Part shown: positions 1 through 64,000 of the stretch, piece by piece
Layout: every line of letters begins with the position of its first letter
Numbering within the stretch: the first letter of the stretch is position 1
NCBI GenBank assembly: GCA_002269645.1
Contig: NIVC01000633.1
Location: forward strand, 330,394 to 394,393
DNA length: 64,000 nt
Reading direction: 5' to 3'
Source of the DNA: Macrostomum lignano
Lineage: Eukaryota
The notes under the pieces: generated by a model
Database searches by the model: none
The model's input: only the letters and a program-made list of their open reading frames with translations
What the model was told of the DNA's origin: nothing
Position numbers and translations under genes: made by a program

Positions 1-2223
1 GAGATGCAGGGACTGTGGGATCTTGGGATTGAGATGCAGGGACTGTGGGATCTTGGGATTGAGATGCAGGGACTATGGGGATCTTGGGATTGAGATGCAA
101 GGACTGTGGGATCTTGGGATTGAGATGCAGGGACTGTGGGATCTTGGGATTGAGATGCAGGGACTGTGGGATCTTGGGATTGAGATGCAGGGACCATGGG
201 GATCTTGGGATTGAGATGCAGGGACTGTGGGGATCTTGGGATTGAGATGCAGGGACTGTGGGGATCTTGGGATTGAGATGTAGGGACTGTGGGATCTTGG
301 GATTGAGATGTAAGGTCTGTGAGTGATATTGTGATTGAGACGCAGGGACTGTAGGATCTGGGAGATTGAGATGCAGGGACTGTGGGATCTTGGGATTGAG
401 ATGCAGGGACTGTGGGATCTTGGGATTGAGATGCAGGGACTGTGGGATCTTGGGATTTAGATGCAGGGACTATGGGGATCTTGGGATTGAGATGCAGGGA
501 CTGTGGGATCTTGGGGTTGAGATGCAGGGACTGTGGGATCTATGGATTGAGATGTAAGGTCTGTGAGTGATATTGTGATTGAGACGCAGGGACTGTAGGA
601 TCTGGGAGATTGAGATGCAGGGACTGTGGGATCTTGGGATTGAGATGCAGGGACTGTGGGATCTTGGGATTGAGATGCAGGGACTGTGGGATCTTGGGAT
701 TGAGATGCAGGGACTATGGGGATCTTGGGATTGAGACGCAGGGACTGTAGGATCTGGGAGATTGAGATGCAGGGACTGTGGGATCTTGGGATTGAGATGC
801 AGGGACTGTGGGATCTTGGGATTGAGATACAGGGACTGTGGGATCTTGGGGTTGAGATGCAGGGACTGTGGGATCTGTGGATTGAGATGTAAGGTCTGTG
901 AGTGATATTGTGATTGAGACGCAGGGACTGTAGGATCTGGGAGATTGAGATGCAGGGACTGTGGGATCTTGGGATTGAGATGCAGGGACTATGGGGATCT
1001 TGGGATTGAGATGCAGGGACTGTGGGGATCTTGGGATTGAGATGCAGGGACTGTGGGATCTTGGGATTGAGATGCAGGGACTGTGGGATCTTGGGATTGA
1101 GATGCAGGGACTGTGGGATCTTGGGATTGAGATGCAGGGACTATGGGGATCTTGGGATTGAGATGCAGGGACTGTGGGGATCTTGGGATTGAGATGCAGG
1201 GACTGTGGGATCTTGGGATTGAGATGCAGGGACTGTGGGATCTTGGGATTGAGATGCAAGGACTGTGGGATCTTGGGATTGAGATGCAGGGACTGTGAGT
1301 GATATTGTCATTGAGACGCAGGGACTGTAGGATCTGGGAGATTGAGATGCAGGGACTGTGGGATCTTGGGATTGAGATGCAGGGACTGTGGGATCTTAAG
1401 ATTGAGATGCAGGGACTGTGGGATCTTAAGATTGAGATGCAGGGACTGTGGGGATCTTGGGATTGAGATGCAGGGACTGTGGGATCTTGGGATTGAGATG
1501 TAGGGACTGTGGGATCTTGGGACTGAGATGTAGGGACTGTGGGGATCTTGGGATTGAGATGCAGGGACTGTGGGGATCTTGGGATTGAGATGAAGGGACT
1601 GTGGGATCTTAGGGTTGAGATGCAGGGACTGTGGGATCTTGGGATTGAGATGCAAGGACTGTGGGATCTTGGGATTGAGATGCAGGGACTGTGGGGATCT
1701 TGGGATTGAGATGCAAGGACTGTGGGATCTTGGGATTGAGATGCAGGGACTATGGGGATCTTGGGATTGAGATGCAGGGACTGTGGGATCTTGGGATTGA
1801 GATGCAAGGACTGTGGGATCTTGGGATTGAGATGCAGGGATTGTGAGTGATATTGTGATTGAGACGCAGGGACTGTAGGATCTGGGAGATTGAGATGCAG
1901 GGACTGTGGGATCTTGGGATTGAGATGCAGGGACTGTGGGATCTTGGGATTGAGATGCAGGGACTATGGGGATCTTGGGATTGAGATGCAGGGACTGTGG
2001 GGATCTTGGGATTGAGATGAAGGGACTGTTGGATCTTAGGGTTGAGATGCAGGGACTGTGGGATCTTGGGATTGAGATGCAGGGACTATGGGGATCTTGG
2101 GATTGAGATGCAGGGACTGTGGGGATCTTGGGATTGAGATGCAGGGACTGTGGGGATCTTGGGATTGAGATGAAGGGACTGTTGGATCTTAGGGTTGAGA
2201 TGCAGGGACTGTGGGATCTTGGG
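1..2223. repeat. 30-31 bp G-rich minisatellite (GGGATTGAGATGCAGGGACTGTGGGATCTT), truncated by the window start
   Basis: Directly visible tandem units, with a recurring variant cassette ATGTAAGGTCTGTGAGTGATATTGTGATTGAGACGCAGGGACTGTAGGATCTGGGAGA. Confidence 0.97.
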
Positions 2224-2789
2224 ACTGGAGCAGAAACTGACACCAGAAACTGGTAGCTGCATGAGGGAGCTGCGCCATTCATGGGTTCTGTTTAAGACCG
2301 GAGGGAATTATAATTAAACCTGGATAATAATAGCTGGGGTTTTATATCCCGTCCATTATGCTAGTCGACACACCGTCTTGCTTCTCCGCTGACACGGAGA
2401 CCCCCCGAGACAGGTATCAGCTAGCTTGAGCCGGATAAATCCTCGGCAAATATTTGACCTGCTGCTATCCGTAATTGCAGACTCGGGTAGCTTCGCCTTA
2501 AAACAAAAACCCGTTACGAACGTGGGCTCCTCAATGGCGTATGTATGTCTTGGTTGGCACTGAAGCATGGGGGATATGGCTGGCTTCCGGAGTCTATTTT
2601 CCTGCTACGATCAGGAGGATTGGCTTGAGCATTTGTGTGAGCAGTGCCGTCTTGTACATGTGGTTTGGCAGTTCTTGTAGCATACATGTACATGTGCATG
2701 TGCACGCTTGAACGTTGACTTCATATTCATACTCGTCATACTCGTAGCGCATCGGCGACCTCAATCCAGTGCTTGCTCTCTAATTGTGC

Positions 2790-3548
2790 TGTCTTTTTCT
2801 GCCTGCCTGCCTGTCTTTTTCTGCCTGCCTGCCTGTCTTTTTCTGCCTGCCTGCCTGTCTTTTTCTGCCTGCCTGCCTGTCTTTTTCTGCCTGCCTGCCT
2901 GTCTTTGCCTGCCTGCCTGCCTGTCTTTTTCTGCCTGCCTGCCTGTCTTTGCCTGCCCGCCTGCCTGTCTTTTTCTGCCTGCCTGCCTGTCTTTTTCTGC
3001 CTGCCTGTCTGTCTTTTTCTGCCTGCCTGCCTGTCTTTGCCTACCTGCCTGTCTGTCTTTTTCTGCCTGCCTGCCTGTCTTTTTCTGCCTGCCTGCCTGT
3101 CTTTTTCTGCCTGCCTGCCTGTCTTTTTCTGCCTGCCTGCCTGTCTTTTTCTGCCTGCCTGTCTGTCTTTTTCTGCCTGCCTGCCTGTCTTTGCCTGCCT
3201 GCCTGCCTGCCTGTCTTTTTCTGCCTGCCTGCCTGCCTGTCTGTCTTTTCTGCCTGCCTACCTGTCTTTTTCTGCCTGCCTGTCTGTCTTTTTCTGCCTG
3301 CCTGCCTGTCTTTTTCTGCCTGCCTGCCTGCCTGTCTGTCTTTTCTGCCTGCCTGCCTGTCTTTTTCTGCCTGCCTGCCTGTCTTTTTCTGCCTGCCTGT
3401 CTGTCTTTTCTGCCTGCCTGCCTGTCTTTTTTTGCCTGCCTGTCTTTTTCTGCCTGCCTGTCTTTTTCTGCCTGCCTGCCTGTCTTTTTCTGCCTGCCTG
3501 CCTGTCTTTTTCTGCCTGCCTGCCTGTCTTTTTCTGCCTGCCTGTCTG
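2790..3548. repeat. Compound microsatellite of (CTGC)n blocks and CTGTCTTTTT
   Basis: Visible tandem CTGC runs punctuated by T5 tracts. Confidence 0.96.
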
Positions 3549-3551
3549 CAG

Positions 3552-4888
3552 GTCCTGTCCTGTTCTGTCCTGTTCTGTACTGTTCTGTCCTGTCCTGTCC
3601 TGTCCTGCCCTTACCCTGTTCTGTCCTGTCCTGTTCTGTCCTGTCCTGTTCTGTCCTGTTCTGTACTGTTCTGTCCTGCCCTGTTCTGTCCTGCCCTTAC
3701 CCTGTTCTGTCCTGTCCTGTTCTGTCCTGTCCTGTTCTGTCCTGTTCTGTACTGTTCTGTCCTGCCCTGTTCTGTCCTGCCCTGTCCTGTTCTGTCCTGT
3801 TCTGTCCTGTTCTGTCCTGCCCTGTCCTGTTCTGTCCTGTCCTGCCCTGTTCTGTCCTGCCCTGTCCTGTCCTGTCCTGTCCTGTCCTGCCCTGCCCTGT
3901 TCTGTCCTGTTCTGTCCTCCTGTCCTGTCCTGTCCTGTTCTGTCCTGTCCTGTCCTGTTCTGTCCTGCCCTGCCCTGTCCTGTCCTGTCCTGCCCTGCCC
4001 TGCCCTGTCCTGTCCTGTCCTGTTCTGTCCTGTCCTGTTCTGTCCTGTCCTGTCCTGTCCTGTCCTGCCCTTACCCTGTTCTGTCCTGTCCTGTTCTGTC
4101 CTGTCCTGTTCTGTCCTGTTCTGTACTGTTCTTTTCTGTCCTGTCCTGTCCTGCCCTGTTCTGTCCTGTTCTGTCCTGTCCTGTCCTTACCCTGTTCTGT
4201 CCTGTCCTGCCCTGTTCTGTCCTGCCCTGTCCTGTTCTGTCCTGTTCTGTCCTGTCCTGCCCTGTTCTGTCCTGCCCTGTCCTGTTCTGTCCTGTTCTGT
4301 CCTGTTCTGTCCTGTCCTGTCCTGTTCTGTCCTGTCCTGCCCTGTCCTGTCCTGTCCTGTCCTGTCCTGTTCTGTCCTGTCCTGTCCTGTCCTGCCCTGC
4401 CCTGTTCTGTCCTGTCCTGTTCTGTCCTGTCCTGTAATGTCCTGTCCTGCCCTACCCTGTTCTGTCCTGTCTTGTCCTGTCCTGTCCTGTCCTGTTCTGT
4501 CCTGTCTTGTCCTGTCCTGTCCTGTCCTGTTCTGTCCTGTCTTGTCCTGTCCTGTTCTGTCCTGTTCTGTCCTGTCTTGTCCTGTCCTGTCCTGCCCTGT
4601 CCTGCCCTGCCCTACCCTGTTCTTTTCTGTCCTGTCCTGTCCTGCCCTGTTCTGTCCTGTTCTGTCCTGTCCTGTTCTGTCCTGTCTTGTCCTGTCCTGT
4701 CCTGTCCTGTCCTGTTCTGTCCTGTCCTGCCCTGTCCTGCCCTGCCCTACCCTGTTCTGTTCTGTCCTGTCCTGTCCTGCCCTGTTCTGTCCTGCCCTGC
4801 CCTGTCCTGTCCTGTTCTGTCCTGTCCTGTTCTGTCCTGTCCTGTCCTGTCCTGTTCTGTCCTGTTCTGTCCTGTCCTGTTCTGTTCT
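3552..4888. repeat. Pentanucleotide microsatellite (CTGTC/CTGTT/CTGCC)n
   Basis: Visible pentamer array directly abutting the previous repeat. Confidence 0.96.
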
Positions 4889-5592
4889 GCACTGGCCTTG
4901 CCAGCTGCGCTAGGACGAGTCTCCTGTCTGTCTCTTTAAACTGAATCCCTCACCTATCAATGTGAAACAATACCTGTGCGGGAGACCTGGGCTGACAGCA
5001 CCTGAGCTGCATCGACCTTGAAAATCTATTTTACTGCATTCTCTTTTTCTCAATAGCGGCCGAGCTTGAACCCTAACGGCCCCAGCTGCTTTGGTTTCAA
5101 GCGATTCATTTTTCGATATGCCTCGAGATGCGGCCGTCTGGAGCAGCTGCTCAGGTTGCATGAGGTGCTGAGAACGCGGGGTTATCGTAAAAGCGTATGT
5201 ACGCATGTATATCATGGCTCATAGCATTGTGTCAAGTTCCACAGGTTTCCCTGATGCTGATTGTCTAGTATTTCACTGAGACACTCCAGCCTCCTTGAGG
5301 GGCCACGCAGTCTAAGAACCAGTTCTGCGCATAGAGCTGGGGCTGCCTGCTCACGGCTTGGCAATTCTATCTGTCAGTCTGAGCCTTTGAACTGGCAAAA
5401 TTATCCACCTGTTCAATATGAGCTCAAAGCCGGGCCCCAAGCTGCCTTTGAATTTGAGCCGATGCAGCTTCTGTTGCTATGGAAACGCCTTCCCCGTCCG
5501 CAGCCGAGCTCACTGGTTGGACAGGCAGCTCCACATTTTAACAATCCCGCATCCGATTTCTAAATAAGCCTTCGATTTGATGCCAATTTCCC

Positions 5593-5771
5593 AAAAGGTG
5601 AAATTCAGGAGGGACCCGACGCTGGTACCTTTGACAAAAGGTGAAATTCAGGAGAGACCCGACGCTGGTACCTTTGACAACAGGTGAAATTCAGGAGGGA
5701 CCCGACGCTGGTACCTTTGACAACAGGTGAAATTCAGGAGAGACCCGACGCCGATACCCTTGACAACAGGT
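5593..5771. repeat. 43-bp tandem repeat, about 4 copies, immediately 5' of the GPCR start
   Basis: AGGTGAAATTCAGGAG(G/A)GACCCGACGCTGGTACCTTTGACAA recurs at 5596, 5639, 5682 and 5725. Confidence 0.93.
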
Positions 5772-5783
5772 AAAAAGCAGGAT

Positions 5784-6791
5784 ATGTCGGCCGACAATGA
5801 CTCAGCCACGCCGTGCGCCATGGAAATAGCCTATGGCCGACTCATCAACTTGGACGCATCATTTTACGCGCCGTACACCATCCTAGGTGTGCTGGGAACC
5901 GTGCTCAACTTTCTGCTCCTGCTGGTATCTCGCAAGCCGCAATCGCTGTCAAAGAGGGCCACCTTCCGGCGCCTGCTGATCATGCTGGCCGTCACTGACC
6001 AGCTCCTGTGCCTCTGCCTGCTCTGCGAGATCGCCATCTACGCCGCTTTCAGCGTCCGACTGAACGGCCAGGTGGCCGACAATCCGCAGTTCGACTTCGA
6101 GCGCTTCAACTCGCCCTACGTGTTCTTCATCGGGCCGCGCGACGTCCTGCTCAGCTGGGAGTCCATCGTGATGTTCCTGCTGGCAGTGGACCGCGCTGTG
6201 GCCGTGCTGTACCCGACCTCAGCCAGGTGGAACGGACGCAGCATCAGCCGGCTGGCGGCCGGCCAGCTCGTGTGGGTGGCCCTCCTCGGCATGGGCCTCT
6301 CCCTCGGCCAGGCGTTCGCACCGGCCTGCTCCAGCCGGCAGGCGATGCTCAAGGCGCTGAAATTCATCCTGAGCGGTGCCAACGCCGCACTGGTGGTGGC
6401 CTCGGCCGCCTGCTACTCGCTGATCTTCGTCAAGCTCCGCCTGCACCAGCGGCGCGTCGGCCAGCAGCAGGGGGAAGGCGGCGCCGCCGGCGGCAGCAGT
6501 CGGGAGCAGCGGATCGGCGGCCACATGCTGAAGATCTCCGTCATGCTGATGGTTCTCACCCTGACTCAGGTCGTGATGTGCCTGCCGTTCATCCTGCACT
6601 ACTACCTGGCGGATTACAGCATGAGCTTCGGCCTCTACCACACGTTCCTGCTTGGCTGCTGCCTGAACCCGGTGACGCTGCTCGTCTTCAAGCCGGACAT
6701 TCAGCGCAGCATTGCGCAGCTGTTCAGCCGCTGCTGGCCGCGGGCCGCCGAGCAGACGCTGGTGGAGAATTTCAGCGTTACAAACGACTGA
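5784..6791 (+). CDS. Intronless rhodopsin-like (class A) 7TM orphan GPCR, about 335 aa
   Basis: About seven hydrophobic segments. TM1 GxxxN (LGTVLN), TM2 LAxxD (LAVTD), TM3 DRY-like LAVDRAVAVLYP, TM7 CLNPVT. GC3-rich codons; first ATG at 5784. Confidence 0.85.
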   Translation: MSADNDSATPCAMEIAYGRLINLDASFYAPYTILGVLGTVLNFLLLLVSRKPQSLSKRATFRRLLIMLAVTDQLLCLCLLCEIAIYAAFSVRLNGQVADNPQFDFERFNSPYVFFIGPRDVLLSWESIVMFLLAVDRAVAVLYPTSARWNGRSISRLAAGQLVWVALLGMGLSLGQAFAPACSSRQAMLKALKFILSGANAALVVASAACYSLIFVKLRLHQRRVGQQQGEGGAAGGSSREQRIGGHMLKISVMLMVLTLTQVVMCLPFILHYYLADYSMSFGLYHTFLLGCCLNPVTLLVFKPDIQRSIAQLFSRCWPRAAEQTLVENFSVTND

Positions 6792-8554
6792 TACTTTTGT
6801 ATTTTCGTTTCAAAATGTGTTCGCGATCGGGTTTTGGTACGAGTATCCACTGCTTACCACACAGATACTCTTTTAGCACAGAGCGGCATTCCTATTCCTA
6901 ACTGGATGTGCAGCCGATGCATAGAGAACAGGCAGAAGGCAGACATCAGCTCTATCTATAGTCTATGGCTTGACTGTACTAAATTTGATGTACAACTGTA
7001 CAGTCTTTTCAGTTCACGCTAGTTCCTACTTTTTTGTACCCACCCACTCTGTCGATGAAAATATGTTGACAATGCGTAATATTTCCTGCTTTAAAATGGC
7101 ACTATTTATTGCAAAAATATCAGACAACGGAAACTATAAGCACTGAAAGACGTTAGCTATGAAAATTTAATTAATTCTGAAATTTCTGCATTGCCTCTAC
7201 TCTCGGAAAGCAAGCGGCAGAGTTGCTCTAAAATAATGCCCTGAAGAGCGCCATCATTTGCAATACTTCGTGCCCCAGCTGGCTTAATCGTGACAATGAG
7301 AATGAGAAAAAACGAATTTAGAGTAAACACTGCACCAATATGGGAGCGATTCGCAAAACCGGGAAATGCAAATTAAAATACAGATGCGTGATGCTAATTG
7401 GCAAGCAGGCAGCAAGTTGTCAGCAAATATAATAATGGCTTTTAAAAATGGCTGTCGTTTCAGGTATGCACAATTCTCTCAGCCAATACAAAGTTGCTTT
7501 AGTGGCGGACACCAGCGTATGCGAAAGCAGATGCACATATAATTATTGCAACAGAATGCAACACTTATGTACACAATATGTAAATTTTAGTTAGGGCTAC
7601 TACTAAATTCTAAATTAGCATTCCGTAGTTCCTGCACATAGTTCGTTGAGTGATGGCAGATCGATATCTACGTACATGTATAGCAGAGGATCGTAGCCTG
7701 CAGTGGGAGGGGGGCAATTGGGGCCCGCGGCCACCCCCCAATAGACAGAAGGTTTTCTCAAGGAAGATTCCCGCGCCCCCTTGGTGCCGGCGCCGGGTGC
7801 TGGCGCCCCTTGGTGCAGGTGTACATGTACAAGGGCCATGACTAATCGTATTCAAGCTGCATTACTCAGCAACGTTGAAAACAACACCCTAGAGCATTGG
7901 GCAGAGCTATTGGCTTCATCTCACGACACTGCAAATGACGCAAGGTGTATCAACTCTCGCTCAGGCGCACAGCTGGGTGGCAGTTTTCAATGTACGTGTA
8001 CATGTAATGAGGACGCACTTTTTTCCAATCCCGCGCTAGCACATGGGCTCTAAACTTACTAGCCTACTAACAGTGGGCAATGAGCATTTTTATCCTTTTT
8101 CTGCGAATTGTCATAGAATCTATACTAGATATAATGTTTGGTCATACTAGTAGTCATAATAACATAGGCGCAGCTTTTTGGGTCATAAATCATCGCTTTC
8201 GAAGCTGGTCTGACAGCCACCTGCGCCTCACTCAGTGTTGAGGCGGGCGCCAGATGGTCTGAGGGGATGCGAATGATAGCTTTTTTCTCATCATTTTGAC
8301 AGGCCATCAAGATTTATGAGGTCAGGGCCTCAGGGCCTATTGTTCGTGTTCACTCAAGCGTGTGACAGCTTTGACAGCTATGCGTTTTACCTCTAAAAGT
8401 ACTTGGGATTAGCGATTAGTGATTTCTCTTCATTCTCTTCACTTTCTATTTAATAAGAGCTTTCTAATGTATATTTTTTCATTAATTTTTGTCAATTCTA
8501 CGCGAAAAGTCATAAATCATTTTGTTGCGATTTTGATTCATTTATGGCCGCACC

Positions 8555-8892
8555 TGTCATGTTTTTACGACCCCGAGGGAACTGATAGGATCTCCCGGTC
8601 ACATGATTCTGGGTAGCAACAAGCTTAGCCAATCAGAAAATTCGACGTGTTCCATTATAACAAACTGCGGTCCAGTTGGCGGCTATTTAAACCGGTGTTT
8701 TTGGCCCGCTCGGACCTCACTCCTCCTGGGACCTTAGCCTAGATTGAGACATCCCGGAGCGCGACCGCGTTTCTTGATCCCCGGATTGCAACTTCCCCCA
8801 TCATCATCAAGGACGAGTCGCCCCGGTCATCAGCAGCGAACATCAAAGTTAAGAGCATCACCTGCTAGCTATCTGCGAAGACCGTGACATCA
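8555..8892 (+). mobile_element. Candidate solo LTR (338 bp)
   Basis: TGTCA...GTGACATCA termini, GCACC on both sides (8550-8554 and 8893-8897), internal CCAAT box (AGCCAATCAG) and TATA-like CTATTTAAA. Confidence 0.45.
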
Positions 8893-11800
8893 GCACCATC
8901 GCGGGTCTACAGCTGCGAAGTACTAAGCCGATTCGGTCACTGTGGATTACCTGGTCTCCGGCTGTTGAGTTTCTGATTGGTTGGGTGAGAGGCTGCCTAG
9001 ACTTGCTTGATTGGGTGATTCCTTATCTGTCCCCTGTTTCAGTAGCTGGATTAGGCGCACACTTTCGCTCATTTTGTTCGGTAGTGCTGTAATCGAGGCA
9101 GAAGTCATTCAATAATACTGCTAGTAGTCAGCTAAAACTCCAATTCAATCTGAAGTGTGAAGGGATCTAAGGAGAAAGTTATTTTTATCGGTTTCATTTC
9201 TTTGTTCGCCGATGGCTCAGATGAATAGCTAAGCTAGTAGGCGCCGGTCACAGTGGACCAATGGCAAGGCAGTTCTCAATCGATCAATATATCAAATCAG
9301 TTAGCGAATTGCCAATAGTGCAGAATCGGCTCCAGAGATGTACTTTGTGCACTCTAGGTTAGCCAAGCGGCTCGGGGGATGAATCATGCGGTCTCTGATG
9401 TTCGAGTTAGCCTATCATCAGCGCTAGGATCGAGGCTGGTTGGCGCGTTGAAGGCCAAAAGTACAATTATTCGTATTTAGCATTAGCAATGTAATAGTAC
9501 ATATGTAGCTACCCCATAGACTCGCCACTGCAAGAATCCCCTGCACAAGTCCCCTCTGTACCTGCATGGCCAATGCGATCTAGTCCCAGCAGTGTCCCTT
9601 ATCATCGGCTATGACCTCGAGATTGACAGCTAGCAAAAAGACACTAGTTAGCAGGTAAGTGCAAAGCCCCTTCTAGTCGGAAGCCCGATTTGGAGAGTCC
9701 CGGTGTGGTGAGCCAGGACGCACGGGCTGGTGGCAGAAGTTAGCTTAGTCTGCGGATTAGCTAATTTCTACCTTCAAAATTCTCCCTGCTTGTCTCTCGC
9801 TGTCCCTCTCTTAGCTATAGGACCTAGACTGCTCGCCACACGATCAAGCTACCATATGGGGCTGCATCTGACAGGAGTGGGGGGCCAGGACTCTAATTGA
9901 TTTATTTCTGAGACCTGAGGCCCGAAGGCTTCCCCACAAGGGGGCCGAAAGGTCGAAACCCATCACATGTAAAATTGCAGACTGCCAAGCGCACGACAAA
10001 TTCCAAGGCCATAATTTTTGTCATTCGGGTTAAGCGCCGGCCTGTTAACCATGGAGTGCAGTCTCTCTATAGTTTACGGTTTCGTGTATGTTTTCACGAT
10101 GGAGACGATGGAATTGAAGCACGCTGATTTAATGTCAAATTGACAAAAAGCGTGCAAAATTATTGTGTGCTGGATAAAAATTTCATTTTATTTGTCACTG
10201 TTTGCTATATCAGCATAAAACCAGCTTTCACACATTTATTACAGCTTTCTAGCATATTTACTACAAAATGTTGTTTTAGTGTGCTTTGCTTCTTGTAAAA
10301 TTGTGCAACTTTTGTTACGCCATGCAGATAATGACGACAACTTTTTGATAAAAATGTATACTATAATATAAAAGCAATTCAGTAGAGAATATCACGCAGA
10401 GGCTTAGGCAGTAGTAGTATTAGTATTACTTTGAACCACTGCACTGAAAAATTGCACAATATATCATCGGCAATATGCTTAATTATTTCAGCTTAGTGCT
10501 CTATCAGCAGAGTGCAGTTGCAGTGTAGGCCTAAACTCAGCTTAAATTTGTTAACTGCAGACTAAAGAGTAAAGACTAGAGTATCACCCATCAATCAAAC
10601 CCATATCAGTTCATCACATCATACTGAGCTTATCTCCTAAATTCAGTAGAGCCATAGAGGTAAATGTGATTTTAATCGAAATAATATTAGTAGTCTGACA
10701 GACTGACTCAAATTGATTAGGAGTACTTTTGAAAGTGAGGGCTTGTAGTTGTGGGCCTATTGTAATTCTTGACGTTTTATATTTTAACCTTTTTTCAATT
10801 CCCTAGCCCTAGACGCTAGGCCTAGAATTAGAATATACTTTTGAGATTTTTAAGATGAAGTTTCTGTTTTCAAAGTAGCAAGCCTAGGCCTAAATAACTA
10901 ATAAGAAAGTACTAGTGCAAAACGTAGTATTTTTTATATACTAATTAATGAGCCTATATGAATGCCATAGCCATTTTAGTAAAGTAGGCCTAAAAAGGCT
11001 TGACCTATATCTTAGGCCTTAGGGTCTTAAATCTAGGGCCTAACATTTAAAATAGATTTGATTTCTATCTATACAATTTTATCTAAATAAATAATAATGT
11101 AGTTTTTGGAAATCTTTTACTTTTGCAAGTTTAATTAGGGTATTGACCAATGCAATTTATTTATAAATGAATTTGATAGGCTAATTGGGGTTCACTGTAG
11201 GCCTAGTCTAGACAAATTTGGCAAAAGCAAATTTAGCAACAATCTAGCTCTCTAGTGAGTCTAGGCCTTTGTCAAATTTGGTAAAAATGAAGAAAGAACA
11301 ATTATATATAATCTTTATTATAATAATTTTTCTAGTACAATGCTGCAATTATATTAGGCCTAATCAATTCAAATTTATTTTTCTTTTTAGTTGAGTTTGT
11401 TTTATCAATTAGAGGCCTATTTATCCAATGCTTTTTAAGAAATGTTTATTCATTTTTAATTGAAAATATGTGATGTCCAATTTATTCAGTTGAAAAAAAG
11501 AATATTTTTTCTATCAAAGGTTATTAACTTTAATATAAAACCATTGCACTTCTTTCACTTTAAGAATTTAAATAAAAATCAAAGCAAAATTTAATAAGAA
11601 TAGATCTAACTTTTATGAGAATTTTAGAAAACCTTATATATAATTTTTTTAATTTTAGCTATTTGGAAAAATACTTATTCATTACCAAATTTGTCATTGA
11701 AATTGCCTAGATTATCATTGATTTGTCCTTGTTAAATTTCTATTTTAAGATTAGCCTATTATTTATATTCTTGAAAATATTGTTTCTGTTTAATTTAATA

Positions 11801-12717
11801 ATGAAAATGAATACTATAACAAATTTAATGGAAAAGATTGGTGATAGATTATTAATTAATAAATAGCCAATAGCCATATAGATAAAGAGCAAAATAAAAA
11901 ATGGTTATATGTAGAAGTGGGTAGCTAGCTATAGTTTTTATAGTGCATTATGCTTATTTGAAAGATTTTAGTTAGATTGCCTAATATTTTAAAAAATTTA
12001 AAGGCTAGATTAGTAATATAATATGAATATAGGTTTTGGTTGGCTAGCTGCTCTAATTTAATGTAAATGATATTAGTGTTTTAAAATTGTTTTTTTTGTG
12101 TTTTGTAAGTTTTATAAAAGTGTAAACACTATCTAACCCAATTGATCTAGCTAGCTAACAAGGCAACTAAGGCAATAAGCAAGTATTCATATTGCAAGAC
12201 CAATCAACTAAGTGCCAAACTAGACATTGCAATGAGATATTTATGTATAAAATTGAAAAATGAACAAACCTAAAGAAACACTAACATTAAATCAAAGAGA
12301 AATTTTCTATAAAGCAAAAAGGTCTATATTTCATAAATATAAAATGGCTTTCTAATTTTACATATAGCTATATATTGTGTTTTTTTACTAACTAGGTACT
12401 AAAAAAGCTAATTAAAGATATAAATTTTTATTCAACTTTTGCTTTTCTAAATAATATAGGCCTAAACAACACTATTCTAAATTAAATTTCAATGAGTCTT
12501 GAATTTGGCTCAGAAGTCGTGTCAGGACAGTTTTATCATAGCTATTTAGTAGAGCTCTGCTCTGATACAATGATTAATGCACCAAATATATTTAGCAAAA
12601 AATCAAGGTTTAAAACAGAAAAATAACAGAAAAACAGAAAACAGAATAATAATGTGCTATAATTCTCATTGTAGCCACTTTCTGCAATAAATGCATGCTT
12701 ATCAACTGAGCTTGGAG

Positions 12718-12852
12718 ATGTCTGACAAGCCAAAGCCAAAGGCGCGCAAACCTCAACAACAACAACAACAGCAACAACAACAACAACAGCAACAACAACA
12801 ACAGCAACAACAACAACAGCAACAACAACAACAACAACAACAGCAACAACAA

Positions 12853-12888
<36 letters not shown>

Positions 12889-15800
12889 GCACCAAAACCT
12901 CAACTTAGACAAAAACTACGCCAACCTGCCTCAGCTTCGTCATCTTCAAAGTCCTCATCGTCTCGCAGGCGCGGCGACCAGCAGGCCTTGAATGTGTTCG
13001 CCGAGGAGTTCCAGCCGAAGCCTCAGCAGCACCGAAATTCCGCTACCGCGCACTACACTGGGGCTGGCGCTGGAGGTGGCGGCGGGGTCGCCAAGGTCAG
13101 CGACTTGCTGACGATGGCGCTGCCCAATGGGCAGCTGGTGATTCCCAGGCCGCCGAGTTACGGAGATTCCGGCCAGCAGCAGACGCAACAGAAGGAGCAG
13201 CCATTGAAACGGCAGGCTGTGCAGGTGTGCCTGCAGCTTCCTATGAGCTCTGATTGCTTTTTTGACCTTTAATGTTCTCTAGAAAACCCCGTCTTCCAAG
13301 AATCGGCCACCCACACACCAGGCATCGCTGAGAATCGCCCTCCCTCCCACACATCAGGCATCGCTGAGAATCGTCCACCCTCCCACACACCAGGCATCGC
13401 TGAGAATCGTCCTCCCTCCTACACCAAGCATCGCTGAGAATCGCCCTCCCACACTCCAAGCATCGCTGAGAATCGCCCTCCCTCCCACACTCCAAGCATC
13501 GCTGAGAATCGCCCTCCCTCCCACACTCCAAGCATCGCTGAGAATCGCCCTCCCTCCCACTCCAAGCATCACTAAGAATCTCCCTCCCTTCCACACTCCA
13601 AGCATCGCTGAGAATCGCCCTCCCTCCCACACCAAGCATCGCTGAGAATCGCCCTCCCTCCCACACTCCAAGCATCGCTGAGAATCGCCCTCCCTCCCAC
13701 ACTCCAAGCATCGCTGAGAATCGCCCTCCCTCCCACACTCCAAGCATCGCTGAGAATCGCCCTCCCTCCCACTCCAAGCATCGCTGAGAATCGCCCTCCC
13801 TCCCACACACCAAGCATCGCTGAGAATCGCCCTCCCTCCCACACTCCAAGCATCGCTGAGAATCGCCCTCCCTCCCACACCAAGCATCGCTGAGAATCGC
13901 CCTCCCTCCCACACCAAGCATCGCTGAGAATCGCCCTCCCTCCCACACACCAAGCATCGCTGAGAATCGCCCTCCCTCCCACACTCCAAGCATCGCTGAG
14001 AATCGCCCTCCCTCCCACACCAAGCATCGCTGAGAATCGCCCTCCCTCCCACACACCAAGCATCGCTGAGAATCGCCCTCGCCCAACAGCCCCAGCAGGA
14101 GCCGGCCCGAGTTGCCGAGCAGGCCTTGCCGGAGAACCAGCGCGAGCGGCTCATCCTCCAGCTGAGCAGCAGCAGCTACGAATGCGCCATCTGCTGCCAC
14201 ACGGTCCGCTCCGAGGTGGCCATCTGGTCCTGCGACAGCTGCTACAACATTTTCCACCTGTTCTGCATCAAGAAGTGGTCGCAGTCGGTCACTGGCGCCG
14301 GGGTCGCCGCTGCCGAGGATCTGTTCAGCAAGCGCTGGCGCTGCCCGACCTGTCAGAAAGGCTTTGAGACCAAGTGCGGCTTTCGCTACACCTGCTTCTG
14401 CGGCAAGGCCAAGGATCCAGAGTTCGTGCCCGGCGAGTGCCCGCACACCTGCGGCCAGCTGTGCGGCAAACGGCGAGGCGAGCTGTGCGAGCATCCATGC
14501 AACCTGCCCTGTCACCCAGGACCTTGTCCGCCCTGCCAGGTAAGGCTTATGGAATTTCACTCTGTAGAATCGCCCTCCCACTCTATAGAATCGCCCTCCC
14601 ACTCTATAGAATCGCCCTCCCACTCTATAGAATCGCCCTCCAACTCTATAGAATCGCCCTCCCACTCTATAGAATCGCCCTCCCACTCTATAGAATCGCC
14701 CTCCCACTCTATAGAATCGCCCTCCCACTCTATAGAATCGCCCTCCCACTCTATAGAATCGCCCTCCCACTCTATAGAATCGCCCTCCCACTCTATAGAA
14801 TCGCCCTCCCACTCTATAGAATCGCCCTCCCACTCTATAGAATCGCCCTCCCACTCTATAGAATCGCCCTCCCACTCTATAGAATCGCCCTCCAACTCTG
14901 TAGAATCGCCCTCCAACTCTATAGAATCGCCCTCCCACTCTATAGAATCGCCCTCCCACTCTATAGAATCGCCCTCCCACTCTATAGAATCGCCCTCCAA
15001 CTCTATAGAATCGCCCTCCCACTCTATAGAATCGCCCTCCCACTCTATAGAATCGCCCTCCCACTCTATAGAATCGCCCTCCCACTCTAGAGAATCGCCC
15101 TCCCACTCTAGAGAATCGCCCTCCCGCTCTATAGAGTCGCCCTCCCGCTCTATAGAATCGCCCTCCCGCTCTATAGAATCGCCCTCCCTGTCCCTGCCTC
15201 CTCGCTGGCTCGCGTATTGACCGTTGCCTTGATTTGCGGCAGTGCCTGACCGCCTGCGCCACAACCAGCTCAAACTGAGCTCCCCAGTGCTGCCCCAGTG
15301 CTCATATTTTCATCTCCCCGCGACTCCCCTGCCGCCGTAGGCCTTCGTCACCCGGCGCTGTTACTGCGGCCGCGTTGAGCGCCGTTGCCAGTGCTGCGAG
15401 TCCGTCCGCTGCGGCCAGCCCTGTGACAAGCAGCTGGACTGCGGCCAGCACACCTGCGCCGAGCTCTGCCACCAGGGCGACTGCCCGCCCTGCGACAAAA
15501 TGTTCACAGTGAGTAGCCGGTGGCTGTATTGATTATTCAGTATTGATTCGACATCTGTGTGTGATACCTGTGCAATCTGATATGGTAATGACACCTGTGT
15601 AATCTGATATGGTAATGCCACCTGTGTAATCTGATATGGTAATACCACCTGTGTAATCTGATATGGTAATGACACCTGTGTAATCTGATATGGTAATGAC
15701 ACCTGTGTAATCTGATATGGTAATGACACCTGTGTAATCTGATATGGTAATGCCACCTGTGTAATCTGATATGGTAATGCCACCTGTGTAATCTGATATG

Positions 15801-18800
15801 GTAATGCCACCTGTGTAATCTGATATGGTAATGCCACCTGTGTAATCTGATATGGTAATGCCACCTGTGTAATCTGATATGGTAATGCCACCTGTGTAAT
15901 CTGATATGGTAATGCCACCTGTGTAATCTGATATGGTAATGCCACCTGTGTAATCTGATATGGTAATGCCACCTGTGTAATCTGATATGGGAATGCCACC
16001 TGTGTAATCTAATATGGTAATGCCACCTGTGTAATCTGATATGGGAATGACACCTGTGTAATCTGATATGGTAATGCCACCTGTGTAATCTGATTGGTAA
16101 TGCCACCTGTGTAATCTGATATGGTAATGCCACCTGTGTAATCTGATATGGTAATGCCACCTGTGTAATCTGATATGGTAATGACACCTGTGTAATCTGA
16201 TATGGGAATGACACCTGCGTAATCTGATATGGTAATGACACCTGTGTAATCTAATATGGTAATGCCACCTGTGTAATCTGATATGGTAATGCCACCTGTG
16301 TAATCTGATATGGTAATGACACCTGCGTAATCTGATATGGTAATGAAACCTGTGCAATCTGATATGGTAATGACACCTGTGTAATCTGATATGGTAATGC
16401 CACCTGTGTAATCTGATATGGTAATGACACCTGTGTAATCTGATATGGTAATGACACCTGTGTAATCTGATATGGGAATGCCACCTGTGTAATCTGATAT
16501 GGTAATGCCACCTGTGTAATCTGATATGGTAATGCCACCTGTGTAATCTGATATGGTAATGCCACCTGTGTAATCTGATATGGTAATGCCACCTGTGTAA
16601 TCTGATATGGTAATGCCACCTGTGTAATCTGATATGGTAATGCCACCTGTGTAATCTGATATGGTAATGCCACCTGTGTAATCTGATATGGTAATGCCAC
16701 CTGTGTAATCTGATATGGTAATGCCACCTGTGTAATCTGATATGGTAATGACACCTGTGTAATCTAATATGGGAATGCCACCTGTGTAATCTGATATGGT
16801 AATGACACCTGTGTAATCTGATATGGTAATGACACCTGTGTAATCTGATATGGTAATGCCACCTGTGTAATCTGATATGGTAATGACACCTGTGCAATCT
16901 GATATGGTAATGACACCTGTGTAATCTGATATGGGAATCTAATATAGTAGAAAAATCCTGTTTTAAGATTTATTTTTTAATCGGTCTAGTCTGCCTAATC
17001 CTTTATTGATAAATTTGGCAATAAGAAAACCGCATTGCACTACTCGCAGTAGTGCAAGCAGCACATTCGCTGTATTTCAAAATTTCATAATTTTACTTGG
17101 CGCAGGTGACCTGCCACTGCGGCAAGTCAGAGGCCACGCAGCGCCCTTGCGCCGATTACCACCGCCGGGGCGGCGCCACCTTCGCCTGCCAGCGCGTCTG
17201 CGGCCGCCAGCTGGGCTGCGGCCTGCACACCTGCCAGCTCACCTGCCATCCTGGTGCCTGCACCGCCTGTCCCAGATCGCCGGAACTGGCCGGAACCTGC
17301 CCTTGCGGCCGGGCCACCCTCATGAGCCTCACCGGCTTGGCGGACGGTGGCCGGAAACTGTGCACCGACCCGCTGCCCGCCTGCGAGGCCACCTGCGGCC
17401 GCGTGCTGCACTGCGACCCGCAGCACTCCTGTCTGGCCACCTGCCACGATGGCGACTGCCCGACATGCCAGCTCAGCACCTCCGTCACCTGCCGCTGCGG
17501 CCGCTTAACCAAGGAGGTGCCGTGCGTTGAGGCCACCACCAAGTATAGAGGGCCGCACGCTGACACCCTGCTGTGCCAGCGGCGGTGCAAAAAGATGCGG
17601 CTATGTGGGGTTCACAGGTGAGCGGGTGGGGTGACTGGGTCTTGGGGCGAGTTTGTCGGTTGCTGGGGTCATTGGAGTGAGTGTGTCGGTGGCTGGGGTC
17701 ATTGGAGTGAGTGTGTCGGTGGCTTGGGTCATTGGAGTGAGTGTGTCGGTGGCTTGGGTCATTGGAGTGAGTGTGTCGGTGGCTGGGGTCTTTGGAGTGA
17801 GTGTGTCGGTGGCTTGGGTCATTGGAGTGAGTGTGTCGGTGGCTGGGGTCATTGGAGTGAGTGTGTCGGTGCCTAGGGTCATTGGAGTGAGTGCGTCGGT
17901 GGCTGGGGTCATTGGAGTGAGTGTGTCGGTGGCTAGGGTCATTGGGGTGAGTTTGTGGGTTACTGGGGTCATTGGGATGAATTTGTGGGTTACTGGGGTC
18001 ATAGGGATGAATTTGTGGGTGACAGGTCATTGGGGTGAGTTTAGAGTAAATGGGGTCATTGGGAGTGAGTTTGTGGGTGGCTGGGGTCATTGGAGTGAGT
18101 TTGTGGGTGGCTGGGGTCATTGGGTGAGTTTTGAGTAGATAGGGTCGTTGGGGTGAGTTTGGAGTAGATAGGGTCATTGGGATGCATTTAGAGTAGATGG
18201 CGTCATTGGGGTCAGTTTGGAGTAGATGGCGTCATTGGAGTGAGTTTGAAGTAGATGGGGCCATGGGGGTGAGTTTGGACTAGATGGGGTCATTGAGGCG
18301 AATTAGAATGGCTGGGGTCATTTTTCGCGGCAGGGGTACCTCTGAGTCGTCTAGCGTCACTTCTTTCCTATTTTAACCTTGGTTACCTGCAACCAGCGAC
18401 TCTGGGAGGACACATCTAGGCCTACGTGCCGTTTTTATCGGGCGGTCATTAAGGATGATTCCTGGGAAGCACAGGTAAAAGAGACCGATTCCTGGGGGGG
18501 GTGCACAGGTGATAGAGACCGATTCCTGGGGATGCACAGGTGATAGAGACCGATTCCTGGGGATGCACAGGTGATAGAGACCGATTCCTGGGGATGCACA
18601 GGTGATAGAGACCGATTCCTGGAGGGTGCACAGGTGATAGAGACCGATTCCTGGGGATGCACAGGTGATAGAGACCGATTCCTGGGGGGTGCACAGGTGA
18701 TAGAGACCGATTCCTGGGGGATGCACAGGTGATGGAGAGCAACGACAGATAGACCATCCACCTGCCCCCTCCCCCACCCCACAGATGCGGCGAGCTCTGC

Positions 18801-21770
18801 TGCATCCAGCAGGACCATCCGTGTCCGCAGACCTGCTCAAAGCCGCTGCCATGCGGACTCCACCAGTGCGAGGAGCCGTGCCACCTGGGCCGCTGCCCGC
18901 CCTGCCCCCGCATCCTGCTCAGCCCAGTGTCCTGCCTGTGCGGTGCTCAGGCCATCCAGCCTCCCGTGCCCTGCGGTGCCCGGCCGCCCGACTGCGGCTT
19001 CCAGTGCCCGCTGCAGCGGCCTTGCGGCCACCCCAGTCTGCACGAGTGCCACCTGGCTGGCGAGCCCTGCCCGCCCTGCGCCTACCTGATCTCCAAGCGG
19101 TGCCAGTGCGGCCGCTCTCTGCGCCAGAACGTACCCTGCCACCAGACCGCCGTCAGCTGCGGCATCCAGTGCGGCCGCTCGCTGCCCTGCGGCCACCGCT
19201 GCGCCCTGCTGTGCCACTCCGGCGACTGCGAGGCCGCCGCCGAGAGGCAGCAGCAGCCGGCCTGCAAGCAGCCGTGCCGGCAGGCCCGTCAGGACTGCGG
19301 CCACCCCTGCATGCTGCCCTGCCACCATCCGGAGCCATGCAAGCAGCCGCCGCCATGCCAGGAGCCCGTCACGCTACGCTGTCCCTGCTCTCGCCGAATC
19401 CAGGAGGTGCCGTGCCACCTCACCGCTCAGATGGGCAATGCAGGCTTGCATCTGACGGTGGCTCTGGGCGGCGAGATGGACCTGCAGGTGAGCTGCTCTG
19501 GGGCTTGCGAGTTTCCAGGGACGCCCTTGTCTGTCAGCATTATCTCTAGTATATTTTTCCTAGGGACCCAAGTTGTCCTACTCTAGGTTGCCAAATAGTC
19601 CAAACTATATCCCATATACCATTTTTGCAGCCCATCCCCATCAATCCCACCCCATCCCCTTCATCTCACCCCATGCCCTTCATCCCACCCCATGCCCTTC
19701 ATCCCACCCCATCCCCTTCATCCCACCCCATCAATCCCATCCCCATCATCCCACCACATCAATCCCATCCCCATCATCCCACCGCACCAATCCCATCCCC
19801 ATCATCCCACCCCATCCCCTTCATCTCACACCATCCCCATCAATCCCATCCCCATCATCCCACCACACCAATCCCATCATCTCACCCCATCCCCAACATC
19901 TCAGCCCATCTACATCAATCCCATCCACATCATCCCACCACATCAATCCCATCCCCATCATCCCACCACATCAATCCCATCCCCATCATCCCACCCCATC
20001 ATCCCACCGCACCAATCTCATCCCCATCATCCCACCACATCAATCCCATCCCCATCATCTCACCCCATCCCCATCATCTCAGCCCATCCCCATCAATCCC
20101 ATCCCCATCATCCCACCACATCAATCCCATCCCCATCATCCCACCACACCAATCCCATCCCCATCATCCCACCACACCAATCCCATCCCCATCAATCATC
20201 CCACCACACCAATCCCATCCCCATCATCCCACCACACCAATCCCATCCCCATCATCCCACCACACCAATCCCATCCCCATCATCCCACCACACCAATCCC
20301 ATCCCCATCATCCCACCACACCAATCCCATCCCCATCATCCCACCCCATCAATGCCATCATCATCATATCATCAACCCCACCCCATCATCCCAATCGCCC
20401 CAGCCCCATCTAATATCTTTTACCGACACCTCCAACGCCAGGCTTATCGCGAGCTGCAGACCCGCGGCAGCCTTCAGTGCGACGCCCAGTGCCAGTTGGA
20501 GAAGCGCAACCGTCAGCTGGCCGAAGCTCTGGGCGTCGAAACCGACTCCAACGGGTCGACGGCAGCGGCAGCTGGCGGCGGCGCCGTGAACCTGGCTCCG
20601 GTGTACGCCAGGACGCTGCTGGACCTGTGGAAGGCCTATCCGTCCTTCGCCGCTATGGTGGAGTCCCGCCTTGACGAGACCTGCTCCGCGGTGGTGTCCG
20701 GCCGGAGCCAGAGCCGCAGCACCCAGTTCCAGGCGCCCAACAGGGACGGGAGAAAGTTTATCTACGAGCTGGCCGAGGTGTACGGCTGCGAGGTTCAGGT
20801 AGGGATATGTACGGGTATTAGCAGTGCATAGGGTCAGGGGTCATCCGGACGAGGGGCCATGCCAGGGGTCGGAGAGGCGCTTTATCAGGTCTCATTGTCA
20901 GTTGTCCTGTCAGTTTATAAAGCTAGGGGGTCACGCCAGGTCGCAGAGCAGGGTGAGGTCACGCCAGGTCGCAGAGCAGGGTGAGGTCACGCCGGGTCGC
21001 AGAGCAGGGTGAGGTCACGCCGGGTCGCAGAGCAGGGTGAGGTCACGCCGGGTCGCAGAGCAGGGTGAGGTCACGCCGGGTCGCAGAGCAGGGTGAGGTC
21101 ACGCCAGGTCGCAGAGCAGGGTGAGGTCACGCCGGGTCGCAGAGCAGGGTGAGGTCACGCCGGGTCGCAGAGCAGGGTGAGGTCACGCCGGGTCGCAGAG
21201 CAGGGTGAGGTCACGCCGGGTCGCAGAGCAGGGTGAGGTCACGCCGGGTCGCAGAGCAGGGTGAGGTCACGCCGGGTCGCAGAGCAGGGTGAAGTCACGC
21301 CAGGTCGCAGAGCAGGGTGAGGTCACGCCGGGTCGCAGAGCAGGGTGAGGTCACGCCAGGTCGCAGAGCAGGGTGAGGTCACGCCAGGTCAATCAGCTAA
21401 ATCACTGATCCGTTCCGCCCAGGTGACGGGCGCCGGCTCGGACGCCAGCCGGACGGTGACGGTCACGGCGAAGCGCGGCCGGGCCCGCCTGCCGGACCGG
21501 AAGCTGTCGGCCGAAGCGCAGCGCCTATTCGGCATCGGCGGCCTTCAGCAGCAGTCGGGCCAGCATCGTCTGCTGCCGCGGGCCGTCCAGTCGTGGAGCT
21601 CCGGGCTGGCAGTCACGGCCAGCAGCTCCCAGCTGACCACTCTGGGCCGGGTTGCCACCGCCTACTCCCGCCTGCCCGACCAGATGGACTCCATGGAGTT
21701 GGGCGGCAGCGGCGGGGCTGCCGGCAGCTCAGCAACTCGGATTGATTATTTTGACTTCACCGAGTCCTAG
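12718..21770 (+). CDS. NFX1: NFX1-type zinc-finger / RING protein (NF-X1, shuttle craft orthologue), 7 exons, about 1014 aa
   Basis: Exons 12718-13224, 14090-14539, 15341-15508, 17106-17617, 18785-19487, 20442-20798, 21423-21770. All introns are GT-AG, phases are consistent and the total is 3045 nt. PAM2 motif LNVFAEEFQP, C4HC3 RING (CAICC...CDSC...HLFC...WRCPTC), repeated NF-X1 Cys/His fingers (e.g. CGQHTCAELCHQGDCPPC), LQCDAQC..EKRNRQLAEALG and an R3H-like domain. The start codon and exon 2 acceptor are less certain. Confidence 0.93.
12754..12888 (+). repeat. (CAA/CAG)n tract encoding Q33-K-Q11 in predicted NFX1 exon 1
   Basis: Counted directly from the sequence; mostly CAA codons. Confidence 0.9.
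13312..14080. repeat. 34/36-bp minisatellite in NFX1 intron 1
   Basis: Unit GCATCGCTGAGAATCGCCCTCCCTCCCACACTCCAA. Confidence 0.96.
14559..15188. repeat. 21-bp minisatellite in NFX1 intron 2
   Basis: Unit ACTCTATAGAATCGCCCTCCC, about 30 copies. Confidence 0.97.
15575..16936. repeat. 27-bp minisatellite in NFX1 intron 3
   Basis: Unit ATG(C/A)CACCTGTGTAATCTGATATGGTA, about 50 copies. Confidence 0.97.
17618..18320. repeat. 30-bp G-rich minisatellite at the 5' end of NFX1 intron 4
   Basis: Unit GTGAGTGTGTCGGTGGCTGGGGTCATTGGA, decaying toward the 3' end. Confidence 0.93.
18465..18735. repeat. About 31-bp minisatellite at the 3' end of NFX1 intron 4
   Basis: Unit GAGACCGATTCCTGGGGATGCACAGGTGATA. 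Confidence 0.93.
19630..20410. repeat. Degenerate C/A-rich repeat (CCCAT/CCCCATCAT) in NFX1 intron 5
   Basis: Visible; the + strand is almost G-free. Confidence 0.93.
20930..21390. repeat. 28-bp minisatellite in NFX1 intron 6
   Basis: Unit GTCACGCC(A/G)GGTCGCAGAGCAGGGTGAG. Confidence 0.96.
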
Positions 21771-21911
21771 GGCTAGCTTAGCTACTCATAGTGCTGCTGT
21801 CTAATTACTAGCAAAACTGAATGCGCAGTCCGCTGCCGCCGTGATTTTTATTTCTTGGATTTTTTTTCCTTCATCTTCGTCTTCCAATCGACTGCAGTCT
21901 CCATCGGCTTC

Positions 21912-22090
21912 ATTCTCCTCTGTTCCTGCTCTCCTTGAAGCTTTCTTTTCCATGAACACTGCGGTTCCATTCTCCTCTGTTCCTGCTCTCCTTGAATCTT
22001 TCTTTTCCATGAACACTGCGGTTCCATTCTCCTCTGTTCCTGCTCTCCTTGAAGCTTTCTTTTCCATGAACACTGCGGTTCCATTCTCTT
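21912..22090. repeat. 57-bp tandem repeat, about 3 copies, downstream of the NFX1 stop
   Basis: ATTCTCCTCTGTTCCTGCTCTCCTTGAAGCTTTCTTTTCCATGAACACTGCGGTTCC repeated. Confidence 0.9.
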
Positions 22091-22221
22091 CCTGGTGACG
22101 GGTCTGTGGCCTTGAGGCCTGAGCATAGCTTAGCATGCGTAATGAGAAATATTGAATAGCTCAGCTTTCATTTAGACTTGCTGAGTCATTTATAGAGTAT
22201 TTTTAAAGCCTGATTTCTTGA

Positions 22222-22697
22222 TTCGATTGATTGATCGATTGATCCGGCCTGATTGGTTGATCCGGCCCGATTGATTGATTTATTGATTGATTGATCCAGC
22301 CCGGTTTATTGATTGATTGATTGATCCAACCCGATTGATTGATCCGGCCCGATTGATTGATTGATCCGGCTCGGTTAATTGATTGATTGATTGATTGATC
22401 CGGCCCGATTGATTGATTGATCCGGCTCGGTTAATTGATTGATTGATCCGGCCCGATTGATTGATTGATTGATCCGGCCTGATTGATTGATTTATTGATT
22501 GATTGATCCGGTCCGGTTTATTGATTGATTGATTGATTGATCTAACCCAATTGATTGATTCGGCCTGATTGATTGATTGATTGATCCGGCCCTATTGATT
22601 GATTGATTGATCGAACCCGATTGATTGATTCGGCCTGATTGATTGATTGATTGATCCGGCTCGGTTAATTGATTGATTGATTGATCCGACTCGGTTA

Positions 22698-22735
<38 letters not shown>

Positions 22736-22905
22736 CCGGCCCGATTGATTGATTGATCCGGCTCGGTTAATTGATTGATTGATTGATCCGGCTCGGTTAA
22801 TTGATTGATTGATTGATCCGGCCCGATTGATTGATTGATCCGACTCGGTTAATTGATTGATTGATTGATCCGGCCCGATTGATTGATCCGGCTCGGTTGA
22901 TTGAT
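22222..22905. repeat. (GATT)n microsatellite interspersed with CCGGCCC/CCGGCTCGG
   Basis: Visible tandem structure. Confidence 0.95.
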
Positions 22906-23514
22906 TAGCTGATAACTTGAACCTGCTCCCATACCATCAACACAAACTCTGTCTGCATTCGCCTAAAGCTCGCAACTGCGTTCCTTATCTGCGCCAATTA
23001 GCAATTTTTATCATTTCGTTCCTGTCGTCTTAATAATAATGCTGTTCGCAAATCTGAGAAAAATACTTTAAAATATTAGCTGGACTGTCAACTTGCTTAT
23101 CTGGCATTAATTTATTTAATCCGTGTGACGCCCGTGTCTGCAGCTGCGCCTCTTGCATAAAGTGCACAGTAAAAGTACATTTGCTACTTCTATAATTTAA
23201 CTTTCGGAGGCGCCTCCCATTGTGCCCAGCTTGTCGCTCTGGGCTTCGCCGATGAAAATCCTGAGTAAATTGGCTTCTTGAGTTCTCGCGTGCTCACTGC
23301 TGCCTCGCGTGCCATTCTGAGCACTCGCCGTGCTCTCCACACTTGTACGGGCCTCAACGAGCCCCAGCCTCTGTCCATATCGTTCCCAGTCAGTCCCAGT
23401 CTCCCTGCTGAACTCTGCCATCAAATTTAATTGCCATGCTGTGGCACCCGACTTCAGGATTTGGCAGATTGTCTGAGTCCTTAATTTCAATTATCACTTA
23501 TCTGTGGAATTACC

Positions 23515-24845
23515 TATCTCAATACTCCCAACCTTCATACCCCTAATCTCAAAAATCCCCTACCTTCAAAACCCTAATCTCAATACTCCCCAACTTTCAT
23601 ACCCCCAATCTCAATAATCCCCAACCTTCATACCCCAATCTCAATAATCCCCAACCTTCACACCCCAATCTCAATACTCCCCAACTTTCATACCCCCAAT
23701 CTCAATACTCCCCAACTTTCATACCCCAATCTCAATACTCCCCAACTTTCATACCCCCAATCTCAATAATCCCCAACCTTCACACCCCAATCTCAATAAT
23801 CCCTAACCTTCACACCCCAATCTCAATAATCCCCAACCTTCACACCCCAATCTCAGTAATCTCCAACCTTCACAACCCCAATCTCAATAATCCCCAACCT
23901 TCACACCCCAATCTCAAAAATCCCCTACCTTCACAACCCCAATCTCGATAATCCCCTGCCTTCACAACCCCAATCTCGATAATCCACTGTCTTCAAAACC
24001 CCAATCTCAGTAATCCCTACTAATCCCCTGCCTTCACAACCCCAATCTCAATAATCCCCAACCTTCACAACCCCAATCTCAACCATCCCCTGCCTTCACA
24101 ACCCCATGTCGATAATCCCCTGTCTTCACAACCCCAATCTCGATCATCCCCTGCCTTCACAACCCCAATCTCAATAATCCCTAACTTTCACAACCCCAAT
24201 CTCAATTATCCCAAACCTTCACAACCCCAATCTCAACCATCCCCAACCTTCACAACCCCAATATCAACCATCCCCTGTCTTCACAACCCCAATCTCGATC
24301 ATCCCCTGCCTTCACAACCCCAATCTCGAGCATCCCCTGCCTTCACAACCCCAATCTCGAGCATCCCCTGCCTTCACAACCCCAATATCAACCATCCCCT
24401 GTCTTTACAACCCCAATCTCGATCATCCCCTGCCTTCACAACCCCAATCTCGATCATCCCCTGCCTTCACAACCCCAATCTCGATCATCCCCTGCCTTCA
24501 CAACCCCAATCTCGAGCATCCCCTGCCTTCACAACCCTAATATCAACCATCCCCTGTCTTTACAACCCCAATCTCGAGCATCCCCTGCCTTCACAACCCC
24601 AATCTCAATCATCCCCTGCCTTCACAACCCCAATCTCAATCATCCCCTGTCTTTACAACCCCAATCTCAATCATCCCCTGTCTTTACAACCCCAATCTCA
24701 ATCATCCCCTGTCTTTACAACCCCAATCTCGATCATCCCCTGTCTTTACAACCCCAATCTCGATCATCCCCTGTCTTTACAACCCCAATCTCAATCATCC
24801 CCTGTCTTTACAACCCCAATCTCAATCATCCCCAAGCTTCACAAC
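23515..24845. repeat. About 30-32 bp C-rich minisatellite with polarized unit variants
   Basis: Unit CCCCAATCTCAATAATCCCCAACCTTCACAA drifting to ...GATCATCCCCTG(C/T)CTT. Confidence 0.95.
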
Positions 24846-25282
24846 CTTTTCTCTTTTCCTGCAGCTTTTATATAAAAAGAAGCCACTCCAGGCGGTCCAT
24901 GGGCTTCTAAAAATGCTACATATAAAAGTCCATGGGCGGACGCAGTCTCCGCAATCGCTGCAGCAATTACTCACGGAGACCTGCTCTCCATTCAGCTGCG
25001 CCCTTCCTTCCTTCCTGAGGGTCTACCTGCCCCATTGTGTCTCCGAGCCTGCCCCAGCCTCCGCGCTTCATCTGTCTCAGCTTCGGCGAACCGAATCATC
25101 GGAGACCCGAGCTCTCCTAGGCCGGGAGTGCGCATCTAATTAACAGCCCCCCAGCCGTGTGCTGCCCCGCTGTTTCCATAAGTGCTCCCGCTTCATCAGC
25201 CTCTGCGAACCTGATGTTTGCGTGTGCGGCTTCCCCTTACCTCAGCCCGCGTGTCCCCTCTCGGGTTCCGCCTGTGCGTGTC

Positions 25283-26348
25283 TGAGTCATGCACCTGTGC
25301 CTGTTGTGTAACAGTGGGACTGTACCTGTGCCTGTTGTGTAACAGTGGGCTGGTTGTACCTGTGCCTGTTGTGTAACAGTGGGGCTGTACCTGTTGTGTA
25401 ACAGTGGGACTGTACCTGTGCCTGATGTGTAACAGTGGGCTGGTTGCACCTGTGCCTGATGTGTAACAGTGGGGCTGTACCTGTTGTGTAACAGTGGGAC
25501 TGTACCTGTGCCTGATGTGTAACAGTGGGGCTGTACCTGTGCCTGTTGTGTAACAGTGGGGCTGTACCTGTGCCTGTTGTGTAACAGTGGGGCTGTACCT
25601 GTGCCTGATGTGTAACAGTGGGGCTGTACCTGTGCCTGATGTGTAGCAGTGGGACTGTACCTGTGCCTGATGTGTAACAGTGGGCCTGTGCCTGATGTGT
25701 AACAGTGGGCTGGTTGTACCTGTGCCTGATGTGTAACAGTGGGACTGTATCTGTGCCTAATGTGTAACTGGGCTGGCTGTACCTGTGCCTGATGTGTAAC
25801 AGTGGGGCTGTATCTGTGCCTGATGTGTAACAGTGGGACTGTACCTGTGCCTGATGTGTAACAGTGGGACTGTACCTGTGCCTGATGTGTAACAGTGGGA
25901 CTGTATCTGTGCCTGATGTGTAACAGTGGGGCTGTAACTGTGCCTGATGTGTAACAGTGGGACTGTATCTGTGCCTGATGTGTAGCAGTGGGCTGGTTGT
26001 ACCTGTGCCTGATGTGTAACAGTGGGGCTGTACCTGTGCCTGTTGTGTAACAGTGGGACTGTACCTGTGCCTGATGTGTAACAGTGGGACTGTGCCTGAT
26101 GTGTAACAGTGGGCTGGCTGTACCTGTGCCTGATGTGTAACAGTGGGCTGGCTGTACCTGTGCCTGATGTGTAACAGTGGGCTGGCTGTACCTGTGCCTG
26201 ATGTGTAACAGTGGGCTGGCTGTACCTGTGCCTGATGTGTAACAGTGGGGCTGTACCTGTGCCTGATGTGTAACAGTGGGCTGGCTGTACCTGTGCCTGA
26301 TGTGTAACAGTGGGCTGGCTGTACCTATGCCTGATGTGTAACAGTGGG
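25283..26348. repeat. About 31-35 bp minisatellite
   Basis: Unit TGTACCTGTGCCTGATGTGTAACAGTGGG(GC/AC/CTGGC). Confidence 0.95.
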
Positions 26349-26729
26349 AGGCTCGTACATGTACCAATTTCAATCCAGTTTCTCCCGCTTCCCTACGTGC
26401 ATGCTGTACTCTTGTGCGGATCTATTCTGTAGCAAAAATCCGTTTTTCCCTTCTGCTATCAGCGCTGCCTCTGCTGCACCTGCCTACCGAGCGCTAAAAG
26501 CCGCTGTCAGCCCCGTCTCCCCTTCTCTTCTGTCTCCCCTCGCATTGAAAGGATTCTGGATCTTATTTGCTACATTTATTTCGAATCCGTGCCCCTGTAC
26601 CTGAGCAGCTGAGGCGGCTTCGCTCCAGGCTTCATAGAATCTCTCATTTTTGATCTGATTCGGTTCGCATGAACATCGGACCTTGTCATCCGGGATGCAG
26701 TGAAGTAGGCGGCCCAATCAATGCAGCCG

Positions 26730-27484
26730 CAGTTGAGTTGAGTCTCAGTTGAAGCGCCAGTTGAGTCTCAGTTGAAGCGCCAGTTGAGCCTCAGTTGAGT
26801 CTCAGTTGAGTTTCAGTTGAAGCGCCAGTTGAGCCTCAGTTGAGTTTCAGTTAAGTCTCAGTTGAAGCGCCAGTTGAGCCTCAGTTGAGTCTCAGTTGAG
26901 TTTCAGTTAAGTCTCAGTTGAAGCGCCAGTTGAGCCTCAGTTGAGTTTCAGTTGAAGCGCCAGTTGAGCCTCAGTTGAAGCGCCAGTTGAGCCTCAGTTG
27001 AGTTTCAGTTGAGTCTCAGTTGAGTCTCAGTTGAAGCGCCAGTTGAGCCTCAGTTGAAGCGCCAGTTGAGCCTCAGTTGAAGCGCCAGTTGAGCCTCAGT
27101 TGAAGCGCCAGTTGAGTCTCAGTTGAGTCTCAGTTGAAGTGCCAGTTGAGCCTCAGTTGAAGCGCCAGTTGAGCCTCAGTTGAAGCGCCAGTTGAGCCTC
27201 AGTTGAAGCGCCAGTTGAGCCTCAGTTGAAGCGCCAGTTGAGCCTCAGTTGAAGCGCCAGTTGAGCCTCAGTTGAAGCGCCAGTTGAGCCTCAGTTGAAG
27301 CGCCAGTTGAGCCTCAGTTGAAGCGCCAGTTGAGCCTCAGTTGAAGCGCCAGTTGAGCCTCAGTTGAAGCGCCAGTTGAGCCTCAGTTGAAGCGCCAGTT
27401 GAGCCTCAGTTGAAGCGCCAGTTGAGCCTCAGTTGAAGCGCCAGTTGAGCCTCAGTTGAAGCGCCAGTTGAGCCTCAGTTGAAG
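26730..27484. repeat. 23-bp minisatellite built on CAGTTGA subunits
   Basis: Unit CAGTTGAAGCGCCAGTTGAGCCT. Confidence 0.96.
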
Positions 27485-28253
27485 CAAAACTGACACGGAA
27501 ACCATCGGGAGTTTCTTCACCATCAGAAAGCGCTCAGCCCGGCTGATTCATGGACTGGCAGCGCTGGATACCAGAGCTGTCGCGACCTGGGAGACTGTGT
27601 GGGTCCAAGAAGAGTTCTCAAGCCTTGCGCTCGAATTGAGGAACAGTACGAGTGATGAATCAAATCTTGAACTCACAAATCAGTTGAAGCATTCGGTGGG
27701 CGAGCCTGCCTCTATCTCCGCTTCGCCTACAGTGAGCCGCAAACAATCGTGTTCGTTTTAAAAAAAGTTGAAAAGTCAAGGCCCGTGTTGAAATGGCGTG
27801 GAATGAGGCTTTATAAGTTTTTGCATTGTCTGTGCTGCCCCCTGTTAAATCTGCAGTTCATGCATTTACTTGCATAAAACTTAAGTTGTCGATGCTTCAC
27901 CAATAAATATCAATATATATTAATCAATAGTGCTACTCTAACTGGCAACAACAACAAAATACACCGCGCCAGCCGCAGAGGGGGGAGGTGAACGCACGCC
28001 TTTGGGCCGCACTTCTCAAAAACTCAGCTCCTCCAGTCAGAACGGGGCTCTCGCATCCCTCGGAAGCGGCTCGGGGCAGCGCGTCGTCCGCCCTTGGCTT
28101 TGTCTCCGCGGACCCTGCGCCGTCCACATCAGCAGGTCGTGTAGCGGCTCGCGGCAGCGACTCTCCGAACTTACAAACTAAATTGAAAACACCAATTTCT
28201 CAGCTCGAACCCCAGCCCCAACTCTGGGTTCCGACGCGCCCCTTCAGTCAGCG

Positions 28254-29573
28254 TCAGAACAGCGGCGTCGCGAAGACGCCTTCTGGCAGGGCTCTGAACT
28301 TCTTCTCCATGCACCGCCGGAACTCCTCCATGGTGATGGCATCTGGGTCCGCCGGCTGAACCTCGTCGAACAGCTGCTCGAGCTTCTCCGCGGGAGCCTC
28401 GGGCCGCACGGCCGGGCGCACCTGGTCCCCGCACAGGTCGAAGATTGCGGCGGAGACGGCCAGCGCATCCTGCCGGGAGATCTGGCCGTCCGAGTCCACG
28501 TCGTACAGGCGGAACACCCACCGCAGGCGCTCGTCCGCCGGCCCCCGGGTCAGCATGGACAGGGCGCAGACTAGCTCCTCGGTGGTGACCACTCCGTCCC
28601 TGTCGCAGTCCACCGTGTTGAAGACGTAGTGCGCAAACAGGGTGGGGTTGCCCATGGGGAACAGGTAGGCCATGGCGTCCGCGAACTGCCGGCGGCGCAG
28701 CAGGCCGCTGGGGCACTGCTGCTTGAATGCCCGGTAGATCGACTTCACCTCCTCCCGGCTGAAGCGGGTGCGCTGCACCATCTCGCTCAGCGGCGGCGGC
28801 CGGTACCTGTCTCCCAGCCGGCTGCTGCCGCCGAAATTGCCGAATCCGGCGCCGACGATGCCGTCCTTGGCGCGACGCCGGACAAGGAACGGCCTGGCGA
28901 GGATCTCGAGGAGCCGCAGGCGGTAGCGCGCCCGCAGCCGGTCCAGCAGGCCGCAGCCGGTTGGCAGTTCTGCGTCCTCCGCCTGGCGCCGCTCGCGCCT
29001 CTGCTGCGGAGTCTCCACATCGGCGAGCTGCTGCTGCAGGAGGCTGGCCAGCTCGTCCGGCAGGCGGTCCAGGGAGATCTGGTAGCCGCTGGAGCTCATC
29101 AGCGACACGATGGACGGCCGGCCGTGCGCCACGCCCGGCACCGCGAGCCGGTGCTCCGAGCCGAGCTGCGAGCTGTGGCGCGACTCGCGGCGGGCGCTGG
29201 ACGACCGACGGCTGGCGTTGCCGCCGCTTCCGTCGTCCAGGCGCTGTGGGCTGAGCAGCGGTTGCAGAGTCTGCACGCGGCGGGTTGAGTTCTCGCTGCT
29301 GCGGCGGGCCATCGGCTCCGATGACTCAGCCTGTTGTTGTTGCTGCTGCTGCTGGTGCTGCTGCTGCCTCTGCCGCAGCACCGTGCAGGAGCTGGACCGG
29401 CCCGCCACCAGCAGCGAGTAATGGGGCGTCGTCGGCTGCTGCTGCCGGTCCTTCGCAATGGCCGCTGCGGACGAGGGCGTCGCAATGAGCGTCTCGGCGC
29501 TCTCGCCGGCCTCGGCGTCCGGCGAAGTCAGCGTGATGCGGATGTCCCTCTGCTGGCCGGTCATTTTGTTCAT
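28254..29573 (-). CDS. KCNIP: KChIP-like (Kv channel-interacting, neuronal calcium sensor family) EF-hand protein with long low-complexity N-terminus
   Basis: C-terminal ~185 aa carry the KChIP pattern: TRFSREEVKSIYRAFKQQCPSG (inactive EF1 with CPSG), DCDRDGVVTTEE, LRWVFRLYDVDSDGQIS, RPAVRPEAP. First ATG of the ORF at 29573; the frame is open up to 29852, so the 5' end is uncertain. Confidence 0.88.
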   Translation of the reverse strand: MNKMTGQQRDIRITLTSPDAEAGESAETLIATPSSAAAIAKDRQQQPTTPHYSLLVAGRSSSCTVLRQRQQQHQQQQQQQQAESSEPMARRSSENSTRRVQTLQPLLSPQRLDDGSGGNASRRSSSARRESRHSSQLGSEHRLAVPGVAHGRPSIVSLMSSSGYQISLDRLPDELASLLQQQLADVETPQQRRERRQAEDAELPTGCGLLDRLRARYRLRLLEILARPFLVRRRAKDGIVGAGFGNFGGSSRLGDRYRPPPLSEMVQRTRFSREEVKSIYRAFKQQCPSGLLRRRQFADAMAYLFPMGNPTLFAHYVFNTVDCDRDGVVTTEELVCALSMLTRGPADERLRWVFRLYDVDSDGQISRQDALAVSAAIFDLCGDQVRPAVRPEAPAEKLEQLFDEVQPADPDAITMEEFRRCMEKKFRALPEGVFATPLF

Positions 29574-30169
29574 ATCGAAGCTGAGAGCTGAGAGCTGCGC
29601 GCGGTTGAGTCTGGCTGAGCAGTTCTGGTGGGAGGAGCGCAGCGGAGATGTTTTACTGTGGAGGCGAAAGCATCCGAGGCGTAGGAAGAAAGAGAAAAGC
29701 TCTGATTGGCTGCCCTCCCCAAAACCCTCTGGGCGCCGGCCTCTGTCGAGCTCCGGGTGCCGGCGGTCTTGAGGAATTTCTGATATCTGTCCGTCCTCAG
29801 CCTCCCTCCCTGCCTGCGCTGGCGGCTCTGGGACAGGGAAAATCCTTATCACAGATCTCGGGGATTATGCCGTGCCGTCTCTTTCCTCACTGCTTCTTTC
29901 GGATGAAAATATGCTTTTGCTGCTTCCCTGTTACCCTCTTGATCCCTCATCCCGGCAGATACATATCCCAGCTATTAATCTATCCCTAACAACAATGACC
30001 TTTTTCCAATCGGCCTCAAGAGGGCGGCAGAGTTTGAGATCCGATGCAGGGAATTTTAATTTTGCGACTGTACTGGCAGGGTAGGAGGTTCTGATGGACA
30101 GTCTGAGAAGCTGATATTCCGTTTGGGTTGTGAGACATTAGATAGGCAGGCTGCGGCATCAGAGCCTTA

Positions 30170-30549
30170 TGAATGGCATCGGGACTTCATGAATGGCATC
30201 GGGACTTCATGAATGGCATCGGGACTTTATGAGTGGCATTGAGACTTCATAAATGGCATCGGGACTTCATGGGTAGCATTGGGACTACATGAGTGGCATC
30301 GGGACTTCATGAGTGGCATATTGGGACTTTATGAGTGGCATTGAGACTTCATAAATGGCATCAGGACTTCATGGGTAGCATCAGGAATTCATGGATGGCA
30401 TTGGGATTTCATGGGTAGCATCTGGACTTCATGGGTGGCATCGGGACTTCATGGGTGGCATCTGGACTTCATGGGTGGCATCGGGACTTCATGGGTAGCA
30501 TCTGGACTTCATGAGTAGCATCTGGACTTCATGGGTGGCATCGGGACTT
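30170..30549. repeat. 20-bp minisatellite
   Basis: Unit G(A/G)(A/G)TGGCATCGGGACTTCAT. Confidence 0.93.
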
Positions 30550-30924
30550 AAAGTCTATCTACTCTGCACTCTGTCTTTATACACTTCAAGCGGGCTCTCA
30601 ACTGGATGAATCGCGGCACGGGGACAACTTTTCTCCACAGCGCCTTTCCCGCCTTAACCCTTCCTCATCCCCAGCTGAGAAAGGCCGGCCTAATTGCGTT
30701 ACGCCGGCCAGCTGCTCGGAAATTAATCAAGCAAAGTTGTGTCTCCTCTCGGGCGGCAGGCTGGGTAGCAACTGCTTTCGGAATTATTAATGCACTTCGT
30801 ACTCTGCGGTCCACAGCGCCAATGTTGCATTCTGGCCTCTGGTTTCTACTGGGACTCTTGTGAGAGCTGCCAGCCCGACCGAACTAGTGCAATCACTTGG
30901 ATAACAACTCGATATTCACTGCTG

Positions 30925-31650
30925 ATCCGTCACTCTGGAACAAGATCCTCGATTCCCTCCCGGCCTCTGATCCGTCACTCTGGAACAAGATCCGATTCCC
31001 TCCCGGCCTCTGATCCGTCACTCTGGATCAATATCCGATTCCCTCCCGGCCTCTGATCCGTCACTCTGGATCAATATCCGATTCCCTCCCGGCTTCTGAT
31101 CCGTCACTCTGGAACAAGATCCTCGATTCCCTCCCGGCTTCTGATCCGTCACTCTGGAACAAGATCCGATTCCCTCCCGGCCTCTGATCCGTCACTCTGG
31201 ATCAATATCCGATTCCCTCCCGGCTTCTGATCCGTCACTCTGGAACAAGATCCTCTATTCCCTCCCGGCTTCTGATCCGTCACTCTGGAACAAGATCCTC
31301 GATTCCCTCCCGGCTTCTGATCCGTCACTCTGGAACAAGATCCTCGATTCCCTCCCGGCTTCTGATCCGTCACTCTGGAACAAGATCCGATTCCCTCCCG
31401 GCCTCTGATCCGTCACTCTGGATCAATATCCGATTCCCTCCCGGCTTCTGATCCGTCACTCTGGAACAAGATCCTCTATTTCCTCCCGGCTTCTGATCCG
31501 TCACTCTGGAACAATATCCTCTATTCCCTCGCGGCCTTTGATCCGTCACTCTGGAACAATATCCTCTATTCCCTCGCGGCCTTTGATCCGTCACTCTGGA
31601 ACAATATCCTCTATTCCCTCGCGGCCTTTGATCCGTCACTCTGGAACAAT
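30925..31650. repeat. 43-45 bp minisatellite
   Basis: Unit GATCCGTCACTCTGGAACAAGATCCTCGATTCCCTCCCGGC(C/T)TCT. Confidence 0.95.
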
Positions 31651-32136
31651 CCTTGGATCTGCGTCACTCCGCTGTCAAAAATAATTGACTTGTCGAGGGA
31701 AATAGACTTTCTAAGAATCCACGAGAATCCACGAGAAGCGAACAAGGAACCGCAAACACAGCAGTCGCTTTCCTTTCGGATTAACACTCAAGAAATCAAT
31801 GAGAACAAAATATCCCATCCCACTGATCCCCTGTTCTCAAAGCCAGCCAATTCCCGTTGGCAACTAGAATCGGGAATATTCAGGAGAGCTTTAATGCAAT
31901 GCCCAGGTACTCATTGATCTCAGAACTGCCAGCCGCAGCTGCGCTTGGGCGGTGGCTGGGGCGAGGGCCGCCGCCGGTGGCCTAAGCCGGGATTCCTATT
32001 TCATTTTTGCCCCCGCGGAATCGATCGGCCCTGTTGATTCATTCGCCATCAAAGTCAACGAGATTCTGCAGAGATATCCAAGATCGCGGTCTCAATGCTC
32101 ATTAGCGCTTGCTTTAAAGTTCGAGCAAAAGTGCGA

Positions 32137-32400
32137 ACCCATCAGCACCGACACCACAGAACCCATCAGCACTGACACCACAGAACCCATCAGCACCGAC
32201 ACCACAGAACCCATCAGCACCGACACCACAGAACCCATCAGCACCGACACTACAGAACACATCAGCACTGACACCACAGAACCCATCAGCACCGACACCA
32301 CAGAACCCATCAGCACTGACACCACAGAACCCATCAGCACCGACACCACAGAACCCATCAGCACCGACACCACAGAACCCATCAGCACCGACACCGACAT
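32137..32400. repeat. 24-bp minisatellite, about 11 copies
   Basis: Unit CCCATCAGCACCGACACCACAGAA. Confidence 0.95.
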
Positions 32401-32693
32401 CAGCAGAGCAATATTGGCAATTCAAAAGTTCTTAAAAAGTATTCTACTGTTAGTAGGAAAGACCGCTCATTAAAATTCAGGAAGAAAAAACTCTTTTCGA
32501 TATTAAGTTTACGGTGTGAAGTTTCAACCCGTGACTTTTATTATGCAATATTACAGTTGATTTCGGGGAATCAATTTTTGAGAAACACTTGACATGCAGG
32601 TGTGCCACGGGTAGCTACCGAGTTTTATGTGCGCCAAGAAAGACTTAGCAGCAACCTGCTGCACTCAATTTACAACCGCTCGCTTGTAGTAAT

Positions 32694-32903
32694 CGGAGAT
32701 CTGGGATCGGAGATCTGGGATCGGAGATCTGGGATCGGAGATCTGGGATCGGAGATCTGGGATCGGAGATCTGGGATCGGAGATCTGGGATCGGAGATCT
32801 GGGATCGGAGATCTGGGATCGGTGATCTGGGATCGGAGATCTGGGATCGGAGATCTGGGATCGGAGATCTGGGATCGGAGATCTGGGATCGGAGATCTGG
32901 GAT
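32694..32903. repeat. 14-bp minisatellite
   Basis: Unit GATCTGGGATCGGA. Confidence 0.96.
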
Positions 32904-32917
32904 GAGGCATCGGACAA

Positions 32918-33631
32918 TCATGGCTTATTATCCTGAGCTGGGGCACTTTCAGCGGCATAATCTTCAGCAAGGGCAGCAGCCGCCCGTCCTGGTGTTGACC
33001 TTCCCGAAGCCCCAGCTGCCGAGGCCGGGCCCCAGTGTCTTCTTGGAGTCAGCGCCAGCTTAATCTCCAGCTTTGACGCGCTGTCCAGCCAGACTGAATC
33101 TTCAACGACTGTAATTGGACAGCTTTTGTACACAACTCTCTGCTGCTGCTGCTGCGGCGGCGGCGGCTTTGCTGGCTGCGACTCGGCAGCTTTCGAAGCC
33201 TGCCTGGAGACCGCAACAACTCGTCGAGGGCTTCGGCAGCTGCGCCGGCAGGCCGTGGCGCTGATTGGAGCGATGAGGCAGCTGGCAGGCCCGGCGGTCG
33301 GGCTGGCTGTTGAAGCCACCGACGCCACCGAGGCCGGACGCTTGCATGCTGCCCCAGCCGCTGCCGCAGCTGCCAGGGCGCGTCGGGCCGACTCGATCGG
33401 TCGCCGAGTGTCGCGGCTTACCATCGTCAGGTGCCTGACGGCCGCGGAGGTGGAACGCTGCTGTTCAGGTTGTTGCTGCTGATGCTGTGGTGGCAGATCT
33501 GGCTTCACCACTGGCGGCTTGAAGTACAGACTGCCGACATGCTGCTGCTGCTGTTGTTGCTGTTTTTCATCACGGTGCTCAGGCGGCAGCAGAAAGGTCA
33601 CGCCCGTTCTGCCGCCTCCGTCCGCTGCCAT
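32918..33631 (-). CDS. Hypothetical Q/A/P-rich protein or exon, 237 aa, no recognised domain
   Basis: ATG-started, stop-free, GC-rich ORF with CAG polyQ and polyA runs like the other genes here; no homology recognised. Confidence 0.45.
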   Translation of the reverse strand: MAADGGGRTGVTFLLPPEHRDEKQQQQQQQHVGSLYFKPPVVKPDLPPQHQQQQPEQQRSTSAAVRHLTMVSRDTRRPIESARRALAAAAAAGAACKRPASVASVASTASPTAGPASCLIAPISATACRRSCRSPRRVVAVSRQASKAAESQPAKPPPPQQQQQRVVYKSCPITVVEDSVWLDSASKLEIKLALTPRRHWGPASAAGASGRSTPGRAAAALAEDYAAESAPAQDNKP

Positions 33632-34087
33632 GCCCCCTCGCTGTCTGTACAGTCAGGTAAAAATGGCACAGATTCTCGGCTGGAGTTGCTCAACTCAACT
33701 GGCCGGACTGGCGGCGCTTTCTGGGCTTCTTCGTGGCGCGACTGTTAGAGGAGATTTATTTGGAGGCTCGCCGGCCCCTCGGCTCGCGTATTCTGCAGCT
33801 GAGCTGGCCGCCCTCCGCAGCCTCCGGGCTCCGGAAGCGCGGACAATGCACCTGCATCCCCACTTCATAGCGACTGGCTGAGAAGGAGAGAGGGAGAGCT
33901 GAATAAGGAAGAAGCGTTTCGCCTCTCTCGCCAGACGGCGTCCGAGATTAGGATAATGGCGGCCTAAGTAACCCGGGCTGCTCAATGCATAATGCATGGT
34001 CGGTCGCTTGAGCAGCCTGGGTAGTATCGGGATCGCTGCAGCTCAGGCCTCCTGGAGTTTAGGCAAAGGTACAGGTAATTAGGCTTC

Positions 34088-34955
34088 TTAACCACTTCGC
34101 GCCCAAGCTTGGTTCTGTAAGATGGCTTAAAAGCCCAAAGGCCTGCAGAGCAGTCCATAGACAAATTTGTATTTTTTGCTGAATCGAGTGCACACCCTAG
34201 AAGCCCAGAAGTAAAGTATATCACATAGTTTTTCAGCTAGCTCCTGTTCAAACCTTCCTACTCACAAATGGCTTTTACGCGGCCGAATAGGACAGCTAAA
34301 AGTGACGCCTTGCGTAGACTGGGACTCGATTCCGATTCGGAAGACGCTTTATCAAGCAATGACTCGACGGTTTTTGAGTCAGAAACGGAGTCGGAAGGCA
34401 TGGATCCAGAAATTGATCCTGACTGAAGAGTTTCTCACCACAGTCTTGTCACATGGACTAATGAGCGAATGTGGTTGGCAGTCAGGGAGTTCCAGCAGGA
34501 GAGTGCAGAAAATGGCGAGGAAGAGAGCGAGAGTTGTTGCTGAGCTTAGTCGCGAAGTGCTGGGCGAAGGATACCACATATACACGGACGACTCCCAGCA
34601 ACGGAAGCCCAGACTCGCCCAAGCAAACGATTCCGAATTTGAAACCTGACGTTCCAGCTAAGAAGACAGTATTTTGCTGCAGCCAATGTCCCGGAAATCC
34701 TGGTCTCTGTCCAGATCCATGCTAATTCATCCACGCTTTAATTCCCCTTTAACATTTCCCATTTGAGTGAAAACACAATGGAAATGCATAATGGACGTCT
34801 TTAAATCAGTCATGGCCTGCACAGCAGGCCATACTGGGCACTTGCTTTAGTGATTGGGAGATGGTTTTTGATGCCATAGACATTTTTCAATCTCTGGGTT
34901 TCTGGGCCGTTTCGGTATGGCCTGCAGTGCAGGCCTTTGGCTTCCAAATGGTTAA
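34088..34955 (+). mobile_element. Internally deleted piggyBac DNA transposon
   Basis: Fragments RVVAELSREVLGEGYHIYTDD (piggyBac LxGxGYHVYMDN-like) and KKTVFCCSQCPGNPGLCPDPC (C-terminal cysteine-rich domain). TTAA-CC at 34088 and GG-TTAA at 34952; subterminal (G)GCCTGCA motifs near both ends. Confidence 0.65.
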
Positions 34956-35388
34956 GCCCTGATTGGGCTTTGTGAAGAATACCTTCAGTGAGTTTAAAAC
35001 TTAAAGCCTTGTGATGGATCGAGCTTTGGCGCGTCTCAAACAAATTGTCGCGATTCGCTCTCACCTCACGCGTACAAAATGCGCAATCTGGGCTGTGATT
35101 GATTGGAAGTTTAGTTAAAAGTCTATCAACTAAAAACACTTTTGATGAAGTCAATAAGCTGGTGCTTACCGTAGCGTATGTTAAGCGGCATTGTAATTAT
35201 ACTTTTACCCAGACGCAAAAACAAAATATTTTGGCCATTATTCTACAGTTTTGATGTGTACCATAGACATTTGGATTGAAAAAATCATCGCACATCGCTA
35301 CGCGCACTCGTGTTTGGCCATTATTTCAGCCCCTTACCTACTACGCAATCTACCATTATTCAACTCAGTTGCATACTATACAATCTAC

Positions 35389-35653
35389 CATTGTACCATG
35401 ACCTTTGTGCCCGCTGGGCACTTATTCTTGCCTTTTAATGCCATAGACTACATGGAATACTTGGGATTGAATCACATACCGACCTCAAACCCATAGAATA
35501 TCTTATACTTAACTGCCCGCTAATTTGCATTAAAGTAAGTTTGACATAGACAATTTGTTCGATATTTCTTTCCTGCAAGCGGGCTTAAATTTAGTCTATG
35601 GCATTAAAAGGCAGGAATAAGTGCCCAGAGGGTACAAAGGTCATGGTACAATG
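35389..35653. mobile_element. MITE-like element with 62-bp terminal inverted repeats
   Basis: 35389-35450 is the reverse complement of 35592-35653 with about 3 mismatches; TAC flanks both ends. Confidence 0.7.
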
Positions 35654-35669
35654 TACTATTGTCAGCCCT

Positions 35670-36860
35670 GGCGACCACGGGCAGCTGGTGCTGCGGTGTA
35701 GCGCAGGGAGATCCGGTGGTGACGGTGTCAGCAGCGCGGTCCCCCTCCAGAGAGTCCAGGAGGTGAATGGTCGCTCGCCCGCGGTAGCCTTTAAGTAGCG
35801 GACGAGCTGGCAGAGATTCTCGGGCCTGAAAAATGTCGGAAAGGTCCGGGTGTTGGCCGAGACAGGTGAGCATCGAGAACCCCATTCACCTCTAGGTCAG
35901 TGTTGCAGATGAAGCCGGCGAAGGAGATGGCCGGTCTCACAATGGCAGTGTAAATCCACCAGAGGCGGCGGGGGTGAGGCCCCAGGTAGCGCCGAAAGCT
36001 CTGCGGATCTGCGCGAGAGTCGCAGGAGCTCTGCGGGCTTTGGTGTGTGGGGTCCAGCTCAACGTGGTGGAGGGTGACGCCCAGACATCTGGTTTGTTTC
36101 TCCATGGCAACGGGTTTGCCATAGAGGGAGAGCGGTTCGATCCTCAAATTTCGGCGGCTGGTGAACATGATAGCCACGGTTTTAGACTCAGAGAACCTGA
36201 TGCCGCAGCTGTGTGCCCTGCTCAACAATAAAATAAAACAAATCCAAATAAACACTCAAGCGCTTGGCACGGTGGATGAAGGCTTGGAGGAGGTCTCTGA
36301 GGACCGCGGGTGATGGTCCAGCCACAGTGGCGGTAACATCATCCGCATAGCCGACCTTCTGAACCGGGTCCGGATACGGCACGGGCTGCAGAGCAGCTTG
36401 TCCATGGCTAAGTTCCAGAGGATCGGGTTGAGGACCCCACCTTGCGGTCCACCTTTCTGGACCTCCACAGAGCGGGAGTGTCCCAGGAGTTGCGAGATGG
36501 CAGTACGATGAGAGACCATGTACATGATCCAGCGAGTGAGGTGCTCGTGCGTGCCCCAGGATCATCAATGTCGAGGAAAAGTGAGAGCGCTCTAGCTTGT
36601 CGACAATGGCATGCAGCGCACTTTCAATGGAGCGTCCAGGTCGAAAGGCGTGCTGGTTGGGGGAGTGAGGGGAGTTCCTCAGCTCCACGAGGAGGGGGCG
36701 CCAGAGCACCAGCCGTTCCATCAGATTGAGGGAGAAAGACGTCAGGCTGATGGGGCGGTAAGCTTTGCCAGAGTGATAGTCTCCCTACCCTAGTTTGGGT
36801 ATGAAGACTACCGTGGCCTCTTGCCAGGTTTTTTTAAACTTAGCCTTGTGGAGGTTGCAG
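35670..36860 (-). mobile_element. Degenerate non-LTR retrotransposon RT fragment (R1/LOA-like)
   Basis: Frameshifted motifs WQEATVVFIPK, KAYRPISLT, QHAFRPGRSIESALH, GGPQGGVLNPILWNL, GYADD, KTVAIMFT, WIYTAIVRPAI. Confidence 0.85.
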
Positions 36861-37206
36861 AGGAGCCGGGCCCTGACTTTAGTTATCGTGTACACTTTCT
36901 GTGCCTTGTGGGTGGGCCCTCAGAGACGTTAATTGCACTAGCAGAGCCGAGCGGAGATTCCAATTAAGCCTTAAATTAATGTGACTGCACTTGGAATCGA
37001 TGAGTTGCCTAATTATAGCGCGGCACCATCGCATCATCTTAAATGCTTCCTTGGTTGCAAGAGACTGCATGCCGGCCATAGAGGGTGATCTCTGGCGCGA
37101 AGTGCTGGCGTGTTCGCAGAAGCATTCAGATAGCAAAACTGAGAAATTGAATTCCCAACTGCAGTGAAAGTGCTCATCAGTCAAGGCGGATGCCCTTCTG
37201 CCCAAG

Positions 37207-40200
37207 ATGAGTCAGCATCTGCTCATAGGCAGGCTGAAAAGATTCCTGCCGTGCAGGGGACGGAAGTGCGATGGCGAGGCGGCGCATCTCACGACAGACG
37301 AAGACGGCGACACCAACGGTGGCGGCGTCGAGTCGGCGACGGAATCCTGGACAACCGGAACTCCCGGATCAACGCAGTGCCGGCCGCTGCCACAGCGCGC
37401 GCATCGGCGCCGGCGGAGGCTGCAGCGGAGCGTGGTCGGTGCAGATGCCAGGTGAGCAATGAGCACAGTTGGTGGCACTTTTACTGTAGTGGGTACGGAG
37501 TTTTTCAGACGAGAAAGTATTTTTCCGACTTGTCTTTTAATCGTTTTAGTAGATCTTAGCGACAGGATTACACTTTAAATTTTGTGAACAGCGAAATCTC
37601 ATGCTTGAGAAGTATTAAAATAACTCTTTCAACAAATAAGAAAAGCATAGCTTTGCTGGAGTTGCGTTTCCTAGAACTCCAAAAAGAATCTATTCATCAA
37701 GCATTGAAAAGACTTTGTAGAAACTTGGGTTGGTTCGGCTGCCCAGACCAAGTACTGTGAATGCGCCAGTACGAACTGGCGTAGTGACGCTCTGGCAAAA
37801 TATACACCACCCCTGACCTATTAAGCTTCCCAGAAAACCTAACTCAAAAAAGCAGACTGATTACTATGCAGAAGCCGAATATCAGCATCGCTGGATATTT
37901 GACCTTGCAGTCAATCGTACTCGACGTACTCAATCGGCTATTCTGATTGATCTTACCCGTCACGAACGTAGCTGACTAAATAATGGATTTATTTATGCAT
38001 ACGTGCTCAGCGTACTAAGCAGCTCTAAGTGAGCAGCCAATCGATTATATATTGATTTTAGAGACAAACACTTAAGTGCAGGCACTACAAATTAGACAAC
38101 TATATACAGGGCTGTACTTGAAGAAGTCAGTCGTGCCCACCGCGTGCCTTCCCACTGGATTTGGGTCTACTGTTACCTCAATATAGTGCAGGGCCCAAAA
38201 GCCCCCATCCTTGCGAACAAACCAGCTAAGCAACTGGGACTCATGTCATGACGCACGCAACTCATTTTCCAAAATCCCTGGAGAATTGTTTCATTACATA
38301 CTGTTTCTGCCAGAAAGGCCTGTGCTGGTTAATTGACGTGATGGAACGCGTATCAACCGTTTTGAGCCAGTGCACATCTGCATTAATAGCGACTCGCCAC
38401 GCAGCGGCCAAACAGCTGCTGACGTCTCCCCGCAGGATTGCGCGGCCAATCACGCTCCGCACACATCGACGGAATCGGCGCGAACCCTGGACGATGAGGT
38501 CACGATGGGAACCTGCGGTCAAGTCAGTGTCGCCTCGGAGAATCGCATTGTTTTGACGCCAAAGTCTATCGTGCAATTGTCGGAGTCTCAGCTGCGCTCA
38601 CCATCCGCTCTTAGCAATGCTGCCGTAGCTGCTGGCGCTGTCACCAGTTCTACGACTACATGCAATGAACTTGACGCTGATCGAACAGGCATTCTTGATA
38701 AAGCATCGGCTGGCGACGCTGCTGCTGGCTGTCCCAGCAGTTCGGCTGTTGAACGAAGCACCGCTAGTCGAGCCTCGATGCGAACAGCTGTTGGCGCCGC
38801 GACCGCGGCCTCTTCTGCCGATCGACAGCTGGAACTCAGGTCAGTTGGCAACAATGTTGGCGCTGCCAAGGATGAGCAGGACGAGGCCAGTAAAAATATT
38901 TTAGCAGACTGCCAAGCCGAAATCTGCCAGCTTCAAAGTTATAGTAGCAAGGGTGAGTACCTGTTGAATACCTGTTCGAGTGGATTAGTTGAACCTGGAC
39001 AGCTGAAGCAAAACAAATTTTGCTGGAAGGCCGGTTTTCGCTGAAAAGTGCACTAGCGAGATTGGAAACTTTTAGTTTATCACCTTCATAATAATTACAA
39101 ATAATTACAAACAGAGCAATTGTGTGTCAAATTTTGTGAAGTGAACTTAAATTTTTTTAAAGAAAATGTTTAAAAAAGTATTTTTGTAGACTGGCATCGA
39201 CCAAGATACGTTAATATTTTCTTAACGGTTTTTTGCAAAGATTTGTACTTTTGCATAGAGCTGAGTGGGGTTTTACAGCCATTCGACGTCAATTACACCG
39301 ACTTTCAGCCGATGTATGACGTCTTTATCCGTCATTGTCGGCGACACCAACTGGTTGAATTTTGGTTGAAATTGGTTGAACTTTGCTTGCTTGTTGGTCT
39401 CTTTTAGAGTTTCAAAAAAGGTCCCAAACGAAATTTGTACGATTTGCGAGTGAGTGTGTCGTATTTCAGTTGTCCATGATCTTAAAACATTACCGCTGCT
39501 GTTTCAGCGATAGACGCGCCATTTAACGATTGCGATCACTCGGCATCCGAAGATTTGGTGGTTTCCGAATATCTGGTGCAGGAGCGTCTTAACTTGCAGT
39601 CGGACCAGGTCAACCAGGTTGTTAACAATGCCCTGCTCAACTTGCAGCACCAGCTCAAAGCTGAGCTGTGCGAAGTCAGTTGTCGGGAAACCGGATCACC
39701 GTCTAATTGTAAGAAGCAGCATGGGGAAGCACTTTGTGTTTGTAGACAAACAGTTCATCAAATCCAAGACACTTTATTTCGATCAATAATTCTAGATTCT
39801 AGCGAGGCAATTCATCTGTCAACAAATTTGTCTAACGTGGCCACTCTGGTAAGCTGAAAATAGTTTTGCTTTTCCCATCGACACGAACTACAAAGGACAC
39901 TCGGGTTGGAAGCGTCCACGACAAAACCTTTGGGCCGTAATCAGGTAGTCTCGCAGTGCAGTCTGATGGTCATCACGGAACAAAAGGCGACCAAAGCAAG
40001 TCCAATCAGCCGAGGTCCAATAACTATTCTTGAAATCGATTTAGTAGATTCTTTTTTCCTACTCTATGACAGCCGCCGTGACAATGTCACCATACTCTTT
40101 TACTCTTGTACTGCTTCAAGGTCACAATTAAAAACAACTTTTTAGTTTTCTGACTAACAACTTGTCTTATAGAAAGCACTGCACTTGCAGTCTGCAGCTC

Positions 40201-41751
40201 GTACTCTATGCTCTCTTCCTAATACCATTGTCAGCTAAATACTAGCAACTTGGCAGCTAGCAACCAGAACGCCTGCGAACAGCGTCTGCCGCCACCGCTG
40301 ATAATGAACTTTGCGGCAGTGGCGGCGTCTTCAGCGGCTTCGACCGAGTACTCTGGACTGCCCGAGCCGAAAACCAACGCTAGCGTTACTGCCAGCGCCG
40401 CCAGCGAGTCAACCAAAGGCGGTGAGTTACAGACTTCTCCGGCCGGCGCAGTCGAATGTAACGTCAACGAGCATCCCACCTCTTCTGGCGACGCGAGGGA
40501 CAGAAAAAGCAACAGGTGGTTAATAGATGAGTTATCGCTTTAGTTCTTAGCTACGAGTATATTTACGTTGGTAATTTCTCGCAGAATCAGTACGATTATG
40601 ACCAGTTTGTCCTGCCAAACTAAAGCAGTCTCTCCTCCCATCTCAGCTGTTTTCTCACAATTGCTTTCCTTCCTCTTCTATTAATCTGTATCTCTCCAAG
40701 AAACATGCGACTTGTTAAGATCCCAACGACTGACTAAATGAAATGATATTGTAGATTAACAAATGACTTGATAGTTTGATACCTTAGAAACACTTAGCAA
40801 GAAGCTGGTTTTGGAGTTAAAATATGAAAAAATACTTTTCCTGTCGAAGGGACAACCTTCTTAGCTTGTTGAAGTTCTTAACATTATTAACTTGATTTCA
40901 ATGCGAGGGTTTAATTTTTCATCCACTGGCCCGCAGAAAGTCGACCGTTAGCCCGGAAAACAAATGCCCCATCAGCTGCGTCCTAACGTCGGCCGATTCT
41001 AGGATCTTTGTCGGCGACTCTGACGAGCCCCCGGTGGAAGCTCCCGACGCGCGCTTGATGAGCTCGGAGATTCAAAGCCGAATTAGCGGCTTGCCATCAT
41101 CGTCTGAGTCGGGCAGACTGGGCACTCTGTCCAGCAGTCGGTGCACCAACATTTGCCAGGCCTTGCAGAGCAACGTCTTGATGGACAGGTAAATCAAACT
41201 GAGCATAGTTGGCTTGAGTACCAGGTAATCATACATTCCTCATCTGTTCTGTTCTGTCCTGATCCATCATCTGGAAAATCTCTATGTTTTCTTTTTATTG
41301 AAAGGAGCAATGTCACGTACTTAAAAGTAGATTTTCCAGTGTTTTTAAACTCTCAACTGAGCCTTCGGTGGGCACCTATCTTTATGAGTAAGTAAATGCT
41401 ACCTGCATGATATACTGCTCATTGTTCCAATTGGCCCCCCCCCCCAGATACTTGTCAAAGCGTGACGTCAGCGAGGCCACCCGAATCTGGCACAGGCAGC
41501 GCTGCGCCTACATCACGGCTGATTTAGTGCAGAAGGTGCTGCAGAATTCAGTCGACGCTAGCGAAGTGCCCGCAGCTAGCAGTGCCGCCGCAGTCAAGGC
41601 GTTCAACAGCAGCACCAACAACTCGGTGGAGCTTGGCGTCGCCCCGAGCTCGAGGCCGCCAGTTCTGGCAGTTGCACAGCCGGCAGGCGTGTTTAGACGA
41701 CCGATGGCTCACAGAGCACCCGGTCTGTCGTCCATTGCTAAGAAAATTTGA
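37207..41751 (+). CDS. Uncharacterised 6-exon gene, 639 aa, largely disordered
   Basis: Exons 37207-37451, 38390-38952, 39508-39848, 40235-40515, 41003-41188, 41448-41751. All introns GT-AG, phases 2,1,0,2,2 match at both ends, total 1920 nt ending in TGA. Confidence 0.75.
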
Positions 41752-42674
41752 ACCCTGCTACTTCAAGAAGACCAGTTTTTATGGGACAATCATTTATCAG
41801 TTGCAGAGACAACGATATCAATATGGTCACTGTTTATAGAGTTCCAGAGTCAGTCGGAGCTAAGGATATAAAGAGGGCAAGACAAAGATGAATTGTAGTT
41901 AGAGAAACTCGCCATGACTGATTTGCTATGCTAATTTTGAGCTGCTCGCTGCCTGTCTGTAAATGCAGACTCGAACTTTGGATTGGAAGGCGAGAGTCAC
42001 TTATCTGAAGTAACCACTCAAAGATATTTGCTCCACCGCACTCAACTATAAAGTTTGCAGTTGCATTCCTTAAAGATAAATAATAATCCTGAGCTTAAAC
42101 TGAAAAATGAAGTGACTATATTGAAGCTCTAGCTATTTGCGTCGAACTGTCTTTTGCGAATTGATTGTCTTGATGGAAAGTATCAATTTTTTGGTGCTGT
42201 GAAGTTTTCAGTTTTTTACTATTTCTGCAGCAATAACTTACACAAGTACTGGAATTTAACCAACTCCTCCTCCACCGGCTGAATTTATACAGAATAAATA
42301 TTTTTCCTAAACGACTTTTTATTTCTTTCGCCGTCGCCGCCACAATTACCACGCGGGATTGAATTTGCGTAAATTTTAAAATCGCAACTTTGCAGTTTTG
42401 TATATGCAAAAGACTAATCGATTAGGCTCTATGAAGTGCAATTGCATGTAAATATACAGTACGTGTATTTTGTGTTTGACCACTATAGTAACCCTAGCAT
42501 GCAAATGTCGCTCTCGTACTTATCGAAAGTTCGGATATCAAATGCCTCACTCGATAGCTACTATCACATACACGTACATATGCATGCCGTGGCCCTTCAC
42601 ATCTTAGTTGCCTTCAATGCATGCATTTAAATAAATTCTGTGAGCAGGAATTTAGTCATTGTCCGTGACTATAA

Positions 42675-42984
42675 AAACAACAACAACAAAAAAAATACAG
42701 CAGCCCTTTTGGACAAGCCAAACTAGCTTTGTTGCTGTCAAATTAAAAGCGCGCGCAAGCGCAGAGTTGTGCGCAGAACAGCGAGTCCGCGAGGGTCAGA
42801 AATCTCTGCGTGTCTATAGAAGCAGGTCGACGAATCGCAGACTTCTCGCCTGACCAAAGCCGCCGCGGCCATTAAAGGGACAAGCAGCAGCACATCCTGC
42901 AGCGGCTTAGGGGATTACTGCTCTGCTTGGATGACGTGGCCGACCGTGTTGGTGGTGGCGGTCGGCAAGTAGCGAACACCGAAG
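42675..42984 (-). mobile_element. 5'-truncated, diverged second copy of the 3' end of the adjacent RTE element
   Basis: Aligns by eye with 42993-43375, including a (GTT)n tail, with an internal deletion. Confidence 0.75.
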
Positions 42985-42992
42985 GCAGCTCG

Positions 42993-45900
42993 CAGAACAA
43001 CAACAACAACAAACTACAGCAACCCTGGGCAAGCCAATTAAGTTGGTTTGCTGTCAAAATGCGCGCGCAAGCGCAGATTTGCGCAGAGCAGCGAGTCCGC
43101 GGGGGTCGGAGATTTCAGCGTCTCTTAAAAGCAGGTCGACGAAACGCAGACTTTTCGCCTGACCAAGCCGCCGCGGCCCTTGAAGGGATGGCAGCAGCAC
43201 GTCTTGAAGCGGCTCAGGGCAGTACTGCTCTGCCCAGATGACGTGGCCGCGGCCAGCTGTAGGCGCCGGATGTGCAGCAGCTGGCTGGGTCGGGAGAGCT
43301 GGGCCCGTCGGTATAACTCGTCATTGCTGGTGTTGGTGGTGGCGGTCGGCGAGTAGTGGACACCGAAGGGGCTCTTAGGAGTCCAGCGTGAGCGGCCTCG
43401 AGTTGCCGCTCCTGCGGGCCGTTCAGTGTCCACGTTTCAGCGTTGTAAAGGAGGACGTTTTCAATGACGGTCTGGAACAGCCGCCCTTTCAGCCGATCCG
43501 GCAGCGTGGGGCTCTGCAGGACAGTCCGCACGGTGCGGAATGCGCCCCACGCAAGCGCCCTGCGCCTTGCCATGTCCTCCGTGATGCTTGGCACCAGACC
43601 ACCGAGGTGGACGAACTCTTTGCAGCGGGGCAGCAACGCCACCTGCCCGTTCGTGCAGCGGCAGTAGATCTCAGCTGGGAGGTTCGTCGGGACGGTCAGC
43701 ACCATCGTCTTTTTGGTATTCACGGACAGTCCGATCGCAGCGGCCGCCGCCGTCAGCTGGTCTAGCAGGCGTTGAGCTCCTTCAGCTGTGCTAGACAGCA
43801 GCGCTGGATCGTCCCCGTACGCTAGGACGGAGAGTCGCTTCTCGGGGTGCCGCCTGCTTGTTCTGCGGCAGAGCAGGAATCCTTTGGAGAATCCTTTGAA
43901 CAGAAAAGGAGCCAAGGTGTCCCCTTGGAGAACGCCGGAAAACGTGTCAAAGAAGTCGGAAAGGCCATCTGGTGTCACAAGTGCCGCCCTAGTTTCCTGG
44001 TACAGAGCTATCACAGCCGTCACCAGCTGCTCGGGTACGTGATACGCGCGCAGGATGTTCGCGATAACCCGCCTCGACACCGAGTCAAAGGCCTTCAGGA
44101 AGTCTACGAAGATGCAGATGATGGTCGACTGGTGGATGCGGGCCTCTTCTAGAATTCGACGCAGAGCGAGAATTTGGGTCACGGTGCCTCTGCCTGGCCG
44201 GAATCCATTTTGCTCGCGCCGAAGGAACGGGTCCAGCACTGGCTGCAGCCGCGACAGCAGAACTCTGTTAAATAGCTCAGCTGTGCAGGACATTAGCGAA
44301 ATCCCGCGATGTTCTTCGACCTTGACGGAACCTGGTTTCTTTGGGATCCCAACGATATGCGCAGTCCGCCACTCAGCAAGGGCGGGGCCCCCAGCTAGCA
44401 CGTAGTTCATCACTCGTGTGACTTCCAGCGCGACTTGCGGGAGGCGCAGCACTTCGACAGGCACGTCATCTGGTTCAGTAGCCTTGTTGCCTGGCGTCTT
44501 CTTTGCAAGTTGGAGCACCTCGTCGATGGTGATGGGGCTGATGTTAAAAAGGACTTCTCTTCTTGCAGTGCAACCTCCGCCGTGGGCAATGACATGTCCC
44601 TTAGCGGCATCGGAGGTGCGTCGACGATGCCAGACAAGAAAGTCCGCAGTTCGTTTCGCCTCTTTTCGGGGTGTCACTCGCCAGTTTCAGAGCGTTGCGT
44701 TTCTTGCGGCTTGTACGCTGATTGACGACCGACCAGACGGCATGCGGTTTCTTGTCGGGACCGGCGTCTGTGATCTCCTGAATAACAACGGTTTCTACCG
44801 CAGTGCGTTCCCGGGCCTTAAATGTCTCCGCTAGAGTCTTCTCTCCTTTCTCCGCAGGCTGTCCGCTCCTCCACAGTCTCTCCACTGTCATCCGGGCCTG
44901 CCGCAGCATTTCGTCGTTCTGCCACACTGGCCGACTCTTTGCTGCTGGCTTCACCAGCGGTAGCGTTTTGGTAGCGGCGGCTTGGATGGCAGCGCTGATG
45001 TCCGGGTACTCGGCTGGGGTTTTTGTGCCCGGCCGTCCTTCCAGCGCCTCGGCAAATGCCAGACAGAAGCGAACACTTGTAAACCGGGTCGCGTAGGGCA
45101 CGGAAGTAGCGCTTAGGCTGTTTTTTGGTGGTCTATGGATCCGTAAGGCGCAGGTCGCAGTAGAGCAGCCTGTGGTCTAATCGCACTTCCAGCGGAGCCA
45201 CTGTTTCGCTGTTGGTCACTCGTCGTCGCTCTCGTCGGCGAAGCAGCACGTGGTCGAGCTGTGCAAGTCCCTTCCTATCAAATTTTTCACACACGTGACC
45301 GTTTGCCAATTGGCCGTTGGCCGTTTGCAAACGTTGCCAATCTGTGAAGCGGCTTCCTGAACAGCGTGTTTACTGAGACCAGGTCGTGGCAGTCCCATGA
45401 AATCCACTTAGAGCGTTATAATATTATTGTTTTCGCGTGGGGTTACATAGCGGGTGCGCTCGGACTTTAGCATGGCAGCGTTGAGGTCTCCGGGGGTACC
45501 AGTACAGTGTCACGTTGAGTGATCTTCTCCAGCTGCGCTGACAGGAACTCCAGGACTGCCGGCGGTGCTCCACCGCTAGATGCGCATGGTCGTGGGCAAG
45601 GACTTCCTAGACTAACTAGACTAACTAGTCTAGAAGTCCTTGGTCGTGGGGTGCATACAAGTATAGGCACGGAAGAGCCGCATACGCGTGTGGAATCGAA
45701 TGTCGACGCGCAAAAGCCGCGGTGACAGGCTCTTACAGCGTGCACTTTGCTGAAGCCTTGGCCCTGTTAGAAGGCCAATTCCTCCCCGGTCTTTCAAATC
45801 TGCTACATATTAGCTGATGTAGAAGCCAACCGCTGCCTAATGTGCTCCTGGTGAAGCCCAGGCTCGACCGTTAAGGAGAGCTCTTGCAGCATAATTATAT

Positions 45901-46280
45901 CAAGTTGTAGATCGCCTGCAAGCTGGGCCAAAAGATAGATGTTGTCTCCACTTTGCTCGCAGCGTTTGGCAGTTCCAAATGCAATTCTGAGTCGGTTGCT
46001 GTGCGCATTTTGGTTCGGCTGGGTTTCGGTGATTTGAACTTCATGGTCCCCGGCGCCACCCAGCGGATCCGCACCACCAGTTGGGAGGGGCCTGCCGCTT
46101 GCGGATCGTCGCTCGCATCCCCGAAGTCGACCACGGTGATTTCGCTCACGGCGCTGTTCTTTGCATCGGCGCTCACTTCGGTGGCCCCGCCGAGTGGATG
46201 GCCGGTGTGCCGCTCTTGGCAAGCCACAGCAGAAGCGCAGCTCTCTGCGGTAACGTGCTTGGCGGTAGCACCAGGAGGCG
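42993..46280 (-). mobile_element. RTE-clade LINE (APE endonuclease + RT), decayed, with (GTT)n 3' tail
   Basis: APE motifs LRIAF, LDIIMLQE, GGIGLL, GDLNA and DHRLL in broken frames. RT ORF 43214-44677 with HRGISLMS, QNGFRPGR, FVDFLKAFDSV, GVLQGDTLAPFLF, AYGDD, LLYNAETWTL. Confidence 0.9.
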
Positions 46281-46284
46281 GCAA

Positions 46285-46385
46285 CTTTAAATAGACTGCA
46301 ACTTTATATAAACTGCAACTTTAAATAGACTGCAACTTTATATAAACTGCAATTTTAAATAGACTGCAACTTTTAATAGACTGCA
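46285..46385. repeat. 17-bp tandem repeat, about 6 copies, at the RTE 5' boundary
   Basis: GCAACTTTAAATAGACT / GCAACTTTATATAAACT. Confidence 0.85.
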
Positions 46386-47484
46386 TATTCTTTTTGTGAC
46401 TAAGAATTCAACATTCTTTTTGAATGCAACATTCTTTTCGAATGCAACAACAGCGAAATTGGGGGCATGTCCGTTGCTTCCCTGCTGATCCTCCGTTCAG
46501 AAGCAAGTAAGAGTCGATTCGGCTCCGACTCAGAACAATAAATTATGTCTAGCAAAGTTACGATCTGCAAATCTTTTTGCAAATTTTTTCTGGTAGTCGT
46601 TAATAACGACAAAAATTTATAGCAGACTTTAGGTGAAAATGCACGAATAATTGCAAGATCTCCGTTTCACACGCTTTGCCTTTTTTAACTATAAGAAACG
46701 AACTCGACGCGTTTAACTGTTCTTTAGGCCTCTAAGCAACTGTATGTAGTTTTCTGTAACCATAAGTATATAGTGGCTACGAGCAGAACAAAGATTTAAA
46801 AAAGAGTTAAATTGATTTTAGAATAAAATACAAGATTTCAAATTTTTTGTATATTGGAAACTGGGTTAGAATATAGAATAAAATCTGATTTTTTACCTAG
46901 CGTCGTTTCGTCGATGACGATGTCGCTTATTCACACAGCTATTCACACAGTTAAAAGTTGTTACATGGTTAGGCCTATAAAGAAATATATATAGAAATAC
47001 CACAGAAATATCATAGAATATTATATAGACCTAGGCCTTAGATTGCTATCTATACTAGTGTTTTTACGTCCAATTAATCAATATTATAACTAGGCCCTAT
47101 TATTATGTGCACATTGTAGACCTAGGCCTACTAGGTCTGACTACTCTTGTCCACTTTTTGGTGTAGGCCTATGTCATCTATTGAAATGGTGTAATAACTA
47201 TTGTGCTATAATATTTGCCTTTTAACTCTACTATAGACATCACATCAGCAGTCAAACTTTTTGCACATAGCATTCTCATAGAGGTTAGTGTTGATGGTAG
47301 TTTTCTCTGCTGCCAGTTTGTCTGCCATTCTTTTGTTTGCAAAAATACAATGCAGTCATTTTGTCTGCCACTGAATATTAGAGGGTCTATTAACACTAAA
47401 TACAATGCTAATACCTAGCCTATTATAATATTAAAAAATAAATATCAATATATCTTAAAATCGTAGAAACTGTCTAACCTATAT

Positions 47485-50400
47485 TAGGGTGTCCAGTGAG
47501 CTATTTTTTCAATGTATGATTTTTGAAAAATATGAAAATGACCTAATTTCAAATGTCTGTAAATCGGTAAGTATGTAAGCTACAGCAATGAGTTTATACT
47601 TTTTAGAAAGTTAGGACTTATATCTACAACATAAAAAAAGAATCAAGCGATTTCATTTTATACAAAAAAGTTACAGCATGGCAAAGTTGTGCCATTTTTA
47701 CAGAAATTTAAAATTGAGGCAAAATCCAAAAAAGAAAGTGGGTTTTGTAGAATTGGTCCTACATAAAAACTGAACTGTTTTTCATGATTTTTTTCAACAC
47801 TGGAGCTTAGTAAACATGTATGAGTACCTTAGCCGTAGGAGCTATTTTTTGAAGAAAAAATTTTTTCATGTACAAGCATGTCATGTACATGAAAATTGGT
47901 GAATGTCAGTTTTTCAAGATCGGGTGTAAGCATGCCCCTGAAACTTTATGTAGTTGTTATGGCAACCAAATGAAGCAGTTTCAGCAAAAGTTCGACCTCC
48001 TAACTATAAACGCAAGTGCTGGGCAAAAATTTCACCAAATACATGTAAAATCTCATAGGAAAATGTAAAACTTCAAATATTGGATGGCCTGTTTGAAGCA
48101 CGAATGTTTCCTTTGCTCAAAATGTAGCCTAACGCACCCCAAATCAGGTCTAGAAAGGATTTCTATGTAGGCCAAAACGCAAAGGCACCATTGGCCATAG
48201 ACTGTAGAATGTTTCTTGGAAATACACTGCGGAGATAGGGAAAAAACAAAACTGGGCATTTCGCAGCTTCTAATGGGGACTATTTGACTCTGCTTTGACC
48301 CAAATTGAAATTGATGTATATGAGCTGTTGATCTAAACAACTTATATGATAGTAATGTTGCTTTTAGTTAAGGAATTGTAATTACCTATACTACATTATC
48401 CACTCTCACTTGATCATTTCAGTTTAGACTCAATATTCAAGAAGTTCAGTAACTCTATTGAGCTACTCGTCGTCTGACAGGACATGAAGGTCGCCCTTCA
48501 AATAGTCTTCGTACAAGTTATATTCAAAGGTTGTGCTGCCATGGTCATCAAACACAACCTTGAACTTATGCTCAAGGATGTCTGCATTGGTACCCGGAAC
48601 ACGGCGGACAACGACACCCTGCTCTCAGACCTCGCCGTCGGTGTAGCCAAACAAAACTTCCACACGTCGGCCTTCCAGCTGTGGGAGGTTGCTCAGCGAG
48701 GGGGGAATAGCAGCAGCCTGCTGCTCTGCAATGGCCTCGGCAGAGTCTGACTCCGAATCAGAAGTCGGCAGCGGCGCTCGCTTTTGCCTGCTCGAAGCTC
48801 TACCCTGGCCACGGCCACGCCCCTGACCACGTCCGTGACCCCGACCGCGTGCCCGACTGCCTGACGCGCTAGCACCACGCCCGCTGCCTGCTGCGCCACC
48901 TTGGTGCTGCTGGCCAGTCGTAGCTGCCACCTGACGGGCCTCCAGCTTCTTGGTGACAGCAGAGCGGACAAGCTCTGCCCGCTCATTACAGGGCCGGATG
49001 TTGGTGTTGCCTTGGGTGTCGACCGCGACGGCAACTGCTGCCTTTTCAGCCTCCAGATGGGCAATTACTTGTCGCAGGTTGGCAGTCAGGGCGGGCAGGC
49101 TGCGTCTTACACCGGCTTGCGACAGGTTGAGCAGGGCAGCCAGGTCCCTTGGCAGAGTAGGCTCTGCATGGAAGTAAGTTTGTAGGTGATAATGAATTCT
49201 CCAAATTACCTGATTCCTGAACGTTTGAAAGTCAACTTTCAGCAAAATTTTCGTGAAACTTTCTTTGCTAAAGACCAATTTTAAAATTTACTTCCTACTT
49301 AAAACCAACACTACGCTGTCTTACTCATGGCTTTCTGCAGACGCAGCTGCGCTGTCACAGCTTGCTCGTGACGTCCAGATGGGAGCTGCTGCAGCGCCTC
49401 CGTCATGTCGCTGACGGTAATCCAGACGCCGCCGAACTCGTGAACAGCGCGCATGTGGTCACGGAGGGAGCAGTCCTTGGCGACTCTCTTGCGGTGCACT
49501 GCCTCGATGCGCGCCTGCTGCAACTGCTGCCGTGCCTTGTCGATCGCCTGTTTCGTCGCCTTTGCCCATGCCTCAACTTTCCCGGAAATCTTCCGAGCCC
49601 GAGAAAGCATGGCCTCCTGCTCATCTCGAGTTTTTTGATGCAGCCACTGCTCCGTAGCGTTCTGCTGAAAGAGGACATACGCCTCTCGAGCCAATGGGCG
49701 CATGTGCGGCTTGCAAGTCACCGTGCTGTCCAGCACAGCAAAATTGCGCTCGGAGCGACGTTGTCTTTCGGCGCATCCGCTGTCAGACGGCGCTGCTCGT
49801 CGGACAAATTGCGCAGGGCACCGCCGGGCAAGTGGTCGCAGACCTCACGACGAAGCAGCACGAGCATGTATGCAGCGGTGACCTGCAGCGCCTGGCTCAG
49901 TAGATCGTTGTCCAGCTGCGACGCATCGGCCGTCAACGCACTCCAAACGTCGCCAGCGTCATCGGGCGCTAGCACTGCCCCAGCAAGGTCAGGAAATGGG
50001 CCGCTCTGGTCGCCCGAAAAGCGGAAGCCGTCTGCCGTGGCCAGCTCCTCCAGCCAGTCGCAGAGTTGCTCGTAGCGCTGGTTCATGTCCAGAATTCGGA
50101 CTGTTGACTGCCGGTTCAGCATGCGATTCAGTAGCGATTGCCATGGCATTGGTGACCTGCAATCTGGGTCGACCCCTTGATTGAGCAATAGGGGTGCCAG
50201 GCCCAGCGCTACTGGCTGCACCAGTCTTGGGTGTCGTTGAGTTGGACATAGAAATAAATTCTTATGAAATATTATGTAGTATTCAATTTAAATGCTAGCA
50301 GAAGCACTGGAGTGAGGGTTAGAAATGGAGCGATAAAATTGAGTATGAGTATATTGTTCTGACATAATTTACAATTACAATTTATATTATGACATAATAG

Positions 50401-51370
50401 CATCTGAAAGTGAAATAGTATATTTTGACATGATAAATGACATAAACTCACAGTAAAGCCAGATACTCATAATATTAGTCATATTTATATATTAAGGACA
50501 AGCCAGAAAATATGGAAACAGAAACTTATGAAGTTATGAAACATTTTTTATACCATATACATGTCATTACCCATTTATTTATAACAATACAGAGAGAGAA
50601 GCAGTGCAATGAATTTTTTATTCATTGCTTCTCTCTCTGTATCTGTAAAAATTCTTATAACTTTTTTATTATTCAACATATCTTTAAAAGTAATATGTCA
50701 TTTTACTCATAACATCCAGTTGTATTTGTTAAAAAAGTAAAAACCCTGACATTCTAACTTAAAACTGTCTACTAGACACTATCACCCAGTTTGCCTTCCT
50801 GAACCCTTATTTACAAATTTTCCTTAAAAAAATTCTCCTCACCTACAGCTATACTTAAACTGCACAATTTTTATGTTTCCTAAAAGAACTAAAAGAAATC
50901 TAAAGTTTGACACTAAGAAAGTCTGTCTAAGTATAGTACAAGTATTTTAAGGGGACTTTAAAGTAAAAAAGTATGACTCCGGCAGCATAAAAAAAACATT
51001 TTTTATTAACAGAACATCCTGCAGCAAAAAACTGCTAAGCAGGAGAACTTTTTTAGTTACAAATTATATTGCACAGTTAAATTACCTAAAAATTGACACC
51101 AAAGTCAAAGAAGTAGCTTAACTAACAAAAAAGTTATTTACACTTAATTAAAGAAAAGAGTAAAAATGACGTGGAATTGGCTTCACTTTCTAATGTATTA
51201 AGAATACGGAAAAAACGCATTCTTTTTAAAACAAAAATACTCATAACTTTTTTATTACTTGACCAAATTAAAAAAGTGAAGTGTCATTTTACTCATAACA
51301 TCCAGGTCTATAAGTTATATAAGTCAAAACCAAAAAATTTCAGAAAAAAAAATTCTCACTGGACACCCTA
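47485..51370 (-). mobile_element. hAT-like DNA transposon with 16-bp TIRs, 7-bp TSD and partial transposase
   Basis: TAGGGTGTCCAGTGAG (47485-47500) and its reverse complement CTCACTGGACACCCTA (51355-51370); CCTATAT at 47478-47484 and 51371-51377; internal transposase-like coding sequence. Confidence 0.88.
48463..50221 (-). pseudogene. Transposase C-terminal half with a Spin/Ssty-like Tudor domain; one frameshift, one intron, one premature stop
   Basis: DHLPGG...DNVA/SERNFAVLD (1-nt frameshift near 49755), GT-AG intron 49324-49164 restoring frame, TGA at 48627-48625, then frame continues to ...YNLYEDYLKGDLHVLSDDE-TAG (48463). Confidence 0.75.
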
Positions 51371-51434
51371 CCTATATCAGTATATGTTATATTTATATTT
51401 GCAATATATTTATATTTGCTAACTGTATACCAAA

Positions 51435-52097
51435 CCATAGTCAGGGAGATGGCGTTTTACTCAGAAAATTCTGGCGTACACAGGGAACTTTTGGGCCAAT
51501 TTCGGCATACACAATGTACCATGGTTTAGAGAAAGTACCCCATGGCGTACAATGGCATGCCACAATATGCAATTGTACATGGCACCATTGTGGGCATGGG
51601 GCCTTGTCCACCCACAATATCCTGAATCTTGATGCATTTAAAATTTATTTTTAAAAACTGAAAAAAAAGAAAAAATGTTTTTTCTAGTGCTAATTTTCTT
51701 TCGTTAAAGTCATTAAAATTTCAACACAAATTAAAACTTTGTTAAATTAACTTTTATAAAAATGTTCTAAAATTTCAATTTTGATTTTAATTTTCCAAAA
51801 TTTAGATTTTTAGAGCAAATTTTGATTTTAAAAATAAGTAATAAATTGAAAGTAGAAAAGTGAGTGTTCATTGTACTAGCCTAAGCTTTGTTTTTCTAAA
51901 TTTAAATTTTGATTTTGGAAAGTAGCAAATTTAGATTTTGATTTTGATTTCTAATCTTTCACGTGCACTGCTATTCCTACCCCTTCCCTTCCTGGTCTGT
52001 TGGCATATCAACAGGTTCCAATCTTGGCATATCCGGCATACCACTTTTTTTACTAACTTTTTATTCCGGCGTACTTATGCCATGATCTTGACTATGG
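51435..52097. mobile_element. Non-autonomous DNA transposon (hAT or P-type MITE, 663 bp)
   Basis: Imperfect TIRs CCATAGTCAGGGAGATGGC / GCCATGATCTTGACTATGG; perfect 8-bp flanking duplication ATACCAAA (51427-51434 and 52098-52105); repeated internal GGCRTAY motifs. Confidence 0.75.
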
Positions 52098-53857
52098 ATA
52101 CCAAATAGTAATCTGGATTTTTATATGACAAAAAATTATATTTGATTTTTTAGTTAAAAATTTTAAGCCTATAAAAAACAAAGCTTTAAAATTTAAAATA
52201 TTAGCTATGATCCATAGACTAGTCTAGAAAGTGGCCTTTATGCTGGAATTTTTCAACATATTTTTGCTTTTGTTGACAATCTTAGCAAAATCCTTGGCAT
52301 ATAGAATTTTATTCTAAGTTCAGTATAAAATATACACATTTGGCATACAAAAAATAGCCAAGTTCAAGGCTAATATATCTATGTTAATAATCAACCAGTG
52401 TCAAAAACTCTAAAAATAATAGGAAACTAAAATAGAAAATATTAATGCAATTATTAAAATTAAAATTAAAATGAAAATATTAGTTTTTAGCAAAAAAATA
52501 GCCATTTTAAAGTTTAGTAATTGTTTTGACTTAAAAAATGTATATTCTTAAAAAAATAGCATATAGACAATCAAGTCTTTGTGTAATTTTTTTAATTTTA
52601 TATTGGTGTAAAATTGAAAAACAACTTGAATTTTTATTCTGGCATATGCCTGCCATGATCTGGACTATAGGTTATGATCATTTTTTCTTTCATTTCTATT
52701 AAGTATTATTGAAAAAAATGAAAAGATTGTTGTGTTTTTTTAATTTATATATATATATTATAATAATAAAAAACTATATCATTTAAAAAATTTTTGGCCT
52801 TAGCATTAAACTTTAATAAATTAATATTGACATTATTAATTATTATTGGCATTGCTGCATCTAAAAAGTGCATGCCTATTTTCATAACTATGCCAATGTG
52901 ACAATAAATTACTTATATTACAATAATAAATTACTTTTTTGAACTATGTAATGGATCTTTTTTGGCAGATAATTTAGTTGAATTTCTGCTTTTTGGCAGT
53001 ACTATTTATATTACATTCAAAAATTGATATATGCAAAGATTTCTTTAAATACTTTATTATAAGCTTTAAAAACCTTGAAAGCTTTAAATTTATGCTTCAA
53101 AATGAACTTTTTTCTCTTTTTTTCTGCTTTACAAAAACTTCTATGTAATTTTAGAAAGTGTATACCAAATGTGCATAAATACTATTTTCTTAGGAGTGAT
53201 ATATGCCAATTGTGCATGTTGATTTTTGGCATGCAAAGCTAATGCATGCCCAAATTTTTAAGCAAATATTACAACCAAGATTTAGAATATGGTGCTACAT
53301 TTAAATCTAGCACTATGTTTACTCTTTTGGCAAAAATCTATTGTTTTGTATATAATTGTGGGTCAATGTTTTGTTCTACATACTAAAACTACCCTTTGTG
53401 CCAAGCAATTTTTCTTGATAAAGTTGTACAAATTGTGCAATTCATTTTTACTGCCAACCATATATTATATAATCACTATATTGGTAGTAAGATATAGCAT
53501 AAAAATTATAACAATACTATTTATAAAGTTTTTATAAAGTTATTATCCCTAGCAGCAACACTTGATTTAAAATGTTTAAGTCATTTAAATGAATTAAATA
53601 AATGTTTAAAGACAGTCTTAATAACAAGTGTATCCTTTGCAAGCATGTAGCAAGGTAGAAACCCTACAGCATCCCCAGAATAAGATGTTACAAAAATGTT
53701 TTAGGAAGACTCTGCTAGGTATCTATAATGGCTTGGTTCAGTTGCATAAATTTATTTGCAGATTTTCCTACTAAATTTTGCACTTTGTATCTTAGACATG
53801 TTTAATTGAGTTCATATTTAGAGACTAAGAAGGCTAGCAAAGTGTATGTACATACAT

Positions 53858-54013
53858 GCGCAACCTTGGGAATCATTTGGCCATTTCTATTGGCGACACA
53901 TACATATGAGTTGCTATTGGCTGAGAGCAATCACGTGACTACTTTTCCGTCCAATAGCAACTTACATGTGTGTGTTGCCAATAGAAATGGCTAGGTAAAT
54001 CCCTAGGTTGCAC
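53858..54013. repeat. Palindromic 156-bp element, copy 1 (MITE-like)
   Basis: Long inverted arms around a central TCACGTGAC; close copy at 55792-55947. Confidence 0.8.
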
Positions 54014-55791
54014 CAAAGTATATGTATATAGCAATAGCTGCTCTTTAGCTAAATCATAGCAGCAGCTCAATGTGGTAGGCATTGTTATCTTAAAAGGTGC
54101 AGTTTAAAATGTCTCCAAAGGCTATATTGGCAAAGGGTAGAAAATGAGTGCAGAAGATAGGCATAGGCATTAGTATTTACATTTGTGTCTAAGAAGACAC
54201 TTTCTATCCTTGAGTGCAATGAGATCCCAGCCCAGTTAAGAATAGAAGCTAATTGACTATCTTCAGATTGCATATGCTTCTACACTATCTCTTGCCATGG
54301 TTATTGCTATACAAGTATAACTATGAGCTTAGAAAAGGCAAAACTGGCTTTCATCAATGATGACAACATACCACTATTGCTGTCTCTAGTGAATGTGCTG
54401 CATAGCCCATTGCTCACATTAGGCAAAATGAGCTAGACTTAGTTGCAGTCATTTGTGCATCTTTTAGAAGTGTAATCTGGCTTTTTAAAGATACTGTCAG
54501 ATGGTCTAAGCACTCAGGATGTTTTCTTGCCTGCTTCTTTTGCCCTATATGAAATGGAGCAAAGTGACTAGAAGAGTTAGAAGTCCTTTGACAATTTGCT
54601 GCAATTGTCAATCTGCCTTAGCAGTTGTGCTACAAGAATGGCCACACTGGCCTTGACTCACATGAGCCACACTGTCTATCTTTTGACTTAATTAGCAATT
54701 TCTAGATGGTCTTATATGGGTTTGTCCAAATTGGTAAGCCACCTTTCAAATAGATATCCTATCTTCAATCTTGCCTATAGCCTACCATTGCTTAGTATCT
54801 ATCATCTGCCAAACTATTTTACATCTGAGAGTAAATGATGTGTGCATATAAAAACTGAGTTAAAGCTTTAACTTGCCTATCACCCCATCTTCATTTATTA
54901 CATAGTTCATATTGATGCTTAAATCAACTGATTATATATTGTATGCCCCTGTGATATAGAGAGTAAATTGCACAACTTGCAAATAAGATCTAAGAGAAAT
55001 TGCTTAACACAAAGGATAATGACTTTTAAATGTTGCTAAGTATAAGTTGTGGGACAGCACCTTTACCATATCCATTTTTCAGGGTACAATTTCAAAATTT
55101 AGAGTTATATAATGTACATGTACACTCTGCACACAAAAAACCCAGGGTCTCATTCTTAAGGGTTTGTTTTCCTAATCTCAAGGGTTATTCCTATGTTCTT
55201 ACTTACTACTTAAATGATTTACATAGAAGTAGACACTAGCCCTGAGTATCAATTTTGTCTTTGACTCTAAAAAGAATAGCTAGAGATAAAAACTCAAATG
55301 GTCAATAGAAGAAATAAGTATAAAAAGAAAAGTGAGTTTATTTAACTTGGCTTGCAGTTGGCTCCTATTTATACAAAAGTATAAAATATATTTAATGTTT
55401 ATACAATATAACAAAGTAGTACAATTTTAAAAAAATGCAAATTTCTAAGAAAACAAGAAAATAGAATCAAAGCCTAATATATATAATATATATAACGTAC
55501 CATATGCTTGTCTTTTAGGCTATGTTATAAGGCATATAGTGTTATTTTGTCTATTGTCTTTTTGACACAACTTAAAAATAGACATAATGACTTTGAAAAC
55601 AAAAAGCAAGCTGTGTGACTTACTTTTTGACAAAAGTGCAACTTATCTATGAAAAAAGTGGTAAAGAAACTGGTAGCAAAAAACAGCAAGCAATTTGCAA
55701 TATTCTATTATTATTATTACATTACTTATATCAAAGAAAAAATTCTAAACAGTCTAAAATGCATAAGATTATAGATATTTTTAACATACAT

Positions 55792-55947
55792 GCGCAACTT
55801 CGGGAATCACCCAGCCATTTCTATTGGCAACACACACATGTAAGTCGCTATTGGCTGAGAGCAGTCACGTGACTACTTTTCCGTCCAATAGCGACTTACA
55901 TGTGTGTGTTGCCAATAGAAACGGCCGAGTAAATCCCAAGGTTGCGC
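55792..55947. repeat. Palindromic 156-bp element, copy 2, about 400 bp upstream of the Domino/SRCAP ATG
   Basis: GCGCAAC...TTTCTATTGGCAACACACACATGTAAGTCGCTATTGG - GTCACGTGAC - CCAATAGCGACTTACATGTGTGTGTTGCCAATAGAAA...GTTGCGC. Confidence 0.82.
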
Positions 55948-56352
55948 CCAAGCATGATAGATAACGACTTAATAAGATAAAGATATACCAAGAGTAAATT
56001 TTCTATTGAAATTGAAAACAGAATTCGCTACTTTCCAAAATCTAATTTTAGAAAAAAATTGTCTAACCAAGGTTGGTTGTTTACTGTCAAAATTGACTGC
56101 TCAAGAAAAACCAGATGCATGCATATTACATATATAGCATAATGTATTAATCATGGCTTTATTACTTAAAATCCAATGGCAATGCTAGAGAATTTCGTAA
56201 AAAATCTTCTGTCGAGCAGCAGCAGTTCACTGGCGCAGCAATTGGCCAACAATCAGCGGTGGCGCTTGCTTATCTGACGGCGCCAACCGTCTCTCCCTCG
56301 TCTCTTTGAAAATTAATCCTCTAAGTCGTTTTTCGGGGCGCAGTTCGGTGCC

Positions 56353-59300
56353 ATGTCAGCGGCGCCACCTCCATCTAGCGGCAGTGGCGGCGCGAAGCCT
56401 AAGCGATCGTCAATTGGTGCCGCCGCCTCGCCAGCGCCTGTGGATGCCAAACGGGCTCGGCTGGCTGCGCCTGTTGCGCCCAGTTTAGTGGAGTTGCGCC
56501 GGGCCTACCACGACCACGTAGCCGAGCTCAGCTACCTTCAGGCTGGCAACAATCTATTAGACTATCTGCTGTGGCGTCAGTCCTGCCCGAAATCTCTCTT
56601 AGCCGCTTTGAAAGCCGAAGCGCTCGACGAAGACGATCGAAGATGGATTGGCGAGATGGAGAAGTCCGGGCGAGTGCGCGAATTGTTTCCTCGGTAAAAA
56701 TTTTTTGCTTCTTTATCGACATGCTATGAGGGGTCTCAATGAGTCTTTTTAGGTTTCGGGTTTTTAGAAATTTGAGGATAGATTTTTTGAACTGCATTTC
56801 CAACAGAAAGCATACCGAAACTGTAAAGAAACACGATGAGAAATTATGTATATAAGTATGCCATCAGCCAGTTTCACGGCAGCTCCTAAAACCCCGGTTC
56901 CATTTCACCAGGCCAGCCACGGTGCCGCAGGAATGCGAGCAGGCGGCGACAACAGGCAATCCTATTGTAAACTACCTGCAGCTGCCGAGGCGCAGCTCGC
57001 CGCCTTCTCAACAGCAGCGTCAGCTGAGGCGAACTTCGTCTCAGCAGTCCAGCCAGGCCTCTCCGCAGCCGTCTCTGGCGTCCCAGACTTCTTCATCTCC
57101 GACAAAACAGGAAAAAGAAGCAGAAATTGTTGACCAGGCGAAGCACGAGGCTCAGGTGATGCAGAAGGTGGCCGAGCTCAAAGCGGCCGGTCTTTGGTCC
57201 AGCAAGCGGCTGCCGAAATGCCTGGAGCCGCCCAGGCCCAAGTCGCACTGGGACTATTTGCTAGAAGAGATGCAATGGCTGGCCACGGATTTTATGCAAG
57301 AGAGAAAGTTTCGTCGCGTCTTTTCTCGCAAGGTAAGCATTAGGTTGAGATACTTTGATAAATATGAACTTCACTGCTTTCATTCTCGTGATTGACAAAT
57401 CATTCCCAGATGTGCCTGATGGTTCAGCGACATTTCCGCGAAAAAGAGGACAGAGAGCGGCGCCAGGAGAAGGAAGAATTTCATAATTTAAAGCGCATCG
57501 CCTCTCAGTGCGCCAGGATGGTGCGCGAGTGGTGGCTGGGAATTCAAAAGGTGAGGCAACTCTGCGGCTAAAATGGTATACTCATACTCAAGTGAACTCA
57601 TCGCGAGCTGCCGATTTATTGCGCGAACAGATTATTTCCTTAAAATCTGGACCGTTAAGCAGCTCGCTACATTAGCACTTATTCTTTTTCACTGACACAG
57701 AAATTCGCTCTACCCGATGCTTCTGTGTTATAAATTAGAATTACATTGCTTCTATCGGCGCAAACTGTTTTAATAATGCCTATTTTTAACGAGGGAGATT
57801 GGATTAATCGCTAATCTTGGCAACCCGCAGTTCGTGGAGTTCAAGCACAGCAACAGGCTAGAGGAGAAGCGACGAAAAGCTCTCGATCTGCATTTAAACT
57901 TTATCGTTGACCAGACTGAAAAGTACTCGGAGTGGCTTGTCGAAGGCCTCAACGCCGGCGGCGCCAGCAGCAGTGGAGGCGCCGGGTCCGTCGCCGGCAG
58001 AGATGACGAAGAATTCGTGCCGGCCGCATCGGATCTGGACGCCGACATGGATGACGAGGAGACCATAGCCAAGGCCGAGGCTGAGGACTTGGCCAATGCG
58101 CAGGATGGCGACGACGAAATTGCCGCCCTGCAGCGCGACATGGACCAGCCAATGGAAGAGCTTCTGCGCAGCCTGCCGCCTGAGATTCTTGAGAAGCCGG
58201 CCAGTCTTCCGGGCTCGGAGGCTGGCACTGATGATGATAAAGACAAAGGCGACACCGGCGACGAAGACAGCGAGTTTCGCATGGACTCCGACGACGCCGA
58301 GGCCGAGGATGTCGAAGATACAATCGCCGAAGAGGAGGCGGCTGTGGGCGGCAGCGGCGATGCCGGCGCCGAGGTCGACGAGCTGGCGGAGGAGGCCGAG
58401 CTGCCGCTTGAAGAGCTACTGAAACGCTATCGCGGCGCGTTCGAAGGAGGTCACAGCGAAGCCGACGAGGCGGCGTCTGTGGCAGAAAAAAGCGGCGGCG
58501 AAGACGGTACCGCCTCCGGCAAGTCTGGCGACGCCTCGGACAACACAGACAACGAAGGCGACGAAGCCTCTGCAGGCGCCAAATCGGCCATTGCTGAGCT
58601 GGCCGAGATGGATGCCACTTCCGATACCGGCGACGCCAATGGTGAGGACGTCGAGGCGCGAAGGCGATGTCGGGAGAAGCTGGATGAAGGCTATCGGGAG
58701 CTGGCGGCTGAGGCGCTGTCCGCGCTGCCGAAGGGATTCACACTGAACTCCACTAAGATTAGCGTGCCTATTCCGCACCTGCTGCGCGGTGGCAGCCTTC
58801 GCGAGTACCAGATTGTTGGCCTCGATTGGCTGGCCACACTCTACGATAAGCGGCTTAATGGCATTCTTGCTGACGAAATGGGTCTTGGCAAAACCATCCA
58901 GACCATCGCCCTGCTGGCGCATCTGGCCTGCGATCGCGGTGTCTGGGGGCCGCATCTCATTGTTGTGCCAACGAGCGTCATGCTCAACTGGGAGATGGAG
59001 TTCAAGAAGTGGTGCCCCGGCTTCAAAATTCTTACCTACTTCGGCTCTCTAAAAGAGCGCAAGGAGAAGCGCAAAGGCTGGACAAAGACGAACGCATTCC
59101 ACGTGTGCATCACCTCTTACAAGTTGGCCATTCAGGATTCCCGCTGCTTCAAGCTCAAGAAATGGAAGTACCTGATTCTTGACGAGGCGCAGAACATCAA
59201 GAACTTTAAGTCGCAGCGCTGGCAGACGCTTCTCACATTCAACAGTCAGAGGCGCCTTCTATTAACTGGAACGCCGTTGCAGAACTCCCTCATGGAGCTG

Positions 59301-62300
59301 TGGTCGCTAATGCATTTTCTAATGCCTCAGGTCTTTCAGTCTCACAGAGAGTTTCGCGAATGGTTTGCCAACCCCCTCACCGGCATGGTGGAGGGCACAC
59401 AGGAGTACAGCGACCAGCTGGTACGGCGACTTCACAAGGTGAGATAATTGGCTTGCTTGGACTTTTTTCTAGACAAGAAAACGATTAGAAACGCTGAACC
59501 GGTTGAATTCAAACGAGATCATCAATCACTCGGTCAGGGCCTTCTTGTACCAGAATCGAGCTAAGTATAAGTATTGCAATATCTACTGATCTGAAAACTA
59601 TATAGGACTATCATTTTACTTTCAAAACAGGTGTTGAGGCCTTTCCTTCTTCGACGTTTAAAAAAGGACGTCGAGAAGCAGATGCCAAAGAAATACGAAC
59701 ACGTCGTCATGTGCCGACTGTCCAAGCGTCAGCGGTACCTGTACGACGACTTCATGTCGCGTGCGTCAACCAAGGAGACTCTGGCTAGCGGCCATTTCAT
59801 GAGCGTCATCAATGTGCTAATGCAGCTGCGCAAGGTCTGCAACCACCCGAATCTGTTCGAGGAGCGGCCCACTGTGTCGCCGCTGCGTGTTGACCCAATT
59901 CGCATTGACATGCCCGGCGATGTTCTCCGACTGCGAGACTACGATCCTATGCGCCAAGTTCTGCTGGAGACTCTGTGGCCAAACATGTGCGAGATGGAGC
60001 GCGACCTGCCCAGCTTCGTTGCCAGCCGGGTGGAGCAGCTTCGACCGAAGCGTCCGCTAATTCAAGAGCTCGCAGACGCTGCCGCACAGGATGCCGCAAT
60101 TGGCAGTTCAGACGGCTCCTTCCCGGACTCTGTATTTAATTTTCGCGGCTTACCAGTGTCTCGCAAACCGTTTATCTCGCGAGCCACCCTCAAGGAGTCT
60201 AAGCTGGAATTGGCAAAGACAGCAGCACTGCCACCAGGTTTGTAAAGAAGTCAATTTCACAAAAATCCTTATTGGTTTTCTTCCTTTTTACATAATAAAA
60301 ACGATCATCATCCACCTTAAATGAAGAATATTTCACAACAAATATTTATATAGATTAGACATTTATTATTGGTGGATAAGAATCCGTACTTTGCAAAAAT
60401 CGCACATTATTTTTTTATTATAAAACCCGCCCTCTGAGGCTCCGACAGTCCCGATCTCGAACAGATTCCTTCCTTAGGGTTGCTTTCATAAGACCGAAAT
60501 TTCATAACGCCGAAAGACACCTGCCTACACAATACCGAAATTTCACAACGCCGAAACTACTGCATGGTCCTTCATAATCATAAGACCTAAATTTCACATC
60601 GTATAGAAAACTCGATATGCAAGATTGCAATGCCCTACATAAGAACGAAACTTCATAAGACTGAAATTTTACCTCGTAGAAAACTTAATACAACAAGGAT
60701 CATGCAGAATTTTCAGCGTTGTGAAATTTCGGTCTTATGAAGGCCAAGGGCCTTGCATATTGAGTTTTCTACAATGTGAAATGAGATGTCTCGGCGTTGT
60801 GATTGTGAACATTCCGTCTTTTGAGGCTCCCCCCTTAACCTTCCTTAAGCCCATGCAAAGGAATCTCACTAATTCATTCACACAGTCACGAACCACTCTG
60901 TCGTGTCTGCCTCTTGTGTTGTGTATGTATCTTCTTTGCTTCTTTGCTTTTGACTTGAGATTTGGGGTTCCCGCGACGCATTGAATGACTGTCTCTCTTC
61001 TCTCTCCACTGAGTGTACAACGTGTATGTACGTAAAAACACCCTGGGCCCGGGGTTTGACTTAAAATCGATATTTCTTCTAGAATTTTCTACGCCCTCCC
61101 ACCCTCCCATACCCTATTCCAGCCCTGTGCTACTCGCCTCCTCATTGGCTGACACGCCTCTATCACGCCCCTCTGGCGTGCACACCACACAACCAACCCC
61201 CCACGGGCCTCTAGGTCTTGCCCCATATGAAATCACCCGTTATATAAACTGCTCTGTCCACGACCCGAGGCCCCGCTGGTCCCTTCCCCTTTGCTTATCG
61301 TACGAATACAGTGGTGGGATTGTTCCAAATCCAAAGCATTTATCTTATGCCGTTTAGTTTGACTACTGGCTGAAGCAGATTTCAGCGCTAAATAAAGACA
61401 CTTTGTCTTCGCAAGTTTTCCCCTTCTCAAATCAATACCTGAATAAAAATGGTTAAACGAAATTTCTGTTATCATCATCAATCCATGGCGCCAGTGGTAA
61501 GTGAAGTCCAACCACTTTTCGTGTTGAATTCCAATCTAGAAGCACAATTCGAATCTAGACCGAAATTGAAAGAAATATTGACTGCTACAATTTACCCAGT
61601 ATGAATTTTAAGACCTCCGTGCAGTCACACCCTCGTTACTGAACAATTAAGTTATTGTTCTCAGTAATCGTTCTGTCGCGATTTGGCCGCACTCTGGTGT
61701 TTAGCAGTCAAAGATGATCCGGCTAAAAGTGAGAAACGTCTCTAGCAGATTTTACGAGTCGTTTTCGAACATTTAGCGACAGTTTTTTTCAAACTAACGT
61801 TTTCTATACTTAACATGACATGATTACTTGTTTCTCTTGGCTGACTAAGCTATATGCTATGCAGATTCCGAGATTTTATGATATTTTAATAGCATCCAGG
61901 AACAAAGCATTTGATCTTGTTCTCTACTAAAGGTTTCCTCCCTCTCTCCTACTTCATTTGAAGGATCTCGGCCCCAGCCTGAGAAGGTTGACACCAGGCA
62001 TCTATGCAAGAAGCTCGCCAGCAAGTATGCAATTGGTATGTAGACTTTTTCTTTTTTCTTATCAATTTTATTATAAAGCAAAACTAGAAACTTGGCCGTT
62101 TTCATTCGTGTGATTCCGACAATACGCGTATTCTCGGCATCGAATACGACAAATAGCAGCCAGTTATTTTACTGACTGTCTAATTAAACTGGCCTAACAG
62201 CAGCTGCTTTCATTATTTACGTGCTGTCGCCATTTTAACCCGACTGTGCTGGCGGTGACAGCCCCCGAGTAATGACACAATTATTGCAAATCCACCATCA

Positions 62301-64000
62301 GCAATAAATCTTTCTCATTGCTTTTGCCGCTCTTCCGTTCTTCTCAACAGAAGCTCCCGTCGATCCCAACGCCCAGCTGCCAGATGGCATTCGGCAGATT
62401 CGGCAGCAGGCGCGCCACGATCGAGTCAGCTTGCTGGACCGACTCAGCGATCGCCGATGCCAGTTCCAGCCGGTGTACGGCTGCGACCTGCTCGCCGCCG
62501 TCTCCATTTTCCGGCACCCGACAGAGCCGCACTCGGTGCTGCCCAGCTGGCGACGCGGCTGCTTGTGGACCAGCAGCACTCAGCGGACTCAGCCTCGTGC
62601 CCAGTCCTACTGTCTGATGCGCGGCCACCTACACTGCCTCAAGTCTCAGCTGAGAAAGTCCGATCCTCGCCTGCTGTTTGCCTCCACCAGCGGCCTGGAA
62701 TGCCTCGTTAATCGGCCCGAGGATCGGCTGGTTGAGCTTCGCGATGTTATTGACAGGTGCGATTCTTCTATCCCTATTGTAATGTGAAATCCGAACTTGA
62801 TTTCATTTTGAAATGATTATAAAATCCTGCAATTCAGATATTTAGCTGATGTCAAACCAAGACGATCTAAGCATGATCCCCGCTCTTGTCTACCTAAGAT
62901 AGTAGGCCTTTGATTAATCAATTTCTAGTGATTTCTTTCACCACTGCCTCATTGCAGATTTTGCTTCGCGGTGCCTCCCGTACTGGCCGGCGAGCCGTTT
63001 CTCTCCTGCCCTTGGCAGCAGCGCCAAGACGCTGTCGAGCGCGAATCTGCAATCCGCAGCCAGAGCAGCCGGTGCGACCTGTTGCACCCGATCGCCAGTC
63101 GCCAAGCGGTGCAGTTCCCAGACGGCCGGCTGATTCAGTACGACTGCGGCAAGCTGCAGAGTCTGGATCTGCTGCTGAAACGACTGAAGCCTAAGGGCCA
63201 CCGGGTGCTCATTTTCACCCAGATGGCGCGCATGCTGGACATCCTAGAGCAGTTCCTGTCGCATCACGGCCACATCTACCTGCGGCTTGACGGCACAACT
63301 CGAGTTGAGCAGCGCCAGATTCTCATGGAAAGATTCAATGCTGACAGCCGAATTTTTGTGTTCATTCTGAGCACCCGGTCTGGCGGCCTGGGCGTCAACC
63401 TCACCGGCGCCGATACTGTGGTGTTCTACGACTCCGACTGGAACCCCACCATGGATGCGCAGGCTCAGGATCGCTGCCATCGCATCGGCCAGACTAGGGA
63501 TGTTCACATTTACAGGTGAGCAGGCCTGTTGTCCTGTAATAATGTAGCCTATTTCATTTATTGCAGTCTCCCGCTTCCGAGACTTCTACCAATTAACTCA
63601 GTTGGAATTCATCGGCTGAAAAGTGACGGCTAACATTACATATTAATTGTAGCAGAGTAAATTTTCCTATTCTTGCTCCATTTCTGTAATAATTCCAGGC
63701 AATAATAGGCAGATGGCTTTGCAACAGTTGCTTTAAAAACTATTTTAGTGTCAACAGTTCTGTGCTCTGTGTATCTAAGCTAAACATAATAAGCATTGCA
63801 CATTGCTATTTTATCCAGGCTGATCAGCGAGAAGACAGTCGAAGAAAACATTCTGAAGAAAGCCAACCAGAAACGCTGGCTAAACGATGTCGCCATTGAG
63901 GGAGGCAACTTCACCGCCGCTTTCTTTCAACAGAACACCATCAAGGAGCTGTTTTCTGAACCGACTGGCCTGGATGACTTGGTTGCCAAGAAGAAGACGC
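56353..64000 (+). CDS. SRCAP: Helicase Domino / SRCAP (SWR1-type SNF2 ATPase), 5' portion; continues beyond the window
   Basis: Exons 56353-56693, 56912-57332, 57410-57550, 57831-59438, 59631-60237, 62351-62756, 62958-63515, 63819-64000+, with consistent phases. HSA domain (PKSHWDYLLEEMQWLATDF), acidic region, ILADEMGLGKT, LILDEAQ, QLRKVCNHP, split ATPase and HELICc motifs LSTRSGGLGVNLTGADTVVFYDSDWNPTMDAQAQDRCHRIGQ. Confidence 0.96.
60485..60741. repeat. Inverted-repeat element with internal direct repeats in Domino intron 5 (MITE-like)
   Basis: TTCATAAGACCGAAATTTCA(T/C)AACGC near 60485 and its reverse complement at 60716-60741; further CCGAAATTTCA / CATAAGACC copies inside. Confidence 0.55.

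Follow-up and report, generated by a model that had tools for sequence, protein, structure and literature searches.

Does the Spindlin-like domain encoded at the end of a damaged transposase gene in the flatworm Macrostomum lignano belong to a transposon, and what might it do there? The locus lies in a 64-kb stretch of DNA, hereafter the window, where a transposon copy occupies positions 47485–51370. The copy is bounded by perfect 16-bp terminal inverted repeats (TIRs): TAGGGTGTCCAGTGAG at 47485–47500 (plus strand), the 3' end of the element relative to its gene, and the exact reverse complement at 51355–51370 (minus strand), the 5' end. No further match to this terminus is present in the 64-kb window. 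The 7-mer CCTATAT flanks the element on both sides, at 47478–47484 and 51371–51377, as the target-site duplication (TSD), so that the ends proposed in the initial annotation are confirmed. The window alone also permits an 8-bp reading of the TSD, ACCTATAT, which takes in the final A of the right TIR; this reading was rejected, as two sister insertions, L002 and L007, are incompatible with 8 bp and establish a length of 7 bp.

The ends of the element are non-coding. The 3' subterminal region (47501–48462, minus strand), in which no convincing ORF was found, is part of a 2,642-bp stretch 99.05% identical to L001, a second copy of the element. The 5' subterminal region (50250–51354, minus strand) is 97% identical to L001 and contains a 99-nt direct repeat (50647–50745 and 51233–51331) and a 30-nt inverted repeat (50577–50652). 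The coding block between them is GC-rich relative to the AT-rich remainder of the element.

The gene on the minus strand is a remnant. Its first 40 codons (MSNSTTPKTG...AMAIAT, 50130–50249) encode the same N-terminus as the related protein P0002, with one Q/R difference. They are joined through a 7-bp filler, GAATCGC (50123–50129), to about residue 655 of the full-length protein. The filler resembles the sequence CAATCGC located just upstream, and it stands in for positions 8122–10833 of L001 (2,712 bp). The window copy consequently lacks residues approximately 41–655 (about 615 residues), and with them the two catalytic Asp and the CxxH motif, and the open reading frame that had been taken for a near-whole transposase is not one. 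The next segment (49751–50122, MLNRQ...HLPGG...DNVAP) corresponds to the tail of an all-alpha insertion domain and is 100% identical to residues 660–784 of P0002. It ends in a 1-nt frameshift in the codon preceding the catalytic Glu (DNVAP/ERNF, 49751–49753), where the two peptides share one base; the change of frame between HLPGG...NVA and SERNF seen in the initial annotation thus corresponds to the loss of one nucleotide at about position 49751. The same frameshift is found in L001 and terminates the P0002 gene model; it could be either a true mutation or a CC/CCC assembly error.

Beyond the frameshift, the segment 49325–49751 encodes the ERNF helix with the catalytic Glu, a coiled coil and a GGVW module, and aligns to residues 790–930 of the relative P0001. 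It is followed by a 161-nt AT-rich intron (GTAAG...CAG, with GT..AG borders, 49164–49324), read from the sequence and placed by peptide mapping, which is also present in L001. The last exon (48463–49163) keeps the frame across the AG acceptor at 49165–49164 (...QKAM-K-PTLPRD...). It includes the expected RG-rich linker, GSGRGASASGSRARGRGHGRGQGRGRGQGR (48799–48888), and then a Spin/Ssty (Spindlin-type) Tudor-like domain (48463–48687), whose translation reads LEGRRVEVLFGYTDGEV, stop, EQGVVVRRVPGTNADILEHKFKVVFDDHGSTTFEYNLYEDYLKGDLHVLSDDE, stop. The final stop, at 48463–48465, is the natural one; the first, as had been predicted, is a premature TGA (48625–48627) that breaks the domain at the Trp codon of its aromatic cage. 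Because residues approximately 41–655 are missing, the catalytic Glu lies behind a frameshift and the cage Trp is a stop, the window copy is incapable of making the transposase.

The copy L001 (6,560 bp) is located at an unrelated M. lignano locus, has the same ends and is 97–99% identical to the window copy; the comparison shows that 2.7 kb were lost from the latter. At the position of the window TGA, L001 reads TGG (...DGEVWEQGVV...), and the column is Trp in 17 of 20 relatives, in agreement with the prediction made for intact copies. The 6.56-kb element is a cut-and-paste DNA transposon of M. lignano, and the window contains a non-autonomous copy of it that inserted recently and carries an internal deletion. 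Both copies of this subfamily examined (window and L001) carry the frameshift, and therefore no demonstrably intact source copy of the subfamily was found. With intact ends, the window copy could still be mobilized in trans.

No catalytic Asp is left in the window copy, and its GC-rich coding block stands apart from the rest of the element, as would be expected if a host gene fragment had been transduplicated into an unrelated non-autonomous element, the Tudor-like domain then being irrelevant to transposition. We consider this explanation close to refuted and highly improbable: L001 encodes the entire Hermes-like core between the same TIRs, the ORF for this core ends in the domain in 30 of the 34 relatives that extend far enough, and distant relatives (20–45% identity) each reside in a TIR-bounded element of their own, with related termini and 7-bp TSDs. 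Absence of the domain from other family members, which the initial annotation had named as an argument against its proposal, was therefore not observed.

In total, 619 relatives of the transposase were collected, among them full-length proteins from flatworm, amphioxus, gar and other eukaryotes; the full-length ones are 1,000–1,400 amino acids long. Related proteins and related termini, TAGG(G/C)... inverted repeats, occur together across the family. A sister element of M. lignano has TAGGC/TAGAC-TGTCCAGTGAG ends and the TSDs CCTATAA and GTATAAT; an amphioxus element has TAGGGGGTTCAG ends and the TSD TATCTTG; a metagenomic element, assembled from two contigs, has TAGGCATTCCACA ends and the TSD TTTAAAC. 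TSDs of 7 bp were found in five insertions from three lineages (window, L002, L003, L007 and the composite L006/L004), and two of the seven insertions (L001 and L008) have no clean 7-bp TSD.

The catalytic positions are well conserved (alignment A3): D393 in 51 of 51 sequences, D475 in 60 of 61, C511 and H514 in 65 of 65, and E790, the Glu of SERNF proposed earlier as a catalytic candidate, in 67 of 69. The fold was tested on the relative P0001; the corresponding core region is deleted from the window copy. In the AlphaFold model (pLDDT 86.5, pTM 0.70), an N-terminal helical domain and a coiled coil precede an RNase H-like core split by a large all-alpha insertion domain: beta1-3 at 388–422, beta4 at 469–474, beta5 at 507–510, helices across 540–780 and a further helix at 787–802. 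The first Asp lies on beta1, the second just past beta4, the CxxH motif past beta5 and the Glu on helix 787–802. Downstream of the catalytic core follow a coiled coil, a small 'GLW' module and one Spindlin-type Tudor-like domain at the C-terminus. Hermes accounts for each of the 10 best Foldseek matches of the model (E = 7e-7 to 1e-4, 560–605 aligned columns), and the next match has E = 0.03.

This organization resembles that of the hAT transposases Hermes, Ac and hobo (Hermes structures 4D1Q, 6DWZ, 8EDG and 8SJD): the DDE core split by an all-alpha insertion domain, the CxxH after beta5, the catalytic Glu in an S/x-E-R-x-F helix and TIRs starting with TAGGG. The hAT TIR consensus is YARNG, which TAGGG fits in the window, L001 and amphioxus elements, the TAGGC/TAGAC starts of the sister and metagenomic elements fitting in part. 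Internally deleted derivatives with filler DNA are a further likeness, Ds being such a derivative of Ac. By contrast, the family members are larger (about 1,000–1,200 amino acids), with an N-terminal helical domain, a long coiled coil and about 250 additional residues past the catalytic Glu (coiled coil, 'GLW' module and Spin domain). They have no BED zinc finger (zf-BED matched no member searched), and their TSD is 7 bp instead of the canonical 8 bp. The Pfam models PF05699 (hATC), DUF659 and DUF4371/4413 match none of 25 full-length members at E <= 1, nor the window pieces and P0152 at E <= 10; the UniProt label 'DUF659' on P0152 was not reproduced by the Pfam search. No Pfam transposase model at all matches the full-length relatives, and the sequence profile of the family does not find Hermes in the PDB. 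By eye, SERNFAVLD...KP...L...N looks like the hATC motif.

A 7-bp TSD, the lack of any Pfam hAT, BED or hATC match and proteins far longer than typical hAT transposases would also suit another DDE superfamily with 7–8-bp TSDs, for example P, or a separate superfamily, the hAT likeness then reflecting a fold common to hAT, P, Kolobok and Transib. Galileo, of the P superfamily, and 1360 do make 7-bp TSDs. However, Hermes alone gives significant Foldseek matches, and these cover nearly all of it; the 50 matches listed include no transposase of the P-element, Transib/RAG or piggyBac type; Pfam detected no THAP domain in the members searched; and the TAGGG start conforms to the hAT consensus. We regard assignment to another superfamily as improbable. 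The family is best described as hAT-like according to its modelled fold, short of a demonstrated member of any named hAT group, because no hAT, BED or hATC model matches it, its profile finds no Hermes and its TSD is 7 bp. The hAT-like label of the initial annotation thus holds for the fold and the conserved D, D, CxxH and E, but finds no counterpart in the Pfam models. As for the 7-bp TSD, the Repbase paper implies such an annotation for some hAT families; the initial annotation had tentatively linked this TSD length to the hATw subgroup, but in the literature found, the label hATw appears only as a RepeatMasker class.

The assignment of the C-terminal domain to Spin/Ssty is marginal for the window copy taken alone, which gives E = 0.024 against Tudor 2 of Spindlin-1 in a phmmer search of the PDB (all 15 top matches being Spindlins) and no match to Pfam, but it is upheld by the family. 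The family profile of the domain matches Spindlin-1 with E = 5.7e-34, scoring 61.7 bits for Tudor 2, 36 for Tudor 1 and 18.5 for Tudor 3, and Pfam PF02513 (Spin-Ssty) matches 10 of 20 members individually (best 3.1e-14). The AlphaFold model of the domain (pLDDT 83.3) has Spindlins 1–4 as all of its top 42 Foldseek matches. The TM scores (query-normalized) are 0.61–0.69, and the best-superposed structures (about 0.66–0.69) give an rmsd of about 1.8–2.3 Å over about 70 residues; identity in the structural alignments is 28–30%.

The likeness to Spindlin-1 to -4 and Ssty (PF02513), and to Spindlin-1 Tudor 2 in particular, therefore concerns sequence, fold (about 2 Å) and the positions of the aromatic cage, which are F141, W151, Y170 and Y177 in Spindlin-1 Tudor 2. 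Among 20 relatives, the four aligned columns are, in turn, aromatic in 14, Trp in 17, Tyr or Phe in 20 and Tyr, Trp or Phe in 18, and a neighbouring Asp is invariant. L001 has F, W, F, F, the pattern proposed earlier, and the window copy F, stop, F, F. Phe replaces Tyr at the equivalent of Y170 in the window, L001 and two relatives; the window copy also has Phe at the equivalent of Y177, and so differs from Spindlin-1 at both Tyr positions. Spindlins are stand-alone proteins with three repeats, whereas here most relatives carry a single C-terminal repeat on a transposase; two repeats are found in P0012, P0014, P0096, P0141 and P0155.

The family thus combines a Hermes/hAT-type transposase, TAGG(G/C) TIRs and 7-bp TSDs with a C-terminal Spindlin-type domain. 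Given this anatomy, we think it fairly probable that the domain acts as a methyl-reader that biases insertion. Its ligand would be a methylated chromatin residue, with trimethyl-lysine the most likely kind, for example H3K4me3, which Spindlin-1 Tudor 2 binds; through this contact the transposase would be tethered or activated where chromatin is marked, and the landing sites of the element would be biased accordingly. These functions are suggested by analogy with Spindlin-1.

The domain might instead have no part in target choice and bind a methylated non-histone partner or recruit a host cofactor, thereby regulating the activity or localization of the transposase or its escape from silencing. 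Candidate partners are methyl-arginines, either in the element's own RG-rich linker or in germline or RNA-binding proteins of the host. Methyl-arginine within RG repeats is a common ligand of Tudor domains, and the domain is immediately preceded by an RG-rich run in the window, in P0006 (M. lignano) and in P0007 (a JGI contig). The family profile also matches Tudor 1, which in Spindlin-1 reads H3R8me2a, and a host cofactor would have a parallel in the binding of SPINDOC by Spindlin-1. This alternative is possible, yet we find it doubtful: the metagenomic and other distant relatives inspected keep the domain without an RG linker, the best match is Tudor 2, the H3K4me3 pocket of Spindlin-1, and the cage columns are conserved.

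Targeting by a methyl-reader, as favoured here, would have parallels elsewhere. In the RAG1/RAG2 recombinase, the PHD finger of RAG2 reads H3K4me3, so that a reader of a promoter-associated histone methyl mark is paired with a DDE enzyme of cut-and-paste type, mechanistically related to hAT and Transib. The parallel is functional only: that reader is a non-homologous PHD finger on a separate subunit, and the system is domesticated. Chromodomain integrases of LTR retrotransposons (MAGGY, chromoviruses) likewise fuse a methyl-lysine reader to an integration enzyme. Among DNA transposons, hAT-Chromo and TE-PHD fusions have been reported, including hAT Activator fused to Chromo readers in a sponge (Grau-Bove et al., bioRxiv 10.1101/2021.11.30.470311). 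Spin/Ssty is a different reader fold, and the fusions in that study concern one or a few related species, whereas the present family extends to flatworm, amphioxus, gar and other eukaryotes. The word 'Spin' is absent from that paper; the transposase matches no Pfam model, and a survey keyed on Pfam domains would therefore probably have overlooked it.

A broader proposal, which we put forward tentatively and judge unlikely as a whole, is that this hAT-like lineage of flatworm, amphioxus and gar directs or licenses its integration at H3K4me3 chromatin through the Spindlin-type reader, and that animal Spindlin/Ssty proteins share ancestry with it. Spindlins could then be a domesticated and triplicated transposon repeat; alternatively, the transposon could have acquired a host repeat in a single event early in the evolution of animals.

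The combination of a Hermes-like transposase with a C-terminal Spindlin-type reader domain was not found in the literature searched. The family pairs a transposase not modelled by Pfam with a near-constant domain of histone-reader type, and in the cases seen here its genes are annotated as 'uncharacterized' or fused to host genes; a family definition would clean up such annotation. Target choice in cut-and-paste transposition is mostly attributed to DNA sequence or to nucleosome-free regions, and few studies have addressed DNA transposons that bring their own chromatin readers. Should H3K4me3 be what the domain reads, the family would offer a natural counterpart to the RAG2 PHD finger and its mark; it would further supply a testable model of DNA transposition guided by chromatin and might yield tools for promoter-directed integration. 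The family also bears on the origin of the Spindlin/Ssty repeat.

The window element is bounded by 16-bp terminal inverted repeats (TIRs), TAGGGTGTCCAGTGAG at 47485–47500 and its exact reverse complement at 51355–51370; within the 64-kb window this sequence matches just the two element ends. Both ends are flanked by the target-site duplication (TSD) CCTATAT (47478–47484 and 51371–51377). The gene lies on the minus strand, and its translation was reproduced from the sequence as written in the initial annotation. It includes a 1-base loss at about 49751, where the frame changes (DNVAP/ERNF), an intron (GTAAG...CAG, 49164–49324) across which the frame is kept, an RG-rich run (48799–48888), a premature in-frame TGA in the C-terminal domain (48625–48627) and the natural stop codon (48463–48465). 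The 5′ subterminal non-coding region carries a 99-nt direct repeat of about 80 per cent identity (50647–50745 and 51233–51331) and a 30-nt inverted repeat (50577–50652), which may be candidate subterminal transposase-binding repeats. A promoter and terminator scan of this region, bacterial and so inapplicable to a eukaryote, found promoter-like sites no commoner than in shuffled sequence, and a megablast search of a phage collection with the element gave no matches, as expected.

A longer copy of the same element is present at another M. lignano locus, L001 (contig NIVC01000089.1). Its protein, P0002 (BOX15_Mlig005917g5), is 100 per cent identical to the window translation across 125 residues, and the 6560-bp element has identical 16-bp ends, in flanking DNA unrelated to that of the window. 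The two copies share 99.05 per cent identity across 2642 bp and 97.0 per cent across 1243 bp. A segment of 2712 bp (L001 8122–10833) is missing from the window copy and replaced by a 7-bp filler, GAATCGC (window 50123–50129), which makes the window element a derivative by internal deletion. The filler nearly repeats CAATCGC, located a few bases upstream, and has the appearance of filler DNA that was templated during interrupted gap repair. Codons 1–40 are fused to approximately residue 655, with loss of the CxxH motif and of both catalytic Asp residues. The corresponding sequence in L001 is ...FGYTDGEVWEQGVVV..., with Trp (TGG) at the position of the window TGA, as had been predicted for an intact domain. 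The frameshift beside the catalytic Glu is common to both copies and may be a real mutation or a CC/CCC assembly error. An internal deletion, a frameshift and a stop codon in place of the cage Trp make the window copy a dead remnant.

Comparable termini were found in other members of the family. A sister M. lignano element, encoding P0003, has the ends TAGGCTGTCCAGTGAG / TAGACTGTCCAGTGAG and is flanked by CCTATAA at locus L002 and by GTATAAT at L003, the two copies being 99.9 per cent identical. Two amphioxus copies on different chromosomes (L007, encoding P0038, and L008, encoding P0157; 99.3% identical) share the ends TAGGGGGTTCAG; L007 has the duplication TATCTTG, and a clean duplication is absent from L008. 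The element of a metagenomic eukaryote (L004/L006, P0029) has the ends TAGGCATTCCACA and the duplication TTTAAAC, assembled from two contigs. At L001, only 5 bp (ATTAT) match in the flanks, and the TIRs of the P0028 and P0158 elements were not found on their metagenomic contigs. The window alone would allow a duplication of 8 bp; this is ruled out by L002 and L007, in which the eighth base is mismatched, so the duplication is of 7 bp. The three M. lignano TSDs at the window, L002 and L003 all contain a TATA core, which could reflect a target preference or just AT-rich surroundings. A 268-bp MITE-like element (L009 7491–7758), with inverted ends TAGGGCCTGGAATT... and flanks matching across 6–7 bp, adjoins a family member on a metagenomic contig and perhaps derives from the family as a miniature form. 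Since proteins only 20–45 per cent identical occur together with related termini and a duplication of 7 bp, we conclude that the elements encode the protein as their own transposase rather than carrying it as captured cargo; capture of a host gene is, on the same evidence, unlikely.

With the joined translation of the window as query, an exhaustive HMMER search identified 619 relatives. Full-length relatives have 1000–1400 aa; it is with the C-terminal third of these proteins that the window aligns. The members with a named source are from M. lignano, amphioxus (Branchiostoma lanceolatum) and spotted gar (Lepisosteus oculatus), and a large number of further ones lie on metagenome or run-assembly contigs. 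Among the 8000 candidates sharing most words, homologue searches found no protein with the N-terminal 383 aa of the window and only 8 and 2 proteins with the family profiles A2 and A4; the candidates scored are perhaps mostly low-complexity or coiled-coil proteins, and these searches therefore give no taxonomic census. Four M. lignano gene models (P0151, P0154, P0006 and P0004) fuse the transposase to unrelated host sequence and are named in UniProt after host domains (ANK repeat region, peptidase S9, protein kinase). In these cases the transposon has apparently given rise to chimeric predictions.

The window pieces and 25 full-length members gave no match to the Pfam transposase, BED and hATC models, and Spin-Ssty was their only recurrent Pfam family; the translated pieces of the window taken by themselves gave no meaningful family. 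The UniProt name of P0152, 'DUF659', was not reproduced with current Pfam and was rejected. Compared with PDB sequences, profile A2 found Spindlins and coiled-coil noise only; Hermes was absent, and the link to hAT transposases therefore rests on structure. In the family alignment, the near-invariant residues are D393 (51/51), D475 (60/61), C511 and H514 (65/65 each) and E790 (67/69), numbered after the reference protein P0001. In the AlphaFold model of P0001 (69 aligned relatives as input; mean pLDDT 86.5, pTM 0.70), D393 is located on strand beta1, D475 directly after beta4 and the CxxH motif after beta5; a long all-alpha insertion (approx. 540–780) is followed by the helix bearing E790. The ten best Foldseek matches of this model in the PDB are all Hermes, a hAT transposase (E = 7e-7 to 1e-4; probability 1.0; 560–605 aligned columns), and the next is ISCth4 (E = 0.03). 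P-element, Transib/RAG and piggyBac enzymes are absent among the 50 matches listed, and membership of the P superfamily was judged unlikely given the lack of a P-element there. The designation 'hAT-like' is supported by the predicted fold and the catalytic layout; it finds no counterpart in curated sequence models, none of which match.

The Spindlin-like Tudor domain proposed for the transposase C-terminus is supported. The 79 residues of the window alone reach only E = 0.024 against PDB sequences and have no Pfam match; Spindlins account for all of the top 15 PDB matches, with Spindlin-1 Tudor 2 as the partner in the best of the alignments shown. A profile of 20 domain sequences from relatives matches Spindlin-1 with E = 5.7e-34, scoring 61.7 bits for Tudor 2, 36 for Tudor 1 and 18.5 for Tudor 3, and 10 of the 20 members individually pass Pfam Spin-Ssty (best 3.1e-14). 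The top 42 fold matches of the AlphaFold model of the window domain (pLDDT 83.3) are Spindlin 1–4, with TM 0.61–0.69 normalized to the query and 23–30 per cent identity; the best-superposed align about 70 residues at an rmsd of approximately 1.8–2.3 Å. The cage of Spindlin-1 Tudor 2 is formed by F141, W151, Y170 and Y177. The four aligned columns are aromatic in 14/20, W in 17/20, Y/F in 20/20 and Y/W/F in 18/20 sequences, and an Asp neighbouring them is invariant; the window stop falls in the near-invariant Trp column. According to a local HMM, the domain is present in 72 of the 155 retrieved proteins and in 30 of the 34 that continue for 150 residues or more beyond the 'GLW' motif, which makes it a standing part of the transposase family. 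Five proteins (P0012, P0014, P0096, P0141 and P0155, the last being gar LOC107077401) have two Spin-like repeats in tandem rather than a single one, and may represent an intermediate stage on the way to the Spindlin architecture with its three repeats. The overall description in the initial annotation was right, and none of the outcomes it had named as contradicting it was found.

These elements constitute a cut-and-paste family whose transposase combines a Hermes-like DDE core with a Spindlin-type domain in which the cage is conserved. By analogy with Spindlin-1 Tudor 2, the domain would bind a methylated residue, most plausibly trimethyl-lysine of histone H3, and this binding would hold the transposase on marked chromatin or license it there. 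The proposed histone-reading and targeting role is plausible. The main rival explanation is that the domain binds a host cofactor or methyl-arginine, for example in the adjacent linker: an RG/RGG-rich linker lies directly upstream of the domain in the window, P0006 and P0007, and the domain itself might bind methyl-arginine there. Against this rival, the metagenomic and other distant relatives inspected keep the domain but have no such linker.

The L001 element (6908–13467) sits between a minus-strand TRC8-like gene, about 1.35 kb from its near end, and a plus-strand DnaJ gene, 0.9 kb from its start. Those at L002 (8593–15887) and L008 (5115–11149) are about 1–4 kb or less from the near ends of flanking genes, and the L003 and L007 insertions are intronic. 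The sample is too small to establish a promoter preference, and these gene-proximal insertions are an anecdotal hint only. In the window, exons with HSA, SNF2-related and Helicase_C domains (56922–63519, plus strand), the first recognized about 5.5 kb from the element, are consistent with a chromatin remodeller of the SRCAP/Domino/p400 type. About 3 kb from the element, an ORF with a reverse-transcriptase domain (43214–44677, minus strand; RVT_1, E = 8e-26) is probably a non-LTR retrotransposon. Further away, a large minus-strand ORF ending in EF-hand pairs (28254–29852) suggests a neuronal-calcium-sensor or KChIP-like protein, the exons of an NF-X1-type zinc-finger gene (14126–19586) are interleaved with long coding-like minisatellites, and further strongly GC-skewed tandem arrays occupy approximately 1–4900 and 23000–26400.

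Mobile elements that carry reader domains have precedents, among them the chromodomain integrases. In a survey of chromatin proteins (bioRxiv 10.1101/2021.11.30.470311), hAT-Chromo fusions are described from a sponge and TE-PHD fusions from cnidarians; Spin is mentioned nowhere in that paper. Among open-access papers and preprints, we found no description of a fusion of spindlin/Ssty with a transposase or of SPINDOC with a transposase or hAT element, and no definition of the TSD length of hATw, the subgroup to which 7-bp duplications had been ascribed. The family may already have a consensus entry in Repbase or Dfam, possibly under a hAT sub-label. It is distinguished by the combination of a hAT-like fold, 7-bp duplications, the lack of any Pfam transposase match and a fused Spindlin-type reader.
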